NCBI RefSeq assembly: GCF_026210795.1
Contig: NC_089429.1
Coordinates: forward strand, 1,674,001 to 1,738,000
DNA: 64,000 bases
DNA from: Rhizophagus irregularis
Lineage: Eukaryota
Reading direction: 5' to 3'
Shown here: positions 1-64,000 of the stretch, piece after piece
How the letters are laid out: every line of letters begins with the position of its first letter
How positions within the stretch are numbered: position 1 is the first letter of the stretch
Program-made: the position numbers and the translations under genes
Notes under the pieces: generated by a model
The model's database searches: none
What the model was told of the DNA's origin: nothing
The model's input: only the letters and a program-made list of their open reading frames with translations

Positions 1-2874
1 TGTTTTGGTTTCTTTTTCATTAGACGCCTCATAATTCTTTTCTTTTATGTAGGTTAGACATTCTGGAGTTCTCTTTCTTTTTTTGTAGGAATGCTGACCT
101 TTGGTGACTTGGACGATTGCAGATGGGGGTTTTGTTTCCAATCTTTTTTTTTTGTTCTTTTAGGTTGTTTGACTACAAATGAACCTGAACTTATAGATAA
201 TTTAGGTTGCAATAGGTGGTTTTAATAAAGAGGGAATTTTCATAATGTATTTGTACTTTGTTTATTTTTTTATTTTTTATTTAATTTAATAAAGTGAAAT
301 TAGATTTATGTAAATACAATTATAGTAAACTGTAATACAAATAGTAAATTCAGTGACCAAATCGTATAAATTTCGTGATAAAATCAGTGATCAAATCATG
401 TAAATTCCATATAAATCCCGTGCAAATTCCGTATCCAAACCATATTTTTGGTGATACGGAATTGTGCATTTTTCCGTATCCTATTATGATACGTTATTTC
501 TAAGGAAAAAAAATCGTATAAAAACTTTATAAAAAACGTATCCAATTTTTTTATAGGGTTACTATCAGGTATTAGCTGAATGAAGTAATAGGAATTTTTT
601 ATATATATAATTTAAATATGAATAAAATAATTTTTAAGGTTGATAAAATAATTTCTTATTCAAAGTTATGACTTTTATTAACGGTTTAGAGTCAAATATC
701 AAAAAAGTATAATATACATTGATAAATCCTTTCGTGAGTTTCGTCCATATATAAATATTCCATAAAATGATTTTTCACGCCAAAAATCATGCTATTTAGT
801 ATATTTAGTAACATGAGAAATAAAAACAACAAAAACTTGTAATAAATTAATTAATTTTTTAAATAACTAATTCAAAGAATAGAAAACTAACGTAAATTTA
901 AATAGGGATTTAATTTTACTCATAAATCATAATATAATTTGTATGTTATTTTTTAAAATTTTATGGGTGAATTAAAACTAAAGGCGGAAAGATGATATTT
1001 TATGAAATCCGGGACAGTAATTTTCTTTATAAAAAGAAAGTAACTCTGAGACAAATTTATTGATAATTATATTATAACGGAATATTTAATAATATTCACA
1101 ATTCCAACTAAATATTTTCAAGATAAACCGAAATTTTATTTTGGCTTAAGTCATGACCAAGAGTCTTCAAGCAACCATTAAAATATTATTTTTTAATAAT
1201 AACTGAAATATAGTATAATTTGAAATTTTCTTAAAGCTTATTTGGAGTCTAAAAAAAAATAATAGTAGGCTTTAAATAATAGTGATTTTTATTAAAAACT
1301 TATTTAACCTTTTAAATCTTATTTTTAAAAAAGTTTTAGAGATTTTAAATTAATTAAATATCCGATTAAATTAATTAAATACATATCAGATATATCCTAA
1401 ATAACTATAAGTAAATTAAAATGTCTATTTCTGTTGACTTTCATAATTATTAGCTGTAACTAATTTGTCGTGTTTGCAGCAGGATTAATGAGTAATATAA
1501 TTTATTTGGATTATAATGTGGGTGAAAAATAAAATTTTACTATATAAAATAAATAAATATAATTTAAAAAAAATTATTAATTTTATTATTTTTTTTTTGG
1601 CTGGATATTTTTTAAAAATCATTTATTCTATCCTAACTAAAAAAAGAAATCATATAAAATATATTTATTTATTTCGATTACATAGCAGTACCTACTTAAA
1701 AGGCAAAAAAATTAGGAAAAAGAAAGTAAAAAAAGTTAACCAAGAAATAAAAAATTATTAGTGCTTGCCGTAACACCGCAGTATTGATCCAAACTTAAGC
1801 GGTGAAGGAACAAAAAACATTAGGAAAAAAGTATTATTATATAGAAATAAAATTAAAACCGAAAAAAAGTAAAAATAAAAAGAAAATTTGTTTAAGAAAA
1901 AAAATTGGTTTAAACTGAAAAAAATAGATACCCTTTTGGCTTCTTGATTCCACAAATCTAAACTTAAAAAAAAAATCAAAAAAAAAAAAAAAATCGAAAA
2001 TGTTTTTTAAAAATTAACGTTCTGCTAAAGGAAAAAATGGAAATAAACTTATTCGTTAGTATACTTTCTTTTCGTTAGTATTATAGAAAAAATCCGATTA
2101 AAATTTCATTAACCGGAACTGGATTACCGATTCATGACCCTATTAGTATATCATGCGTTTCACGTTATACAATTCAATTTATTTATACGGGCTTAATTAT
2201 ATAAATTATTTCAAATAAAATAAAATAATATTAAAATGATATACTTGTGACAGCACAAAAAATTGCCATTACGAATATTTTTTTTATCCTTTAAATGATG
2301 TTTTTGCTTTAGCAAAATCATAAAATTTTGATAATTTACGAGATTTTGCAGTATTCAAATTAATAGTATTTATTATGACGAATTGACGAGATCTGGAATA
2401 AAATTTTAATACGTTTAATTGGCCTTACAAAATAATTTTTAAGCTTTGTTTCATATTTAGAATTACTTTTACCCATTATTATTGTTCAAATTCTCATTGT
2501 TTCTTTTCACTGTTTATTCATTTCCTTTCTAATTTGTGTAACATTCTGTTTTCATTATTACCTTCTATGATGAAATAATATTTACGCCTAATACTTAAAA
2601 TATTTCAGCTAGTTTGTCTTAATAACTAAATAAGTAAAAAATAATAATGCTGATGCATCAACTTTATGCATTTGCTCTTCGATAAAGTATTTCTAAATTT
2701 AAAACGAACTTTCCGTAATAACACAAAATTCCATAATATTTTCTTTATCATTAAACAATCATTTCAAACTGTATTATTCAGATATAAATAAAAATATAAA
2801 TAAATATCAATAAATACGTCCAAATTTTCCAAATTCATTATTGTTATCGATACTTGATTAATTAATATAGTGAA

Positions 2875-5358
2875 ATGGAACTCGTAAATACAAATGATGA
2901 AAATTTTTTTGACCCAACACCAAGATTAAAATCTAGTCCTATACCAATTAAATTTATTTCTTTTAATAGAAATGATGAAAAATGCTTTAATTGTGGAAAA
3001 GAATATATTATGACGCTTTTTTGTCATGATCAAAAATATTACAAAAAATGTCTATCGCGTTATATTAATGGTATAACTGATAATAATACTATATATATAC
3101 TTAAACATATATTATACAATGGACTCGAAATGTAATGAACATAAAATAAGCAAAGCAAAAATACCACAAAGTATTCAAGAATGCTGTAAAATTTGTTTGA
3201 GAATCTTAAGTTTCAAGCAAATAGAAGGATGCTTAGATAACCTTAATTATCTTGATAAAAATAGTCTCAACATACTATATAATAGGTTAAAACGTTGTCA
3301 ATTATGTGGAGAGTCATTAGATGAACACATTAGAGAGCAATTTATATTATGCACAAATTGTTTTCTAATTTCATTTGAATGGATAGAATCAACCTTAGTT
3401 AAAAAGCAAATTTTAATTCTTTATTTACCATGGTGGCATGACAATTCTAATTGTAATTTGTGTCATTCCGAGTTAACATTTACATCAGATTGTCAAAAGT
3501 ATTGTGAGGATTGTCATATATCTTATGTTGGATGCAGATATTGTTTAACAACAAACATTATTTTCGGACTTACAGGCCAAACTCAATGTAAAAAATGTAA
3601 AAGAATATCACTCATTATATGCAGTAATGTAGATAGGGATCTCGTTGTTTACCTTCTCAATGATATTATATATGATAACTACATAGCTTTTTTTTATATT
3701 AGAAATATTGTAAATACAGAGGATAAATATTTTAAACCAAAAGCTCTATTATATTCTATTTTTGAAAAAATATTTGTAAAAAATGTAAAAAATGTTAATA
3801 AAAAGATAGTTGAGTGGATACCATATTCTCAATTTAAAAATATAAAAGAAATAACAAAAGGGGGATATGGTATTATATATAAAGCAACCTGGTCAGGTTA
3901 TAATGAAGAAGTCATTTTAAAAAGATTTGAAAATTCTAAAAATGATATTAAATATTTCATAAATGAGGTGAATATTTTGCGGGTGGTTTTTATTAAATAA
4001 TTTAATCTTTAATCCTTAATTAAATCTTTAATAAATTATATAGTTAAAATCAAATCAACATTGTAAAAATGGATTTAATGGTTATATAATCGAAGTTTAT
4101 GGCTTTACAAAGGATCCTGAATTAGGAGATTATTTATTAGTTATGGAATATGCGCCAAAAGGAGATTTACATAAATATTTACAAAAGAATTTTACAAATA
4201 TTACGTGGAATAATCAAAAACTACAAATTTTATTGCAAATCTCACAAGGGTATTTATATTTAAAAGTAATTATTATATTAATAAAAGTTAGTTATAAACT
4301 TTTTTTTTATTTAGACTTGAATATATTCATTATCGTAAATTCATACATCGAGATTTTCATAGCGGAAATATATTACTTAGTATGATTCAATGGAAAATTG
4401 GGGATCTAGGATTATCACATCCTATAAATAAATCATCAAATGATGAAATATATGGAGTTATACCTTATATTGCACCAGAAATATTTAAAGGATCTGCATT
4501 TTCCAAAGAAGCTGATATGTATAGTTTTGGTATGATTATGTGGGAACTTACAACAGGCTGCAAACCTTTTGCTAATATTAAACATGATATTCATCTTATT
4601 TACAAAATTCTTGATGGAGAACGACCCAAAATTACAGAAGATACACCAGAATGTTATGCTAATTTAATGAAAAGTTGTTGGGATCCTGATCCAAATAAAA
4701 GACCACTGATAAAAGAAATTTATTTAACTCTTGGTAATTGGTTTTTTAAAAGTAAATATAAAGAAGAATTTATTCAAGCTGAAGAAAAAAGAAATAAACT
4801 GATAAAATCAAAGAATATTGGTCCTGAATTTGCTGAAAAAAATCACCCAGAAGCCATTTATACAAGTAGGCCATTAAGTGCTTTTATTTCTAAATGTCTA
4901 TCCACAAATATATCATCGACAATTTCATTTGGTAATAATCAAGGTACTATTATAAAAAATTTAATTGTAATTGAAAATATTATATACAGAAATCTTTAAA
5001 ATGCATGTCATTTTCTTTAGATTATGATTATAATTATATTTCGAAAGAAAAAGAGCTTGATATAGAAATTGAAAGGTATTTACATTTATATTTTTTAAAT
5101 GATACTCTGTGTAACTAATTAAATTAATATTAATATTAATTTGTAATTTAGTTTATCGTCGCAAAATTTAACAATTCAAAATCCTTCAACCTCATTAAAA
5201 AAGCGAAACAATGAAGAATTAAACCTTGAAACATATGATAATAGTGGTAAATATCATATTTGTTGTCGTTTATTTTTTCTTTTTGTTTATATTAATATTT
5301 ATTTTTTTTTCCAAACTTAAAATATTTTAAAGTAGAAAAACGTATTAAATCTAGTTAA
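2875..5358 (+). pseudogene. TKL-like Ser/Thr kinase with Cys-rich N-terminal region; multi-exon, frameshifted near 3095
   Basis: ORFs 2875-3135, 3119-4000, 4143-4385 and 4382-4999 join through GT-AG introns (3968-4043, 4250-4314, plus further 3' introns). This gives KGGYGIIY, HRDFHSGNIL, IGDLGL and YIAPE. The first two ORFs overlap out of frame at an (AT)n run near 3091-3100, where the paralog at 38033 reads through. Confidence 0.8.
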
Positions 5359-5479
5359 AATTCGTTGTATTAATATCATGTGATTGATATCATGTGACTT
5401 TGACGACTTCTCTTTTAATTATATCATGCGATATCATGTTACTATCTATTATATTAGGCTTTTTAAAGTATATTATATT

Positions 5480-5803
5480 TCCCTTATGGCTGGTTCTGGC
5501 CACCTCGAACTATCTTCATTCTGGCGGGTGGGCCTCTTATCTTCATTTTAATTCTTATGTAGATTTTATAGATCATAGATTATTTTTTTCTTTTTATTTT
5601 AGTCTATTTCTTTTTCTTCTTCTCTTTCGTACAATGCAGGTAATGCCTAGTATTGTTTTATAAATATTGGGCAGTGCGATCCTCGAGAGAGTTGGGTTTA
5701 TACTTGTATAGTGTAGCATCATAGTTTTTTTGTAAGGGCTCAGCTCCCAGACTTGTATGGTTCCCGTCATTGTTTTAATTTTTAAATAAAATAAAATAAA
5801 AAT
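5480..5803 (+). mobile_element. 5'-truncated non-LTR retrotransposon (LINE) 3' end with 14-bp TSD
   Basis: Encodes WLVLATSNYLHSGGW, matching the C-terminal motif of the LINE at 42.9 kb (WTSSNFLHAGSW). Has a (TAAAA)n tail and is flanked by the direct repeat AAGTATATTATATT at 5466-5479 and 5804-5817. Confidence 0.8.
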
Positions 5804-8569
5804 AAGTATATTATATTGATTTTTACGTATTTATAATAAATATCATTTATTTTATTTTAAGAAATATTCGTGTTTTAAATGGATTACATAATCAAAATTA
5901 TTTGATTAAACAAATATTTCATAAACTTAAATTAAATTCTTATCGAAACTTGTAAAATATATAGTGAGTACCATAAACTTAAATTTCAATAATACTGTAA
6001 AGCTTGTAATTGTTAAAAAATAGTATGTTGTGGGATTCCAATAAATGATGTCGAAGTATAATAATTTTCGCTCTTAAAATCAGCATCCATAATTTTTGAC
6101 ATTATAATAAAGTAACGAAAATATATATATTTTATAATGGGAAGGATCGCATACGTAATACTTACACTTGATAATACTGGGTCAATTGCCTGTAAAATTT
6201 TCAAGTTAGATGTTAAACTTATAAGGTAAGATAAGTACTTCAAATGTATAACAAATAATTACTTATACAAATGTAATTAAGATATATTAAGTATTATAGA
6301 TAGAGGCATAATAAAAGAGCAAAAAAATGTATTAGGATGCAAATCAGTTAATTAATCAAATAATTAACCGGTTAATTACATTCGGGTTGAATGTACCGGC
6401 TGTTCTGATATTTGTCGCACAATACATTTTACGTAATAATTATATAAACATTTTTTTTTTTTTTTTGAAACAAGCCGATTATGCAGCACTCAGCCAAAAG
6501 TTTGTAAGCTGGTTTGCAGTAACGGATCATGACGTTTCTTATTATTTTTAATAGATAATTTTTGTTTACATTACAGGATGTTAACAAAATATTATTAAAT
6601 TTATTTATTTCATTTTTTATAAATATTTTAAACGAAGACAAAATAATCAATTTTTAAAATTGGGTAAATTTTCGTTCAATAACATTCTAAATAATTTAGA
6701 AATGAATCATTTTTAGCAAAAGAAATAATTTTGATATATTAAATATTTAATAAAACTAAAATAATTGAACAATACATTTTAAGACAATAAATAATTACTA
6801 ATACTAATTTGATTTAATTTTGTTTTATAATTTTTTTTTTTAAAATCATCATCATTTAAATAATTTAAGTAAATTGTGATTTAATTATAACTGGATTTTC
6901 CCATATATTAATGGTATTGCTAAATGACATCATAGTTCACCTGAAAATATCTTGAATAATATTAATGCTCAAATGTTGATTTCAATATTGTCGCACAATT
7001 TTAATCAGGCCTACAATGATGTGTTTGTTGTACTTTTTGAGACATCAAATCATTTAATTACCCACGCTTATAATAATTTCAAAATATTTCCTGACTTTTC
7101 TTTTTCTTTTTAATTTCAACAAACAAAAAAAAGTATTTGGAGAGGTACTTTTATTATTTATGTTATATATATATCAAACATCATAAATAACTTTCACCTG
7201 AGTAAAATTTTTTCGTATGAGTAGTATATTTTTTCTTCATGAGTAATTATATTTAATAATAATAATACACTCTAACATTACATAAACTAAATATATTTAC
7301 ATGAGTAATTTTTTACATGAACTTTTTTTTTTGGTTTCTTAATATTATGTTGCCAAAGAAAAGTAATTAAATCACCTGATTTTCAACCCATTCTAATAAT
7401 AACAACATAGGATGCTTTGTGTCTTTTATGGATGTGCTATATTTGAAAAGGAAGGAACAAAAAATACTTATATTAAAGTACTGTGTTCAATATTGATGAT
7501 AAACTTTTTTTTTTTTGAAAAAAAAAGCAAAAATTAAATCTTGATTGTACCGAATATACCAAATTAAATAGTCAAATCAAATCTTTAAAAATGAAAGCCA
7601 TTTGTTTACAGGATGAATTGTTGGCCACTCAAAAAAAATTATTGCTTATCAAGGTCTGATAGTTGATAGTCACAAGGAATAAATAACTTTTATGTAAGTC
7701 AATGGAATTTGTTGAAAGCCTTCCAAATACAGTAGATTCAACAATTACTCAAGATCAAATTATGTTCAGAGCTTCAATTTGTATTGAAACATCAAAAACT
7801 CACTTTAACAAGAAAGATTATTATATAAAAGAACAACAAATGTATTGGCAGAACTTTGAAAGGTTCAATACCAACTTCTAGATTCTACAACTCAGTCTCT
7901 TACAACTGTTAGGATATCAACAAATTGATTTAAAAGAACTTCTTAAGGGTGCAAAATTTCTCATAGATTTCAAATGTTAAAGTTTCCCTTCCTGAAAACA
8001 ATACTATTGTTAAAGGATTGCATTCATGTTTAAATATCATAAGAAATTATTCTAGGTAAATACTATGGAAGTTGTCTGGCAAAAACTTACCATTAAGACA
8101 AAAATGAATATGGTAATTTGTTGAAGATATTGAAGCATCTACGATTTCAATAATTCCACTCAATTTACAAGCAAAAATTAATGATCATGATGAGCTTATA
8201 GCATTTCTGGAAGCCACTCCTAATCAAAGAATTGAAGAAGAAAAAGATATGTAACAAATGCAAAACTGTAATAAATAGGATTACTGCTCCAAATGGTGAC
8301 TCGTTTCTTGGACTAGACATTAATGATGATTGTAATGAAAATCTGAATGAAGTACATCAGAGTAAAAAGTGGAAAAATAGATCTCTTACAGAAAAACAAT
8401 ATGAGAGTGCAAAGAACACACCTTTTGTAGCCTAGATGATATAAAGAAAAGGCTTGGCCTGTTTACTTCCCTGTAAAAAAAGTCAATCTGTTTTTATATT
8501 CCATAAAAGGCTCATATTTCCGGAAATAGTAACCTTATATCACGGAATTTATTGATTTATTTACATTTT

Positions 8570-8870
8570 CCGTGCATCACTTCTTTTCGTCTCCCATCAC
8601 TCCTCTTCGTCCCCAATCACTTCTTTTCGTCTCTCATCACTCCTTTTGTCTCCCATCATTTCTTTTTGTCTCCCATAACTTCTTTTCCCATCACTCCTTT
8701 TCGTCTCCCATCATTTCTTTTTGTCTCCCATCACTTCTTTTCGTCTCCCATCACTCCCTTTCGTCTCCCATCAATCCTCTTCGTCTCCCATCACTTCTTT
8801 TCGTTTCCCATCACTCCTTTTTATCTCCCATCATGTCCTATTTCTCCTTTTTGTTTCCTATCACTTCTCA
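8570..8870. repeat. Pyrimidine-rich minisatellite, ~21-bp unit (TCGTCTCCCATCACTTCTTTT), about 13 copies
   Basis: Tandem copies visible directly; they explain the three overlapping low-complexity ORFs at 8552-9065. Confidence 0.9.
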
Positions 8871-9524
8871 TTGCTCTTTTTTACTCCCTTTCATCTTCTA
8901 TTACTTTCCATTAATCCATTGTTATTTCATTTTTTTATTAGCATCTTTCTCCTGGATCATTATAATTTACTTATCTTTTTATTTATTGTTATTGTTTTTT
9001 TTATTTGTATCACTTCATTAAAAATAAATATGGTGATTTTTTTCTTTAAAATCGTAAATGTGTGACTTAAATTTTAATATTTACAAATAAAATTTCATTA
9101 AATAAGATTATTTTGAATTAAATATGTTTGCAAAAAAAAATTTTTAAAAATATCTTCGCAATAAAATTTTAAGTTTAACCGATCAAAAATTAGCTAAGTT
9201 AAAACAATCAGCCATCGGCCGATTAATAAATTTACTCTATATATTGTGCATCATGTGACAATTGTGACATATTTGAAAAAAACCCAGACGATGATCGCCC
9301 AGGTGATGTTTAGCAATCGGGTGATTTGTCACACGATATCATACGTAATAATTTATAAGAAATTTTTTTGAAACAGTCGATCATGATAATCATGTACAAA
9401 CATGTAAAAATAATCTGTTCCGTGCGACAAACGGTGTTGTCGCTCCGAAATTCCCATAAATTTTTGACGTAGCTTTTTTAATTTCAGAAACCCCTTTTCT
9501 TATTTTCTCCTTTCGACTAAAAAT

Positions 9525-11168
9525 ATGGCATGTTCAAAGTTATTTTTAGGAGATTTACCTGAGTTAGTAAACGAAATTATACAACATTTTCATTATGATT
9601 ACAAAACATTACATTCATGTATATTAGTTAATAAATTATGGTGTCATTTAGCAATCCCATTATTATGGGAAGATCCATTTTCACTTAAATTACCTAAAAA
9701 TTATCACTTTATTGAAATTTACTTATATAAGCTAAACGATGATTACAAAATAAAACTAGATGAATATTTAACTCAAAATGATATATTTCCTTCAAATACG
9801 CTATTTAATTATCCTAGTTTTATTCAACGTTTAGATGCATATGAAATCATTAATTCTATTAATGAGTGGGCTAGGACTATTGAAACTTCAAAAACTAAAG
9901 CGCAACGTTCTGGCTATTTTATGCGAAATAAATTATTACCTTTGCAAATGATAAATTTTACAAAGTTAATATATAAATCATTATTTATAATATTCATTGA
10001 AAATGAAGTAAATTTGCATAGTTTTGAAGTTATGTTGTTTAACAATACAAAATTTGAATATTTTGATGAGATTCTTGAATTAATATTACAAAATCCGAAA
10101 TTCATTTGTAATATTAAAAATTTTGAAATTAATTTTTATGAGGTAACTGAAAATACAAGAATATTTACAAAATTTCTCTACTCTAATTGTAATTCAATTT
10201 CATCACTTTATTTGCAATATTCATTTTATCATTTTCCAGTGACTGAAAAATGTTCATCGTTATCACAAATTATTCAATCTCAAATAAATCTTAGAAAACT
10301 TTTTCTTGGTTGTCAATTTCCTTTGCACCAATCACTATCATCTTTAATTAAAAATCCTAATTGTTCAAATACTTTAAATACAATTATATTTTATTATGTT
10401 GATTTTAAAAATATACTTATTTTGAGTGAAGCATTTAATCACTTGAATGTTTTAGAATCAATTCATATTATTTATTGTCGTTCTTTAGATTCTAGATTTA
10501 TTCAGCAAATTAATAATATCACTAAACCTTTTAAATTAAAATCTTTATTTTTGAATGAAATATTACAAACTGAAGAATTGTTAGTACAAAAATCTTGCGA
10601 TTATTTAGAAAATTTTGGAATTATAGGCAGAGAACCACAACAATTACTACAATTAATTATAAAATATTGTAGCAAAATTAAATATTTGGGTCCTATTTCA
10701 ATGAATAATAAGTGTAGTTATTTATTATTAAATTTAGTTGAAAATATTACACAAAATCTTGATTATCTTTTTATAGAAACTTCCATTAGTGATATTAGTT
10801 CAATTATATTAAAAAATTTAGGTCAAATTCTTCCTCATAAATTAGAATATTTGCATTTGAGTCTTTCAATTGATAGAATTGATTTTGAAATATTTTTAAA
10901 AAATTTTCAAAATACTTTTGTTAAAAAATTGGTAATCAGAAATAGAAGTAAAGGAAAAAATGGTGATATTTTCCCTTCTATAAAAGAATATATTATGAAA
11001 AAGAAAAGAGTCAAATATTTTGCTTTTTCAGAAATTAAATATTCAAGAATTGATGATTTGTTTTTTCTAAAAAATAAGGTAAAGGAATTTGAATTATATG
11101 ATATTCAAGTTTTATGTTATAGGGATTTATCTATTGATATTTATGATTTTATAAAAGAAGTTAATTAG
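9525..11168 (+). CDS. F-box / RNI-like LRR protein (547 aa, intronless)
   Basis: N-terminal F-box-like LPELVNEIIQHF...LHSCILVNKLWCHLAIPLLWEDPF followed by Leu-rich repeats; close paralog of 44800-46434. Confidence 0.85.
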   Translation: MACSKLFLGDLPELVNEIIQHFHYDYKTLHSCILVNKLWCHLAIPLLWEDPFSLKLPKNYHFIEIYLYKLNDDYKIKLDEYLTQNDIFPSNTLFNYPSFIQRLDAYEIINSINEWARTIETSKTKAQRSGYFMRNKLLPLQMINFTKLIYKSLFIIFIENEVNLHSFEVMLFNNTKFEYFDEILELILQNPKFICNIKNFEINFYEVTENTRIFTKFLYSNCNSISSLYLQYSFYHFPVTEKCSSLSQIIQSQINLRKLFLGCQFPLHQSLSSLIKNPNCSNTLNTIIFYYVDFKNILILSEAFNHLNVLESIHIIYCRSLDSRFIQQINNITKPFKLKSLFLNEILQTEELLVQKSCDYLENFGIIGREPQQLLQLIIKYCSKIKYLGPISMNNKCSYLLLNLVENITQNLDYLFIETSISDISSIILKNLGQILPHKLEYLHLSLSIDRIDFEIFLKNFQNTFVKKLVIRNRSKGKNGDIFPSIKEYIMKKKRVKYFAFSEIKYSRIDDLFFLKNKVKEFELYDIQVLCYRDLSIDIYDFIKEVN

Positions 11169-11334
11169 TTATTTATACAAATTAGACTGTTTTATATTAT
11201 ATTATTATCATGAAATTATCAGTATATGTAAATTGTATTATGTATAAATATTCTGATTTGGGATATAATAAAATTTTGGAACTCCTTAAGAATTAACTTA
11301 AATTGGAATATCACGAATAAAATAAACTTTAACA

Positions 11335-11570
11335 ATTTAATTTTGCTTTGTCATATTTCATTCAATTTATGCAAGTAAATATTAATGAAGTGGTAATTTT
11401 TAGGGAAATTCTTTGAACACGCATATTCCTATAATAGAATCGTCAAATGACACCATAATATATTAACTAGGATACATGAATGTAATGTTGAAAAATCATT
11501 TTGGAAATACTGTATAATTTCAACTTGTTAATTCAGGCAATTGTCTTAAAATATTTTTGAACATGCAATA
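11335..11570 (-). pseudogene. Degenerate F-box N-terminal fragment of the same family
   Basis: Reverse strand reads ACSKIF..LPEL..EIIQYFQNDFSTLHSCILVNILWCHL...PKNYHFINIYLHKLNE, with stops and frameshifts. Confidence 0.7.
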
Positions 11571-13435
11571 TTGTAAAAAAGAAAAGGAGGAATATTATAT
11601 ATTAAAATTTCCAATTAAAGTATATTATTATGTTTCGGATTTTGCTATCCCGTATTTGGACACAACAGATAGCTTTTAGATCACTCGATCTAAACGAGGA
11701 TTTACTTGCAAGGGATCCTTAACGTTGTACCCGGGTATAAGTATCATCCTATGCCCTTTTCCTTAAATAAGATTGGCTCAAAATGTGGTACAATTGATCA
11801 TTATTTAGCCACAAAAATTAATTGGATGTTGTTATTATTTTTGTACAATATATCTTTGAGAAAATATTGTTTCGCGTACGTGAAAAAATGCAAAGAATAA
11901 TTTCACAATATTTACAATATTTTAATTTTAAATATAATAAAGACTCAAAATTTTAGCATTTTTTAATTTTTAACATCTTAAATCAAATAAAATGCTTTAT
12001 AATTATATGGTCTATAAAATTTTAATAAATAGATATAAAAAAATTTTTAATAACATTTGTATAATTCTATACCTATTGAACAACTTTCTTCAATATATAG
12101 TAATATAGACGAAGTAAAAATGGTATGATTTTAGTACGTAATTTAATTATTTATTTTTAGTTCTTTTCTTTTATGAAAATTATTATCTTTATTTAATTTA
12201 ACAAAATAGGGTATAAAGATTATTTATCTATTTAATAATGAGTTTATCGCGTTCGATAGTTATATTATTTTTATTCAACATAACATTCATTATTTTATTT
12301 TTGTAATCTATTAATAAATAAATTATTTAGGAATAGAAATTCCCAATCTATAGCTATTTTAATTATGTAATTCTTGAGGAATTTCAGTAAAAATAAAGAA
12401 GTTTTATGTAAAGTATCTACAGTAACCATATATATATTGTATTGAGTAATTTATATTAATAACACGCTATTATGATCTCACCATACTCTCAGCATCCAAA
12501 GAGCGAAAATTCCAGGTTATTCAATAAGCGGTTTATTTTAAGGTATCTGTCAAAGCGTGCTTGCCCAATTTTAATTATCGTAAATATTTATTGATTAACT
12601 CAATGGGAAAGTTCTTGTTATTCTTCAAAAGTAGAATCAACTCTTCCCACAGAATTTTAAAGTATCTCCATAAAGTAGGTATAGAAACTTCTCCAGTTTT
12701 ATTAATCATTTCTCGTTCAATTTCATCAAAATAATAAATAATTTGCTGTAAAATCTAAAAATAAAATAACGAGATTGAACGTTAAAATTCGTTATAAAAT
12801 AATGATAATATAATTAACAAACCTTCATATCACTAAAAAATTTTTCCTTTTCTACACGTTGCAAATGGATTTGTTACGAATTGCATCTTTGATATAAATA
12901 CTTAGCTAGTAGTTGTGAAATTATTTGTAAATTACAGAAAAATAAATACACTACCTTCCATTTTATATCCTCACTTATAATACGTCTTATTCCTTGAAGA
13001 AAAACATTAATTAAGCTACTTCTTTTGTGATTTGCAAGTTTATATTGTAGAGTTAATAAAAGAAAGCGTGACTTAAAGTGAGATTTTGAAGTAAAACTAT
13101 AAGTATAGAATCACTTATTTTATAATAAAGAGTTAGGTGAAACTCGAGAATATTATTTTAAATACATTATTTTAGTCTCCTGAATCCTGAATGTAAAACC
13201 AAAAATTTTTTTTTATATTTGAATTTCCTGATGATCGACAGATGATCGTAATAGTTAGGACCACTAACCAGTTTTAGCATTTTTGAAGCAGTGTATCATT
13301 TTGTCGATCTGTATTACACTAATGTCGTGCATGCATAAATTGAAAAAAAATCTTTTTCACCGCAATATTTAGCCCTTCTGCTGAGTGGCACCTTTTTTAT
13401 TATCCATTCTATAAAGTAAATTTATCTATTGAACT

Positions 13436-14921
13436 ATGATCTATAAAATATGTAAAGAATGTGAAAAAGAAAATAATAAAAATAGATGGTGTAAAGAATG
13501 TAATACAAAACATTTTCAGCAAAATTTTAAAAATTGGACTAGTGGTAATAATGATATTGACAAATTTATTCAAGACACTCAACTATCAGCAACTAATTAT
13601 GAGAAAGTTTTAGAGTGGATACCTTACAATAAATTATATGATATTGAATATATTGCGAAAGGCGGTTTTGGAAAAGTTTATAAAGCAAAATGGATTGATG
13701 GATATATTAGAAGTTGGGATATAAATGAAAATTGGAAACGAGATTGTTCCAATTGGCTTGTAGCACTGAAAAGTTTAAATAATTCAGAAAATGTTACATC
13801 AGAATTTATCAATGAGGTATTACCCAATTTCTTAATTTAATGAAATTTTTAAATTGCGATTTTACTGATGGATTTATAAAATGTATATCTAGATAAAAAT
13901 GCATTGTATGGCTAGAGAATACCAAACAGTTTCTGTTATTAGAGTTTATGGAATTACACAAGACCCAGAAACAAAAAATTACATGATGGTTTTGCCATAT
14001 GCGGAGGATGGAAGTTTAAGAGCTTATTTAGATAAAAATTATCATGAATTATCTTGGGAAACTAAGATAGGATATTTACACCATATTACATCCGGACTTA
14101 AGAGTATTCATAATAATGGACTAACTCATCGAGATTTACATATTGGGAATATACTTAGTTTTGGTTTTGTATCTCAAGTTATGATAACTGATATGGGATT
14201 ATGTAAACCTGCAGATTATAATGCATCGGAAAATCCAAAAAACAGTATATATGGTGTTTTACCTTATATTGCTCCTGAAGTTTTAAGAGGACAAAATTAT
14301 ACTAAAGCTGCTGATATTTATAGTTTTGGTATAATTATGTATGAGGTAATTTCTGGACTACCTCCATACCATGATGTAAGCCATGACAAAAATTTAACAA
14401 TAAAAATTTGTCAAGGACTTAGACCAAGATTTAGTAATATTAAAGTACCCCAATTGATTGTGAATTTAGTCAAAAGATGCTTGGATGCAAATCCAATAAA
14501 TCGACCGGAAGCAGTAGAAATTTACAATATCTCATGGCAATGGTTTATTGAAAGTCGTGATTTTAAATTTAATAATAATAAAACAGAATTACTAAAACAA
14601 ATTGAAGAATCAGAAAAAATTAATAATAGTAGTATACCAACTAGCAGCATACCTTTGACAAGTTTATCATACGAAACACATTCCGAAGCTGTTTATACAA
14701 GTAGATTACTTAATTTTAATAATCTTCCTGAACCAAAAAATTCTGATGATTATTACAATGAACAAAATGACAATATAATTAGTGAAAAATTTTCAGGTAA
14801 ATAATGCAATAATTTTGTAAATATATAAATTTAATATATAAAAAATATTAATATATTCTTATCTTATTAAATAGAATCTTTACAAATTGATATTTCTCAA
14901 TTGAAAATTAATGAAAGTTAA
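13436..14921 (+). CDS. TKL-like Ser/Thr protein kinase (3 coding exons)
   Basis: Exon 13436-13816 (C..C..WC..C, NWTSGN, AKGGFGKVY), intron 13817-13892, then an exon with HRDLHIGN, TDMGL and YIAPE. A short terminal exon ESLQIDISQLKINES* ends at 14921. Confidence 0.88.
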
Positions 14922-16075
14922 TAAAAATGGTAAATTTAAACATACGGTATATTAATTAAACTCTGATTTTTTATTCGTATATTTAATTAAAAATTCTATT
15001 TTAGGTTAAAATAGTAAATCTAAAGGGATCAGACTATTTAGATTGAAAGTAATATTTTGCATAGTTCGTGATATGTTATCGTGAGCAAATTTTCATCAAC
15101 TTTTTTTTTTTTTGTATTAATTTTTTACAAATTTCTATTTATTATTATATTAAATGAATTTTTTATTAAATAAAATTTTCGATCATATATAATCATATTA
15201 ATCATGTTATTAATTTAAATATCAAGTAACGATATATAAAAATATTTACATTAATTCTTGATAATTTACTGATTTGGGTTTCTTTAGAATAAATGTCAAT
15301 CTATAAAATAATTTAAATTATAATGAATCATACACAACTTTTTTATTAATTTATAGAGAATGACAACGGACTATATCAGATATGCGATTACAGGGTCTTT
15401 CCCACTTGTAAATTTGAACAATTGAAAAATAATATTTTTGTTTGTTTAAGACTTTAGAGATATAAAAATTATTAATATTGAATTCAATTACCCCTTATAT
15501 ATAGCACAATTAACAAAATTAACGTTGCATTAAATACTATTAATCCAAAGAATGTTTCGTCAAAAATATTTATTTTAATAACACTATATCCATAAAAATA
15601 CGGAATTATGTATTTCTCCGTATCTTTCAGTATACAAAAACGTATCTAAATGTATCTCTCAGTATACAAACGTATCTTTCAGTATAAAACTTTAATATCT
15701 ACTTTTTTACAGGGAGACTTTGAATTATAGATCAAAAGTAATTAGGCCATTCTATGGTAAAGGCGTAAAAAGCGTATTTGGTGCATTAATTTGTGTTACA
15801 AAAAAATAATATATACATTGGCCTTTTGACCTTAGAGTTTTCAGGCTTAATAAAAAAAATAAAAATGTGATTTCTAACTTTTAAAGCGTATTGTTTTTTA
15901 TAATTGTGATAAATTGAGGCATGAACAACTTACATAAACAAAGTATGTAATTTGTATAACAAATTTATGATAATTAAGGATCCAGAAATATATATATGGT
16001 GTTAGGTGGAGAATAAATGAGTTGCACGCAAAGACTTTCGTAAGAGCGGTACTGTAAATAAATTTTATAAATTAA

Positions 16076-16441
16076 ACGAATTTCTTGCTAATGTTAATAA
16101 ACCTTATATATATTATATCATTTATATGACTTTATTTATAGGTAATAATATGAAAAATCTAAATTTTTTAAATTTTTATACAATTTCTTTTATATAATTA
16201 CAAGGGACAATACTTTCATTCATCCCATTTCTAATTACTAATTTATTTATAAAAGTGTTTTGTAAATTTTTTAAAAAAACACTTCAAGATCACTTGTGTT
16301 AAAAAAGTTGCAAGTATAGGTATTCTAATTTAAAAGGAAGAATTTGTCCTAAATTTTGTAATAATAGAACTAATTTCAATACTAAATGATCGATGATTGA
16401 GATTCTGTTTAAAATTTTCAATTAAATTTAATCCTAAACTA
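16076..16441 (-). pseudogene. 3' fragment of an F-box/LRR gene with its 3' flank, internally deleted
   Basis: Nucleotide similarity by eye to 44699-45245 (e.g. TTCTTGCTAATGTTAATAAACCTTA; TATTCTAATTTAAAAGGAAGAATTTGTCCTAAATTTTGTAA = LQNLGQILPFKLEY). Confidence 0.8.
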
Positions 16442-16448
16442 GTATATT

Positions 16449-17883
16449 ACCTTCCGTTGCATTTCTTGGTTCAGAAAAATTTTCAAATTGATAAACTTTA
16501 CTTGTACTATTCGTATAATTTTTTAGACTATTGATATTACTATTTATTTTATTTATTTCTAAATTATTATTATTTTTTTTCTGATTGGTTTGATTTACTC
16601 TGATAAAAGTAATTGAGATTTCTTATTTTATTGCAAAGTGTTTTGATATCAGGTCTTTTTGATGGATCAGCATCCCACATTGTTTCATTAAATTTTTATA
16701 TTCTAAAGGAGTTCTTGATACAATTTTTGGTCTTATGCCATTAACAATATTCATGGCAAGATCATAATTATGTTCATAATTAGTAAATGGTGGTTGCCCA
16801 GAAGAAATTTCCAACATAAACATTGCAATACTATGAATATCAAATTTGAAAGTCTGTTCTTTTCCAATAATAACCTCAGGTGCTATATAAAGAAGATTTC
16901 CGTATATACTTTTTAATGGTTTATCTGCAGGTCCACAAAATCCAAAATCACTAATACTAGCTAGTTATTCCAGTAAATTAAATGATATATTACCAGAATG
17001 CAAATCCATATGAATTGAACTCTTAAAAAGTGTATAATTATACTAGCAGCAATTTATATTATCTCTTTCCATGTAAGTCGATTATTATGATTTTGTTGTA
17101 AATATTTTCTTAAATATATATACATTTTATTTATTACAAGTATATAACTTCCATTTGATGAATCCATAACATCGGATATAGATATTTATTACTTATAGTT
17201 AAATGTGATTTAGCCTACAAAAAGATGCATTAAATAAAATTCTTGAATAAAAGTTTAGTTATTAATTTCTAAATATTTCTAAATTACAAACCTCATTAAA
17301 CCAACTTTGATTTGCATTTTCAACATTTTCTAATCTTTTAAGTACCACATATTACTTTTCAAGTCTTTTTATTTGCTGTTCTTTAGAATCCCATTCATCG
17401 TAACTTCCATTGATCCATTTTGCTGTATAAATCTCAGAGCAACCACCTTTTGTTAGATATTCAATATTTTGAAAATTATTGTAAGGAATCCATTCTGGTA
17501 TTAGATTTGAGACTATTTCTTTCATCTGACATTCTTGTATTAAATTATAAATATTATCATTTCCAGATGTCCAATTTGAAAATTTTGCTTTAAATAATTC
17601 CGAACACAATGCTCACAATATAATGTAGCTAAACATCCTTGGTTACAACTTTCACAAATTCTTTTTGTTCCTTCATTAAGAAATATTTTATCCGTATCAT
17701 AAAGTTTAGTCAATAATCTTATTGCTTCAGGATTTTCATTTTTCTGTAAGTGAATCATCAACAAGAATTTGTTTGTTTTTTAAATTCATATTGTTTATTT
17801 TGATTATTATGAATACTATAATCTATTAAAGCATATGATCTATTAACTGCTGCATTAACTAATTCTTTACGAATACCAGACAT
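16449..17883 (-). pseudogene. TKL-like kinase pseudogene
   Basis: Starts MSGIRKELVNAAVNRSYALID (ATG at 17883). Fragments include CLATLYCEHC, NWTSGN, KGGCSEIY, SDFGFCGP and YIAPE, split by several frameshifts. Confidence 0.85.
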
Positions 17884-19013
17884 GCTTAAATTTTAACAAG
17901 AATTATATTTTAAATAAAAAAAAAATTCAGGGCGAAGTTGGTGCCTTAACGTCATAATTCAAGTTAGTTGTATAACTGTATAACCTAATGAACGTTACAG
18001 TCGTTGCACGCTGTAAATCAAAAAATGTACTACCGAGTCTGTGATTCTGAATTACATAATAGTGCATTATAAATGATAGACAAATTACCGTACTAAGATA
18101 ATATTGAGATCCTGTAAGTAAAGTAGTTAAGACTAATCGGTTTAATTTAATAACTTTAATGTGTAAATTTATATTAAAAAATAAATAAAATTATTAAAGA
18201 GATTGCGAAATTGCAAAAATAAGTAGGTTTTATTGGTTCTTTAATTTGTCGGTAAGACGAAAAATGGTATAGTAATAGGATTGGTTTGCTGAGACGCTAA
18301 AGTCGATATTAAATATAGAGTATAAATAAATATTAAACTATTTATAGTATTTAATAAGACATCATAATATTAAAGTCCCTAATAAGAATTTAATATCTGG
18401 TATAGTAAGGATCGAGTATGTTCTTTACATAGTAAAAAAATACTAGTTTATTTTGAAATTCAATTTAAATTTAATTATTTAGTCTGCAATTATTTCTATT
18501 ATTACTACAAATTTCAGTATTTCAGTTATATAAGATTTTCATTAATATACTGCTATTCACATATTAATTTAATTAATCCTAACTTAATCTAATATGTTAA
18601 TTAATAAGTATGTTGTAGAATATATTTTTCCTGGTATAGTTGATACATTATATTGTACGTAATGATGATAGATATTTATCGTTTAAGACTGTTATTCAAT
18701 TATGAGTAAATATTATTAAATCTTTGTATAAAAATACTGTATAAATTTTTTTAATAAATGAGATATACTTTAAAGGTCTAAATTTATCTCTCCATAAATT
18801 TGGTTCACTAATAATAATTGGTTAATGGTCCAATTTTTGTATTACAAAATCAACTTTAAGAGGAACACTGTGTTATTTGTATGTCACACTAAATAATAAA
18901 TTATTACATCATACAATAAGTATTCAGATCGTATAACCATGCGTATTATATGACTCATAGTTATTATAATTGATATTATTTTTTCTAAACTTCTATTTTC
19001 CTTCCACATAAAG

Positions 19014-20420
19014 ATGACCCTACCCACTTTTAATATAGATATTATTTTTGAAATTATTAATGAGTTAAAAGATGATGGTGCTAGTTTATTCAATTTCCTA
19101 CTTTTGAATAAGCAGATTTGTGAATTAACAATCCCTATACTTTGGGAAAATCCATTTAAATTGTGCAATATAGAAGTTAAAAGTAAACATTATTTGATCA
19201 TACAAACTTATATTAATTGTTTAAATGAAGATGATTATAAGAAATTTATCTCAATCTTAAAAAGAGGATTCAAGGACCATAAAAATGAAATACCACTTTT
19301 ATTTGAATATGGAAAATATTTAAAAGAATTTAATATTCGTGATTTATATAATGCAGTAAGTACATGGTATGAAATTTTCAAAAAAAAAAATAATGTAATG
19401 AAAAGTGAAAGTAAAGTTATAATATTAAAAAACCATCTCTTTCATTCAATTATGAGGCAAAGTCAAAAATTAAATTGTTTAAATTGGAATATAGGTTTTA
19501 ATGATGAAAATTTATTGGAAATCATGCAACACAAAATTAAAGATTTGGATTATCTAACATTATATTGTGATGGGAAGTGTGAAATCAAAATAGCAAAAAT
19601 AAATATCAATTTTTTTAAAAATCACTTTCAAAATCTTTCTAGTTTAAAAATAGAAAAATTATATGGTAATAAATTTACAGAAGATTTTATTTCTCTTGTA
19701 AAATCAAATAATAATCTAAAGGAATTCATTTTTGATTATGGAGTTAAAAAGTAAGTTAATAATCATGTTGATGAACTTATCACAAATATTTTAGAATTAA
19801 GAGCAAATTCTATAACTAAATTGGTATTAAACAATTTGGATTTTAGCAATATATCATTTGATTATATTCTTAAATGCATTAATTTAAGAATATTGGTATT
19901 AAGATCTAATGAAGGATTAAAATTTGAAGGAATTGATTCATTTACTTCATTCAATAATCTTAAAAAGTTAGATTTAACTTTCAATGATTTGTCATCTAAG
20001 GTAACCACTTTGATTATAAAAAAAGCTGGAAATAATTTATCTTCTTTAACAATTGGTGAAGAAGATAATAAAAAATCAATTAATGATGATACTTTAATTG
20101 CTTTGACTCAATATTGTCCAAATATTAATTCATTATCAATTTCTGGGGTTTGTAATAAAGGTTTTGAAATGATTTTTAAATATATTAAAAATTTTAGGCT
20201 AGTTACTTTACAATTATATCAAAATAAAATGAAAGGTACAATTATGAATTTAGAAGGTCTGTTGAATTACATAGAATATGAAAAATCTTTATCAACATTA
20301 GGAATAGGTAGAAATGATGATTATTGGCATTACTATAATTATGGTCGTGATAATTTTAAAGATTTCTTAGATAAGCATAATGTTAGATTAATACTATATA
20401 AACCTAAATTTTACTATTAA
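19014..20420 (+). pseudogene. F-box/LRR protein with one in-frame premature stop (TAA 19752-19754)
   Basis: ORFs 19014-19754 and 19821-20420 are in the same frame and the gap reads as protein (VNNHVDELITNILELRANSITK). F-box-like IPILWENPF and LRRs such as LTQYCPNINSLSI are present. Confidence 0.7.
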
Positions 20421-21429
20421 ATAGAATAATGTTGATATATAAAATTATTAAATTAGTAATACAATTATGGTATAAGACTTGGATAATTATATAATTTTTT
20501 ATACTGTACAAATCTGTACATGCTTCTTAATAAATAAATCTTTTCAAATTTTTTTATTATAACGTGTCATTATTGACGTAAATCTTTGTAATAAGTTAAT
20601 TCTTTGTTCACCCCAGGTCCCATAAGTACAAGCCATCATCAATGGAGAAATAATAATTTTAACCGATTTTATCAACAACATGTGTATAAAATATGTATTC
20701 TTTTACTACTCTTGAAATTCGATTACATCGATATAAAGATGGCAGTTGCTCATAAAGGCTTTCATTTGACTATACCTATGATACATTATTTTTTTGGTGC
20801 TAAATAATACAAATTCTTTCATTGTTATTAAATATCTCTGCGAAATAAAAAAGAGACAAGAAAGATATAAACGGAAGTAATAATACATTTTATTAAGTTT
20901 AAATAAATAATCACGCTTCTATTTGATAATACTTGGGAACTTTTATAGTCATCTTGAATTAATGAATCATGCCTTGTCAATAATTTAAATAATAAATAAT
21001 AATTTGAATAATCATATATCAACATATGTGTGTATAAGCAATGTAACTTCATTTTATTCAAAGTATGATTTGGTTCTATATAAATTTTATAAAAAGGTTA
21101 TTTTAAAAGAAAACCAATAAATCAAATGGGAACCATTCAAAATCCCAACAATAAGAATCTCATTATAATACAAACCAAACATTCACAATCATAATCCTGA
21201 AAATTCAAAAATTCAAAACTCCAACACGATAATGTTACACGATTGTCAATCATTTGGCACAGCAAATATATTTTAGTCGTATGACGTACGAGTCGTACGA
21301 CATGGTAGTCGCATGATATACGACATAGTACAAATCTAAATATGTACAAAAGCTTTTATTAATAAGGTTTCTAAGAACTCTAAATAGATTTTTTTTTAAA
21401 AAAAAAAATTAAAAAAAAATTTTTAAGAA

Positions 21430-22842
21430 ATGTCGAGAGGATATTCATTAGAAAAAGACTTAAGATTATTAATAAATAATCCAAAATATAGTGATATAGA
21501 AATTTTATGTGAGGATGAAAAGAAATTATATGGTTGTAGAGCAATTTTAGCAGAAAGATCCGAAGTATTTGATAGATTACTTTATAATGGGATGAAAGAA
21601 AGTTATGAAAATAAGATTTCTTTTCCAACGATCAATTCTTTTGGAATGGAAATTATATTAGAATACATTTATACTGGATCAATTAAAAATGAATCTTTAA
21701 CAAAGGATAATATAATTGAAACTTTTTATGCTGCTGACTATTTTCAATTACCAGACCTTCAGGATTTTATTGTAAAAAATTTTAAAAATACATTAGAAAA
21801 AAATAACAATGGAAATTATTCACCGGAACTACTGTCTAAATTTGTGGGGAAAATGCCATTAACAGAAGACAATCATATTCTCTTATGTTCGTTAGTTGAA
21901 GAAGTAGCCACTATTTCACTAAATACCATTGAATGCGGTCGATTGTCTATTACAGGCTTTCAATATCTTTTGTCTTGTACATACGAAAAAGAAAAGCCTT
22001 TTGCGACACCAGAATACGAAGTTTTTCGTTACAGTGCTATTCTTGCAGCAAAACAAATTTCTTATGATACATATAAAGCTCTAATGGAACAGTTGCCAAC
22101 TTTAGAGCAAATTGATAACTTGATTCAAGTAGAAAATAAACTTATTGCAAATCATCAAAAAGTTGCTAAAGAATTGGAGCCTTTAATCGAATATATTGAT
22201 TTTAGGCGAATAAAAAGAGGACAATTTGATTTCATTGAACCATTAAAAATTATTCCAGCTGAAATTATTCAACATAATTCAGAATTAGTTGATTCAGATT
22301 TAAACAATATTCGAGGAATACCAATTTATAGATTTAAAGAATCTGAACTTTTTTGGGATAGGTTAGCATGTGGACCAGAACTTATTATTGAGGATAATGG
22401 AAAAGTTGTATGTGCACCAAATGATCTTCATGACTCATGGAGAAGTGTTATGGCTGAAATGGTTTTAGAAAATAAAGGTATTTTTGAATGGGATATTATT
22501 ATTGAGAAGTCCTGTACAATTGCTGCTGTTGGAGTATGTGCATCAGAAAATTTTAATTATGAAACTTGGGCATGGCATCAAACTACTGGATGGGTGTTAT
22601 CCTCCCAAGGTCATAGTGTTAATTCGGGTGAATGGTTAAGAGGCTATTGTCCTTCATTCGGAGATGGCACAAAAATCACTGTTCATTTAGATATGAATAA
22701 AAGAACTTGCGCTTTTACAGTCAATGGAACAAAATATCCAGAATTATCAGCATGGAATAATTTAGCATCAAAGCTCTATCCAGTAGTATCATTAAAATAT
22801 CCTGGTCGGCTTCGAATTCAACCACATCAGAAAAGAGTTTGA
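21430..22842 (+). CDS. BTB/POZ + SPRY (B30.2-like) domain protein (470 aa)
   Basis: BTB signature YSDIEILCEDEKKLYGCRAILAERSEVFDRLLYNGMKES...LEYIYTG...AADYFQL; C-terminal SPRY-like FEWDIII...VGV...ITVHLDMNKRTCAFTVNG...LYPVVSL. Confidence 0.92.
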   Translation: MSRGYSLEKDLRLLINNPKYSDIEILCEDEKKLYGCRAILAERSEVFDRLLYNGMKESYENKISFPTINSFGMEIILEYIYTGSIKNESLTKDNIIETFYAADYFQLPDLQDFIVKNFKNTLEKNNNGNYSPELLSKFVGKMPLTEDNHILLCSLVEEVATISLNTIECGRLSITGFQYLLSCTYEKEKPFATPEYEVFRYSAILAAKQISYDTYKALMEQLPTLEQIDNLIQVENKLIANHQKVAKELEPLIEYIDFRRIKRGQFDFIEPLKIIPAEIIQHNSELVDSDLNNIRGIPIYRFKESELFWDRLACGPELIIEDNGKVVCAPNDLHDSWRSVMAEMVLENKGIFEWDIIIEKSCTIAAVGVCASENFNYETWAWHQTTGWVLSSQGHSVNSGEWLRGYCPSFGDGTKITVHLDMNKRTCAFTVNGTKYPELSAWNNLASKLYPVVSLKYPGRLRIQPHQKRV

Positions 22843-24814
22843 TTGTAAAAATCTATTGATATTATTTTACAACCGACTATAATTAAGGATCTCAATTCGT
22901 GATTCAAATTATTATTAATATAATGAAGAAATTTTTATTCAATTATATGATGTGACCATCTGTATTCTGTACTATATGATCATCTAACATAGGTCAGCAG
23001 ATCAAAAATTTGCGATTATTTCCCATATGAGCTAATCAGACTTGTTCACTAATTGATACCGAGTGATGGTCAGGTGATCAGCAAAGTGTAGAGGACGAGG
23101 AGAATGCACTTTCTCAACAAAACAAGAGTACTTCACTTTATTTTTTCGTATAATAAAATATTTTCTTTTTAAAAAATGGCAAATAAGCAATACCATAAAA
23201 GTATAGTAAACTTTTTGAGGATGCATATTAAAAATTTACTAGGCACCAGACACGTTAAAAAAAGCAATCAAAATGATACAACATCAGAAAATTCGGGTTG
23301 TTGATCAGGTCACAATTTCAGCCAACTCAAAACTTGATCAAAATTCCAAACGATCAGAATTGAACAGGCCTATTATTGCAACATTATTAAAATATTTCTA
23401 ACAGCAGTTATTTATCTCTTGGTGTTATCTGTTATAGTCTATAACGGCAATTTTGTAGTAAATTTATTATTATTATTATTATATTATTTTATTTTTTCAA
23501 AAAACTTACTACTTTGAGATTTAGAAAATGTAACTATTATCATTTGTTATAAAGAATAATAATTTCTTATATAATAAAAGAACAGCTTTACTTTCTTTAC
23601 TCTTGCATTTATTATTTTTTTTTTTCATTTGTTGATCTTGAATTTATGCAATTTTGTCAAATTGTGTTTTGATCTGACATCTGAATAATACATAAGGTTA
23701 GCTCATATGCTTTTTTTTTATTTGAGACTAGATTAAGTTGAATGATTTATGTCACCGCGTATATAATATTAATTTACCACTTTTATAAAAAGGAATAGCA
23801 AATAGGTTAAAGATAATTGCAATGTAATAAAACTTAAAAAAAGATACTTTTTAATATACATATGAAATCTATTGGATAAAAGATTTTATATAATAGTATT
23901 ATAATAGATGAAAATAACTAAAGTAGCCCTGGATAGGTGAGTCGCAGCAGATACTGTAAGGGATTTTTCATTTTTTATAGCGATAATTATTAACTTTGAT
24001 TGCTAATCAATTTTTTTGAAATTTTTATTTTTTATCTTTTAAACTCGGTCACATGAAACTGTTTAGAACTTACTAACTGAAGATCAAAACTTGTTATTTC
24101 ATTTGATAATTAAAGGTATTTTATATTTCATAATTATTAGCTCAATACAATTCAAAAATTAACGTCAGATTTAATTTTATAGTTTTATCTCTTATTTTAA
24201 TATTTACATTATAAAATAATCCGTCAAAATATAATGACGTAACGTTCCTATACATTCGTTATTTTTGTGGAAAAAAATTTATTTTTTTTATTAAAAATAA
24301 GGAAATTTTATTAATCAAGTACAAACTTTTCATAACTAATCTGACAGCATATCATTCGGTAGGTAATTACTGATTGTACGGTGCTACATGCAATTACATC
24401 CTGTAATAGCATTTTTCCCCAGTATCAAGTTTCAGCTACAAATTTTAAAAATACTCGCTGCTAATTTTGGACAAATTTATATTTGGAAAAAGCACATATA
24501 CTGTACTACCTGTGCCTTGGGTACTAGGATTTTTTCATTGAAATTAATAACGTTTAATGAAAAATGTAACTTAAGTGTCAACATTTTTTAACCAAGGAAA
24601 AAAAAATTATATTTAATTATACGATTTTTGAAAAAAAAGTAGTTTTAGAAAAATATATCTAGATTCAAAGTTATTTATTTGGATAAGAAAAAATTTTAAT
24701 AATGTGAAAAGAGCATAATCCTAAAAATAATAAATACAGTATTTGTTCTATCTATATATTTTATATAATCTATATATTATTTATTATATATGTATATTAT
24801 GTGTATATGTATAT

Positions 24815-27742
24815 TGTTACGCAGTAAAAATGTTGCGCAGCAATCATGTGATATAACTGGACCCGTGATGCCGATCAATGTAGCAAATGTCGAATATGTT
24901 TGACATGTTCGATATGTTGCATATGTCCGATATGTAGAATATATAGAATATATGGAACATGTAGCATATATGGGATATATAGAACATGTAGTATATATGG
25001 AATATATAGAACATATAGGATATATAGGATATATAGCATATGTAGCATATGTTAAACATTTTTAGTTTGGAAATTTATGTATATATAGACCTGTAATTAG
25101 ACCTAAATTCAAAATATAGAACGTGTGTGAAGAATTTAATTAATAAAATGTTTACCCTTTAGTATACACCTTAATTTTAAGTTTGGTTTTATATGGTTAA
25201 TCTGCCTTCCCTTATTTGTGTCTGATTGTATGCGCCAGTGTGAAGCGATACTCTATTCACATCTGATTGGATTGATTTTAACATATACGTTGATCCTTAA
25301 AATTACCTTCTGCTTTATTAAATATAAACATTTTTTAATGTATAGCTTATTTTTAAGCTCATAAGAACTGACTCATAACAATTGGTGCCTTCTGCCAGAA
25401 ACATTCCTTACTCCACCCCAAACTCCTTAATATCGCTAAAACCCCTTTACCCTACCATAAATTTCCTACATCCATTTAAAACTTTATGATTAATGACTTT
25501 TAATGATATTTATTTTCGTGGATTTAATCCATTATTAATGAATTTGCCGATATTAAGATAGAAATAGAACTTTCTTAATAGTTTAGAGCATAAATTTAAC
25601 ATTATCAACATTTATAAACTCTTCACAATGATCTAATGATACACACTTCAAATTCCAAATTTATTATTTCGGATTAATAATAATCTTAAAGAAAAGTGGT
25701 TATTCTTAGTATTCTCTTAGGATATTATATTTCAAAAAGAGAAGGTTCTCCTCATGAATTACCAAATATATGTAATTTCCCATCTAACTTATTGTTTAAT
25801 GCACCTGAGAATTATAAGCAAGAAATTTTACCTTTAGATGCTATAGATATAATGTATACTGGCTATTATAATTTTAAACAAGCATAATGTAATTCAAGTG
25901 GCTTAAAGTTGGATCATACATCAAAATTGCAAAGATTTATCTATTTATACTTTGGAAAGATATCCTTCTTTATAACAACGAGATTGATAATAGTCTTTAA
26001 GTGTTTTATTGATGAATTTGAGAATGTATCGCCCATGATGATGCCATTGCTTTAGAATTTCATTTTTAGAGAATACCAGCAGTTAATTGATATAATGTGT
26101 CTGAGTTTTCCGATCTCATGCTCTATTTTTACTTGAAAATTTGGACAGAAATTGGACAAAGGAAAATATTACTGCTATTACGAACCTTCTTCATAACGAT
26201 AGACCATAATGATTTTCTGATAAAAAGAAAGATACCAAAAATTTGTGTAAATCTTCTATTCCATTTGGCAACAACAATGATTGTGTCTTTGACCTTATTA
26301 CATCAATCATCCATTGGACACCTGTAATTTTATCAGAAATACTTTTACTTTCTCAATCAACACAGGACTTACCCTAAAAGCAAATAGTGTATAAGAGACA
26401 ATGCCATGATACAGTATATTTGTAATATAGTATAGGGAAATTGGAGATTTTATTGCTAGAAATTATTGCAATTTTTCCCACATAGCGTAAAAAAGTAGTG
26501 CACTTAAGATCATGATGTAATGGTATGGCCATCAGTTATTGATTGGGCTAATTGAAGTTACCACTCCATAAAGAAGGTATGATACAATAAAACGAAAAAT
26601 CTTGAGGATGAATTACAGTATGTGGACCACAAGACTTGTTAATTAAATGGATAGAATCAAGTAGACGATTTTAGGATAGATTCGCAACTTTTACTTTCTT
26701 CTCTGGAAATTTCATTTTTACTTTAATCCCATCAGTTCAGAATGCTTGAAACTGTATTACCAATGATCGGATCCATAAATATTCATGTAATGAAAAATAC
26801 TTGTATCAAGACCAACCAGCAGTTATCATACCTTATCCTCCATCATTCAGCAAACACATTGGCCATGAAGAAAAATTTTGTGTGTTAAAGGAAGCAATTG
26901 AATGATCAAAACACTTCGGAAATAAAGTCTTATTGTTAACAAATTTATTCTATATGGGCCAATTTCTAGAAAAAAAATGACTGGTACTTTGCAAAGTCAT
27001 TATGCACAGTAATTATCGATACATTACCTTCAACCATTTGAATATTATATATTGAGCTTCCCGGAGTTGTTCAAATTACCAGGACTACCAACCATGATTC
27101 AGCAATTAAGTCATGAAGAATATCAAAAGTTGGTTAGAAATTTTCAACGGGAGTTGAAAACTTGAGCGGGGAGTGATGTTACGCAGTAAAAATGTTGCGC
27201 AGCAATCATGTGATATAACTGGACCCGTGATGCCGATCAATGTAGCAAATGTCGAATATGTTTGACATGTTCGATATGTTGCATATGTCCGATATGTAGA
27301 ATATATAGAATATATGGAACATGTAGCATATATGGGATATATAGAACATGTAGTATATATGGAATATATAGAACATATAGGATATATAGGATATATAGCA
27401 TATGTAGCATATGTTAAACATTTTTAGTTTGGAAATTTATGTATATATAGACCTGTAATTAGACCTAAATTCAAAATATAGAACGTGTGTGAAGAATTTA
27501 ATTAATAAAATGTTTACCCTTTAGTATACACCTTAATTTTAAGTTTGGTTTTATATGGTTAATCTGCCTTCCCTTATTTGTGTCTGATTGTATGCGCCAG
27601 TGTGAAGCGATACTCTATTCACATCTGATTGGATTGATTTTAACATATACGTTGATCCTTAAAATTACCTTCTGCTTTATTAAATATAAACATTTTTTAA
27701 TGTATAGCTTATTTTTAAGCTCATAAGAACTGACTCATAACA
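24815..27742 (+). mobile_element. Non-autonomous LTR retrotransposon, two 566-bp LTRs (24815-25380, 27177-27742)
   Basis: LTRs look identical, with TGTTA...TAACA termini. 4-bp TSD ATAT at 24811-24814 and 27743-27746. PBS-like TGGTGCC just after the 5' LTR and purine tract GAGCGGGGAGTGA just before the 3' LTR. No gag/pol ORF in the 1.8-kb interior. Confidence 0.93.
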
Positions 27743-27792
27743 ATATTGCATATGATTCTAAGATTCTAAAAATAATAATATTAATAAGTTTT

Positions 27793-29320
27793 TTAATTCT
27801 TAAAAATTAAGTTATCCGCAAAACTATAAAAGTTTATCATAACGTTTATAACCTTTAAAATGTTGTCTCTAATAATAACGCCAAAAGGCCCAAGTGGTGT
27901 GGAAATCTTAAACGTGTCATTTCTAGATTTTAATACATCAGCAGATGTTCGTTTTAACATTTCTTTATCATATTCTTCAATAAAAGAAATATTATCATCA
28001 GTATATTTAAGTAATGCTTGAGAAAGTTTATCAACATCTTGAATAGCATTATTTGCTCCTAATCCTAATATAGGACTCATAGCATGAGCAGCATCTCCTA
28101 ATAATACGACTCGACTACTTGACCATGATTTTATAGACATTGGATCAATATCTCGCATCATTCTTCATTGTATAGGATTATAAGTTTTAAATGGAAACTT
28201 TATTGGATCATTTGGAATTGTTTTAGGTGCCAAGTCCCATAATTCTAACAATAAATTAGTCAATTCACAATCTGGTCTTAATGTTCGAATTAATCGTTTA
28301 ACATGTTCGATGACTGATGAAGGATCATTATCATCAACTTTAACTTTTTCAGATTCAACATTATCCAATTCGGAGGTATAAGAATAAACTAATGTTGCTC
28401 TATAATGAGGTTCATTTTTTTCATCATTTTGTTCTTGTTTGATTGGTATTAAGCGTATCATCATAAATGTTGAATCTCCTTTTGTTCCAAGAGTTTTACG
28501 AGCCAAAACATTTCCATGGATTTTATTTGCCTTGTCCATAAGATGTTTAGGTATAGAAATATCTGCACCAACATGGGTTATTCCATAATTAACAATTTGT
28601 AATTCAGGTAATTTTTGTTTTCATACTAATAAAAAAAAAATGTTTGTTATTTAAATTAAAAATTATGGACATTACATAAAAATATCTACTAACTTACTTG
28701 GAGAATTAATTCTGTCCGCACCAACTAAAATATTACAAAATTCTTGCGTACCATCTTCAAAAGATACCCAAACTCCTTCTTTAGTTTCTAAATATTCAAT
28801 ACATTTTTTATTCCATTGTACTGGTACATCTTCTAATAAAACATCTCTAAGTCTATCACGATAAGTGATCATTGATGATAGACCACGAGATATTTTTGCA
28901 AGATCGTAAACATCTTTAAATGGTTTAGTTGGAGGAGCAAGTAGAACATTTCCTACTTGATCAGTGATAATTATTCCATGAGTTTCTACATCAGGAACTG
29001 GATTTGGCATTGCTTTTGGAAGATTTGCAGCGATTGAGGATGGAATACAGTTTAAAAGAGATTGAGCTCCATAATTGGATAATCCTATATGATATCCTTG
29101 CCATCGATCTAACACGTGAAGATACGAGTTAGTTAACGTTGTTAACGTAATATTCAATTAAGAATTAGAAATTTATTATACCTGTAGGACTAGATTCACG
29201 TTCAAAGATTTTTACGTTGAATTCTTTTTTGTCCTTGTTCTTTATCAAAGCATGATAGAGAGAAAGTCCTCCTAAACCTGCACCGACAATAATTATCGTT
29301 GGAATTTTATCTTGTTGCAT
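27793..29320 (-). pseudogene. FAD-dependent monooxygenase (aromatic hydroxylase / zeaxanthin-epoxidase-like) with two nonsense codons
   Basis: ATG at 29320: MQQDKIPTIIIVGAGLGGL (GxGxxG). Also LVGADRINSP (normally GADG) and VVLLGDAAHAMSPILGLGANNAIQD (GD motif). Two introns. In-frame TGA at 28621-28623 and 28165-28167. Confidence 0.85.
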
Positions 29321-31044
29321 TATTAATAATATTTGTATAAAATTCGGAGAGTAGATAAAAAAGAATTATTATGATGTTTAAAAAATTGTTTGAATAATTT
29401 TCTAATATATTTTAATGTATCTTAGATTTTGTTCTGAAAAAATCGAAAAACATTTTTCTAATGGATTTATTTATAAAAAAAAAAATCATTGCCAAGAAAA
29501 CAAACGAAACGTAAACTTTATTACTGCGTTAATGGTGTAACGACGTTTTAGTATATTCGAATGGTCTATCAAGCATAATTTAACCATTGCCGATATTTAT
29601 CCGATATTCTGTTATTCCTGTTTCACGAACGGAATTCCGGGATGCCTTAAGCACGCCACAATGCCACATGCCAAGTCGGATGTAACGTTCATTCTTACAA
29701 TGTGTAACAAAATATGATCATTACTCATTTAACTAAACACATTCGTCGAATTTAACCGAAATTTTACCAAAAACTTTTATAATTTCGTCGGAAAATTATT
29801 TACCGAAAAATTTTACCAAGAATTATTTATTTTTTTACAAGAAATGTAATGTAACTTAATGTGATAATCATATTACTCATTGTGACAACCGAAAATTCCT
29901 TGTACTTTATCACTGTAAATAATAACCTTCATTATGAACTTTATTCAATAAATAATTACTAGGCATTTTTTCATACAGTTACCAGTTTTTATTCGTTATT
30001 AATTATATCTATATATGATTTTATTTATACCATATTTACAATTTCATGACCACAATATATAAATTTTCTAAACTGGTTATAAAAGAAAAAAATTTGAATT
30101 TAAGTTTAAAAGATAAAGCGGCATAATTTATAATAATCATTAGTGTCAATATTAATAAAGAACGAATGTATAACTAAAATTAATCGTAATGAAATTTTCA
30201 TATAATATTAAAATTTAAAAGTTGTTTCATCTCATGTAAGCATGTAAGTATTTAGCTAATAGCAAGATTCAACTTTTCAAGTTGATGATATTGAATTATT
30301 TAGACCCATTTGAAAATAAATATATATATGTATCATTTATGTTACTGTATAAATTTTTTAAGTTGATGTAAAAATAGATTTATTTTTTTTAGAATAATTA
30401 TAATAATAAAAATTAATTTCTTTTCTTTCTTTCGCCGAAGGTTGAGAATGTTTATATCGACATCGATACTGAAATTAACTACATAGTTATTATATATTAT
30501 TTTAAATTCACGAGAAGTTCCGAATGCATTAAATCAGAATTAATTTATTGCTTTTTGGAAATATTGCAGTTAAAATATGCTATATTAACTGATATATATA
30601 CAGTATATAGTCAAACGGGTTTGTATAAAATGCAAAAAAAATTTTTTTTTATATCGTTATTCAAATAGTTTTTTTCCATTTTTCTTTGCGTTTCTCCTTT
30701 TTCTTTTTTTCGAATACTTTCTGTAGTACAATAGTAAATTCTTAAAATTCCATACATATAGAAGATCTAATTCCAGTCTTTCCATAGCACAAACAGAAAG
30801 TTCTATATTTTAACAAGTGGTATTATAATAAACAAAAAAAAAAATCAGAAAAAAAAAATTGTTATAAATAAGAATAAGAATTTCTTTCTCGTATCATTAT
30901 TTTTTTTAGAAAATATAATAAAATATATTATTTATACCAACAAAAATATATATAACAACAAAAAATATATTATTTATACCAATAAAAAAAATATATATAT
31001 TTTTTTTATATCAACAAATAAAATATATCAATACAACAGCAAAT

Positions 31045-31733
31045 ATGTCAACAGAGCCTTGTTTTACTGAAGAGGTGTATATTTAAATATTTGTATATAT
31101 ATATTTTTTGTTATTCAATTATTATTTATTTAACCTCAAAAAAAAAAAAAATCCTTACTGTATGTAGATCGATAATGTTATCATAGATTGCATGGTAAAT
31201 CAAGGATATGAAACCCTATATCCGAATAACTATTTCGTGGAGATTGAAAAAGTAATTCCTGAATATAAAGCCAAAAGAATTAGGCAGCGGTGAGTTATTG
31301 AACTTTTAATAATTTAATTTACTTTAATTTAATTTATTTATTATTTTTTTATTATTTAGCTGGATAGATAAACTCAAGCCTGGACGTAAGTAATATTTTA
31401 AATTTTCTTTTAAAATAATAATAAATAATAACAATAATAATAATTTTAACCCTTTCAGTTAATCACGACCCTCTTAACAAGGAAGAAAAAGAATTTGTCG
31501 TCCAATGGATTAAAAAGAACCTAGGCCCGAATGATTCTTTTAAATGGAAAGATTTAATCTCCGATATGGAAGAAGAATTCCATACATTGCGTCCTGATAA
31601 TATACCAAAAAACTATTGGTATGCGTTAAAAAGAAACCTTCTATCCAAGATCACTCATAATGAAGAGTTAACTCCTTTGCAAATTTTAAGCTTGTTATCT
31701 CCAAATCCCCAGTTAACTGAGTTAACTGGTTAA
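31045..31733 (+). CDS. Myb/SANT-like two-repeat DNA-binding protein, 4 exons (absent from ORF track)
   Basis: Exons 31045-31074, 31168-31289, 31360-31385 and 31459-31733 join in frame through GT-AG introns: MSTEPCFTEEIDNVIIDCM...YKAKRIRQRWIDKLKPGLNHDPLNKEEKEFVVQWI...KWKDL...RPDNIPKNYWY, resembling an R2R3 Myb pattern. Confidence 0.8.
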
Positions 31734-34700
31734 TAATAAACAATCCAAATTTGGATAAATAAGAATTTATATTATCTGTTATTATCATTATTATTATTTA
31801 AAAATACAAAAAAAAATGTTCTGTTTTAATTTTCTATTATTTATTTCCTCATCCATTTTTAGTAAGAACTTATTACAGATAACTTTATTAATTTAAAGAA
31901 AATTGAGTGTACCGAAGTAAATTGTAATTTTATCGTGCATCATTAAATTATAGTATATTGCAAAGTCAAATAAAGTTAATAAAAAATAGTATAAAGTCTA
32001 TTTTTGTGTGCACTTTGATGCACAGTCATACACGTCACGGCACGTCAGCACGTGCATCGTGCGTGTATAGCATGGTCATGCACCCAATGCCATTACCTGG
32101 GGGCCCTTATGGTTTTTAATAATTAGAGCTATGGTAATAAACTAATAATTTGGCGCAATGGTCGCTCGTTAATATATAAGTTTCCATTATTTTGTATGAA
32201 AATAAAAATGGTTAAAAATGAATTTTATAAGACATGTTACATAATCTACTATTAATAAAAACTTTTAATTAAATATAAGTAATTTTATGGGGGTTTAGGA
32301 ATATCAGGGGTTTTTCCCTTCGGGAAAAAAACCATGGTATTCCGCCCACATCACCACATTGAAGTTATACCCAGGAGTGTGTGACTTATGATCACTATTA
32401 CTATCACGTGTACAATCATTATTTATACTTTTTTAAACTTTAAACTTTGTAAGCTAAAAATATCCAAAAAAATATTTACATATATCATTAGGGAAATTAC
32501 GATGCTCTATATCATAAGTCACACTTAGTTCGACGGGGTATAACGCAAATAATTTTATGTCAAAAGTCTCTTAATTATAATTTATGTTAAATAAATAAGT
32601 AAATCTATATTTTAACTTATAAAACTTTTGAGTTAAACTATAATTTGGCTCATTGTTCAAAATCTAAAATATTTATTGCATGAAATATACTTAAGATTGA
32701 TTTACTGGAAATAAAATATATCCATTGGTTAATGTCTTAGTCAATTTACATCAGAATCTTAAAGAAATATAATATGAGTTTCTGTATTATAACAATTAGA
32801 ACTTTTAAATGATAATGTGAAGGAAAATTTTCATGTTCAGAAAATTCAACTGATATTTTTAAAGATTCTTTGTGACCCAATTATTTTATGATAAATATGT
32901 CACATTAAATATTTATAAGTGAAATATGAGAAAATGAATATTTGTAATTATTGTATCAAAATTAAATCTAAATTTTGGTATTTAAATGATTCAAATGGTC
33001 CGAAAATGTCATCAAAATAAACAACAGTCATCATAATGAGCCCAATTTCATAACAGATAAGTAAAGTATGTAAAATAATTTATTTTCAATTAATATTCTA
33101 AATAATGACTCTAATTAACCTTGTAGGATTCAATCTGATAAACTTTTCAATAGAAGAAATAATATTAATTCCAAGTATTTAAGAATATTTAAGAAAATAT
33201 TATTTATTTCAGTCATACCGTTTATGTGTATGTTTAATAAACGATAATTTTAGTAGCAAGGTTAATGTTTTGGCGAAACCAAAAATCTAAATTCAAACCG
33301 TTTCATTTTTCGTGTGGTAAAATCCGAGCTTTTCGATAAAGCGAAAGCTTATTGGATCACGTGATACAATAAAGTTGACCAATTGAATCAAGGCTTTAAA
33401 GTCACGAAATGCCGTTCATTTTCTAGTTTATCAGTAAAAAAAATTTTTAGAAAACATTATATTTGGACTAATGCTCCAAATATGTTTCATTCGAGAAATA
33501 ACTTTATTGGGTGTTATTAAGTTCTGGTAAGAAGTAAAACATGTTAATGCTCAAAAAGTCTTATTAGTACTTTTATCTTGTCAAACGAGCAGATCATAAT
33601 CTTTTTTATTTTGTAAGACTAATAAACCATTATATAACTTAATTACTTTGTAAATTTCTCATTTAATAAAGGTTTATTATATCAATAAAGCTTTATTCAA
33701 TTTTATTTTATTTAGTTAATAAGTTTTGACTGGTTACATCAATTTTGATAAGTTTCATCAGTATCGGCATGTGTGGAATTTCAGAAATTTAAAAATCTGT
33801 CATAAAGTGGGTTTGCCAAGTTTCGGAATCGACCCTCTCATATTCGCCTATATACTAAGCAGAGTTCATTGAAAACGGGCCTTTCTCATATTTCATATTA
33901 CCATAATGGAATTCATAATTTATTAACAACTGAAATTATACATGATGAAAATATTGGTAAATCAAAAATCATTTTTGACCATGTCATATTATTAACGTGA
34001 AATGAAAAAATAGAAAGCTAAAATCACACCAAAATGTGCAAATTTATCCACTTTTCAGACTCGTTAATCACAAAATTATGATGTAGTTTAAAAATGATCC
34101 ATTTATTGCGCCTGCGAGCAGATTTGTGTTAACTACACATTTTTTAGATTATAGTGCAGCAAGTAACAAATGCCAATATTGGTACATTATAAATTATCTA
34201 ATTGATCCATCATTAATATATTTTATATGTGAACTTCGAGCGACATGATTTAAATAACTTTAAAAAGTATCTACTAAAAAGTGAACAAAGGACGGATTAC
34301 GATTGTTGTTAATTTTCAATGCAAAACTTACTTTGATTCACGAATTATTATCACAATACCTTAGGGAGTAATTTCATGCAGAATTTAACTAATCTTGACA
34401 GTGTGAATATTTAATCGTTATCCGGCGATAGCCACCGCAAATTAGACCGCAGGCAATAACATTATCTAAAAAAAAACCGAATATTATTATCAAACATTAA
34501 TTTAAAGTATCAAATGTCAATGTCGATTTTTAATACTCTAATAAAATATCGTGTTATTACTATTTTGTTTTTTTTTTGTTAACCGATCAAAATATTTTAT
34601 TCGCTTATAGTAGTATTGGGATTACAGATACTATTCATAACTAAGCTCGTAGCGAAAAAATATTTGTTTAGATATTAATGAATCTAGGTTTTAGGTTAAA

Positions 34701-35221
34701 AATTCTAAACTTCATAAATTTTGTTTTATGAAATGTTTATCTGAAAACATAAATGGTTTCTTCCTTTGTTTTAATTAAATTTTTTTTTTCGATCTCTCAA
34801 TTTTAATAACCGCACCAAATTATTACTTAAATTTCTTCCAACAACAAACACTAACATTAAATACTAGTCATTAATCATGGCTTCTGGATATAACAGCAAT
34901 TGAACTTTAAGCCATAATCTTTGTGCTTCTATAAGTTTCAGATGACAATCAAAGAATTGATTTTGAAAAGTTACTTTGACTTCATTACAAAAAGTGTATG
35001 TACTGCGGACTATCATTTTTGAATTTCAGTTCTTGTCATATTTATGTGTTGACACATGTAAATTTTTGGTTTTGACTTTATTTAAATTTAAAATTTTAAA
35101 ATAATTCTTAAAAAATATCATGCAAATTGATATAAATACAGCAAAAAATTAATAGCCAATTTATATATAGTAACTTTCAATGTTAAATTTTTCGTGATAA
35201 ATATAAATTTAATAAGCTAAA

Positions 35222-38033
35222 TTATTTTTGACAACATTCATCATCCAAATTATCAACTTTAATATATTTTCCTATTTTAGTTAAAAAAAAAAATATTATA
35301 AAATTGTTGGCGTGAAAAACTATAGATACTATTTATTATGTGCATAAATAAAAAGTTTACTTACTATTTTTTTGAGTTTCATTCGTTTCGTTCTTTAATT
35401 CTTCAAAATTACGCTTTCTTGAAGAATTTGCGGATACAGTTAAGCTATGAGTAGCGGAAGTCAGTGTTCGGAAATGACCTGGTCATTTGACCATTTAAAT
35501 GATTTATGAAATCATTTGTCATTATTCATAATCATTTGTCATTTGGTCATTTCAATCATTTGATTTTGATTGGCTAATATTTATCACATAAATAATCATG
35601 TGACTATAATTAAAAAATAATGAATGTAGTGTAGGCAAAAATCATAATGCTGGCCAAAATTACATTCAAATGACCAAGATCATTTGTCATTTGATCATTG
35701 AAATAACATTTCATTTGTCATTTATCATTTGAATCATTTGGTCATTTCAAGTCATTTGCCGAACACTGGCGGAAGTTGTATTTTGTGTGAATGAACTAAA
35801 AAATATATGAAAATTACTATTTGTTTTATACTATTAGCAATTTACATACAATTAAATATTAATCAATTACCTTTGAATATTATTTATATCAAATTCATAT
35901 TCTTTTGTAATATATCCTAAAAATTAATAAAAGATATCCAAGTTAAATATAAATTTAAAGAAGTAAATTCAATTATTAGTATTATCTGATCGTCTAATTA
36001 ATGCTTCAAGATTTTCATTAATGGCTAATTATTACTTAATAATATAACATACCTTGTTTGACATTAAATGAGATCATTGAAGAAGAATTTATAGTAGAAG
36101 CTTTAGAAATCAATGAACTTAATGCTCTACTTGTAAAAATTGCTTTTGGATGAGGGTTTTCGCTAAATTCGAAACCAAGTTGCTTTAATTGTATTAATTC
36201 CAATCTTTTTTTTTCAGCTTGTTTAAATGTTTCGACTTTATCAAACCGACAAAGATATTCGTGAATAGAACGCTTGACTTCACCAATAGTTGGTCTTTTT
36301 AAAGGGTCAGAATCCCAACATTTTTTCATTAAATTTGCAAAACATTCAGGGGTATCATTTGTAATTTCAGGGCGTTTTCCATCAATAATTTTATAAATAA
36401 GTTCAACATTGTGTTCAATATTAGCAAAAGGTTTACAACCTTTTGTAATTTCCCACATAATCATACCAAAACCATATACATCAGATTCTTTTGAAAATGC
36501 AGCACCTTTGAATATTTCTGGTGCAATATAAGGTATTACTCCATATATTTCATTATTTGATAATGTATTATTCGCAGGTTGTGATAACCCTAAGTCTCCA
36601 ATTTTCCATTGTTGAGAACTTAATAGCATATTTCCACTATGAATATCTCGATGTATAAAATTATTATTATGAATATTTCGCAATCTAAAATGAAACATTT
36701 AATTGTTAATAAACTAATTGTAAATATAGAAAATAGATTAATTCATTAAAATATACAATAAATACCCATATGATATTCCATTTAAAATACACAATTTGTC
36801 GTTCCATCTAAGATTTATAAAGTACTTTTGCAAATAATCATGCAAATTTCCACCTTCTGCATAATTCAATATTAACATGTATTCTTTTGTTATAGGATCT
36901 TGTGTAATGCCATGACAGCCAATAACATTAAAATTGTAATCATAACATTGATAAAGCGATCTTAGCTAAAGAATTAATAAGTCAATTATTACAATAAGTA
37001 TTAAAAAACACATTACAAGTATATAAAATGTAAATATTACCTCATTTAGAAAATGCTTACTGATATTTTGTGAATCACGTAATTTTTTTACAGCAACATC
37101 AGTTCTTCCCCAAGTCGCTTTATAAATAATACTGAATCCTCCTTCTGCTATTTTCTTTAAATTCGTAACTTGAGAATATGGAATCCACACTATTCCTTTG
37201 GTTGGAGGTTTATTACGAATAAACGAATACACTTCATATGGACTGCGAATTGGATTTCTTATACAAATAGAACCGTAAAATTTTGTAGGTTCAAGAAAAT
37301 CAAGTAATTCATCTATAATACAATTTCCACTTCTAATATCTGTAATATCAATTCTAATGAATGAAATTCTTCTGCATTTCTTACATTGAGATTGATCTGC
37401 AATTCCAAAAATTATATTTGTTGTTAAACAATACCTACATCCAGTATAAATTATAAAGCAACGTGAACACCATTTTTGACAATAAGATTTTGACTCTTGG
37501 TGTATATATTTAAATTCTTTATAACAAACTATACATTGGTTACAACTATCCCACCATGGTAAATATAGGGTCGGAATGAACTTTTTATTCAAAGTTGATT
37601 CTACCCATCCAGAAGAAGCCTGATAATCTGACCGATTCTTGTAATTACAAATTTCGCATTCAGCATTATAAATGTGCAAACAATTTGAATTTTTTGTTAA
37701 TACTTGTGTAAAATATAAAATCTCCGAACAATATTCACACCATTCTTGAATGATTGTTGTATTAAAATTATTTCTAGTTGCTTTATGTTTAATACACTGA
37801 GAATTATTTGTATTTATATGTGCATCCAAGTATGTATTATTGCCTGTTATATATTGAACATACCAAAATAAACAATTTTTGCAATATTTTTGCTCAAACA
37901 TGAGTGTCTTGGAGTATTTAATTCCACAATAATCACATTTTTCCTCATCGTTTTTAAAAGGAATAAATAAAACAGGTACAGGACTAGATTTTAACTTTCG
38001 TGTAGGATCAAATGGATTATTATCTGTGTTCAT
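35222..38033 (-). CDS. TKL-like kinase with Cys-rich N-terminus (paralog of 2875-5358); 3' tail exon interrupted by a MITE
   Basis: ORFs 36966-38048 and 36036-36698 plus intervening exons: AEGGFSIIY, VAVKKL, HRDIHSGN, IGDLGL, YIAPE. Small 3' exons follow the same layout as the 2875 locus. Confidence 0.85.
35462..35768. mobile_element. hAT-type MITE (307 bp)
   Basis: TIRs CAGTGTTCGG-AAATGAC / GTCATTTGCCGAACACTG; exact 8-bp TSD GCGGAAGT at 35454-35461 and 35769-35776; internal TCATTTG repeats. Confidence 0.92.
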
Positions 38034-38750
38034 GATGTTGTATTTCAAGAAAATAGTTTATAAAAGTTAAATGTAAAATTATAAAGCAATATTTATATTT
38101 TATGAAGATACAATAAAAATTGAAATTCTACAGAACTTTTCTTTAAAGAATCAAGGATATTCTATATAGAAATTCTATAATTATGCATGTTGAAAATCAT
38201 GCAGAAAACCTGTACTACCAATCTGAAATCATGTGATTTAGGAAAATTGTTGACGATCAAATTTTTTTTTTTTTGACGAACTCAAAAGATAATTTTTTTA
38301 GAAAATATTCAACACTGACAAAAAATTTTTTTTCTTTTTTGGATACTTTCTTTTAAATTCACAGTATAAAATCTTCTTGGATTTAAGAATATCATTCAAT
38401 AAATACATTGCTCGTAACAAGATTATTACATTATCTGTTAAATGCGAAGATCAATAATCATCATTTACTGTATTAAGTCTTACGAACATTACATAACTCT
38501 AGAGGAGGGGATTGTTTTTTTAAATTATGAACGTTAATAGATATTAATAACGTTCCACATCCTTTATTTGATATTATTATGAAAATTTTGCAGATTATTA
38601 ATAACTGTGTACAATGTACATGATTTGTATATGTATATTTTCCTGTGACTTCTCGATTATGTACATCATGCGCATTTTTGTTCTTTAATCAAATATTATT
38701 AATACATATATATCATTAAAATAAAAAATCATTTACATATAATTAAACTA

Positions 38751-39933
38751 GTTACGGGACATTTCACCGAAAAATAGGGTCGACATTATGCATCCCGATA
38801 TCAATAAATTTTTATTTAAAAAATTATTTTCATAAAATGTACCACGTCTATGGACAATTTCCCGAAGGACAATTTCCCGATATCGAAATTCGTACACATC
38901 ATGCGTATTTAATCTTTTTATTTAAAAAAATTGTCTTTTAATGAGCGAGTTACAAGTTATTTATTTAATTCTATAATTGCATATAAATATCCAACACATG
39001 TCGAAAGATCGACCAAATCTTAAGCAGATAATAAAAATTCCAATATATACACCTCCATCTTTGGCATGAAATTCATCCAACATTTTTCTGAAATACAACA
39101 TAGTGATTGGCCTTATTATGTCTCCTATTGAAGGTAAATACTTCATACAATTAATTTTCACCAAAGTAAATTTTTTTATTCTTATGTATACAGTATGTAT
39201 TATGCAGGCCATACAGTTTGGGACCACAATAAAATGTGGATAGGTACATATGGCGAAGCTTACATCACCATAAATGGAAGTGAAGTGCAAGGCAAAGGTT
39301 CATGGGCTCACCATGGTTTTCATATGATGTATATGATACCATAAAAGACTACTACCTAACATTCTCTGTCGAAGGTACAACTCAAGATGATAATCATCGT
39401 GGACCATTCACGAATCATAGGGATTATGAATGGAAGTTCACTGGTAGTGTAGATAAATGGGCATACACCGGCTATCCTAGTAATATCTCCCCTTTATCTC
39501 TTTACTCTATGTAATATTTTCATATTAGTCATAATTATGTAATCACTAAGTAATTTAATTTTACCAAGATACATCACCCCACTCGTAGCTATTTATAAGA
39601 TATATTTTATTGTTGAAATTTTCCCGAAATCAAAATGTAACCTTAAGTTGAGTATAGTATTTAACAATAACACATTATGAATCTTTAAATTTTAATTGGT
39701 TTTTATTAATATATCATCTGTTTGTAAAACAATATTTTATTGAGTAAAAATAATTATCATTAATATCTAATACTTTTAAATATAAATTAAGATTTCGTTA
39801 ACGTTAATTTCATTTACAATATTTCCGTAATTTATTTGGGAAAAGGTCTATTCAGGGAATTTGTCTTGTCGGGAAATTGTTGTCGGAAAAAGGTTGCGTC
39901 TGAAAAATGGATGTCGGGAAATCGTACCGTAAC
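38751..39933. mobile_element. TIR element with subterminal repeats enclosing a gene-like fragment
   Basis: Ends GTTACGGGACATTTC / GAAATCGTACCGTAAC. Subterminal GGACAATTTCCCGA copies on the left and TCGGGAAATTGT-like copies on the right. No clear TSD seen. Confidence 0.55.
39066..39514 (+). pseudogene. Degenerate small secreted-protein-like gene
   Basis: MKF start, frameshifted hydrophobic leader (NIVIGLIMSPIE), a GTAAAT...CAG intron, then DYYLTFSVEGTTQDDNHRGPFTNHRDYEWKFTGSVDKW; several frameshifts. Confidence 0.4.
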
Positions 39934-39943
39934 CTACAAATTA

Positions 39944-40132
39944 CCGTAAAGTCACGAATATAAGCAACCTTTTTTTGTTACAGGGTGCTTATATTTGGGT
40001 AAATTTATATATTTGGTATATTGTAGTATTGGCCAAAATTATCATAGTGTTGGTCAAGGGTGCTTACTTTCGGGTAATATAAAAATCTGGGGGTGCTTAC
40101 ATTCGGGGGTGCTTATAATCGGGACTTTACGG
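39944..40132. mobile_element. Tc1/pogo-type MITE (189 bp)
   Basis: TA-flanked TIRs CCGTAAAGTCACGAATATAAGCA / TGCTTATAATCGGGACTTTACGG; internal GGGTGCTTA repeats. Confidence 0.85.
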
Positions 40133-41799
40133 TAAGTAATTTCATGTGCTTTACTGGATAGTTTTAACTATTGTTTTTTCTCTTTGCATATACATGAAAG
40201 TTTATAACTTACATTTTTGGGATCCTTTTAAAAGTATGGACAAATATATAATTTTAATAACAAGAATACATGTAATTTTGCACAAGGACCACCACAAAAA
40301 AATTATTTCTCCCACGAACTTTCTTTTTAAAAATCTATTAAATAATAAAAAAAAATTCGATATTTTAAAGAAACTAAGTGTTTATAAATTTTATAATATT
40401 AATTTTAACACTTTAGTTAAGTAAACAAGACTTGGGTGACTAATAAAAATCATTTAACAAGTATTGAAAACACATGTTTTAATTTTTATTAAATTTAAAT
40501 ACATTTATTTTTTCATTTTTGTTATGCTATTTTGAATATTTATTTATGAATTAGTGTTTTTTAATTTTGAAACTATTTCATTAAAACTAGCTGGGCCGCC
40601 CTTACTAAGAGTATGATATATATCATAAACTTTAACACTTATTTGCAGAAACAAAAGTATTGGTATTTGGTAAGATATAATTTAATTTTCATTTGAAATA
40701 AATAAATAATTTAATTTATTGTTTTTTTACATTTCGATTTAATAATCTTGTAATTAGCCTTAAAAGAAGAAATATTATGAATTTTTTTTTGCAATTTATA
40801 AAAAACAACATTTAACGATTTTTTTTAAAAAAAAAATTTTCGGTTTCTAACCATACTGTAGTAAACTTCATATAGAACGTATATTATAAATTTATATTTG
40901 TTATAATTAAATATCCAAAATAAAAAATTATTCAATAAAATTTATTTCACATGATTAAAAACATCGATATTTCAAATCAAATTTATGTCCACATATTTTT
41001 TTTTTTAATAAATCAATTCGTGTAATATATATAATTTTTTTTAATAAATCAACTTATATAATATATATTTTAATAAGTAAATTCGTATATTTAATAATAT
41101 AATGTTTTTTAATATTTAATATAATATTTTTTAATAAATAAATTTAATAAATTCGGGGTATATATTTGTTTTCAGATATATATTTTTTAATAAAATATTG
41201 ATATATATTTTTAATAATTTTTTTTTTTTTTTAATAAAATTCAGATATATATTTATACATGTATATATTTATATTTTGACCAGGTTCATTTAAGAACGTT
41301 TAAATTCTTCAATATATTTAGCTTCCTTCAATTCCTATTATAAATTATAATTAATCACAAAAATTGGCGAATAATAAATATTTCCTTGATGTTAATATAT
41401 GGTTAGCTCTCGGATTTTCAACCGGATCATGCTGCAGATCATCAATTTTTTTTTTTCTATATAAGTGACCATTGTTCATAATATTGATATCGTTTATCAA
41501 TTTTTTTTTTTTAAAAAAAAAAATCCTCAATATCATTATCTCAATATCTGAATTAGAAACTTTTCTAAAAAAAGCTGAAGAAAACTAACGCAAAGACAAT
41601 GGAAAAGCTACAAAACTTCAGCTGAAGGAATAAACAGATTGTGGAATATATATAAAAGTTCAATATTATAAAATGCTCCCATTAACTATATAGCGTGATC
41701 TGTATATGGTGTCAACATATTACGAGGGTTGTAGAGGGTCAAAATGATAAAATGTATTACAAGAGTCAAAACATATTACAAGACAATACAAGCTTGCTC

Positions 41800-42130
41800 T
41801 CACGTTTTCTGAGGCTTATCTGTATGGAAACAATGATGGTACAATTTACTCAGGGTTACAAGACCGATAGGGAGTACAGGGGAGTAAAATTCGTTGTTCA
41901 ATGCAAGAATTTTACTCAGCGTAAAGTAAATGGCTCCCTTGTTAGAGATTTCATTGTATGTATATTTATGATTATTTGAAATTAAATCTTATATGACCTC
42001 AACTAACTAAAGTCAATAATTATTCAGGGAGGATTGTCAAATTATCCACCAGATACCCTTGGCATTTTCGTTACATCAACTGGATGTTCGCAGTCATCAC
42101 TTGAGTTGGCAGAAAGTTCTGATTACTTAA
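41800..42130 (+). pseudogene. Mrr-like / PD-(D/E)XK restriction-endonuclease-fold fragment
   Basis: EYRGVKFVVQCKNFTQRKVNGSLVRDF, intron GTATGT...CAG, then GGLSNYPPDTLGIFVTSTG. The xQCK motif followed by VRDF...GIFVT is typical of Mrr_cat domains. The upstream part is frameshifted. Confidence 0.55.
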
Positions 42131-42639
42131 TACATCAAATTTAATTAAACAGTTTACATTATTATATGTAAACAAAAGAACGAAGACACAATTACGATCG
42201 AAAATGCCGAAATTGAAAACATTGAAGTTGAAGAAGGCTCCACTTTGTCCCTATTTGGAAATTGAAATAAAAGGCAAAGTGTCCCTAAGTAATATAAAAT
42301 TTAAAAATGCAATTGTGAAGAAAAGAAAGATAGATAATTAAGAAACTTTACCTTCGTATCCCCCCTGTGCTCCCTTTCCTTTTTATTTTTTCCCTTTCTA
42401 AAAGTTGATAAAACAATAAAAATATGCTTTATTGATGTTACTTTTTCTGTCAAAATGTTTGGAGTAGATGTTTGAGTAAAAAAATACTTTACTTTTCATT
42501 TTTCCCTTTCTAAAAGTTAATAAAACAATAAAAATATGCTTTATTGATGTTACTTTTTTTGTTAAAATTGTTTGCAATAGATGTTTAAGTAAAAAATATA
42601 TTACAAAATTTTTTAAAGCTTTAATACAAAATATTGTAC

Positions 42640-44060
42640 AATTTTATTTTTATTTTTATTTTTATTTCACAAAGTATACAAAGTCGAAGTACAAATTATA
42701 GGGACAAGTTAAAAAAATGCCAAAAATAATTCTAACACTAACCGCCAAATCGCACCATGGCCTTTAAAACAATAGGAGACGGAGGTAATCCAAGAACACC
42801 TTCAGGACCCATGCAAGTTTGAGGTAAGAAAAGAAAGGGTGATAATAAAAATGATTAATTTAAATTAAAAAATGAATACAAAAACAAAAAATTAAAAAAT
42901 AAAGAAAATAAATCTGTATTATCAAATAATAAACTATCTCTATTGGATTCCCAGGAACCAGCATGTAAAAAATTGCTTGATGTCCATCTAATGTGGGCTG
43001 TGTTATCAAAGAAGCCTAAGGGCGTATAATGGAACGTCGCGTGTGTTGATCCGTTAATTGTGAATCTGTAGTATGAAGCGCGTCCCGTTGGTTGTGATTA
43101 TTCTTATTGTGATGATTTTTGAAATAAACCTTTTTTTTCTTTTTAGTCACATTGATGGTAGCTTTCCATTCTTTAAAAGCGGTACTATGTTTGTTTCATT
43201 TCAAAGTGATGCTTTTCAAAAAGCCTCAAACTGGGGTTTCTTTTTGCTTATGTAATTGTAAAAAATTAGTGATAGGTCCGATTGATGTATCGAAAGGTAA
43301 AAGGGTGCGTAGTAATTGGTAAAATATTTCTGAAAAAGCAATCAAAAAAAGGAGATGATTTGATAGCATCTATTAGGCTGGAAACCAGCCCTTTAGCGTG
43401 ATCTTTGATATTAGCGTTGAATAAAATATCTTTGTGACGAATGGTTATGTCCACGCAACTATTTTTGTGAACCCATGTGTTATTGTCGGTTGTGGAGTTG
43501 CATTCCACGCATGGTAGTTTGTGGCCAGGGTAGAGTTTGAGATAATTGCGCTGTTGAATGTAAGCTGTTGGATAAATGGAGTTTAATTTTCTTAAACATG
43601 ATCTTTGTGTTTTTGACAATTTGTCATATATTGGTGTGTCTAAGGGATTGAGGTTAGACCATTCTTGGTAAAAGTCCAATGTTTCCACTAACGATCTGTT
43701 GGCTAATCGGGCCATCTCCGTGTTATTGATCATAGAATTAAAGATTAAGGGTTGGGTTATATTGTTGCTCCATTTTCTGATGTTTTGATCATTTTGATCA
43801 ATCACGTAAATGTTGTTCCATTTGATTAATCCTAGGCTATTATTATGAAAAAAATTAAAATTAATAATTATCGTATCTTTGATATGTATGCCAGCATTGG
43901 CTAGCTCGTCGGCAATGCTATTCATGAGATCGTTGCTGTACCCCTTATTGACTTTTGTAGTGATAATTGGAGACGTTTGTGTTCGACCAAGTAAAAATTA
44001 AATCCCAGATTAGAAAGTTGTTTTGTTTGAGTTGGTGACGAGGACTGACCACTGGTGAAT
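42640..44060 (-). mobile_element. Non-LTR retrotransposon 3' portion (RNase H end, Cys motif, C-terminal motif, A-rich tail)
   Basis: KGYSNDLMNSIADELA (RNase H N..AD.LA), LYPGHKLPCVECNSTTDNN, HIRWTSSNFLHAGSWE, and an (AAAATA)n tail at ~42640-42667 on the minus strand. Confidence 0.8.
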
Positions 44061-44799
44061 GTAGTCATTGGTAATAATTGTTTATTATTTGTTTTGTATG
44101 TCTATCAGTTTCTTTTCAGATTCTGTTAAGTTTTGTACGAATTTTTTTTTTAAAAAATTCTTTTTATGTCACAAAACGTTATTAATGCTTCGTTTTTTAT
44201 TTCCTTTAGCTTCATTTCGGCTTCAGAAGGTGAGGGCTTTTTTAAATTAACTTTGTGGAAACGTTTACTACTAGAACGAACCGGACTTTAAAGTAAGAAA
44301 CGAGGGGATTATTTTTTTAAGAAACGAACTAACGTTTTTTTTTCGTTATTTTTTTTTGTAGGTGCTGGCTTGGACACGAAACCGGACTTTAAGGTAAGAA
44401 ACGGAGAAGAGGGGGATTCTTTTTTTTTTTAATTTAAGAAGCAACCTAACGTTTCTTTCACTGTTTTTTTTTTTGTAGGTGCCGGCTTGGTGACTCGAAA
44501 ATTATATGTTATGGTTCATTGAGGTAGAATGATTGCAGAAATAATTTGCTTGTACCTTCAAAGTCAACTTCGGTTTATTTAAACATATATATGAAAGATT
44601 TATACTTTTATTTTTTACTTTTTCAACAAGAAAGAAGAAAAATGACTTGTTAAACATACTCAAAGTATTATATTTATGGTAAATAAATTTTATAAATTAA
44701 ACAAATTTTCTTGCTAATGTTAATAAACCTTACATATTATATGACTTTATTTATACAGTAGTTGATAATATGAAAAACCTAACTAAATTAATTAAATTT

Positions 44800-46434
44800 T
44801 CATTCAATTTCTTTTACATAATTGTTAATATCAATAAACAAATCATAATAATTTAAAACTTGAATATCATATAATTTAAATTCCTCTACTTCATCTTTCT
44901 GAGAGAACAAATCTTCATCCTTTCCAATTAAAGTTTCTAAAATAGCCAAATATTTAACTCTTTTCTCTTTCATAATATATTTTTTTATGTAAGGGACAAT
45001 ACTACTTTTATTTACCCTATTTCTAATTACCAATTTATTTATAAAAGAATTTTGTGAATTTTTTAAAAACATTTCAAGATCATTTGTGTCAAAAATAAGT
45101 TGCAAGTATAGGTATTCTAATTTAAAAGGAAGAATTTGTCCTAAATTTTGTAATATAACAGAACTATTTTCACTATGAAATGATCTTATAAAAAGATAAT
45201 TGAGATTTTGTTTAATATTTTCGATTAAATTTAATCCTAAATTAATATCATTCCGATTATTTATTCCAGCAAATAATTGTAATAACTTAATTTTATTACA
45301 ATATCTTATAGCTAATTCAAATATTTCTTTTAATGATTGTGAATTACCAATGCTACCAAAATTTTCTAAATAATTACCAGATTTTTGTATAAGGAATTTT
45401 AATGATTCAACTTGTAAAATTTCTTTCAAAAATAAAGTTTTTAATTTAAATGGTTTAGTGATATTATTAATTTGTTGAATAAAGTTAGAATCCAGAGAAC
45501 GACATTTAATAATATGAATTGATTCTAAAACATTCAATTGATTGAATACTTCACCTAAAACAGTTATATTTTTAAAATCAATAAAATGAAATATAATTGT
45601 GTTTAATTTATTTGAAAAATTAGGATTTAATAATAAGTGATATGAGAGGGAATAATTACAACTAAATGAAATCTTTTTAAGATTTTCTTGAGAATTAATA
45701 ATTTGTGATAAACATTTTTCGATTGGATAATTAATGTTAAATGATGGAAATAAAAAATAAAGTGATGAAATTGAATTACAATTAGAATGAATACATCCTA
45801 AAATTTTTATTATGTTATCATTCTTAACATAAAAATCCAATCTAAAATTTTTAATATTATAAATGAAATTCGGTTTTTGTAAAATTAATTCAAAAATCTC
45901 ATTAAAATATTTATGTTCTCTATAATAATGTAACGTAATTTCAAAACTATTTAAATTTACTTCATTTTCAATGAATATTAAAAATAATGATTTATAAATT
46001 AATTTTGTAAAGTTTGATTTTTGTGATAATGATAATTTTATATTTTGTATAAAATAATTAGATTTAGTTGAATTTCCGATAGTATCAACCCATTTTACGA
46101 CGGAGGAACAAACTTTAGATGTATTTAAACGTTGAATAAAATTAGAATAATTAAATAACGTATTTGAAGGAAATATATCCTTTTGAGTTAAATATTCTTC
46201 TAGTTTTATTTTGTAATCATCGTTTAGTTTATGTAAGTAAATTTCAATAAAGTGATAATTTTTAGGAAATTTCATTGAAAATGGATCTTCCCATAATAAT
46301 GGGATTGCTATACGACACCATAATCTATTAACTAATATACATGAATGTAATGTTTTATAATCATAATGAAAATATTGTATAGCCTCGTTTACTAACTCAG
46401 GTAAATCTCCTGAAAATAACTTTGAACATGTCAT
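44800..46434 (-). CDS. F-box / RNI-like LRR protein (544 aa, intronless)
   Basis: MTCSKLFSGDLPELVNEAIQYF...LHSCILVNRLWCRIAIPLLWEDPF; paralog of 9525-11168. Confidence 0.87.
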   Translation of the reverse strand: MTCSKLFSGDLPELVNEAIQYFHYDYKTLHSCILVNRLWCRIAIPLLWEDPFSMKFPKNYHFIEIYLHKLNDDYKIKLEEYLTQKDIFPSNTLFNYSNFIQRLNTSKVCSSVVKWVDTIGNSTKSNYFIQNIKLSLSQKSNFTKLIYKSLFLIFIENEVNLNSFEITLHYYREHKYFNEIFELILQKPNFIYNIKNFRLDFYVKNDNIIKILGCIHSNCNSISSLYFLFPSFNINYPIEKCLSQIINSQENLKKISFSCNYSLSYHLLLNPNFSNKLNTIIFHFIDFKNITVLGEVFNQLNVLESIHIIKCRSLDSNFIQQINNITKPFKLKTLFLKEILQVESLKFLIQKSGNYLENFGSIGNSQSLKEIFELAIRYCNKIKLLQLFAGINNRNDINLGLNLIENIKQNLNYLFIRSFHSENSSVILQNLGQILPFKLEYLYLQLIFDTNDLEMFLKNSQNSFINKLVIRNRVNKSSIVPYIKKYIMKEKRVKYLAILETLIGKDEDLFSQKDEVEEFKLYDIQVLNYYDLFIDINNYVKEIE

Positions 46435-49400
46435 GTTGTTAATAAGTACAGAGAAAAGGGGATTCTGAAATTAAAAATATTTATCATGGGAATTTCGCAC
46501 AAGTTATTGTAGATCTAAAAATTTTGTGCGACAAATATCGGCTACCAGAAATGACGTCATTTCTCGAGTCTAGATTACTAGATGTTACACATTTCCTTTT
46601 GGGATAGGCTTAATGCCGACCAGAATTATGTTGTAATTTTAACTTTTCCTATGACCCGGCTCCCGAAAATTAGATGACGTCATTTCTGCCCATCCACTAA
46701 TTTTCCAAAAAGATTTGCACAGTACCACCCGCCGCTTGTCAATAGATAATCGTCATACATATCCGCCGACTTGCAATTTTGTAAATTTATCAGTTTTAAA
46801 TGACATTTCACAACCTGATCAAATCCGTACTAATCATTGATTTTACAATAAATTTCGGTTGAGAGTTAAGTTTTGGGTTTTATTTTTGATCTTTCTTTTT
46901 TTTTTATTGAAACTTTTCTTTTATTAAAGTCAACGCTTTTTTTAATACTAATTTAATTTCTTTTTATATTGGAATGTTTTTACTAATTAATTTTTGTTAA
47001 TTTAGGAAATTGAATAGTGATTTTACAGACTTTTTTTGTATCTGGAGGGAAAGATTTTTATTTTTTTTTTATATTATTAATGTTTGATTTTTTCTTTTTT
47101 CAAGATTACGTAATATTTTTGGTTCTTTTTAGTGAGGTGCTGTAACCATCTAATCTATATATTTTATACTATGTTTATATGCTGATAATTAGTTGATACT
47201 GAATGTTTTAAATTTTTTATTTAATTTTTTTTTAACAAGCGAAGTCTTATGTGAATTTACCTAGTGATTTTCTGCAGATCGACGGATATGATTTCTTCTA
47301 TTTTTTGCATTTCTATTTGTATTAATTTATTAGATTTACAATAATTAAATCAATTGTTATATTTTGTAAAATAAAAAATAATTGAATCCAAAGAACCAAT
47401 TTTTTTATTAAAAAAATCATTTTTAAATCAAACTTCGTTACATTAAGTATTCAGAAATATACCATACAATAATCCAGGTCGGAACCTGGCTAAAACCTAT
47501 AAAAATATTGAAGAAATATTAATAAAATGTTGCAAAAAAAAAAAAAATTTGCAGATTTTGAAGTTAAATATTTGCAATTTTATAATTCCGTAATAGTCCA
47601 CAATTTTGTTAATTGCGATATCACAATTGATACAGTATTGATTCATCGCAAAAATAATCAATTATTTTTTGAATTTTTATTAATACAAGTAAAAAAAAAA
47701 ATTTTCATTAATAAAATTTTTTAAAAGAATAATTTTGTGTTAAAAAAAACGAAATCAGATGGTTAATTTGATTTGTTTTTTAATAAAAATTTTATTTTGA
47801 ATCTTATCAATAAATTTTATTTACTATCAATAAAAAGTAATAAAATTTCTCTAGAATCACTAACTTCGGACTTCGGAGAAGACTTCTTTAGCTTTTTGTC
47901 CGTAACCACGTTCCCCTGGTTTCTTTCTGTGACGACTCTTTCGAAGACCTTTTGCCAGGAGAATTCTTCTCTGGTGTTTGTTGACCATTCTTTGGCTATC
48001 TAGATATTTATCCAAATATGTGAAGGGTTACCAATCATCCTCGTGGGTTTCCAAAGCCTGCAATCTTGAGATGCTACTTATTTTGTTTTTTGATTGTCAT
48101 CGAGATAGTATTCCTCCATTCCGTTAATTTAAACTTTTTTTCGGAATCAAGGATATTGGTATATCGTAAATCATAATGACTCGGATATTCGGCTTTATTT
48201 CTTTCGAGTAATGATGGATTTGCGCATCGTGCTTTTTTGGACGATTTGGTTGGGTGTTGATCATTCTTTTCTTTCCCTACCGTGACTCGGAAATTTCATC
48301 CTCATGACTTTTGATTGGTTCATCTCCTTTTCTAATTCTATTACGTTCGGTAGTAATGTAGTACTCTCCTGTTACGGTTGCTGCGGTGATTGCGTTTCAT
48401 TTTGTTCTTTTCGTCCAAAGAAGAACCTGTAGCGAGGTTAGCTTTATGTGTTCTATATCCTATGCAAGCGCTGTCGCTGGCATAGGCCTCTTTCATTAGC
48501 ACGGCAAGGCAGCGTTTAGAGGGCTAGCTTGTGGTCCAAAGGATTTTACAAGTTCTCTTGGCATCATCTAATAATATTCTATAAAACTCTTTGCATATTC
48601 TTTCATAGATTTTTTTCCTTCCGGACAGTTTGTTCCATGGTTATATGTTGTTTTGGCATTTTTTTAAAAAAAAATAAAAATTTTTTTTTACTGCGGTTTG
48701 TTAATAAATATTAAACAAACAGGAAAGAAATTTTTTTTTATTTCATTTCCTAGTATACAGATATCTGACAAAAACTAGCATTAATTATTATTGAAAGGTG
48801 TCTTACATATTATTTAATATGAGTATAAAAAATCTAACAAAAATAAATTAATCTATTTTATTTTTTAATTATCACTAAATTATAAGGATTGAATGATCTT
48901 TTCTGATTTTTTTTCCTTCCCAATTTAATGGTTTTTAACTTATCTCATTAAATTAAAATTATTATTAATACTACAACAGTGTTACATTTCATCAAATTCG
49001 GATACAATACATATAAATTAAGCTTAATTAACTTTAATATTTTTCTAATTTTTGCCAACCGTAATTATATTAATATTATTTGTTATTTTACTCATTTATG
49101 AAAAATATAATAGCAAGATAAAATAAAACGTCAAAAAAAATTAATTATTGGTTTACTATATTTTTTGGTTAATTTTTGCGTTAAATAACTTGCATATGAG
49201 TGTATATTAAATTATAATTATAAAATTCTAAATTATATATATATATATTTTTTAGACACTTTATAGCGTAAATTTGAATGGTTTAAACATAATTAAGGTT
49301 CGTTGTTTTAAAAAAAGGTTGCACTTTTTTCGTGGTTGCACTACATTAGATGTATCACGGTCATACTTGTCGCTCATATTCCAAAAAGGAAATTACAATA

Positions 49401-49670
49401 ATAAATGATCGGCGAGTACATTGTTACAATTTCCTTTTTTGAAAATGAACGACCAAAACACAATCATGTTTATTATTAATTTTTTTTAAAACAATATGAA
49501 TCTTATTTACTATTATAACAGTTATGTTGCCGATTTATTATATTTTTGGAAAATTAAAACCGGAAACTCCCAGATAAGATCTTTGTGTAAATGATATACA
49601 ATACTTATATATATTCGCATCCCTAAATATTACAAATTATTTTCCACTCATTTATTTTGTATTTTGTAAT

Positions 49671-52600
49671 TAATCAGGATGTAAGTAAATCATTTTTTAA
49701 AATCAAAGTTTCATAATTATTTTGTCATTAGATAACACTTCATTTCCCTAATCAATTACTGATCAATTATAATTCAATTAATCAGGGAGTAAGTAAATTA
49801 TTTTAAAATCAAAGTTTAATAATGATTTTGTCATTAAATAACACATCATTTCTCTAATCATCACAATTCAATTAAATTACCAGTGAGTGAGTATTAACTT
49901 TAATAATAATTTTTAACATTAAAGTTTCTGTCATTAAATAACACATCATTTTTTTAATAAAATCATTGATTAATCATAATTCAATTAAATTACCAGACGG
50001 TAAATGCATCATTTTAAAATCAAAGTTTCATAACAATTTTATCATTAATCATTCTCTAATCAATTGCTGATCAATCACAATTCAATTAAATTACCAGACT
50101 GTGAGTATAAGATTTTGTGATTATTTTTAAAATCAAAGTTTATCATTGAATAACACTTCATTTCTAATCAATCACAAATCAATTAAATTACCAGATGGTA
50201 GGTGCATCATTTATAAAACCAAAGTTTCATAATAATTTTGCCATTGAATAACACTTTATTTCTCTAATAAATTAATCAATCATAATTCAATCATCAGGGA
50301 GTAAGTAAATTATTTTAAAAATTAAAGTTACATAATGATTTTGCAATCCATTTCCCTAATCAATTACTGATCAATCATAATTCAATCATAATTCAATCAT
50401 AATTCAATCATCAGGGAGTAAGTAAATTGTTTTTAAACCAAAGTTTCATAATGATCTTGTCATTAAATAACACTTCATTTCTCTAATCAATTACTGATCA
50501 ATCACAATTCAATTAAATTTACCAGACTGTGAGTATAAAATTTCATGATCGTTTTCAAAATCAAAGTTTTATAATGATTTATCATTGAATAACTCTTCAT
50601 TTCACTAAACAATTATTGATCAATCACAATTCAATCATCAGGGAGTAAGTAAATTATTTATAAAATCAAAGTTACATAATGATTTTGCAATTCATTTCCC
50701 TAATCAATTACTGATCAATCATAATTCAATCATAATTCAATCATCAGGGAGTAAGTAAATTGTTTTTAAACCAAAGTTTCATACCGATTTTGTCATTGAA
50801 TAACACTTCATTTTTCGAATCAATTATTGATCAATTACAATTCAATTAAATTACCAGATCGTGAGTATAAAATTTCATGATTATTTTTAGAATCAAAATT
50901 TCATAATGATTTTGTCATTAATAACATGTAATTTCTCTAATCAATTATTGATCAATCAAATTCAATTAAATTACCAGACTGTGAGTATCAGATTTCATAA
51001 TCATTTTTAAATCAAAGTTTCATAATGATTTTATCATTGAATAACACTACATTTCTCTAATAAATTACTGATCAATCATAATTAAATTAATCAGAAAGTA
51101 AGTAAATTATTTTTAAAATTAAAGCCTCATAATAATTTATCATCAAATAACACATCATTTCTCTAATCAATTGCTGATTAATCACAATTTAATTAAATTA
51201 CCAGAGGGTAAGTGCATCATTTTTAAAATCAAAGGTTTATAAATGATTTTATCATTTTATCATTGAATAATAGTACTTCATTTTTCTAATCAATTACTGA
51301 TCAATCACAATTCAATTAAATCACCAGATTGTAAGTATTGGATTTCATGATCATTTTTTAAAATCAAAGTTTTATAATGATTTTGCCATTAAGTAATATT
51401 TCATACTCTAATCAATTACTGATCAATCACAATTCATTTAATTACCAGACTGTAAGTATAAGATTTCATGATCATTTTAGATCATTTTTAAAAATAAAGT
51501 TTCATAATGATTTTATCATTTAATAACACTTCATTTCTCTAATAAATTATTGACAAATAACAATTCAATTAAATTACCAGGCCGTAAGTATAAGATTTCA
51601 TTATTGTGTTTAAAACAAAGTTTCATAATGGTTTTATCATTGAATAACACTTCTCTTATCAATTGCTGATCAATCACAATTCAATTAAATTACCAGACCG
51701 TGAGTATCAGCATTTTTAAAACAAAAGTTTCATAATGATTTTGCATTGAATACTTCATATTTCTAATCAATTATTAATTAATAACAATTCACAAAATTAC
51801 CAGAACGTAAGTATTTAATATTATGATCATTTTTATAATCAAAGTTTCATAATAATTTTATCATTAAATAACACTTAATTCTTCACAATTCAATTAAATT
51901 ACAGAATGTGGGTATCAGATTTCATGATCAATTTTAAATCAAAGTTTCATAACAATTTTGCCATTAAATAACATTTCATTTCTCTAATCAATTATTGATC
52001 AATCACAATTCATTAAATTACAAGACCGTGAGTATCAAATTTCATGATCACTTTTAAAGTCAAAGTTTTATAATGATTTTATCATTGAATAATACTTCAT
52101 TCCTCTAATTAATTATTGATCAATCACAATTAAATACCAGACCGTGAGTACTAAGATTTCAGGATCATTTTTAAAATCAAATGATTTTATCATCAAATAA
52201 CACTTCATTTCCCTAACTAATTCTTGATCAATCACAATACAATTAAATTACCAGACCGTGAGTGCTAAGATTTCATGATCATTTTTAAAATCAAAGTTCA
52301 TAATAATTTATCATTAAATAACATTTCATTTCTTCAATCAATTACTGATCAATCACAATTCAATTATATTACCAGACCGTAAGTATAAAATTTCATGATA
52401 ATTTTTAAAATCAATGTTTCATTTCATAATGATTTTATCATTGAATAACACTTGATTTCTCTAATCAATTACTGATTAATCACAATTCAATTAAATTGCC
52501 AGACCGTAAGTATAATAATTTTAAAATCAATGTTTCATAATGATTTTATTATCAAATAACACTTCATTTCTCTGATTAATTACTGATAAATCGCAATTCA

Positions 52601-55600
52601 ATTAAATTACCAGACTGTGAGTATAAGATTTCATGATCATTTTTAAAATCAAATGTTCAAAATGATTTTATCATTAAATAATACTTCATTTTTCTAATCA
52701 ATTACTAATCAATCACAATTCATTAAATTACAAGACCGTGAGTATAAGATTTCATAATTATTTTAAAATCAAAGTTTTATAATGATTTGTCATTAAATAA
52801 CACATAATTTCTCCAATCAATTATTAATTGATCACAATTCAATTAAATTCCCAGAGGGTAAGTGTATCATTTTTAAAATCCAAATTTTATAATGAATTGT
52901 TATTAAATAACACATTCTCTAATCAATAATTTAATTAAATTACCAGACGGTAAGTACATAATTTTAAAATCAAAGTTACATAATGATTTTATCATTGAAT
53001 AACACTTCATTTCTCTAATAAATTACTGATTCATTAAATTACCAGACTGTAAGTATAATTATTTTTAAAATCAAAGGTTTAAAATGATTTTATTATTAAA
53101 TAACACTTTATTTCTCTAATAAATTACTGGTTATTTACAACTCAATTAAATTACCAGACCGTAAGTATAAGATTTCATGATCATTTTAAAATCAAAGTTT
53201 CATAATGATTTTATCATTAAATAACACTTCATTTCTATAATCAATTACTGATTAATCACAATTCAATTAAATTACCAGATTGTAAGTATAGGATTTCATG
53301 ATCATTTTTTAAAATCAAAGTTTTATAATGATATTATCATTAAATAAAACATCATTTCTCTAATTAATTATTGATTAATCACAATCCAATTAAATTACCA
53401 GAGGGTAAGTACATCATTTTTAAAATCAAAGTTTTATAATGATTTGCTATTAAATGACACATTATTCTCTAATTAATAATCAATTAAATTACCAGAACGT
53501 AAGTGCATCATTTTTAAATCAAAGGTTTATAATGATTTTATCATTGAATAACACTTCATTTCTCTAATCAATCATTGGTCAATCATAATTCAATTTATCA
53601 GAAAGTAAGTAAATTATTTTTCTTATAATAATTTGTCATTAAATAATATTTCATTTCTCTAATCAATTACTGATTAACCCCAATTCAATTAAATTACCAG
53701 AATGTGGGTATAAGATTTCATGATCATTTTTAAAATCAAAGTTTCATAATAATTTTGCCATTAAATAACACTTCATTTCTCTAATTAATTATTGATCAAT
53801 CACAATTCATTAAATTACAAGACCGTAAGTATCAAATTTAATTATCATTTTTAAAGTCAAGGTTTAATAATGATTTTATCATTAAATAATACTTCACTTC
53901 TCTAATCAATTACTGATCAATCACAATTCAATTAAATTACCAGATCGTGAGTACTAAGATTCATGATTATTTTTAAAATCAAATGATTTTGTCATTAAAC
54001 AACACTTTATTTCTCTAATCAATTATTGATCAATCACAATTCAATTAAATTATCAGACCGTGAGTACTAAGTTTTTATGGTCATTTTAAAATCAAAGTTT
54101 CATAATGATTTTATCATTAAATAACATTTCATTTTTTTAACCAATTACTGATCAACCACAATTCAATTAAATTACCAGACCGTGAGTACATGATTTATAA
54201 TAATTTTTAAAATCAGAGTTTCATAATGATTTTATTATTGAATAATACTTTATTTTTCTAATAAATTACTGATTAATCCCAATTCAATTAAATTACCAGA
54301 CCGTAAGTATAAAATTTCATGATAATTTTTAAAATCAATGTTTCATTTCATAATGATTTTATCATTAAATAACACTTGATTTCCCTGATTAATTATAAAT
54401 TACAATTCAATTAAATTACCAGACTGTGAGTATAAGATTTCATGATCATTTTTAAAATTAAATGTTCAAAATGATTTTGTTATTAAATAATACTTCATTT
54501 CTCTAATCAATTACTAATAAATCACAATTCATTAAATTACCAGACCGTGAGTATAAGATTTCATTATTATTTTGAAATCAAAGTTTTATAATGATTTTGT
54601 CATTAAATAATACTTCATTTTTCTAATCAATTATTGTTTAATCACAATTCAATTAAATTCCCAGAGGGTAAGTGTATCATTTTTAAAATCCGAATTTTAT
54701 AAAGAATTGTTACTAAATAACACATTCTCTAATCAATAATTTAATTAAATTACCAGACGGTAAGTGCCATTTTTAAAATTAAAGTTACATAATGATTTTA
54801 TCATTGAATAACACTTCATTTCTCTAATCAATTACTGATCAATTACAATTCAATTAAATTACCAGACTGTAAGTATAATTATTTTTAAAATCAAAGGTTT
54901 AAAATGACTTTATTAATAAATAATACTTTATTTCTCTAATAAATTACTGGTTAATCACAATTCAATTAAATTACCAGACCGTAAGTATAAGATTTCATGA
55001 TCATTTTAAAATCAAAGTTTCATGATTGTTTTATCATTAAATAACACTTTATATCTCTAATCAATTACTGATCAATCACAATTAAATTAAATTACCAGAA
55101 TGTGAGTATAAGATTTCATGATCATTTTTAAAATCAAAGTTTCATAATGCTTTATCATTGAGTAACACTTCATTTCTCTAATCAATTACTGATCAATCAT
55201 AATTCAATTAATTAGAAAGTAAATAAATTATTTTTAAAATTAAAGTCTCATAATAATTTGTCATTAAAACAACACATAATTTCTCTAATCAATTGCTAAT
55301 TAATCACAATTCAATTAATCAGAAAGTAAGTAAATTATTTTTAAAATTAAAGTCTCATAATAATTTGTCATCATTAAGTAACACATCATTTTTCTAATCA
55401 ATTGCTGATTAATCACAATTCAATTAAATTACCAGAATGTGAGTATAAGATTTCATTATCATTTTTAAAATCAAAGTTCCATAATGATTTTATCATTAAA
55501 TAAACACATCATGGCTCTAATCAATTACTGATCAATCACAATTCATTAAATTATCAAACCGTGAGTATAAAATTTCATGATCATTTTAAAATCAAAGTTT

Positions 55601-57510
55601 TATAATGATTTTGACATTAAATAACACTTTATCTCTCTAATCAATAACTGATCAATCACAATTAAATTAAATTACCAGAATGTGAGTATAAGATTTCATG
55701 ATTATTTTTAAATCAAAGTTTCATAATGATTTTATTATTTAATAACACTTCATTTCCTCTAATCAATAACTGGTCAATCACAATTCAATTAATCAGAAAG
55801 TAAGTGAATTATTTTTTAAAATTAAAGTTCCATAATAATTTGTTATTAAATAATACAACATTTTTCTAAACAATTACATTCAATTAAATTACCAGTGAGT
55901 GAGTATTAACTTTAACAATTATTTTTAAAATTAAAGTTTCTGTCATTAAATAACATTTTTCTAATTAATCACTGATTAATCACAATTCAATTAAATTACC
56001 AGACGGTAAATGCATCATTTTAAAATCAAAGTTTCATAGTGATTTTATCATTTAATAACACATCATTTCTCTAACCAATTACTGGTCAATCACAATTCAA
56101 TTAATCAGAAAGTTAGTAAATTATTTTTTAAAATTGAAGTCTCATAATAATTTGTCATTAAATAATACATCTTTTTTCTAATCATTTACTGATTAACAAT
56201 GATTCAATTAAATTACCAGTGAGTGAGTATTAAACTTTAATAGTAATTTTTTAAAATTAAAGTTTCTGTCATTAAATAACACATCATTTTTCTAATCAAT
56301 CACTGATTAATCATAATTCAATTAAATTACCAGACGGTAAATGCATCATTTTAAAATCAAAGTTTCATAATGATTTTATTATTAAATAACACTTCATTCT
56401 CTAATCAATTGCTGATCAATCACAATTTAATTAAATTACCAGACCGTGAGTATAAGTTTTCATAAGCATTTTTAAAATTATGATTTTGTCATTAAATAAC
56501 CTGATCAAATACTGATCAATTACAATTCCAGTCGGTAAGTATTCATTTTTAAAATTAGAGTTTCAATAATGATTTGTTATTAGATAATTCATCATTTTTC
56601 TAATCAATTGCTGATCAATCACAATTCAATTAAATTACCAGTCGGTAAGTGTTCATTTTTAAAATCAGAGTTTTATAATGATTTATTATTAGATAATTCA
56701 TCATTTCTCTAACAAATTGCTGATCAATCACAATTCAATTAAATTGCCAGTCGGTAAGTATTTATTTTTTAAAATCAAAGTTTCATAATGGTTTGTTATT
56801 AGATAACTGAATTCATTATTTCTCTAACAAATTGCTGATTAATTACAAATTCAATTACATTACCAGTCAGTAAGTATTCATTTTTTAAAATTAAAATTTC
56901 ATAATGATTTGTTATTAGATAATTGAATTCATCATTTTTCTAATCAATTACTGATTGATAATCACAATTTAATAACATTACCAGTGCGTGAGTATAAGAA
57001 GATTTTATGATCATTTTTAAAAATCAAAGTTTCATCATGATATTGTCATTAAATAACACTTCATTTCTCCTGATTAATTACAATTCAATTAAATTATTAG
57101 TATGTAAGTATAGGGTTTCATGATCATTTTCAAAATCAAAGTTTCATAATTATATTTTATCATTAAATAACACTTCATTTCTCTAATCAATTACTAACCA
57201 TTATAATTTAATTAATCAGAAAGTAAGTGAATTATTTTTAAAATTAAAGTCTCATAATAATTTGTCATTAATAATACATCATTTCTCTAATCAATTGCTG
57301 ATCAATCACAATTCAATTAAATTACCAGAGGGTAAGTGCATCATTTTCAAAATAAAGTTTTATGATGATTTGTTATCAAATAACACATTATTCTCTAATC
57401 AATTACTGATCAATTACAATTCAATTAAATTACCAGAGGGTAAGTGCATCACTTTTAAAATCAGAGGTTCAATATGATTTTATCATTAAATAACACTTCA
57501 TTTCTCTAAT
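49671..57510 (+). repeat. Tandem array of 70 units (spacing 89-132 bp), each an intron plus a 3-nt microexon
   Basis: Consensus GTRAGTA...AAAATCAAAGTTTCATAATGATTTTATCATTAAATAACACTTCATTTCTCTAATCAATTACTGATCAATCACAATTCAATTAAATTACCAG|NNN. By my count 70/70 units keep GT and 69/70 keep AG, spaced exactly 3 nt apart. Confidence 0.9.
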
Positions 57511-60428
57511 CAATGGGTAATTTTATAATCTACAATCATCACAAATTAGCATTAGTAATCAAGGAGAACTTCAAAGTTAGTAAATTTGATTATATTAATT
57601 AACTTTTAAATATTAATAATTTATTTTATTAATCTGAAGGAAAATTGGAAGATGAAATAAACAAACTATCAGTACAAAGACAAATTCTGGCAGAAGATTA
57701 TAAAGAGCAAATAAAAGTTCATATTAGAGAAACTGATAAAAAATATCACAATCAAAATGTTCAATTGCAAGAAGAGATTATTAAAAGACAAGAAAAAATT
57801 AAAGAAAAGGAAAATGAAATAGCAACACTTCAGCAAAATTCTCAAAAATTAACCAAAGAAAAAAATGAACTAGAAGATAAATTAAATAAAAAAATAAGTG
57901 AGTTAGAAATTGAATTAACAAAAAAGGAAAAAATTATTGAAGTAGATAAAAAAGTCATTTATAAATATGAATACTCAAACAACTTATTACAAGAACAAAA
58001 GGAAAAATTGGAAAATGAATTAAGCAATTTAAAAGGCCAAAATCAAATTATCAAGGAAGATTTAATTCGAATTCAAGAGCATGTAAAGGTTAATACAGAA
58101 ATCAGCCAAAAACAAAATTCTCAATTACAAGAACAGATAGTTAAAAAACAAGAAATAATTAAACAAAAGGATAATGAAATAACAGCTCTTCAGCAAAGTT
58201 CTCAAAATTTGAACAAAGAAAAAACTGAACTAAAAGAGGAAATAACAGCTCTTCAGCAAAGTTCTCAAAATTTGAACAAAGAAAAAACTGAACTAAAAGA
58301 GGAAATAACAGCTCTTCAGCAAAGTTCTCAAAATTTGAACAAAGAAAAAACTGAACTAAAATTGGAAATAACAGCTCTTCAGCAAAGTTCTCAAAATTTG
58401 AACAAAGATAAAACTGAACTAAAATTGGAAATAACAGCTCTTCAGCAAAGTTCTCAAAATTTGGTTAAAGAAAAAACTGAACTAAAAGTGGAACTAACAG
58501 TAAAGGAAAGAATTATTGAAGTGGCAAATGAAAACTTAAACAACTTACAAGAAGAAAAAGGAAAATTGGAAAATGAAATAAACAAATTAAAGGAGAAAAA
58601 TCAAACTATTGAGAAAGATTTAATCCAAGTTCAAGAGCAAATAAAAGCTAATATAAAAATCAACCAAAAACAAAATGATCAATTACTACAAGAAAAAATT
58701 AAACAAAAAGAAAACGAAATAGCAACACTTCAACAAAATTCTCAAAACATAACTAAAGAAAAAACTAGACTAGAAGAGGAATTGGATAAGAAAATAAGCG
58801 AATTAGAAATTGAATTAGTAAAAAAGGAAAAAATCATTGAAACAGCTAATAAAGAAACTGCCTATTATCATGAAAGATCAAATCACTTACAAGAAGAAAA
58901 AGAAGAATTGGAAGATGAACTAGAGACACTGGAAAAGGAACTAAATCATGAAATAAAAATATTAATCAAAAATAAAGAAGAAAAACAACAAAAAATAAAT
59001 GAATTAGCTGAAGAAATGGAAAAAGAAAGATTGAGGCTAGTAAAAGTAGAAGAGGAATTAATTAAGGCTGATGAAATATTAAAAAATACTCAAATTGAAT
59101 TAGAACTTAGACAAAGTAGTGAAGAGCGGGAATTAATTATTTCTAAGGTTAAAGAATTGAAGAATAATATCAAGCAACTGGAAATTAAAAATGAAGAAAG
59201 TAAACAAAGTTTAGTTAACACACAAAGTAAATTGTCTGAAATTGAAGCCATACCATTTATCACTGATAAAATAAATAAACTTACCAAAAACAAAATTAAG
59301 CAAAAAAAAGAGTTAGAAAAGCTGAAGGAAGAATTGAAAAGTAATCAAGAACAATTAGAAAATATGGAAAAGAAGCTTAATAATAAGTTAAAGGAAATGG
59401 GGCAAATAGGTAAATTTACTATTAATATTAGTAGCAAGAATATAGCTAAACTAGGAGAATTGGTTAAAGAAAAAGAAGAATTAATCGAAAAAATTGACAA
59501 ATTAAAAAAAAATAAACTAGAAAAAGAAGAAAAAATAAAAAAACTTATGGAGAAAATTCAAGATGAAGACTGGAAGAAAAAGTGTCAAGGATTTCAGGAA
59601 ATAATAGACAAGAAAAATCAGATAATAGAAGAATTTACTAAAAAACTACCTAGAAAAATATTACTAATTGGTTGCACAGGTAGTGGTAAATCTACTTTGG
59701 CTAATGTATTGACTAGTACTAACAAATTTAAAGAAAGCAACTATTCTATTAGCCAAACTAAAACAATCCAAAGATGTCAATTTGTTGAAAAGGAGATAAT
59801 CTATGAAGTAATTGATACTATTGGCTTAAATGATACTAAACTAAGTCGGGAAGATATTTTATATAAATTAGCTGAGTTGGCTCGTGAATTAAAGGATGGT
59901 TTGCATCAAATTCTTTTAGTTAATAATGGCCGCTTTACTGAGGAAGAAATCCAAGTTTATAAAATACTAGAAACTGTTCTTTTTGATGAAAATGTGAAAA
60001 ACTATACCACAATTGTACGAACTAACTTTGAGAAGTTTGAAGATGAGGAAGAATGCCAAAACAATCAAAGATTATTAATTGAAGAAAAATCTCGAATAAT
60101 GGCCATAATTAAAAACTGTAATTTTTTTATTCATTTAGATAATCCTTCAAATGATATTAGTAAAAGAAAAAAGTCAAAAGCTATCCTATTAAACCATTTG
60201 AATAAGCAGATAGGAGTTTACAGGCCAAGTAACTTGGAAAAATTAAATGAAAGAATTATGGATTATATGAAAAATGAGAACCGAGAACTAGTTATTCAGG
60301 AAATGGATAAGCATGTTTCGAAATTTGAAGATAAATTATCTAATTTAGGACAAATTGGCTCATTTATTTCTGGATTAGCAGCAGTAGCAGCTATTATTGT
60401 TCCATTGGTTTCTTGTAATATAATGTAG
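49679..60428 (+). CDS. Predicted ~1006-aa protein: microexon-encoded Pro-rich N-terminus + long coiled coil + AIG1/GIMAP GTPase + C-terminal hydrophobic segment and CaaX
   Basis: ATG formed as AT(49679-49680)|G(49786); 3-nt exons up to 57437-57439; 26-nt exon 57550-57575; terminal exon 57640-60428. All junctions are in frame, with no stop. Confidence 0.72.
57640..60428 (+). CDS. Terminal exon: coiled coil + AIG1/GIMAP-family GTPase domain (~59650-60230)
   Basis: ILLIGCTGSGKSTLANVL (P-loop), SQTK (G2), VIDTIG (G3), GRFTEEE (AIG1 conserved box); ends GLAAVAAIIVPLVSCNIM*. The track ORF begins at TTG with an in-frame TAA at 57630-57632, so upstream exons are needed. Confidence 0.92.
58176..58490 (+). 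repeat. Coding 63-bp tandem repeat x5 (EITALQQSSQNLNKEKTELK[E/L/V])
   Basis: Five nearly identical 21-aa (3-heptad) copies within the coiled coil. Confidence 0.95.
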
Positions 60429-60801
60429 ATCAAAAATCTTCTCTTTAGACAATGGTGGTATGTATAATCAGGAGGTTTTGGAAAGGTATATACAGTCAAA
60501 CCTTTATATAATGATATGTCATGACATTTTTAGGAAATATCGTTATATCAAAGTTATACCAATATTTATATGCCCTCACATATAGTGGGAAAATAAAGTT
60601 TTATCAGTATATCAAGTTTTTAATAGTATATCAGTATATTGAATATTGGTATATCGAAACTGTATAGGAAGTTTATGTGATATATAAATAACATTTTATC
60701 AATAATAAATATAATTATAACAATAATATTCTAATTTTGACTTAGAATTTGAATCTGTCATCTGTACTTTATGATATCTTCATATCCATTTCAATATTTT
60801 A

Positions 60802-61116
60802 GGTCACACAAATTCGATTTTTCGGTTCACTTCACCCGGCCAGGTCACTTTTTCAAATTTCAATAAAAAAAAGTTTATATAAAAAGTTTATCATGTGATC
60901 AGAGCGTGATTTTATTGGCGGGTAAGTTTATCATGTGGCTGAGAACTTCTGGAGAGAATTAATTACCCTCCCCTTTAAAAGTAAATTAATCAGATGTCCC
61001 GATTTTATATATATAAACTTATTTATTATTAATAAACAATGAACCCAGGTCCCCAGGTACCCAGGTCGATTTTAAGTTTCAATGTTATGTGAACTGAAAA
61101 ATTGAATTTGTGTGCC
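60802..61116. mobile_element. MITE-like element (~315 bp)
   Basis: Imperfect TIRs GGTCACACAAATTCGATTTTTCGGTTCAC / GTGAACTGAAAAATTGAATTTGTGTGCC. Confidence 0.7.
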
Positions 61117-63228
61117 TTTTAAATTTTACATTAAAAGTAAATACTATTAGTAAATTTTTCAGTTATGGATCCCTAAGAATTCCTTAGAATATTCTAAAAT
61201 CCTTAAAGATCTGATAATTTGTTGGTTCCTTAAATTCTTTCAACCCATTATAAAGACCTTTAAGGATTCTATAAATCATTGGATCTTTAAGTATAGAATC
61301 TTTAAGGAATTTTTGTAAATTGAATGGCGCAGTCAGATCATTAAAAAGTACCAGTCAAAAATCAAGATTGGCAAATTTACCAATTTCCAGATAGTTTATT
61401 ATTGTTAAAGAAAGTTTTAATGAAACTTTATTTTTAACAGAATTAATTTCTGATATTTTTCACTATTAAACTAGAGCTAATTGAAATTATATGGCCATTA
61501 TTTTTGACGAATTCTGATTTGTTTGACTTACTTTACGAGGCTTTTTATTATTTTTTCAGTCTTTATCTGATTATGGTAATAATTATTTATTACAAATCCA
61601 AGCAAAAAACAACGTGCCAATTTTTGATATCCAGATATATAATTGCATTTCAACCTATTAATAAGTCTTTAACTAAATTTTTTAAACGCAACTTCATGCA
61701 TATTTCTTACAACTGTTGTATACTCAATTTTATTTAATTTCATCCAATTTATCTGTAGAGTCAGTAAGAACACACCAATTTGCTAATAATTGATCAATTT
61801 CAAATAGTAAGTTTGACAATCATCATATGCACCTATTACCTATAAATGTTTTGTAAGTTTATCGTCTAGTTCTTTTATTCTTTGTTTCTTTTCAGCTCCT
61901 TCTTTAATAAAAAAACTAAATTATTTTAATTTTCCCTCAAAATTTTAAATTAATATCCATATATGATTTGGATTTCAAGAAACCATTCTCTTGAAGCACA
62001 ATATAAGAAGTAGCTAATAAAGATGCTACCATGTAAAGATTCTTTGGAATTTTAATTATTTTTGAATTTATCTAATAATTTACATGTCTCACTATTATTA
62101 TTCACGATATATAGGTTAAAGTTTCATTTCTTATTTTAAAATTTAATGATGGTAATTTTGTGATTATTTTATTTGATATCTCAATATTTCATGTAAGTCA
62201 GTATAAATAATTAAATCTTATTTATATTGTTTATAATATCATATTTATATTATAATTTATTCATTAATTATTGGATAAACTTGAATGGAATCGCAACTTA
62301 TCTTATATTATACTAATAGATATAACAACAAAATATCGTATAAATTATAATCAATTAATCGATCAATTATATCTTTGCTCATATAATATCATGTTATTTA
62401 AAAATCGATTCCATAAAAAAATAAAGGGATTTTTTTTTTAGTATCTTTTATATTATTAAATTAATGATCACTTTTTCTTTGTATTTTTATTAAATTCATT
62501 GTAATCTTTATTTGAATTTTTTAATTGTATATTGCTTGTCATTGTCTCATTGAATTCATTGTATTATTTGAACTTTTTAATCGTGTATTGTTTGTATTGT
62601 TTAATTTTTATTATTATTATTAAATTTTTCTTTATACTTTTTTGAATTCATTAAATTTTTTACTCGTGTAATGTATTGTAATAATATAAACTGTTATTTC
62701 ATTTAAATTATTGTTATTTATAATTTTATATTTTAAATATATATTTTAAATATATATAAAACTATCTTTTCATTATAAAAAGATCATTATCTATTATAAT
62801 ATTATAAAATCATATAACAAATTCATGATTTATATGATAGTTCGCTCAATTTATTTAATACCAAATACATACGTTCCAATTATATTAAAAAGTGTTTATT
62901 TAAAAATCGCGAGACAGAAGTAAAAAAAATTGATGACTTTTCTTATACCTACATATGTTTTAGATAATTTTGAAAACAGTTGTGTAAAACAAACACCAAA
63001 TTTATTTTATTCAGAATTAGGGATGGGCAACAGTTCGGTCATGGTCGGTCATAAGTGATGCAGTTGGAACTGTCCCAATGAATTGGCCGGCATATAGTGG
63101 ATTGTGACCACAGTTACGGCAAAACCATGTGAAACTCAATGTGCCGATAATGTTATTAATGCCGTAACTTTTACTGTGGCCAATGACGCCGCCGTAGAGT
63201 ATAAATAGTCTAAGTAGATAGCATAAAA

Positions 63229-63998
63229 TAGAGGTTTGGACCGGTTAAGCTTAACCGGTTAATTAACCGGTTAAAACATTTGTTAACTGGTTACAGCAAA
63301 TTTCAAAATATACGGGACACTTGAGAAATTTGATTGTCGGGTTGTCGGGTAGCCGGGTTACTCGGCAGTAGGTTGTTTATTAGAAAAGTATAAATAACAC
63401 GTGACGAGTATAATGAATAGTAGTATATCAGATTATATAATAACCTACTGCCGGCTACCCGACAACCCGACAATCAAATTTCTCAAGTGTCCCGTATATT
63501 TTGAAATTTGCTGTAAAAAACAATTTTTAACCGGTTAAATTATCCGGTTAAATTATCCGGTTAAATTAATCGGTTAAATTAATCGGTTAAATTAACTGGT
63601 TAAAATACTGAAAAATATTTGTAATTCTGGCCAAATTTACAGTGCCGGCCAGAATTATAAATCACGGGACTTCAGATAAAAGTTTAGCCACCAGGTTAGA
63701 TACTAACGACGAGGTGGTGGAATTTTTGTGTTATATAAAATTCATAATGCGGGCCAAAATTCATAGTGCCGGCCAGACAATTTGGCCTGAATTTCGTCTT
63801 TCAGCTAAAGTTTCGTTTCGATTAGTTAGAGTTTTGATCTGGCCTAATTTTGGCCGGGATTAAAAATATATTTGATGCTAATCCTGGCCGAATTTTAATG
63901 CTGGCTAGGATTGAGTTTTAACCGGTTAATTAACCGGTTAAAGGTTTGGTTAACCGGTTATTAACCGTTAAGACTTTTTGGACCGGTTCCAACCTCTA
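63229..63998. mobile_element. hAT-type non-autonomous element with AACCGGTT subterminal repeats
   Basis: TIRs TAGAGGTTTGGACCGGT / ACCGGTTCCAACCTCTA. Left flank is GCATAAAA and the right flank begins GC at the window end, consistent with an 8-bp TSD. Confidence 0.8.
63294..63513. mobile_element. Nested TA-flanked foldback MITE with ~70-80-bp TIRs
   Basis: CAGCAAATTTCAAAATATACGGGACACTTGAGAAATTTGATTGTCGGGTTGTCGGGTAGCCGG is matched by its reverse complement ending at 63513; TA on both sides. Confidence 0.85.
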
Positions 63999-64000
63999 GC

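What the first reader, a model, noticed from the sequence alone, without database searches (positions are those of the whole stretch)
49671..60428. ~70 consecutive 3-nt microexons hidden in an apparent satellite encode the N-terminus of an AIG1/GIMAP GTPase
SEEN: the 7.8-kb repeat has 70 units. Each has a donor (mostly GTAAGT/GTGAGT; also GTAAAT x4, GTGGGT x2, GTAGGT, GTTAGT), branch-point-like CTAAT/CTGAT motifs and an acceptor (mostly CAG; AAG x3, TAG x2). Exactly 3 variable nt lie between AG and GT, while the rest of the unit takes indels (spacing 89-132 bp). Triplets in order: GAT GGA TGA ACG ACT ATG GGA GGA ACT GGA GGA ATC ACT AAA AGG ATT ACT GCC ACC AAC AAT ACC ACC ACC ACC ACC ACT ACC AGG ACG ACT ACC ATT AGG AAC AAA AAT ACC ATC ACC ACC ACC ACT ACC AGG ACG ACT ACC AAT AAA AAA AAT (ACC) AAT AAA TGA ACG AAA TGA ACG ACC TCG TCG TCG TCA TGC TAT AAA AGG AGG. 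Joined, two frames contain stops (TGA at units 3/56/59; TAA at 13/14). The third starts with an ATG built across the first junction (AT|G) and stays open: MDERLWEELEESLKGLLPPTIPPPPPLPGRLPLGTKIPSPPPLPGRLPIKKI(P)INERNERPRRRHAIKGG. That frame continues through exon 57550-57575 (ISNQGELQ) into the acceptor at 57639 (R-KLEDEINK...), supplying the start codon the AIG1 ORF lacks. KNOWN: isolated 3-nt exons exist, and AIG1/GIMAP GTPases are immunity-associated in plants and animals. INFERENCE: this is a real ~72-exon gene. I know of no described gene with such a long run of 3-nt exons, and gene finders and repeat maskers would miss it.
Basis: partly seen in the sequence, partly recalled or inferred. 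Interest (0 to 1): 0.97.

Follow-up and report, generated by a model that had tools for sequence, protein, structure and literature searches.

The report
Gene spelled in 69 three-base exons
What looks like a 7.8-kb satellite in the mycorrhizal fungus Rhizophagus irregularis is the front of an immune-type GTPase gene written as 69 three-base exons, the last ten of which are seen joined in RNA, and the same repeated intron builds such arrays in unrelated kinase genes, where recombination likely reshuffles single amino acids.

Summary
Confirmed, with RNA support. The array has 70 units (introns 86-129 nt, three variable bases between AG and GT). In poly(A) reads (4 reads) and an RNA contig of a second study, units 61-70 (62-70 in the contig) are joined and spliced onto the 26-nt exon and the AIG1 exon. 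One contig is a half-spliced molecule: upstream triplets joined, next intron retained. Corrections: unit 1 ends a longer 5' exon, so there are 69 microexons; unit 53 lacks AG; the open frame alone is weak evidence (P 0.10-0.24); most middle exons are inferred. The same intron family forms arrays in 13 of 14 metagenome contigs, beside TPR and kinase exons; one has 82 units, open in the same phase (P 0.0015). Each triplet is linked to the start of its downstream intron, suggesting cassette shuffling. The architecture is not unprecedented: tens of codon-sized exons are reported in truffle NACHT-ankyrin genes, and this scan noted similar arrays in other genomes, mostly without RNA support. New: lineage, host genes, length, a shared intron across gene families, spliced reads.

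The parts
49564..49680 (+). 5' exon (at least 117 nt): 5' UTR plus the first two bases of the start codon; holds a short upstream ORF (ATG at 49591)
   Evidence: X3 contig (277 nt, depth 19.2) matches 49564-49681 with no difference, then leaves the stretch for 159 letters that the tool did not print; ATG positions
49681..57549 (+). Tandem array of 70 homologous introns (86-129 nt between microexons; last one 110 nt) separated by 69 three-base exons (units 2-70), all phase 2
   Evidence: mean pairwise intron identity 83%
49786..56336 (+). Microexons 2-60: inclusion inferred (only the last base of unit 60 seen in RNA)
   Evidence: splice signals, open frame, start codon completed by unit 2; length of the unprinted tail of the X3 contig is compatible
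55558..55560 (+). Unit 53: acceptor reads CAA, so probably skipped in frame, or an assembly error
56443..57439 (+). Microexons 61-70: seen joined in RNA
   Evidence: loose ends before 57549 in X24 (4 reads, agreement 1) and X1 (contig) equal the joined triplets
56988..57100 (+). Intron after unit 66, retained in a half-spliced contig whose upstream triplets (end of 64, 65, 66) are already joined
   Evidence: X1 record 3; intron identified by a 22-mer unique in the window and five diagnostic differences
57550..57575 (+). 26-nt exon
   Evidence: RNA joints on both sides
57576..57639 (+). 64-nt GT-AG intron
   Evidence: joint 57575-57640 in X23 (3 reads), X24 (4 reads), X1 (contig)
57640..60428 (+). 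Large last exon: long charged coiled-coil-like region with a 63-nt repeat (58176-58500), AIG1 GTPase domain (about 59655-60206), hydrophobic tail ending in a CaaX-like tetrapeptide (motif recalled)
   Evidence: (PF04548 63.9 bits, cut-off 27)

Best explanation
The repeat is the spliced 5' part of an AIG1/GIMAP-family GTPase gene: its last ten three-base exons are joined in mRNA, the other 59 are likely joined the same way, and the array likely diversifies by recombination between its look-alike introns, which would add, drop or swap one amino acid at a time. How it works: (1, shown for units 60/61-70) each roughly 110-nt unit is a normal short GT-AG intron and three bases are kept per unit. 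(2, one contig) introns are removed roughly 5' to 3', so each donor is probably read with an already long spliced exon in front of it, which would solve the problem of recognising a 3-nt exon. (3, shown in sequence) all introns are phase 2, so an exon's last two bases set the amino acid class and the next exon's first base is the wobble base; gain, loss or skipping of a unit keeps the frame. (4, inferred) the heritable unit is a triplet plus the first 25-30 nt of its downstream intron; crossovers or conversion in the conserved intron body reorder these cassettes. (5, inferred) the AIG1 gene and TPR-kinase genes share the array by descent of one intron family; here it supplies the start codon and a 70-residue acidic/proline-rich/basic leader, probably a fast-evolving binding segment. 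Splicing of the whole array: about 0.9. DNA-level shuffling as the main source of variation: about 0.65.
For: RNA loose ends equal the joined triplets in two studies; no 16-mer of that 3' part of the joined string exists in the window (only 2 of 195 16-mers, from the AT-rich middle, do). Half-spliced contig. 5' exon leaves the genome at the first donor. 1007-residue frame. Donor compensation: a full 8-of-8 intronic match to the U1-complement consensus (recalled) in 2 of 15 exons ending in G against 33 of 54 others (p=0.0012); L020 0 of 25 against 35 of 57. Independent arrays: L020 has 82 units open in phase 2 (order shuffle P=0.0015; all 8 xTG exons avoid a following A, which begins 52% of exons); upstream donors are phase 2 in 4 of 4 loci and the best downstream frame is phase 2 in 7 of 9. 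Window and L020 introns are 80% identical, as alike as within each array (83%, 81%). Triplets are linked to the next 25-30 intron bases; in L020 not to the upstream intron or the neighbouring exon (p=0.64). Among nearest-neighbour units, flanks differ at 8% and exon positions at 19/38/36% (53 pairs, window). L009 lacks two whole exons against the 99.9% identical L002.
Against: Units 2-59 were never read in RNA; the 159-letter tail of the X3 contig was not printed. Read numbers are small (4 and 3 reads). Order of splicing rests on one contig at depth 7.7. Unspliced copies of the last introns are also present in X1. The frame test is not significant for the window (P=0.24, 0.10) or for L002 by order shuffle (P=0.38), and L002 shows no donor compensation (5 of 5 against 14 of 16). 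Units share ancestry, so the p-values are too small. In the window the triplet is also linked to the upstream intron end and the next exon (p=0.0005), which points to recent block duplication rather than free shuffling. The nearest-neighbour test is biased because pairs were chosen for similar flanks. L009 also lacks about 150 nt of its kinase, so its deletions may be assembly artefacts. L003 and L001 have stops in the kinase. No function of the leader was tested.
Confidence: 0.62

Rival explanations
1. Spliced, but a neutral by-product: an intron-plus-codon unit was amplified by unequal crossing-over, is tolerated because it keeps the frame, and the peptide is only a flexible spacer under weak selection against stops.
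For: Low-complexity products (proline-rich here, charged in L020); 7.8 kb for 69 residues; one unit with a broken acceptor; block duplication visible in the triplet order; stops in the kinases of L001 and L003.
Against: The two amino-acid-determining exon positions differ about twice as often as the wobble position among close units in the window, though splice-site preference at the first base could explain that; arrays persist at 72-83% intron identity in at least two gene families, and the host genes are of receptor/immunity type.
Confidence: 0.2
2. A splice-level diversity generator as reported for truffle nank genes: each transcript includes a different subset of the codon exons, giving many protein variants from one gene.
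For: Every skip is frame-neutral; precedent in Tuber (PMC4986451, PMC3689799, PMC13449251, passages); unit 53 would have to be skipped; RNA contigs break into short pieces here (83 and 277 nt), as branching isoforms or retained introns would cause.
Against: All 4 X24 reads agree (agreement 1) over the 30 printed letters and match the X1 contig, with no skip among units 61-70. Some skips would make stops (an xTG exon brought before an A). The sample is small and the tool prints only a consensus.
Confidence: 0.13
3. Only the ends of the array are used: the 5' exon splices to the last dozen or so units, and the middle is satellite-like dead copies.
For: No RNA letters seen for units 2-59; open frame not significant in the window.
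Against: 68 of 69 microexons keep AG and all keep GT; donor compensation holds along the array; X24 loose ends have a median length of 47 letters (about 15 exons) and the X3 contig runs 159 letters past the first donor; the base after the 5' exon in that contig is G, as unit 2 requires (it also equals the first intron base).
Confidence: 0.05

Closest known systems
Codon-sized microexons of Tuber melanosporum nank (NACHT-ankyrin) genes (Iotti et al. 2012, PMID 22289772; paper not held, known only through passages of PMC4986451, PMC3689799, PMC13449251)
   Same: Tens of codon-sized exons in a fungal gene of likely non-self recognition; mycorrhizal fungus; frame-neutral units.
   Different: Different phylum-level lineage and host gene (AIG1 GTPase; TPR-kinase in related loci; no NACHT or ankyrin hit). 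The truffle genes are described as extensively alternatively spliced; no skipping was seen here in the few molecules read. Whether the truffle introns are homologous tandem copies, their phase and their number could not be checked.
Schistosoma micro-exon genes (MEG; PMC10526429, abstract and passages)
   Same: Coding sequence made of many very short exons, hard to annotate.
   Different: MEGs have 10-20 exons of 3-81 bp, introns of 100 to almost 5000 bp, and encode secreted proteins. Here 69 exons are all 3 nt, introns are 86-129-nt paralogues, and the array is one part of a large GTPase gene.
Exon shuffling in brown-algal ROCO and NB-ARC-TPR candidate immune receptors (passage in PMC13449251)
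   Same: Repeated exon-intron units exchanged within and between paralogues to vary a receptor-type protein.
   Different: There each exon encodes a whole LRR or TPR repeat; here the unit is one codon.
AIG1/GIMAP GTPases (PF04548; human GIMAP7 structure 3zjc)
   Same: G domain with P-loop, DxxG and the conserved-box arginine aligned to GIMAP7 (E=1.2e-9); hydrophobic C-terminal tail.
   Different: About 670 residues of charged coiled-coil-like sequence and a microexon-coded leader precede the domain; nearest relatives outside Rhizophagus are proteins of Mollicutes-related endobacteria and other Glomeromycotina assemblies at 37-47% identity.
Introner elements (recalled)
   Same: Families of near-identical introns in unrelated genes.
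   Different: Copies here are head to tail with 3 nt between them; no dispersed copy in the rest of the window (70 profile hits, all inside the array).

Membership tests
Codon-sized microexon arrays (Tuber nank type) | Tens of consecutive codon-sized exons that are spliced | tested here: met
   69 units in DNA; 10 consecutive ones joined in RNA
Codon-sized microexon arrays (Tuber nank type) | Extensive alternative splicing of the microexons | tested here: inconclusive
   No skip in 4 reads and 1 contig over units 61-70; consensus only, low depth
Codon-sized microexon arrays (Tuber nank type) | Host gene is a NACHT-ankyrin NLR | tested here: not met
   Pfam gives AIG1 and MMR_HSR1 above cut-off, no NACHT or ankyrin; so it works like, but is not, a nank gene
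Codon-sized microexon arrays (Tuber nank type) | Homology of introns or phase with the truffle arrays | not testable with these tools
   Primary paper not held; no truffle locus fetched
Schistosoma MEG | 10-20 exons of varied short length with introns of 100 to 5000 bp | tested here: not met
   69 exons of exactly 3 nt, introns 86-129 nt against PMC10526429
Schistosoma MEG | Secreted product | not tested
   No signal-peptide predictor run; the predicted N-terminus is acidic and proline-rich by inspection
AIG1/GIMAP GTPase | AIG1 domain above the Pfam cut-off | tested here: met
   63.9 bits against 27
AIG1/GIMAP GTPase | G1, G3, conserved-box arginine and G4-like motifs in place (motif names recalled) | tested here: met
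   Alignment to GIMAP7
AIG1/GIMAP GTPase | GTP hydrolysis, role in immunity | not testable with these tools
   No assay
Introner elements | Near-identical introns inserted singly at dispersed sites | tested here: not met
   0 copies outside the array in the window; in the 13 positive contigs copies are in tandem. Whole genome not held, so dispersed copies elsewhere are untested
Non-coding satellite DNA | Not spliced into a coding transcript | tested here: not met
   Spliced RNA

The most novel reading that the evidence does not exclude
Arbuscular mycorrhizal fungi carry a portable 'codon cassette' module: one intron family, shared by AIG1 GTPase and TPR-kinase genes, that stores a peptide as 20-80 single-codon exons and rewrites it by recombination through the identical intron bodies, giving heritable, always in-frame, residue-by-residue variation in non-self-recognition proteins, invisible to present annotations.
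Probability: 0.4. Interest if true: 0.9.

Novelty: new variant of a known kind. Interest (0 to 1): 0.78.

Why it matters
It shows with reads that a spliceosome can join at least ten consecutive 3-nt exons, and probably about seventy, in a model symbiotic fungus with public long-read RNA and many strain genomes, so the questions of how tiny exons are recognised, whether they are skipped, and whether arrays differ between strains or nuclei become directly testable. It implies that repeats masked as satellites in these genomes hide coding sequence and that 'separate' SPRY-TPR and kinase models may be halves of one gene (the Glomus cerebriforme model P0087 stops where the array would begin). If the arrays are recombination-driven, they are a candidate source of fast variation in recognition proteins of fungi with no observed sexual cycle (recalled).

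Tried and rejected
No whole genome is held, so no genome-wide count. The run search listed no holder on record as RNA; RNA evidence came from laying. X9 covered only 57675-57972 and X23 showed the 64-nt joint but no listed loose end. The 5' lay gave no transcript start, and 19 loose ends and 8 pieces were not shown; most reads on 46700-49500 were short matches from other loci. A possible extra intron 49587-49677 was not spliced in the one covering contig. Searches for a public protein that already holds array-coded residues failed: 81 hits; the 6 close relatives have other N-termini; cluster members; 1 hit, P0087, ends at the array; 1 hit, no leader; swamped by general TPR proteins; three close hits read, all end at the TPR exon. 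A tree of 60 AIG1 domains (quick method only; careful search unfinished; 46 of the 81 hits supplied, most fish rows left out) leaves the window's clade on an open fork with endobacterial proteins, so no direction of transfer can be claimed. L005 was a chance match (0 profile hits). The putative SPRY exon of L020 scored no Pfam family on its own. No structure or complex was predicted, so the fold of the leader is open. Literature searches without a report of this in Glomeromycotina: AIG1+microexon, GIMAP/fungi/exon/Glomeromycot, microexon+Rhizophagus, 3-nt-exon phrases, AIG1+mycorrhizal+Mollicutes, codon-sized+microexons, Tuber/NACHT terms, AIG1+endobacteria, mycorrhizal+short-exon phrases; term look-ups in PMC10234402 (long-read annotation; AIG1 0 hits, no microexon passage among those shown; supplements not opened and may bear on this) and PMC10507103 (AIG1 0 hits). 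Most subscription papers are outside the library.
Full report
Observation. The repeat is as described. Sixty-nine units match AG-NNN-GT between 49676 and 57439, and the single double-length gap holds a seventieth unit whose acceptor is CAA. Introns are 86-129 nt, 21% GC against 45% in the triplets, and 83% identical on average. A resample of the array gives 0.48 such matches, the remaining 56 kb give 10 on both strands. The triplet is among the most variable parts of the unit (majority base 76, 49 and 30%), between an almost invariant AG and GT. Joined, the three frames carry 3, 0 and 6 stops, but that alone is weak: the phase-2 frame stays open in 24% of order shuffles and 10% of column shuffles.

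Host gene. The downstream ORF is 98-99% identical in its last 330 residues to Rhizophagus irregularis proteins, has an AIG1 domain above the Pfam cut-off and aligns with GIMAP7. Flanking genes (kinases, a BTB-SPRY protein) fit that fungus. No public model found has the array-coded leader: P0001-P0003 start otherwise, and P0085 uses the 26-nt exon but begins with residues that read, by eye, as array-intron sequence.

RNA. Four runs were laid on 57445-58170. The 64-nt intron 57576-57639 is removed in X23 (3 reads), X24 (4 reads) and an X1 contig. In front of the 26-nt exon, X24's 4 reads carry loose letters (median 47, 30 printed, agreement 1) equal to the last base of unit 60 and units 61-70 joined; the X1 contig (another study, depth 33.8) carries units 62-70. 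That string is not contiguous in the window. X9 did not cover the place; X23 gave no listed loose end. On 46700-49790 an X3 contig matches 49564-49681 without a difference and then leaves the genome for 159 letters that were not printed. So the first triplet ends a 5' exon of at least 117 nt, and the start codon is split across the first intron; its context has A at -3 and G at +4. An X1 contig (depth 7.7) shows the end of unit 64, units 65 and 66 joined, followed by the intron after unit 66, identified by a unique 22-mer and five diagnostic bases: a half-spliced molecule with upstream introns out first. X1 also holds unspliced copies of the last introns. X1 and X3 are labelled RNA by guess; their splice joints bear that out. 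The model (5' exon, 69 microexons, 26-nt exon, last exon) gives 1007 residues and one terminal stop. Units 2-59 are inferred.

Other loci. A 24-letter junction pattern found 21 loci, 14 distinct contigs, in metagenomes. Thirteen carry the same intron family; L005 does not (the profile was built from the window, L020 and L002, and all loci were picked by the pattern). L020 holds 82 units between a TPR exon and a kinase (Pfam); the joined exons are open in phase 2 (order shuffle P=0.0015, column shuffle 0 of 20000), all 8 xTG exons avoid a following A, and the product is a charged, helix-like linker unlike the window's peptide. L002 and L009 have 21 and 16 visible units before a kinase. Upstream donors are phase 2 in 4 of 4 loci; the best downstream frame is phase 2 in 7 of 9, with L003 broken by a stop and L007 ambiguous; L011 runs into another repeat. 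The best named relative of the TPR exon is a Glomus cerebriforme SPRY protein (55%) that ends where the array would start; the organisms of these contigs are inferred from that, not established. Window and L020 introns are 80% identical, window and L002 74%.

Mechanism. Exons ending in G have weaker intronic donors than the others in the window (2 of 15 against 33 of 54 full matches) and L020 (0 of 25 against 35 of 57), not in L002; this is the compensation expected of working U1 sites (recalled), with the caveat that units are related. Triplet identity shares 0.4-0.75 bits with columns in the first 25-30 nt of the downstream intron and little beyond; in L020 it shares none with the upstream intron or the next exon, whereas in the window some linkage remains on both sides, in line with a recent block duplication that doubled a proline-rich tract (triplet order). 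Close units differ more in the triplet than in flanks (biased test). L009 lacks 177 nt with two exons relative to the 99.9% identical L002, but also about 150 nt of kinase, so artefact is possible. I read this as: ordinary short introns removed in order, each new donor seen behind an already long exon; cassettes of triplet plus donor flank reshuffled through the conserved intron body; frame always kept. A functional coupling between triplet and donor flank would also give the linkage and is not excluded.

Comparison. Schistosome MEGs differ in exon and intron sizes. Ten searches found no report in Glomeromycotina (listed under Tried and rejected). Earlier notes of this scan describe similar arrays in protists and in fungal HET genes, several saying that RNA support was lacking; none was on this genome or matched this DNA.

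Verdict. Real, spliced where it could be read, and part of a multi-gene family. A new variant of a rare known kind. Interest 0.78.

Noticed in passing
window 60360-60428: The AIG1 protein ends in a hydrophobic stretch and a CaaX-like tetrapeptide (motif recalled), suggesting membrane anchoring; close paralogues end likewise.
   Followed up: no
window 52025-53160 and 53822-54980 (units 22-32, 38-48): Two near-copies of a proline tract ending in LPG in the predicted leader, resembling formin FH1 profilin-binding tracts (recalled).
   Followed up: no
window 57640-60428: A 2.8-kb intron-free exon whose nearest non-Rhizophagus relatives include AIG1 proteins of Mollicutes-related endobacteria (42-47%); the quick tree did not resolve direction of transfer.
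   Followed up: partly
window 49591-49626: Short upstream ORF in the 5' exon, inside a stretch (49587-49677) that looks like an intron but was unspliced in the one covering contig.
   Followed up: partly
L002 (reverse strand) near 2380-2391 and 2715-2725; same in L009: Possible 9-nt and 6-nt exons within an otherwise 3-nt array; both would keep the frame.
   Followed up: no
L020 (reverse strand) gaps 8263-8473 and 9336-9551, and unit at 13239: Two units with weak donors and one GC donor after a G-ending exon.
   Followed up: partly
window 24815-25382 and 27177-27744: A 568-nt segment duplicated at 100% identity, holding a 9/27-nt tandem repeat.
   Followed up: no
window 9475-11165 (+) and 44802-46477 (-): Two paralogous 556-566-residue ORFs, 79% identical in DNA, F-box-like by eye, no Pfam hit.
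   Followed up: no
window 63240-63561: Imperfect palindrome (78% over 335 nt) with short tandem repeats near the window end.
   Followed up: no
window 58176-58500: 63-nt coding repeat (5.2 copies); copy number differs among strain proteins P0001-P0003.
   Followed up: no

Follow-up and report, generated by a model that had tools for sequence, protein, structure and literature searches.

Long runs of codon-sized exons are already published for the Tuber nank genes, which encode a NACHT-ANK product and for which alternative splicing is reported (PMC4986451, PMC13449251, PMC3689799). In Schistosoma, the MEGs encode secreted proteins from exons of 3-81 bp separated by introns of 0.2-5 kb (10.1101/2023.06.21.545858). 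Homologous spliceosomal introns in unrelated genes are known from the introner-like elements of Dothideomycetes, which form hundreds of scattered, near-identical copies (PMC4457414), and the profilin ligand in the FH1 region of mDia1 is a double IPPPPPLPG repeat with a 3-residue spacer (PMC10163920).

Here we describe a locus of Rhizophagus irregularis within a 64,000-nucleotide stretch of contig NC_089429.1 (the window; positions are counted from its first letter, and all features lie on the plus strand). With a probability of roughly 0.7, the 8-kb repeat at this locus forms the 5' portion of a GTPase gene of AIG1/GIMAP type that is expressed, with a microexon N-terminus and a duplicated proline docking tail. 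It resembles Tuber nank in its run of one-codon exons, in its setting in a fungal P-loop NTPase-class gene of a symbiotic fungus and in skips that keep the frame; both have tens of consecutive 3-nt exons, here 69 predicted and 20 read in RNA. Unlike the nank genes of Ascomycota, it is an AIG1 GTPase gene of Glomeromycotina with 69 such exons in a row, a split start codon, phase-2 exons straddling codons, and an intron family that turns up again in a kinase gene and a SPRY-TPR gene. For nank, alternative splicing is reported; here the consensus at the two array ends shows full inclusion. What is new relative to nank is the lineage and gene class, the phase 2 and length of the run, its RNA support, and the occurrence of one cassette family in unrelated genes. 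As in the Schistosoma MEGs, the coding region is split into very short symmetric exons, but here all are 3 nt long, the introns are paralogous and ~110 nt, the product is a predicted intracellular GTPase, and the array supplies 70 of 1007 predicted residues instead of the bulk of a small protein.

The microexon array and its RNA

The array, at 49678-57439, consists of 70 YAG-NNN-GT units whose spacers are homologous introns of 86-129 nt. YAG-NNN-GTRRRT-type sites numbered 74 in it (nested ones counted), compared with a mean of 0.29 and a maximum of 3 in 200 shuffles; its minus strand had none and the other 56 kb had five. The first-pass annotation had counted 70 units, which holds for splice-type units, but unit 1 is the tail of the first exon, which spans 117 nt or more (49564..49680), so that there are 69 microexons. 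This first exon comprises the 5' UTR and, at its end, positions 1 and 2 of the start codon; a contig of run X3 ran without differences over 49564-49681 and continued with triplets from unit 2, and the frame was taken from the joined triplets. Between 49681 and 57549 lie the 69 microexons of three bases each (units 2-70, 49786-57439), together with 70 introns, of which introns 1-69 are homologous and in phase 2. They are followed by a 26-nt exon (57550..57575), covered by reads and one contig between two joints, a phase-1 GT..AG intron of 64 nt outside the cassette family (57576..57639), and the last coding exon of 929 codons (57640..60428).

Donor GT was present in 69/69 introns and acceptor AG in 68/69. 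The sole exception was the CAA before the triplet of unit 53 (55558..55560), in place of CAG; a predicted skip of this unit would lose one proline and keep the frame. CTRAY occurred near the 3' end of 63/69 introns, and no alternative AG was found within the final 40 nt of any of the 69. The top-letter share was 0.49 at triplet position 2 and 0.32 at position 3, against a mean of 0.90 over 107 intron columns, one of which fell below 0.49. Among the three readings of the joined triplets, phase 2 alone lacked stops, with ATG split across intron 1, and the downstream exons fixed this frame independently; the frame chosen earlier is therefore the sole open one. All array exons are symmetric (3 nt, phase 2-2), and because of this length the frame survives whenever a cassette is gained, lost or skipped: 69/69 computed single-exon skips stayed in frame, none created a stop and 65/69 removed one residue cleanly. 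Since the initial A of 54/69 triplets is the wobble base of the preceding codon, a cassette brings nearly the same residue wherever it is placed. By inspection, the N-terminus predicted from the phase-2 reading carries charged residues.

The joined triplets of units 2-11 and 61-70 (20 exons read) matched RNA letter for letter, in agreement with the first-pass proposal that the units are spliced exons. At the 3' end, five polyA RNA reads of run X24 (30/30 consensus letters) and one X1 contig (26/26 letters) carried the triplets through unit 70 before 57550. Support at the 5' end came from a single contig in one of four runs (X3, only presumed to be RNA), which matched units 2-11 at 30/30 letters and then ran on for 159 more unlike letters, enough to span units 21-48. 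The joint of the 64-nt intron (57575-57640) was seen in three of four runs (X1, X23 and X24), X5 giving an unspliced stretch, and RNA reads lay over the first 530 nt of the final coding exon. Public models start the gene elsewhere and X1 also yielded an unspliced contig (depth 14, vs 34 for the spliced one), which would fit a non-coding satellite in which splice-like signals were passively copied. However, the joined triplets in reads and contigs at both ends refute a satellite for units 2-11 and 61-70; we consider it extremely improbable. It is very probable that the N-terminal ~70 residues of an AIG1/GIMAP-type GTPase are written one per three-base exon. Exons 12-60, with the proline block of units 21-48, would then also be included in the mRNA, for a gene of 72 exons and a predicted protein of 1007 aa. 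Splicing would proceed by intron definition, with the introns removed one after another.

The last coding exon encodes a long coiled-coil-like region, the AIG1 GTPase, a hydrophobic tail and a CaaX-like end. A 63-nt coding tandem repeat at 58176..58500 has 5.2 copies here and 2 to 5 in other records. The AIG1 domain (Pfam PF04548, 59655..60206) scored 63.9 bits against a cut-off of 27, and its nearest solved structures are GIMAPs (GIMAP7, E 1.5e-9; GIMAP4, GIMAP2 and GIMAP1); Pfam matches were to AIG1/MMR_HSR1, with none to NACHT, ankyrin or FH2 in the product. As in GIMAP/IAN proteins, the Pfam AIG1 match above cut-off is accompanied by a P-loop (G1, GCTGSGKS), a G3-like DTIG and a hydrophobic C-terminal tail, here a 19-mer (Kyte-Doolittle 2.3) with terminal CNIM (60354..60428) that is predicted to be a membrane anchor. 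Unlike in that family, the GTPase is C-terminal, after ~670 coiled-coil-like residues and the microexon N-terminus, and no canonical NKxD was found in its sequence. The product is predicted to be a coiled-coil GTPase anchored in the membrane, with a disordered tail rich in proline and a short amphipathic helix. In an AIG1 tree of 43 of 44 rows (P0041, without a long match, was left out), the gene grouped in one clade with R. irregularis sequences, surrounded by fungal and endobacterial ones, and the tree resolved no direction of transfer. Sequence hits at 99% likewise point to R. irregularis. None of 11 public protein models carried the array-encoded N-terminus, public gene models placing the gene start elsewhere, and public protein searches returned no spliced product; among 1445 shorter candidates, the sole match was this locus's own fragment.

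AIG1/GIMAP GTPases are immunity-associated, and the array could act mainly as a generator of diversity in the manner of Tuber nank, with variable one-codon skipping giving many N-termini on an immunity-type GTPase, which is compatible with the main reading. The open frame of all 69 single skips and the related arrays in kinase and SPRY-TPR genes favor such a role, with weak hints in the 0.9 agreement of the X24 loose ends (30 letters each) and in the breaking off of both the X1 and X3 contigs inside the array. Contig breaks have other causes, however, and the consensus holds all 20 exons read at the array ends in their proper sequence, with no skipped form seen among them; diversity as the main function is rather doubtful.

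Duplication history of the cassettes

According to the first-pass annotation, units 21-32 recur as units 37-48 about 1.8 kb (16 units) further on. With unit 18 at 51581, the two blocks begin at 51905 (unit 21) and 53701 (unit 37), an offset of 1796 nt or 16 units, and unit 48 ends at 54980; the copies occupy 51905..53278 and 53701..55098. The best 11-intron window at offset 16 had a mean distance of 0.085, compared with 0.176 over all windows, and order shuffles (n = 500) gave a lowest mean of 0.126, with 0/500 as low as 0.085, which bears out the recurrence. Over 12 intron positions the offset-16 partner was the nearest at eight, second at three and 19th at one; intron 25 paired with intron 42 (offset 17). 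The tree of intron units, a check set beforehand, likewise paired 21-32 with 37-48, 7/12 block pairs being sisters in the maximum-likelihood tree (UFBoot 92-100) and 7/12 in the NJ tree. The rare variants said to be shared were confirmed: GTGGGT donors occurred in 2/70 units (21 and 37), both introns ending in CAAG, and the AGG-ACG introns 29 and 45 were each 89 nt with three mismatches. A third AAG acceptor, at unit 28, was absent from unit 44.

Two proposed smaller duplications held incompletely. In the EEL-EES block (units 7-9 and 10-12, 50298..50860), introns 7/10 (distance 0.048, UFBoot 100) and 8/11 (0.083) paired, but 9/12 did not, neither being within the other's best three. The NER-NER block (units 55-57 and 58-60, 55797..56336) gave three close pairs (55/58 0.113, 56/59 0.075, 57/60 0.106), but intron 59 was nearer to distant unit 3 (0.071) and intron 60 to unit 4 (0.051) than to their local partners, the E-R cassette pair being close in sequence to units 3-4 as well.

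In the other check set beforehand, intron subtype tracked exon triplet: the nearest intron flank predicted the codon dinucleotide of 34/68 exons, compared with 8 expected. Because the intron halves beside an exon track its triplet, the copied unit is an exon-centred cassette. Flank tracking and block duplication together support the earlier view that the protein evolves by duplicating intron-plus-codon cassettes, and cassette copying is probable, with good confidence, as the mode of array change. The array may change through unequal crossing-over combined with longer-range copying of these cassettes.

The doubled proline motif

Copy 1 of the large block encodes five prolines followed by LPGR, giving IPPPPPLPG and one PxxPxR; copy 2 has one Pro-to-Ser difference (unit 39) and the second PxxPxR. 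The motifs lie at residues 25 and 41, and both also fit the narrower PPLPxR. PxxPxR is the class II SH3-ligand consensus, and the two motifs had been taken as such ligands. Nevertheless, PxxPxR appeared in 55% of open triplet-order shuffles (36% without the second copy, 26% within one 16-unit period) and PPLPxR in 6-11%, and the two copies represent one duplication event; an SH3-ligand reading is therefore unlikely.

The five-proline run was found in 0.6-5% of shuffles and PPPPLPG, the proline run with LPG and a pattern picked post hoc, in 0-0.2%. Copy 1 equals the profilin-binding repeat of mDia1 FH1 at 9/9 residues and copy 2 at 8/9, a likeness that was noticed post hoc and is one of motif without homology. 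Both proteins have two tandem copies, but this one has no FH2 domain. The copies stand 7 residues apart here and 3 in mDia1, and the second copy here has just three consecutive prolines. The earlier suggestion that the block resembles a binding motif rather than random sequence is not supported as far as PxxPxR goes, which is at chance level; the rarer feature is the proline run with LPG (0.1-0.2%, post hoc).

The same gene structure could also carry the proline block as a neutral by-product, the tail being a spacer without a specific partner. Prolines are cheap in the array because ACC, which reads Pro in phase 2, is the commonest cassette (16/69 triplets); PxxPxR is at chance, copy 2 exchanged a Pro for Ser and unit 53, also Pro, lost its AG. 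Purifying selection on the block was not detected in a test of low power (1/36 exon vs 93/1216 intron letters differ, Fisher p 0.51). On the other hand, introns 22-26 (distance 0.155) are almost as distant as random pairs (0.178), so the proline run is no recent homopolymer burst, as units 62-64 (0.116) may be, and the shuffle rates of the five-proline run and PPPPLPG are low. Neutrality is a serious possibility, somewhat short of even odds. The doubled motif likely arose by one duplication of the cassette block and would form a docking tail for polyproline readers. Judged from sequence, the chances of a specific binding role are about even, and the predicted partner is more probably profilin than SH3.

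Related cassettes in other genes

The cassette profile matched 3 of 114 loci among the matches listed (a kinase locus twice, L026 and L084, and a SPRY-TPR locus, L037) and none in the reversed controls. The 114 loci came from a generic three-exon pattern and comprise one viral and at least 113 metagenome stretches, many of them simple repeats such as GTAA/GTCA runs; the cassette-specific pattern matched no stretch of the prokaryote genomes or of the viral contigs. The kinase and SPRY-TPR cassettes, on metagenome contigs, are again in phase 2, and the four loci with cassettes showed only 3-nt-spaced phase-2 runs. Best intron identities to these loci were 75-95%, one L037 intron reaching 95% with intron 2 of the array and 93% with its intron 32 (a gap taken as a single event). 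The nearest flank in the array shared the triplet of 2/21 L026 exons and 0/3 L037 exons; triplet identity is thus not carried across genes, which rules out a shared intron-to-codon code. Among the 120 kinase matches listed, 6 had the Cys motif and none had an N-terminus like the L026 prediction.

Near-identical introns in unrelated genes recall the introner-like elements of Dothideomycetes, and the introns could have been inserted singly into ready-made coding sequence. In contrast to the scattered copies of those elements, the introns here lie head to tail, exactly 3 nt apart and all in phase 2, and are copied with the exon. Their halves track the adjacent triplet, whole blocks are duplicated, no solitary cassette was found in the rest of the 64-kb window, and no conserved intron fold was detected: with z values between -1.29 and 0.81 (none below -1.3), 0/12 introns folded more stably than their shuffles. 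Single insertion is most unlikely.

Taking the copied cassette as the unit, we tentatively propose that AM fungi carry genome-wide, a portable family of one-codon cassettes (a triplet flanked by two intron halves, in phase 2 throughout). These would travel among genes that share no ancestry but belong to expanded families (AIG1 GTPase, kinase, SPRY-TPR), build new protein termini one residue at a time and allow stop-free combinatorial skipping, here independently spelling a formin-type profilin ligand, and annotations would miss them.

The locus offers a natural example, backed by RNA, in which both ends of a 69-exon run have at least 10 consecutive 3-nt exons. It belongs to a much-studied mycorrhizal fungus for which many RNA runs are public, and it opens the spliceosome's handling of splice sites three bases apart, in order and fidelity, to study; the narrower SH3-ligand claim contributes little. 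As the introns are a dated record for each residue, the birth of the motif (one duplication, one substitution and one lost acceptor) can be traced residue by residue. Since unrelated genes share the cassette family, satellite-masked repeats of Glomeromycotina may conceal coding termini in many kinase and GTPase genes.

A probable run of 69 one-codon exons at the front of a GTPase gene

The stretch at 49678-57439 of the window, called a 100-121-nt satellite by Tandem Repeats Finder, breaks down into 70 units, each made of an acceptor, three bases and a donor, with units 2-70 as predicted three-base exons (microexons). The introns (1-69, each numbered after the unit it follows) are homologous, 86-129 nt long and at a mean pairwise distance of 0.178; GT is present in 69/69, AG in 68/69 and CTRAY near the 3' end in 63/69, with no second AG in the last 40 nt of any of the 69. 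The splice-site pattern occurs 74 times in the array, nested sites counted; 200 shuffles averaged 0.29 occurrences, and the array's minus strand has 0. Triplet letters 2 and 3 are the most variable unit positions (top-letter shares 0.49 and 0.32); the 107 intron columns average 0.90, a single one falling below 0.49.

When the triplets are joined and read in all three ways, stops are absent only with phase-2 introns. This reading opens with an ATG split across units 1 and 2, and phase 2 is set independently by the exons downstream of the array, namely a 26-nt exon (57550-57575) and, beyond a 64-nt intron, a last exon of 929 codons. Because the first triplet letter is A in 54/69, a cassette (intron half, triplet, intron half) encodes a nearly identical residue wherever it is placed. 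Computed single-exon skips remove one residue cleanly in 65/69 cases, also alter a neighbour in 4/69 and create a stop in 0/69. In the last exon, a long coiled-coil-like region precedes an AIG1 domain that scores above the Pfam cut-off and whose relatives with solved structures are GIMAPs; behind it come a hydrophobic 19-mer and, at the terminus, CNIM, which we take to be a CaaX-like end. Database matches at 99% are from Rhizophagus irregularis. In the predicted spliced protein of 1007 aa, residues 2-17 have a helical hydrophobic moment above 98% of shuffles. The microexon-coded N-terminus was found in 0/11 public sequences of the gene and its paralogues (P0002-P0007, P0045-P0049), and P0049 contains the 26-nt exon but behind a different start. 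A 21-residue coding repeat at 58176-58500 has five copies in the window, two in P0002, two in P0003 and four in P0004, a spread that is length polymorphism among records. In a tree of the AIG1 domain (59655-60206), proteins of Mollicutes-related endobacteria are intermixed with fungal ones.

Sequencing runs placed on the window provided reads or contigs from both ends of the array. On 57516-58170, the joint of the 64-nt intron appears in polyA reads of X23 (3) and X24 (5) and in a contig of X1; X5 carries this stretch unspliced. In five X24 reads, a loose end ahead of 57549 has a 30-letter consensus that matches the triplets in full, starting at the final letter of unit 60 and ending with unit 70, and the X1 contig supplies 26 of the 30. 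The 5' evidence at 49250-49700 is one contig from 1 of 4 runs: placed on 49564-49681, this X3 contig continues for 159 further letters, the 30 displayed being units 2-11 plus the opening letter of unit 12. An ordinary first exon thus ends with unit 1. With loose-end letters compared by eye with the predicted triplets, 20/69 microexons were read directly, ten consecutive at either end. From its length, we infer that the X3 contig crosses the proline block (units 21-48) and reaches about unit 54. The RNA nature of X1 and X3 is presumed, and alongside its spliced contig (depth 34), X1 holds an unspliced one (depth 14). The first exon of the X3 contig includes 91 nt (49587-49677) that run from GTAAAT to a cassette-like acceptor and may be an optionally removed intron of the 5' UTR; an out-of-frame upstream ATG lies inside it at 49591.

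Probable duplication of exon-centred cassettes

The first-pass annotation had proposed that units 21-32 recur as units 37-48, and the introns bear this out. The best 11-intron diagonal of the array has offset 16 and starts at intron 21, with a distance of 0.085 against 0.176 +/- 0.015 for all 11-intron windows and a minimum of 0.126 over 500 order shuffles. The offset-16 partner ranks nearest for 8/12 introns and second for 3/12; intron 25 pairs instead with intron 42, its offset-16 partner ranking 19th. The intron pairs flanking the block (20/36 and 33/49) are far apart. Sister pairs number 7/12 in the ML tree (UFBoot 92-100), 7/12 by NJ and 9/12 when pairs from the two trees are combined. 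The offset-16 pairing, the intron 25 exception and the trees together show one block duplication, followed by a rearrangement within the proline run. The smaller duplications proposed within units 7-12 and 55-60 were recovered in part, for the pairs 7/10, 8/11, 55/58, 56/59 and 57/60, but units 59 and 60 are closest to units 3 and 4, 56 units distant. Since unit 14 is likewise closest to unit 51, cassettes are copied over long distances too.

Intron subtype tracks the exon triplet, with the dinucleotide (triplet letters 2 and 3) predicted by the nearest flank in 34/68 exons (expected 8). With known duplicate pairs and near pairs omitted, intron 5' parts after the same codon dinucleotide are more alike (0.188 vs 0.233, p 0.0002), as are 3' parts ahead of it (0.168 vs 0.194, p 0.002). 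Neither cross comparison of intron part and dinucleotide reached significance (p 0.065 and 0.073). An intron-to-codon code was rejected, since across genes the nearest flank matches the triplet in 2/21 cases at one metagenome locus (L026) and 0/3 at another (L037). The flank-triplet association shows shared ancestry of exon-centred cassettes. Growth by duplication of intron+codon cassettes, as first suggested, is well supported by block pairing and flank tracking, and RNA backs both ends of the array.

Elsewhere in the window, two copies of a 568-nt stretch (24815-25382 and 27177-27744), lying 2.4 kb apart, are 100% identical, which reflects either a very recent duplication or an assembly artefact. 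Two long single-exon paralogues (9468-11165, plus strand; 44803-46470, minus strand) are 78% alike over 1721 nt; a Pfam search of the latter gave no match, and we presume both to be F-box-like. Near the window end, the sequence at 63240-63561 is 75% self-inverted and contains many ACCGGTTAA repeats.

The proline-rich segment

PxxPxR occurs at residues 25 and 41 of the predicted protein and had been likened to an SH3 ligand. Among order-shuffles of the triplets (about 4,600 of 20,000 were open and used for motif rates), it appears in 55%, in 36% without the second copy and in 26% within one period, so this resemblance does not exceed chance; PPLPxR appears in 6-11%. A five-proline run is found in 0.6-5% and PPPPLPG in 0-0.2% of shuffles, both patterns having been picked post hoc. 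Copy 1 (units 21-32) contains IPPPPPLPG, the mDia1 FH1 repeat employed as a profilin-binding peptide (PMC10163920). A fresh homopolymer as origin of the proline run was rejected because introns 22-26 differ from one another nearly as much as random pairs do (0.155 vs 0.178). No excess exon conservation was detected between the two copies (1/36 exon vs 93/1216 intron letters differ, p 0.51). We consider a specific binding role about as likely as not; profilin would rank ahead of SH3 domains as candidate partner, and the formin-like motif would be the better lead.

Cassettes in other genes and comparison with known systems

A generic three-exon pattern was found in at least 113 metagenome stretches and 1 viral one. 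A profile of the window introns matches 3 of these 114 listed loci, with 0 matches in reversed controls and 0 in the remainder of the window; the cassettes of all three are predictions from DNA sequence. L026 has 21 triplets, whose phase-2 reading is open directly into a kinase gene. As the best named relatives of this kinase, from Rhizophagus and Glomus, reach at most 59%, the locus probably belongs to a different species of Glomeraceae; L084, 99.8% alike over 551 nt, represents the same locus. At L037, cassettes in phase 2 by inspection lie behind an SPRY-TPR gene, with introns 79-95% alike to window introns. Our guess is that ectopic recombination between arrays might have carried cassettes into unrelated genes. 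By reading-frame inspection, the window holds three kinase-like genes (3077-4996 and 13433-14801, plus strand; 36039-38057, minus strand), and the cassette is absent from all three.

Two further loci, L073 and L099 (each considered whole), carry another family of low-GC cassettes spaced 3 nt apart, which are about 72% alike from one locus to the other and are not matched by the window-intron profile; in L073 cassettes lie on both sides of an ordinary exon of about 200 nt. A loose parser found varied-triplet chains in contigs of 39-45% GC: L009 (693-2814, 32 sites), L075 (1202-4680, 49), L033 (126-1433, 20) and L042 (225-1411, 17), the phase-0 reading being the sole open one in L033 and L042. 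A 14-site chain in L040 (66-1294, minus strand; 56% GC contig) would add a Pro/Gly/Thr-rich tail after kinase-like reading frames, and would then be a second case of prolines spelled by one-codon exons.

Tens of alternatively spliced codon-sized exons are described for the Tuber nank genes, credited to Iotti 2012 (PMC4986451, PMC13449251, PMC3689799). MEGs and introner-like elements each resemble the window array in single features. Literature on Glomeromycotina microexons, 3-nt or codon-sized exons and Rhizophagus AIG1, from a coverage with few subscription papers, reports no such arrays in these fungi, nor do the exon/intron passages of 10.1101/2022.10.19.511543 and PMC8786786 mention them; the supplements of the former may hold the correct gene model. 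New here are the lineage, the gene class, the codon-straddling phase, the predicted run of 69 consecutive exons and an intron family common to unrelated genes.
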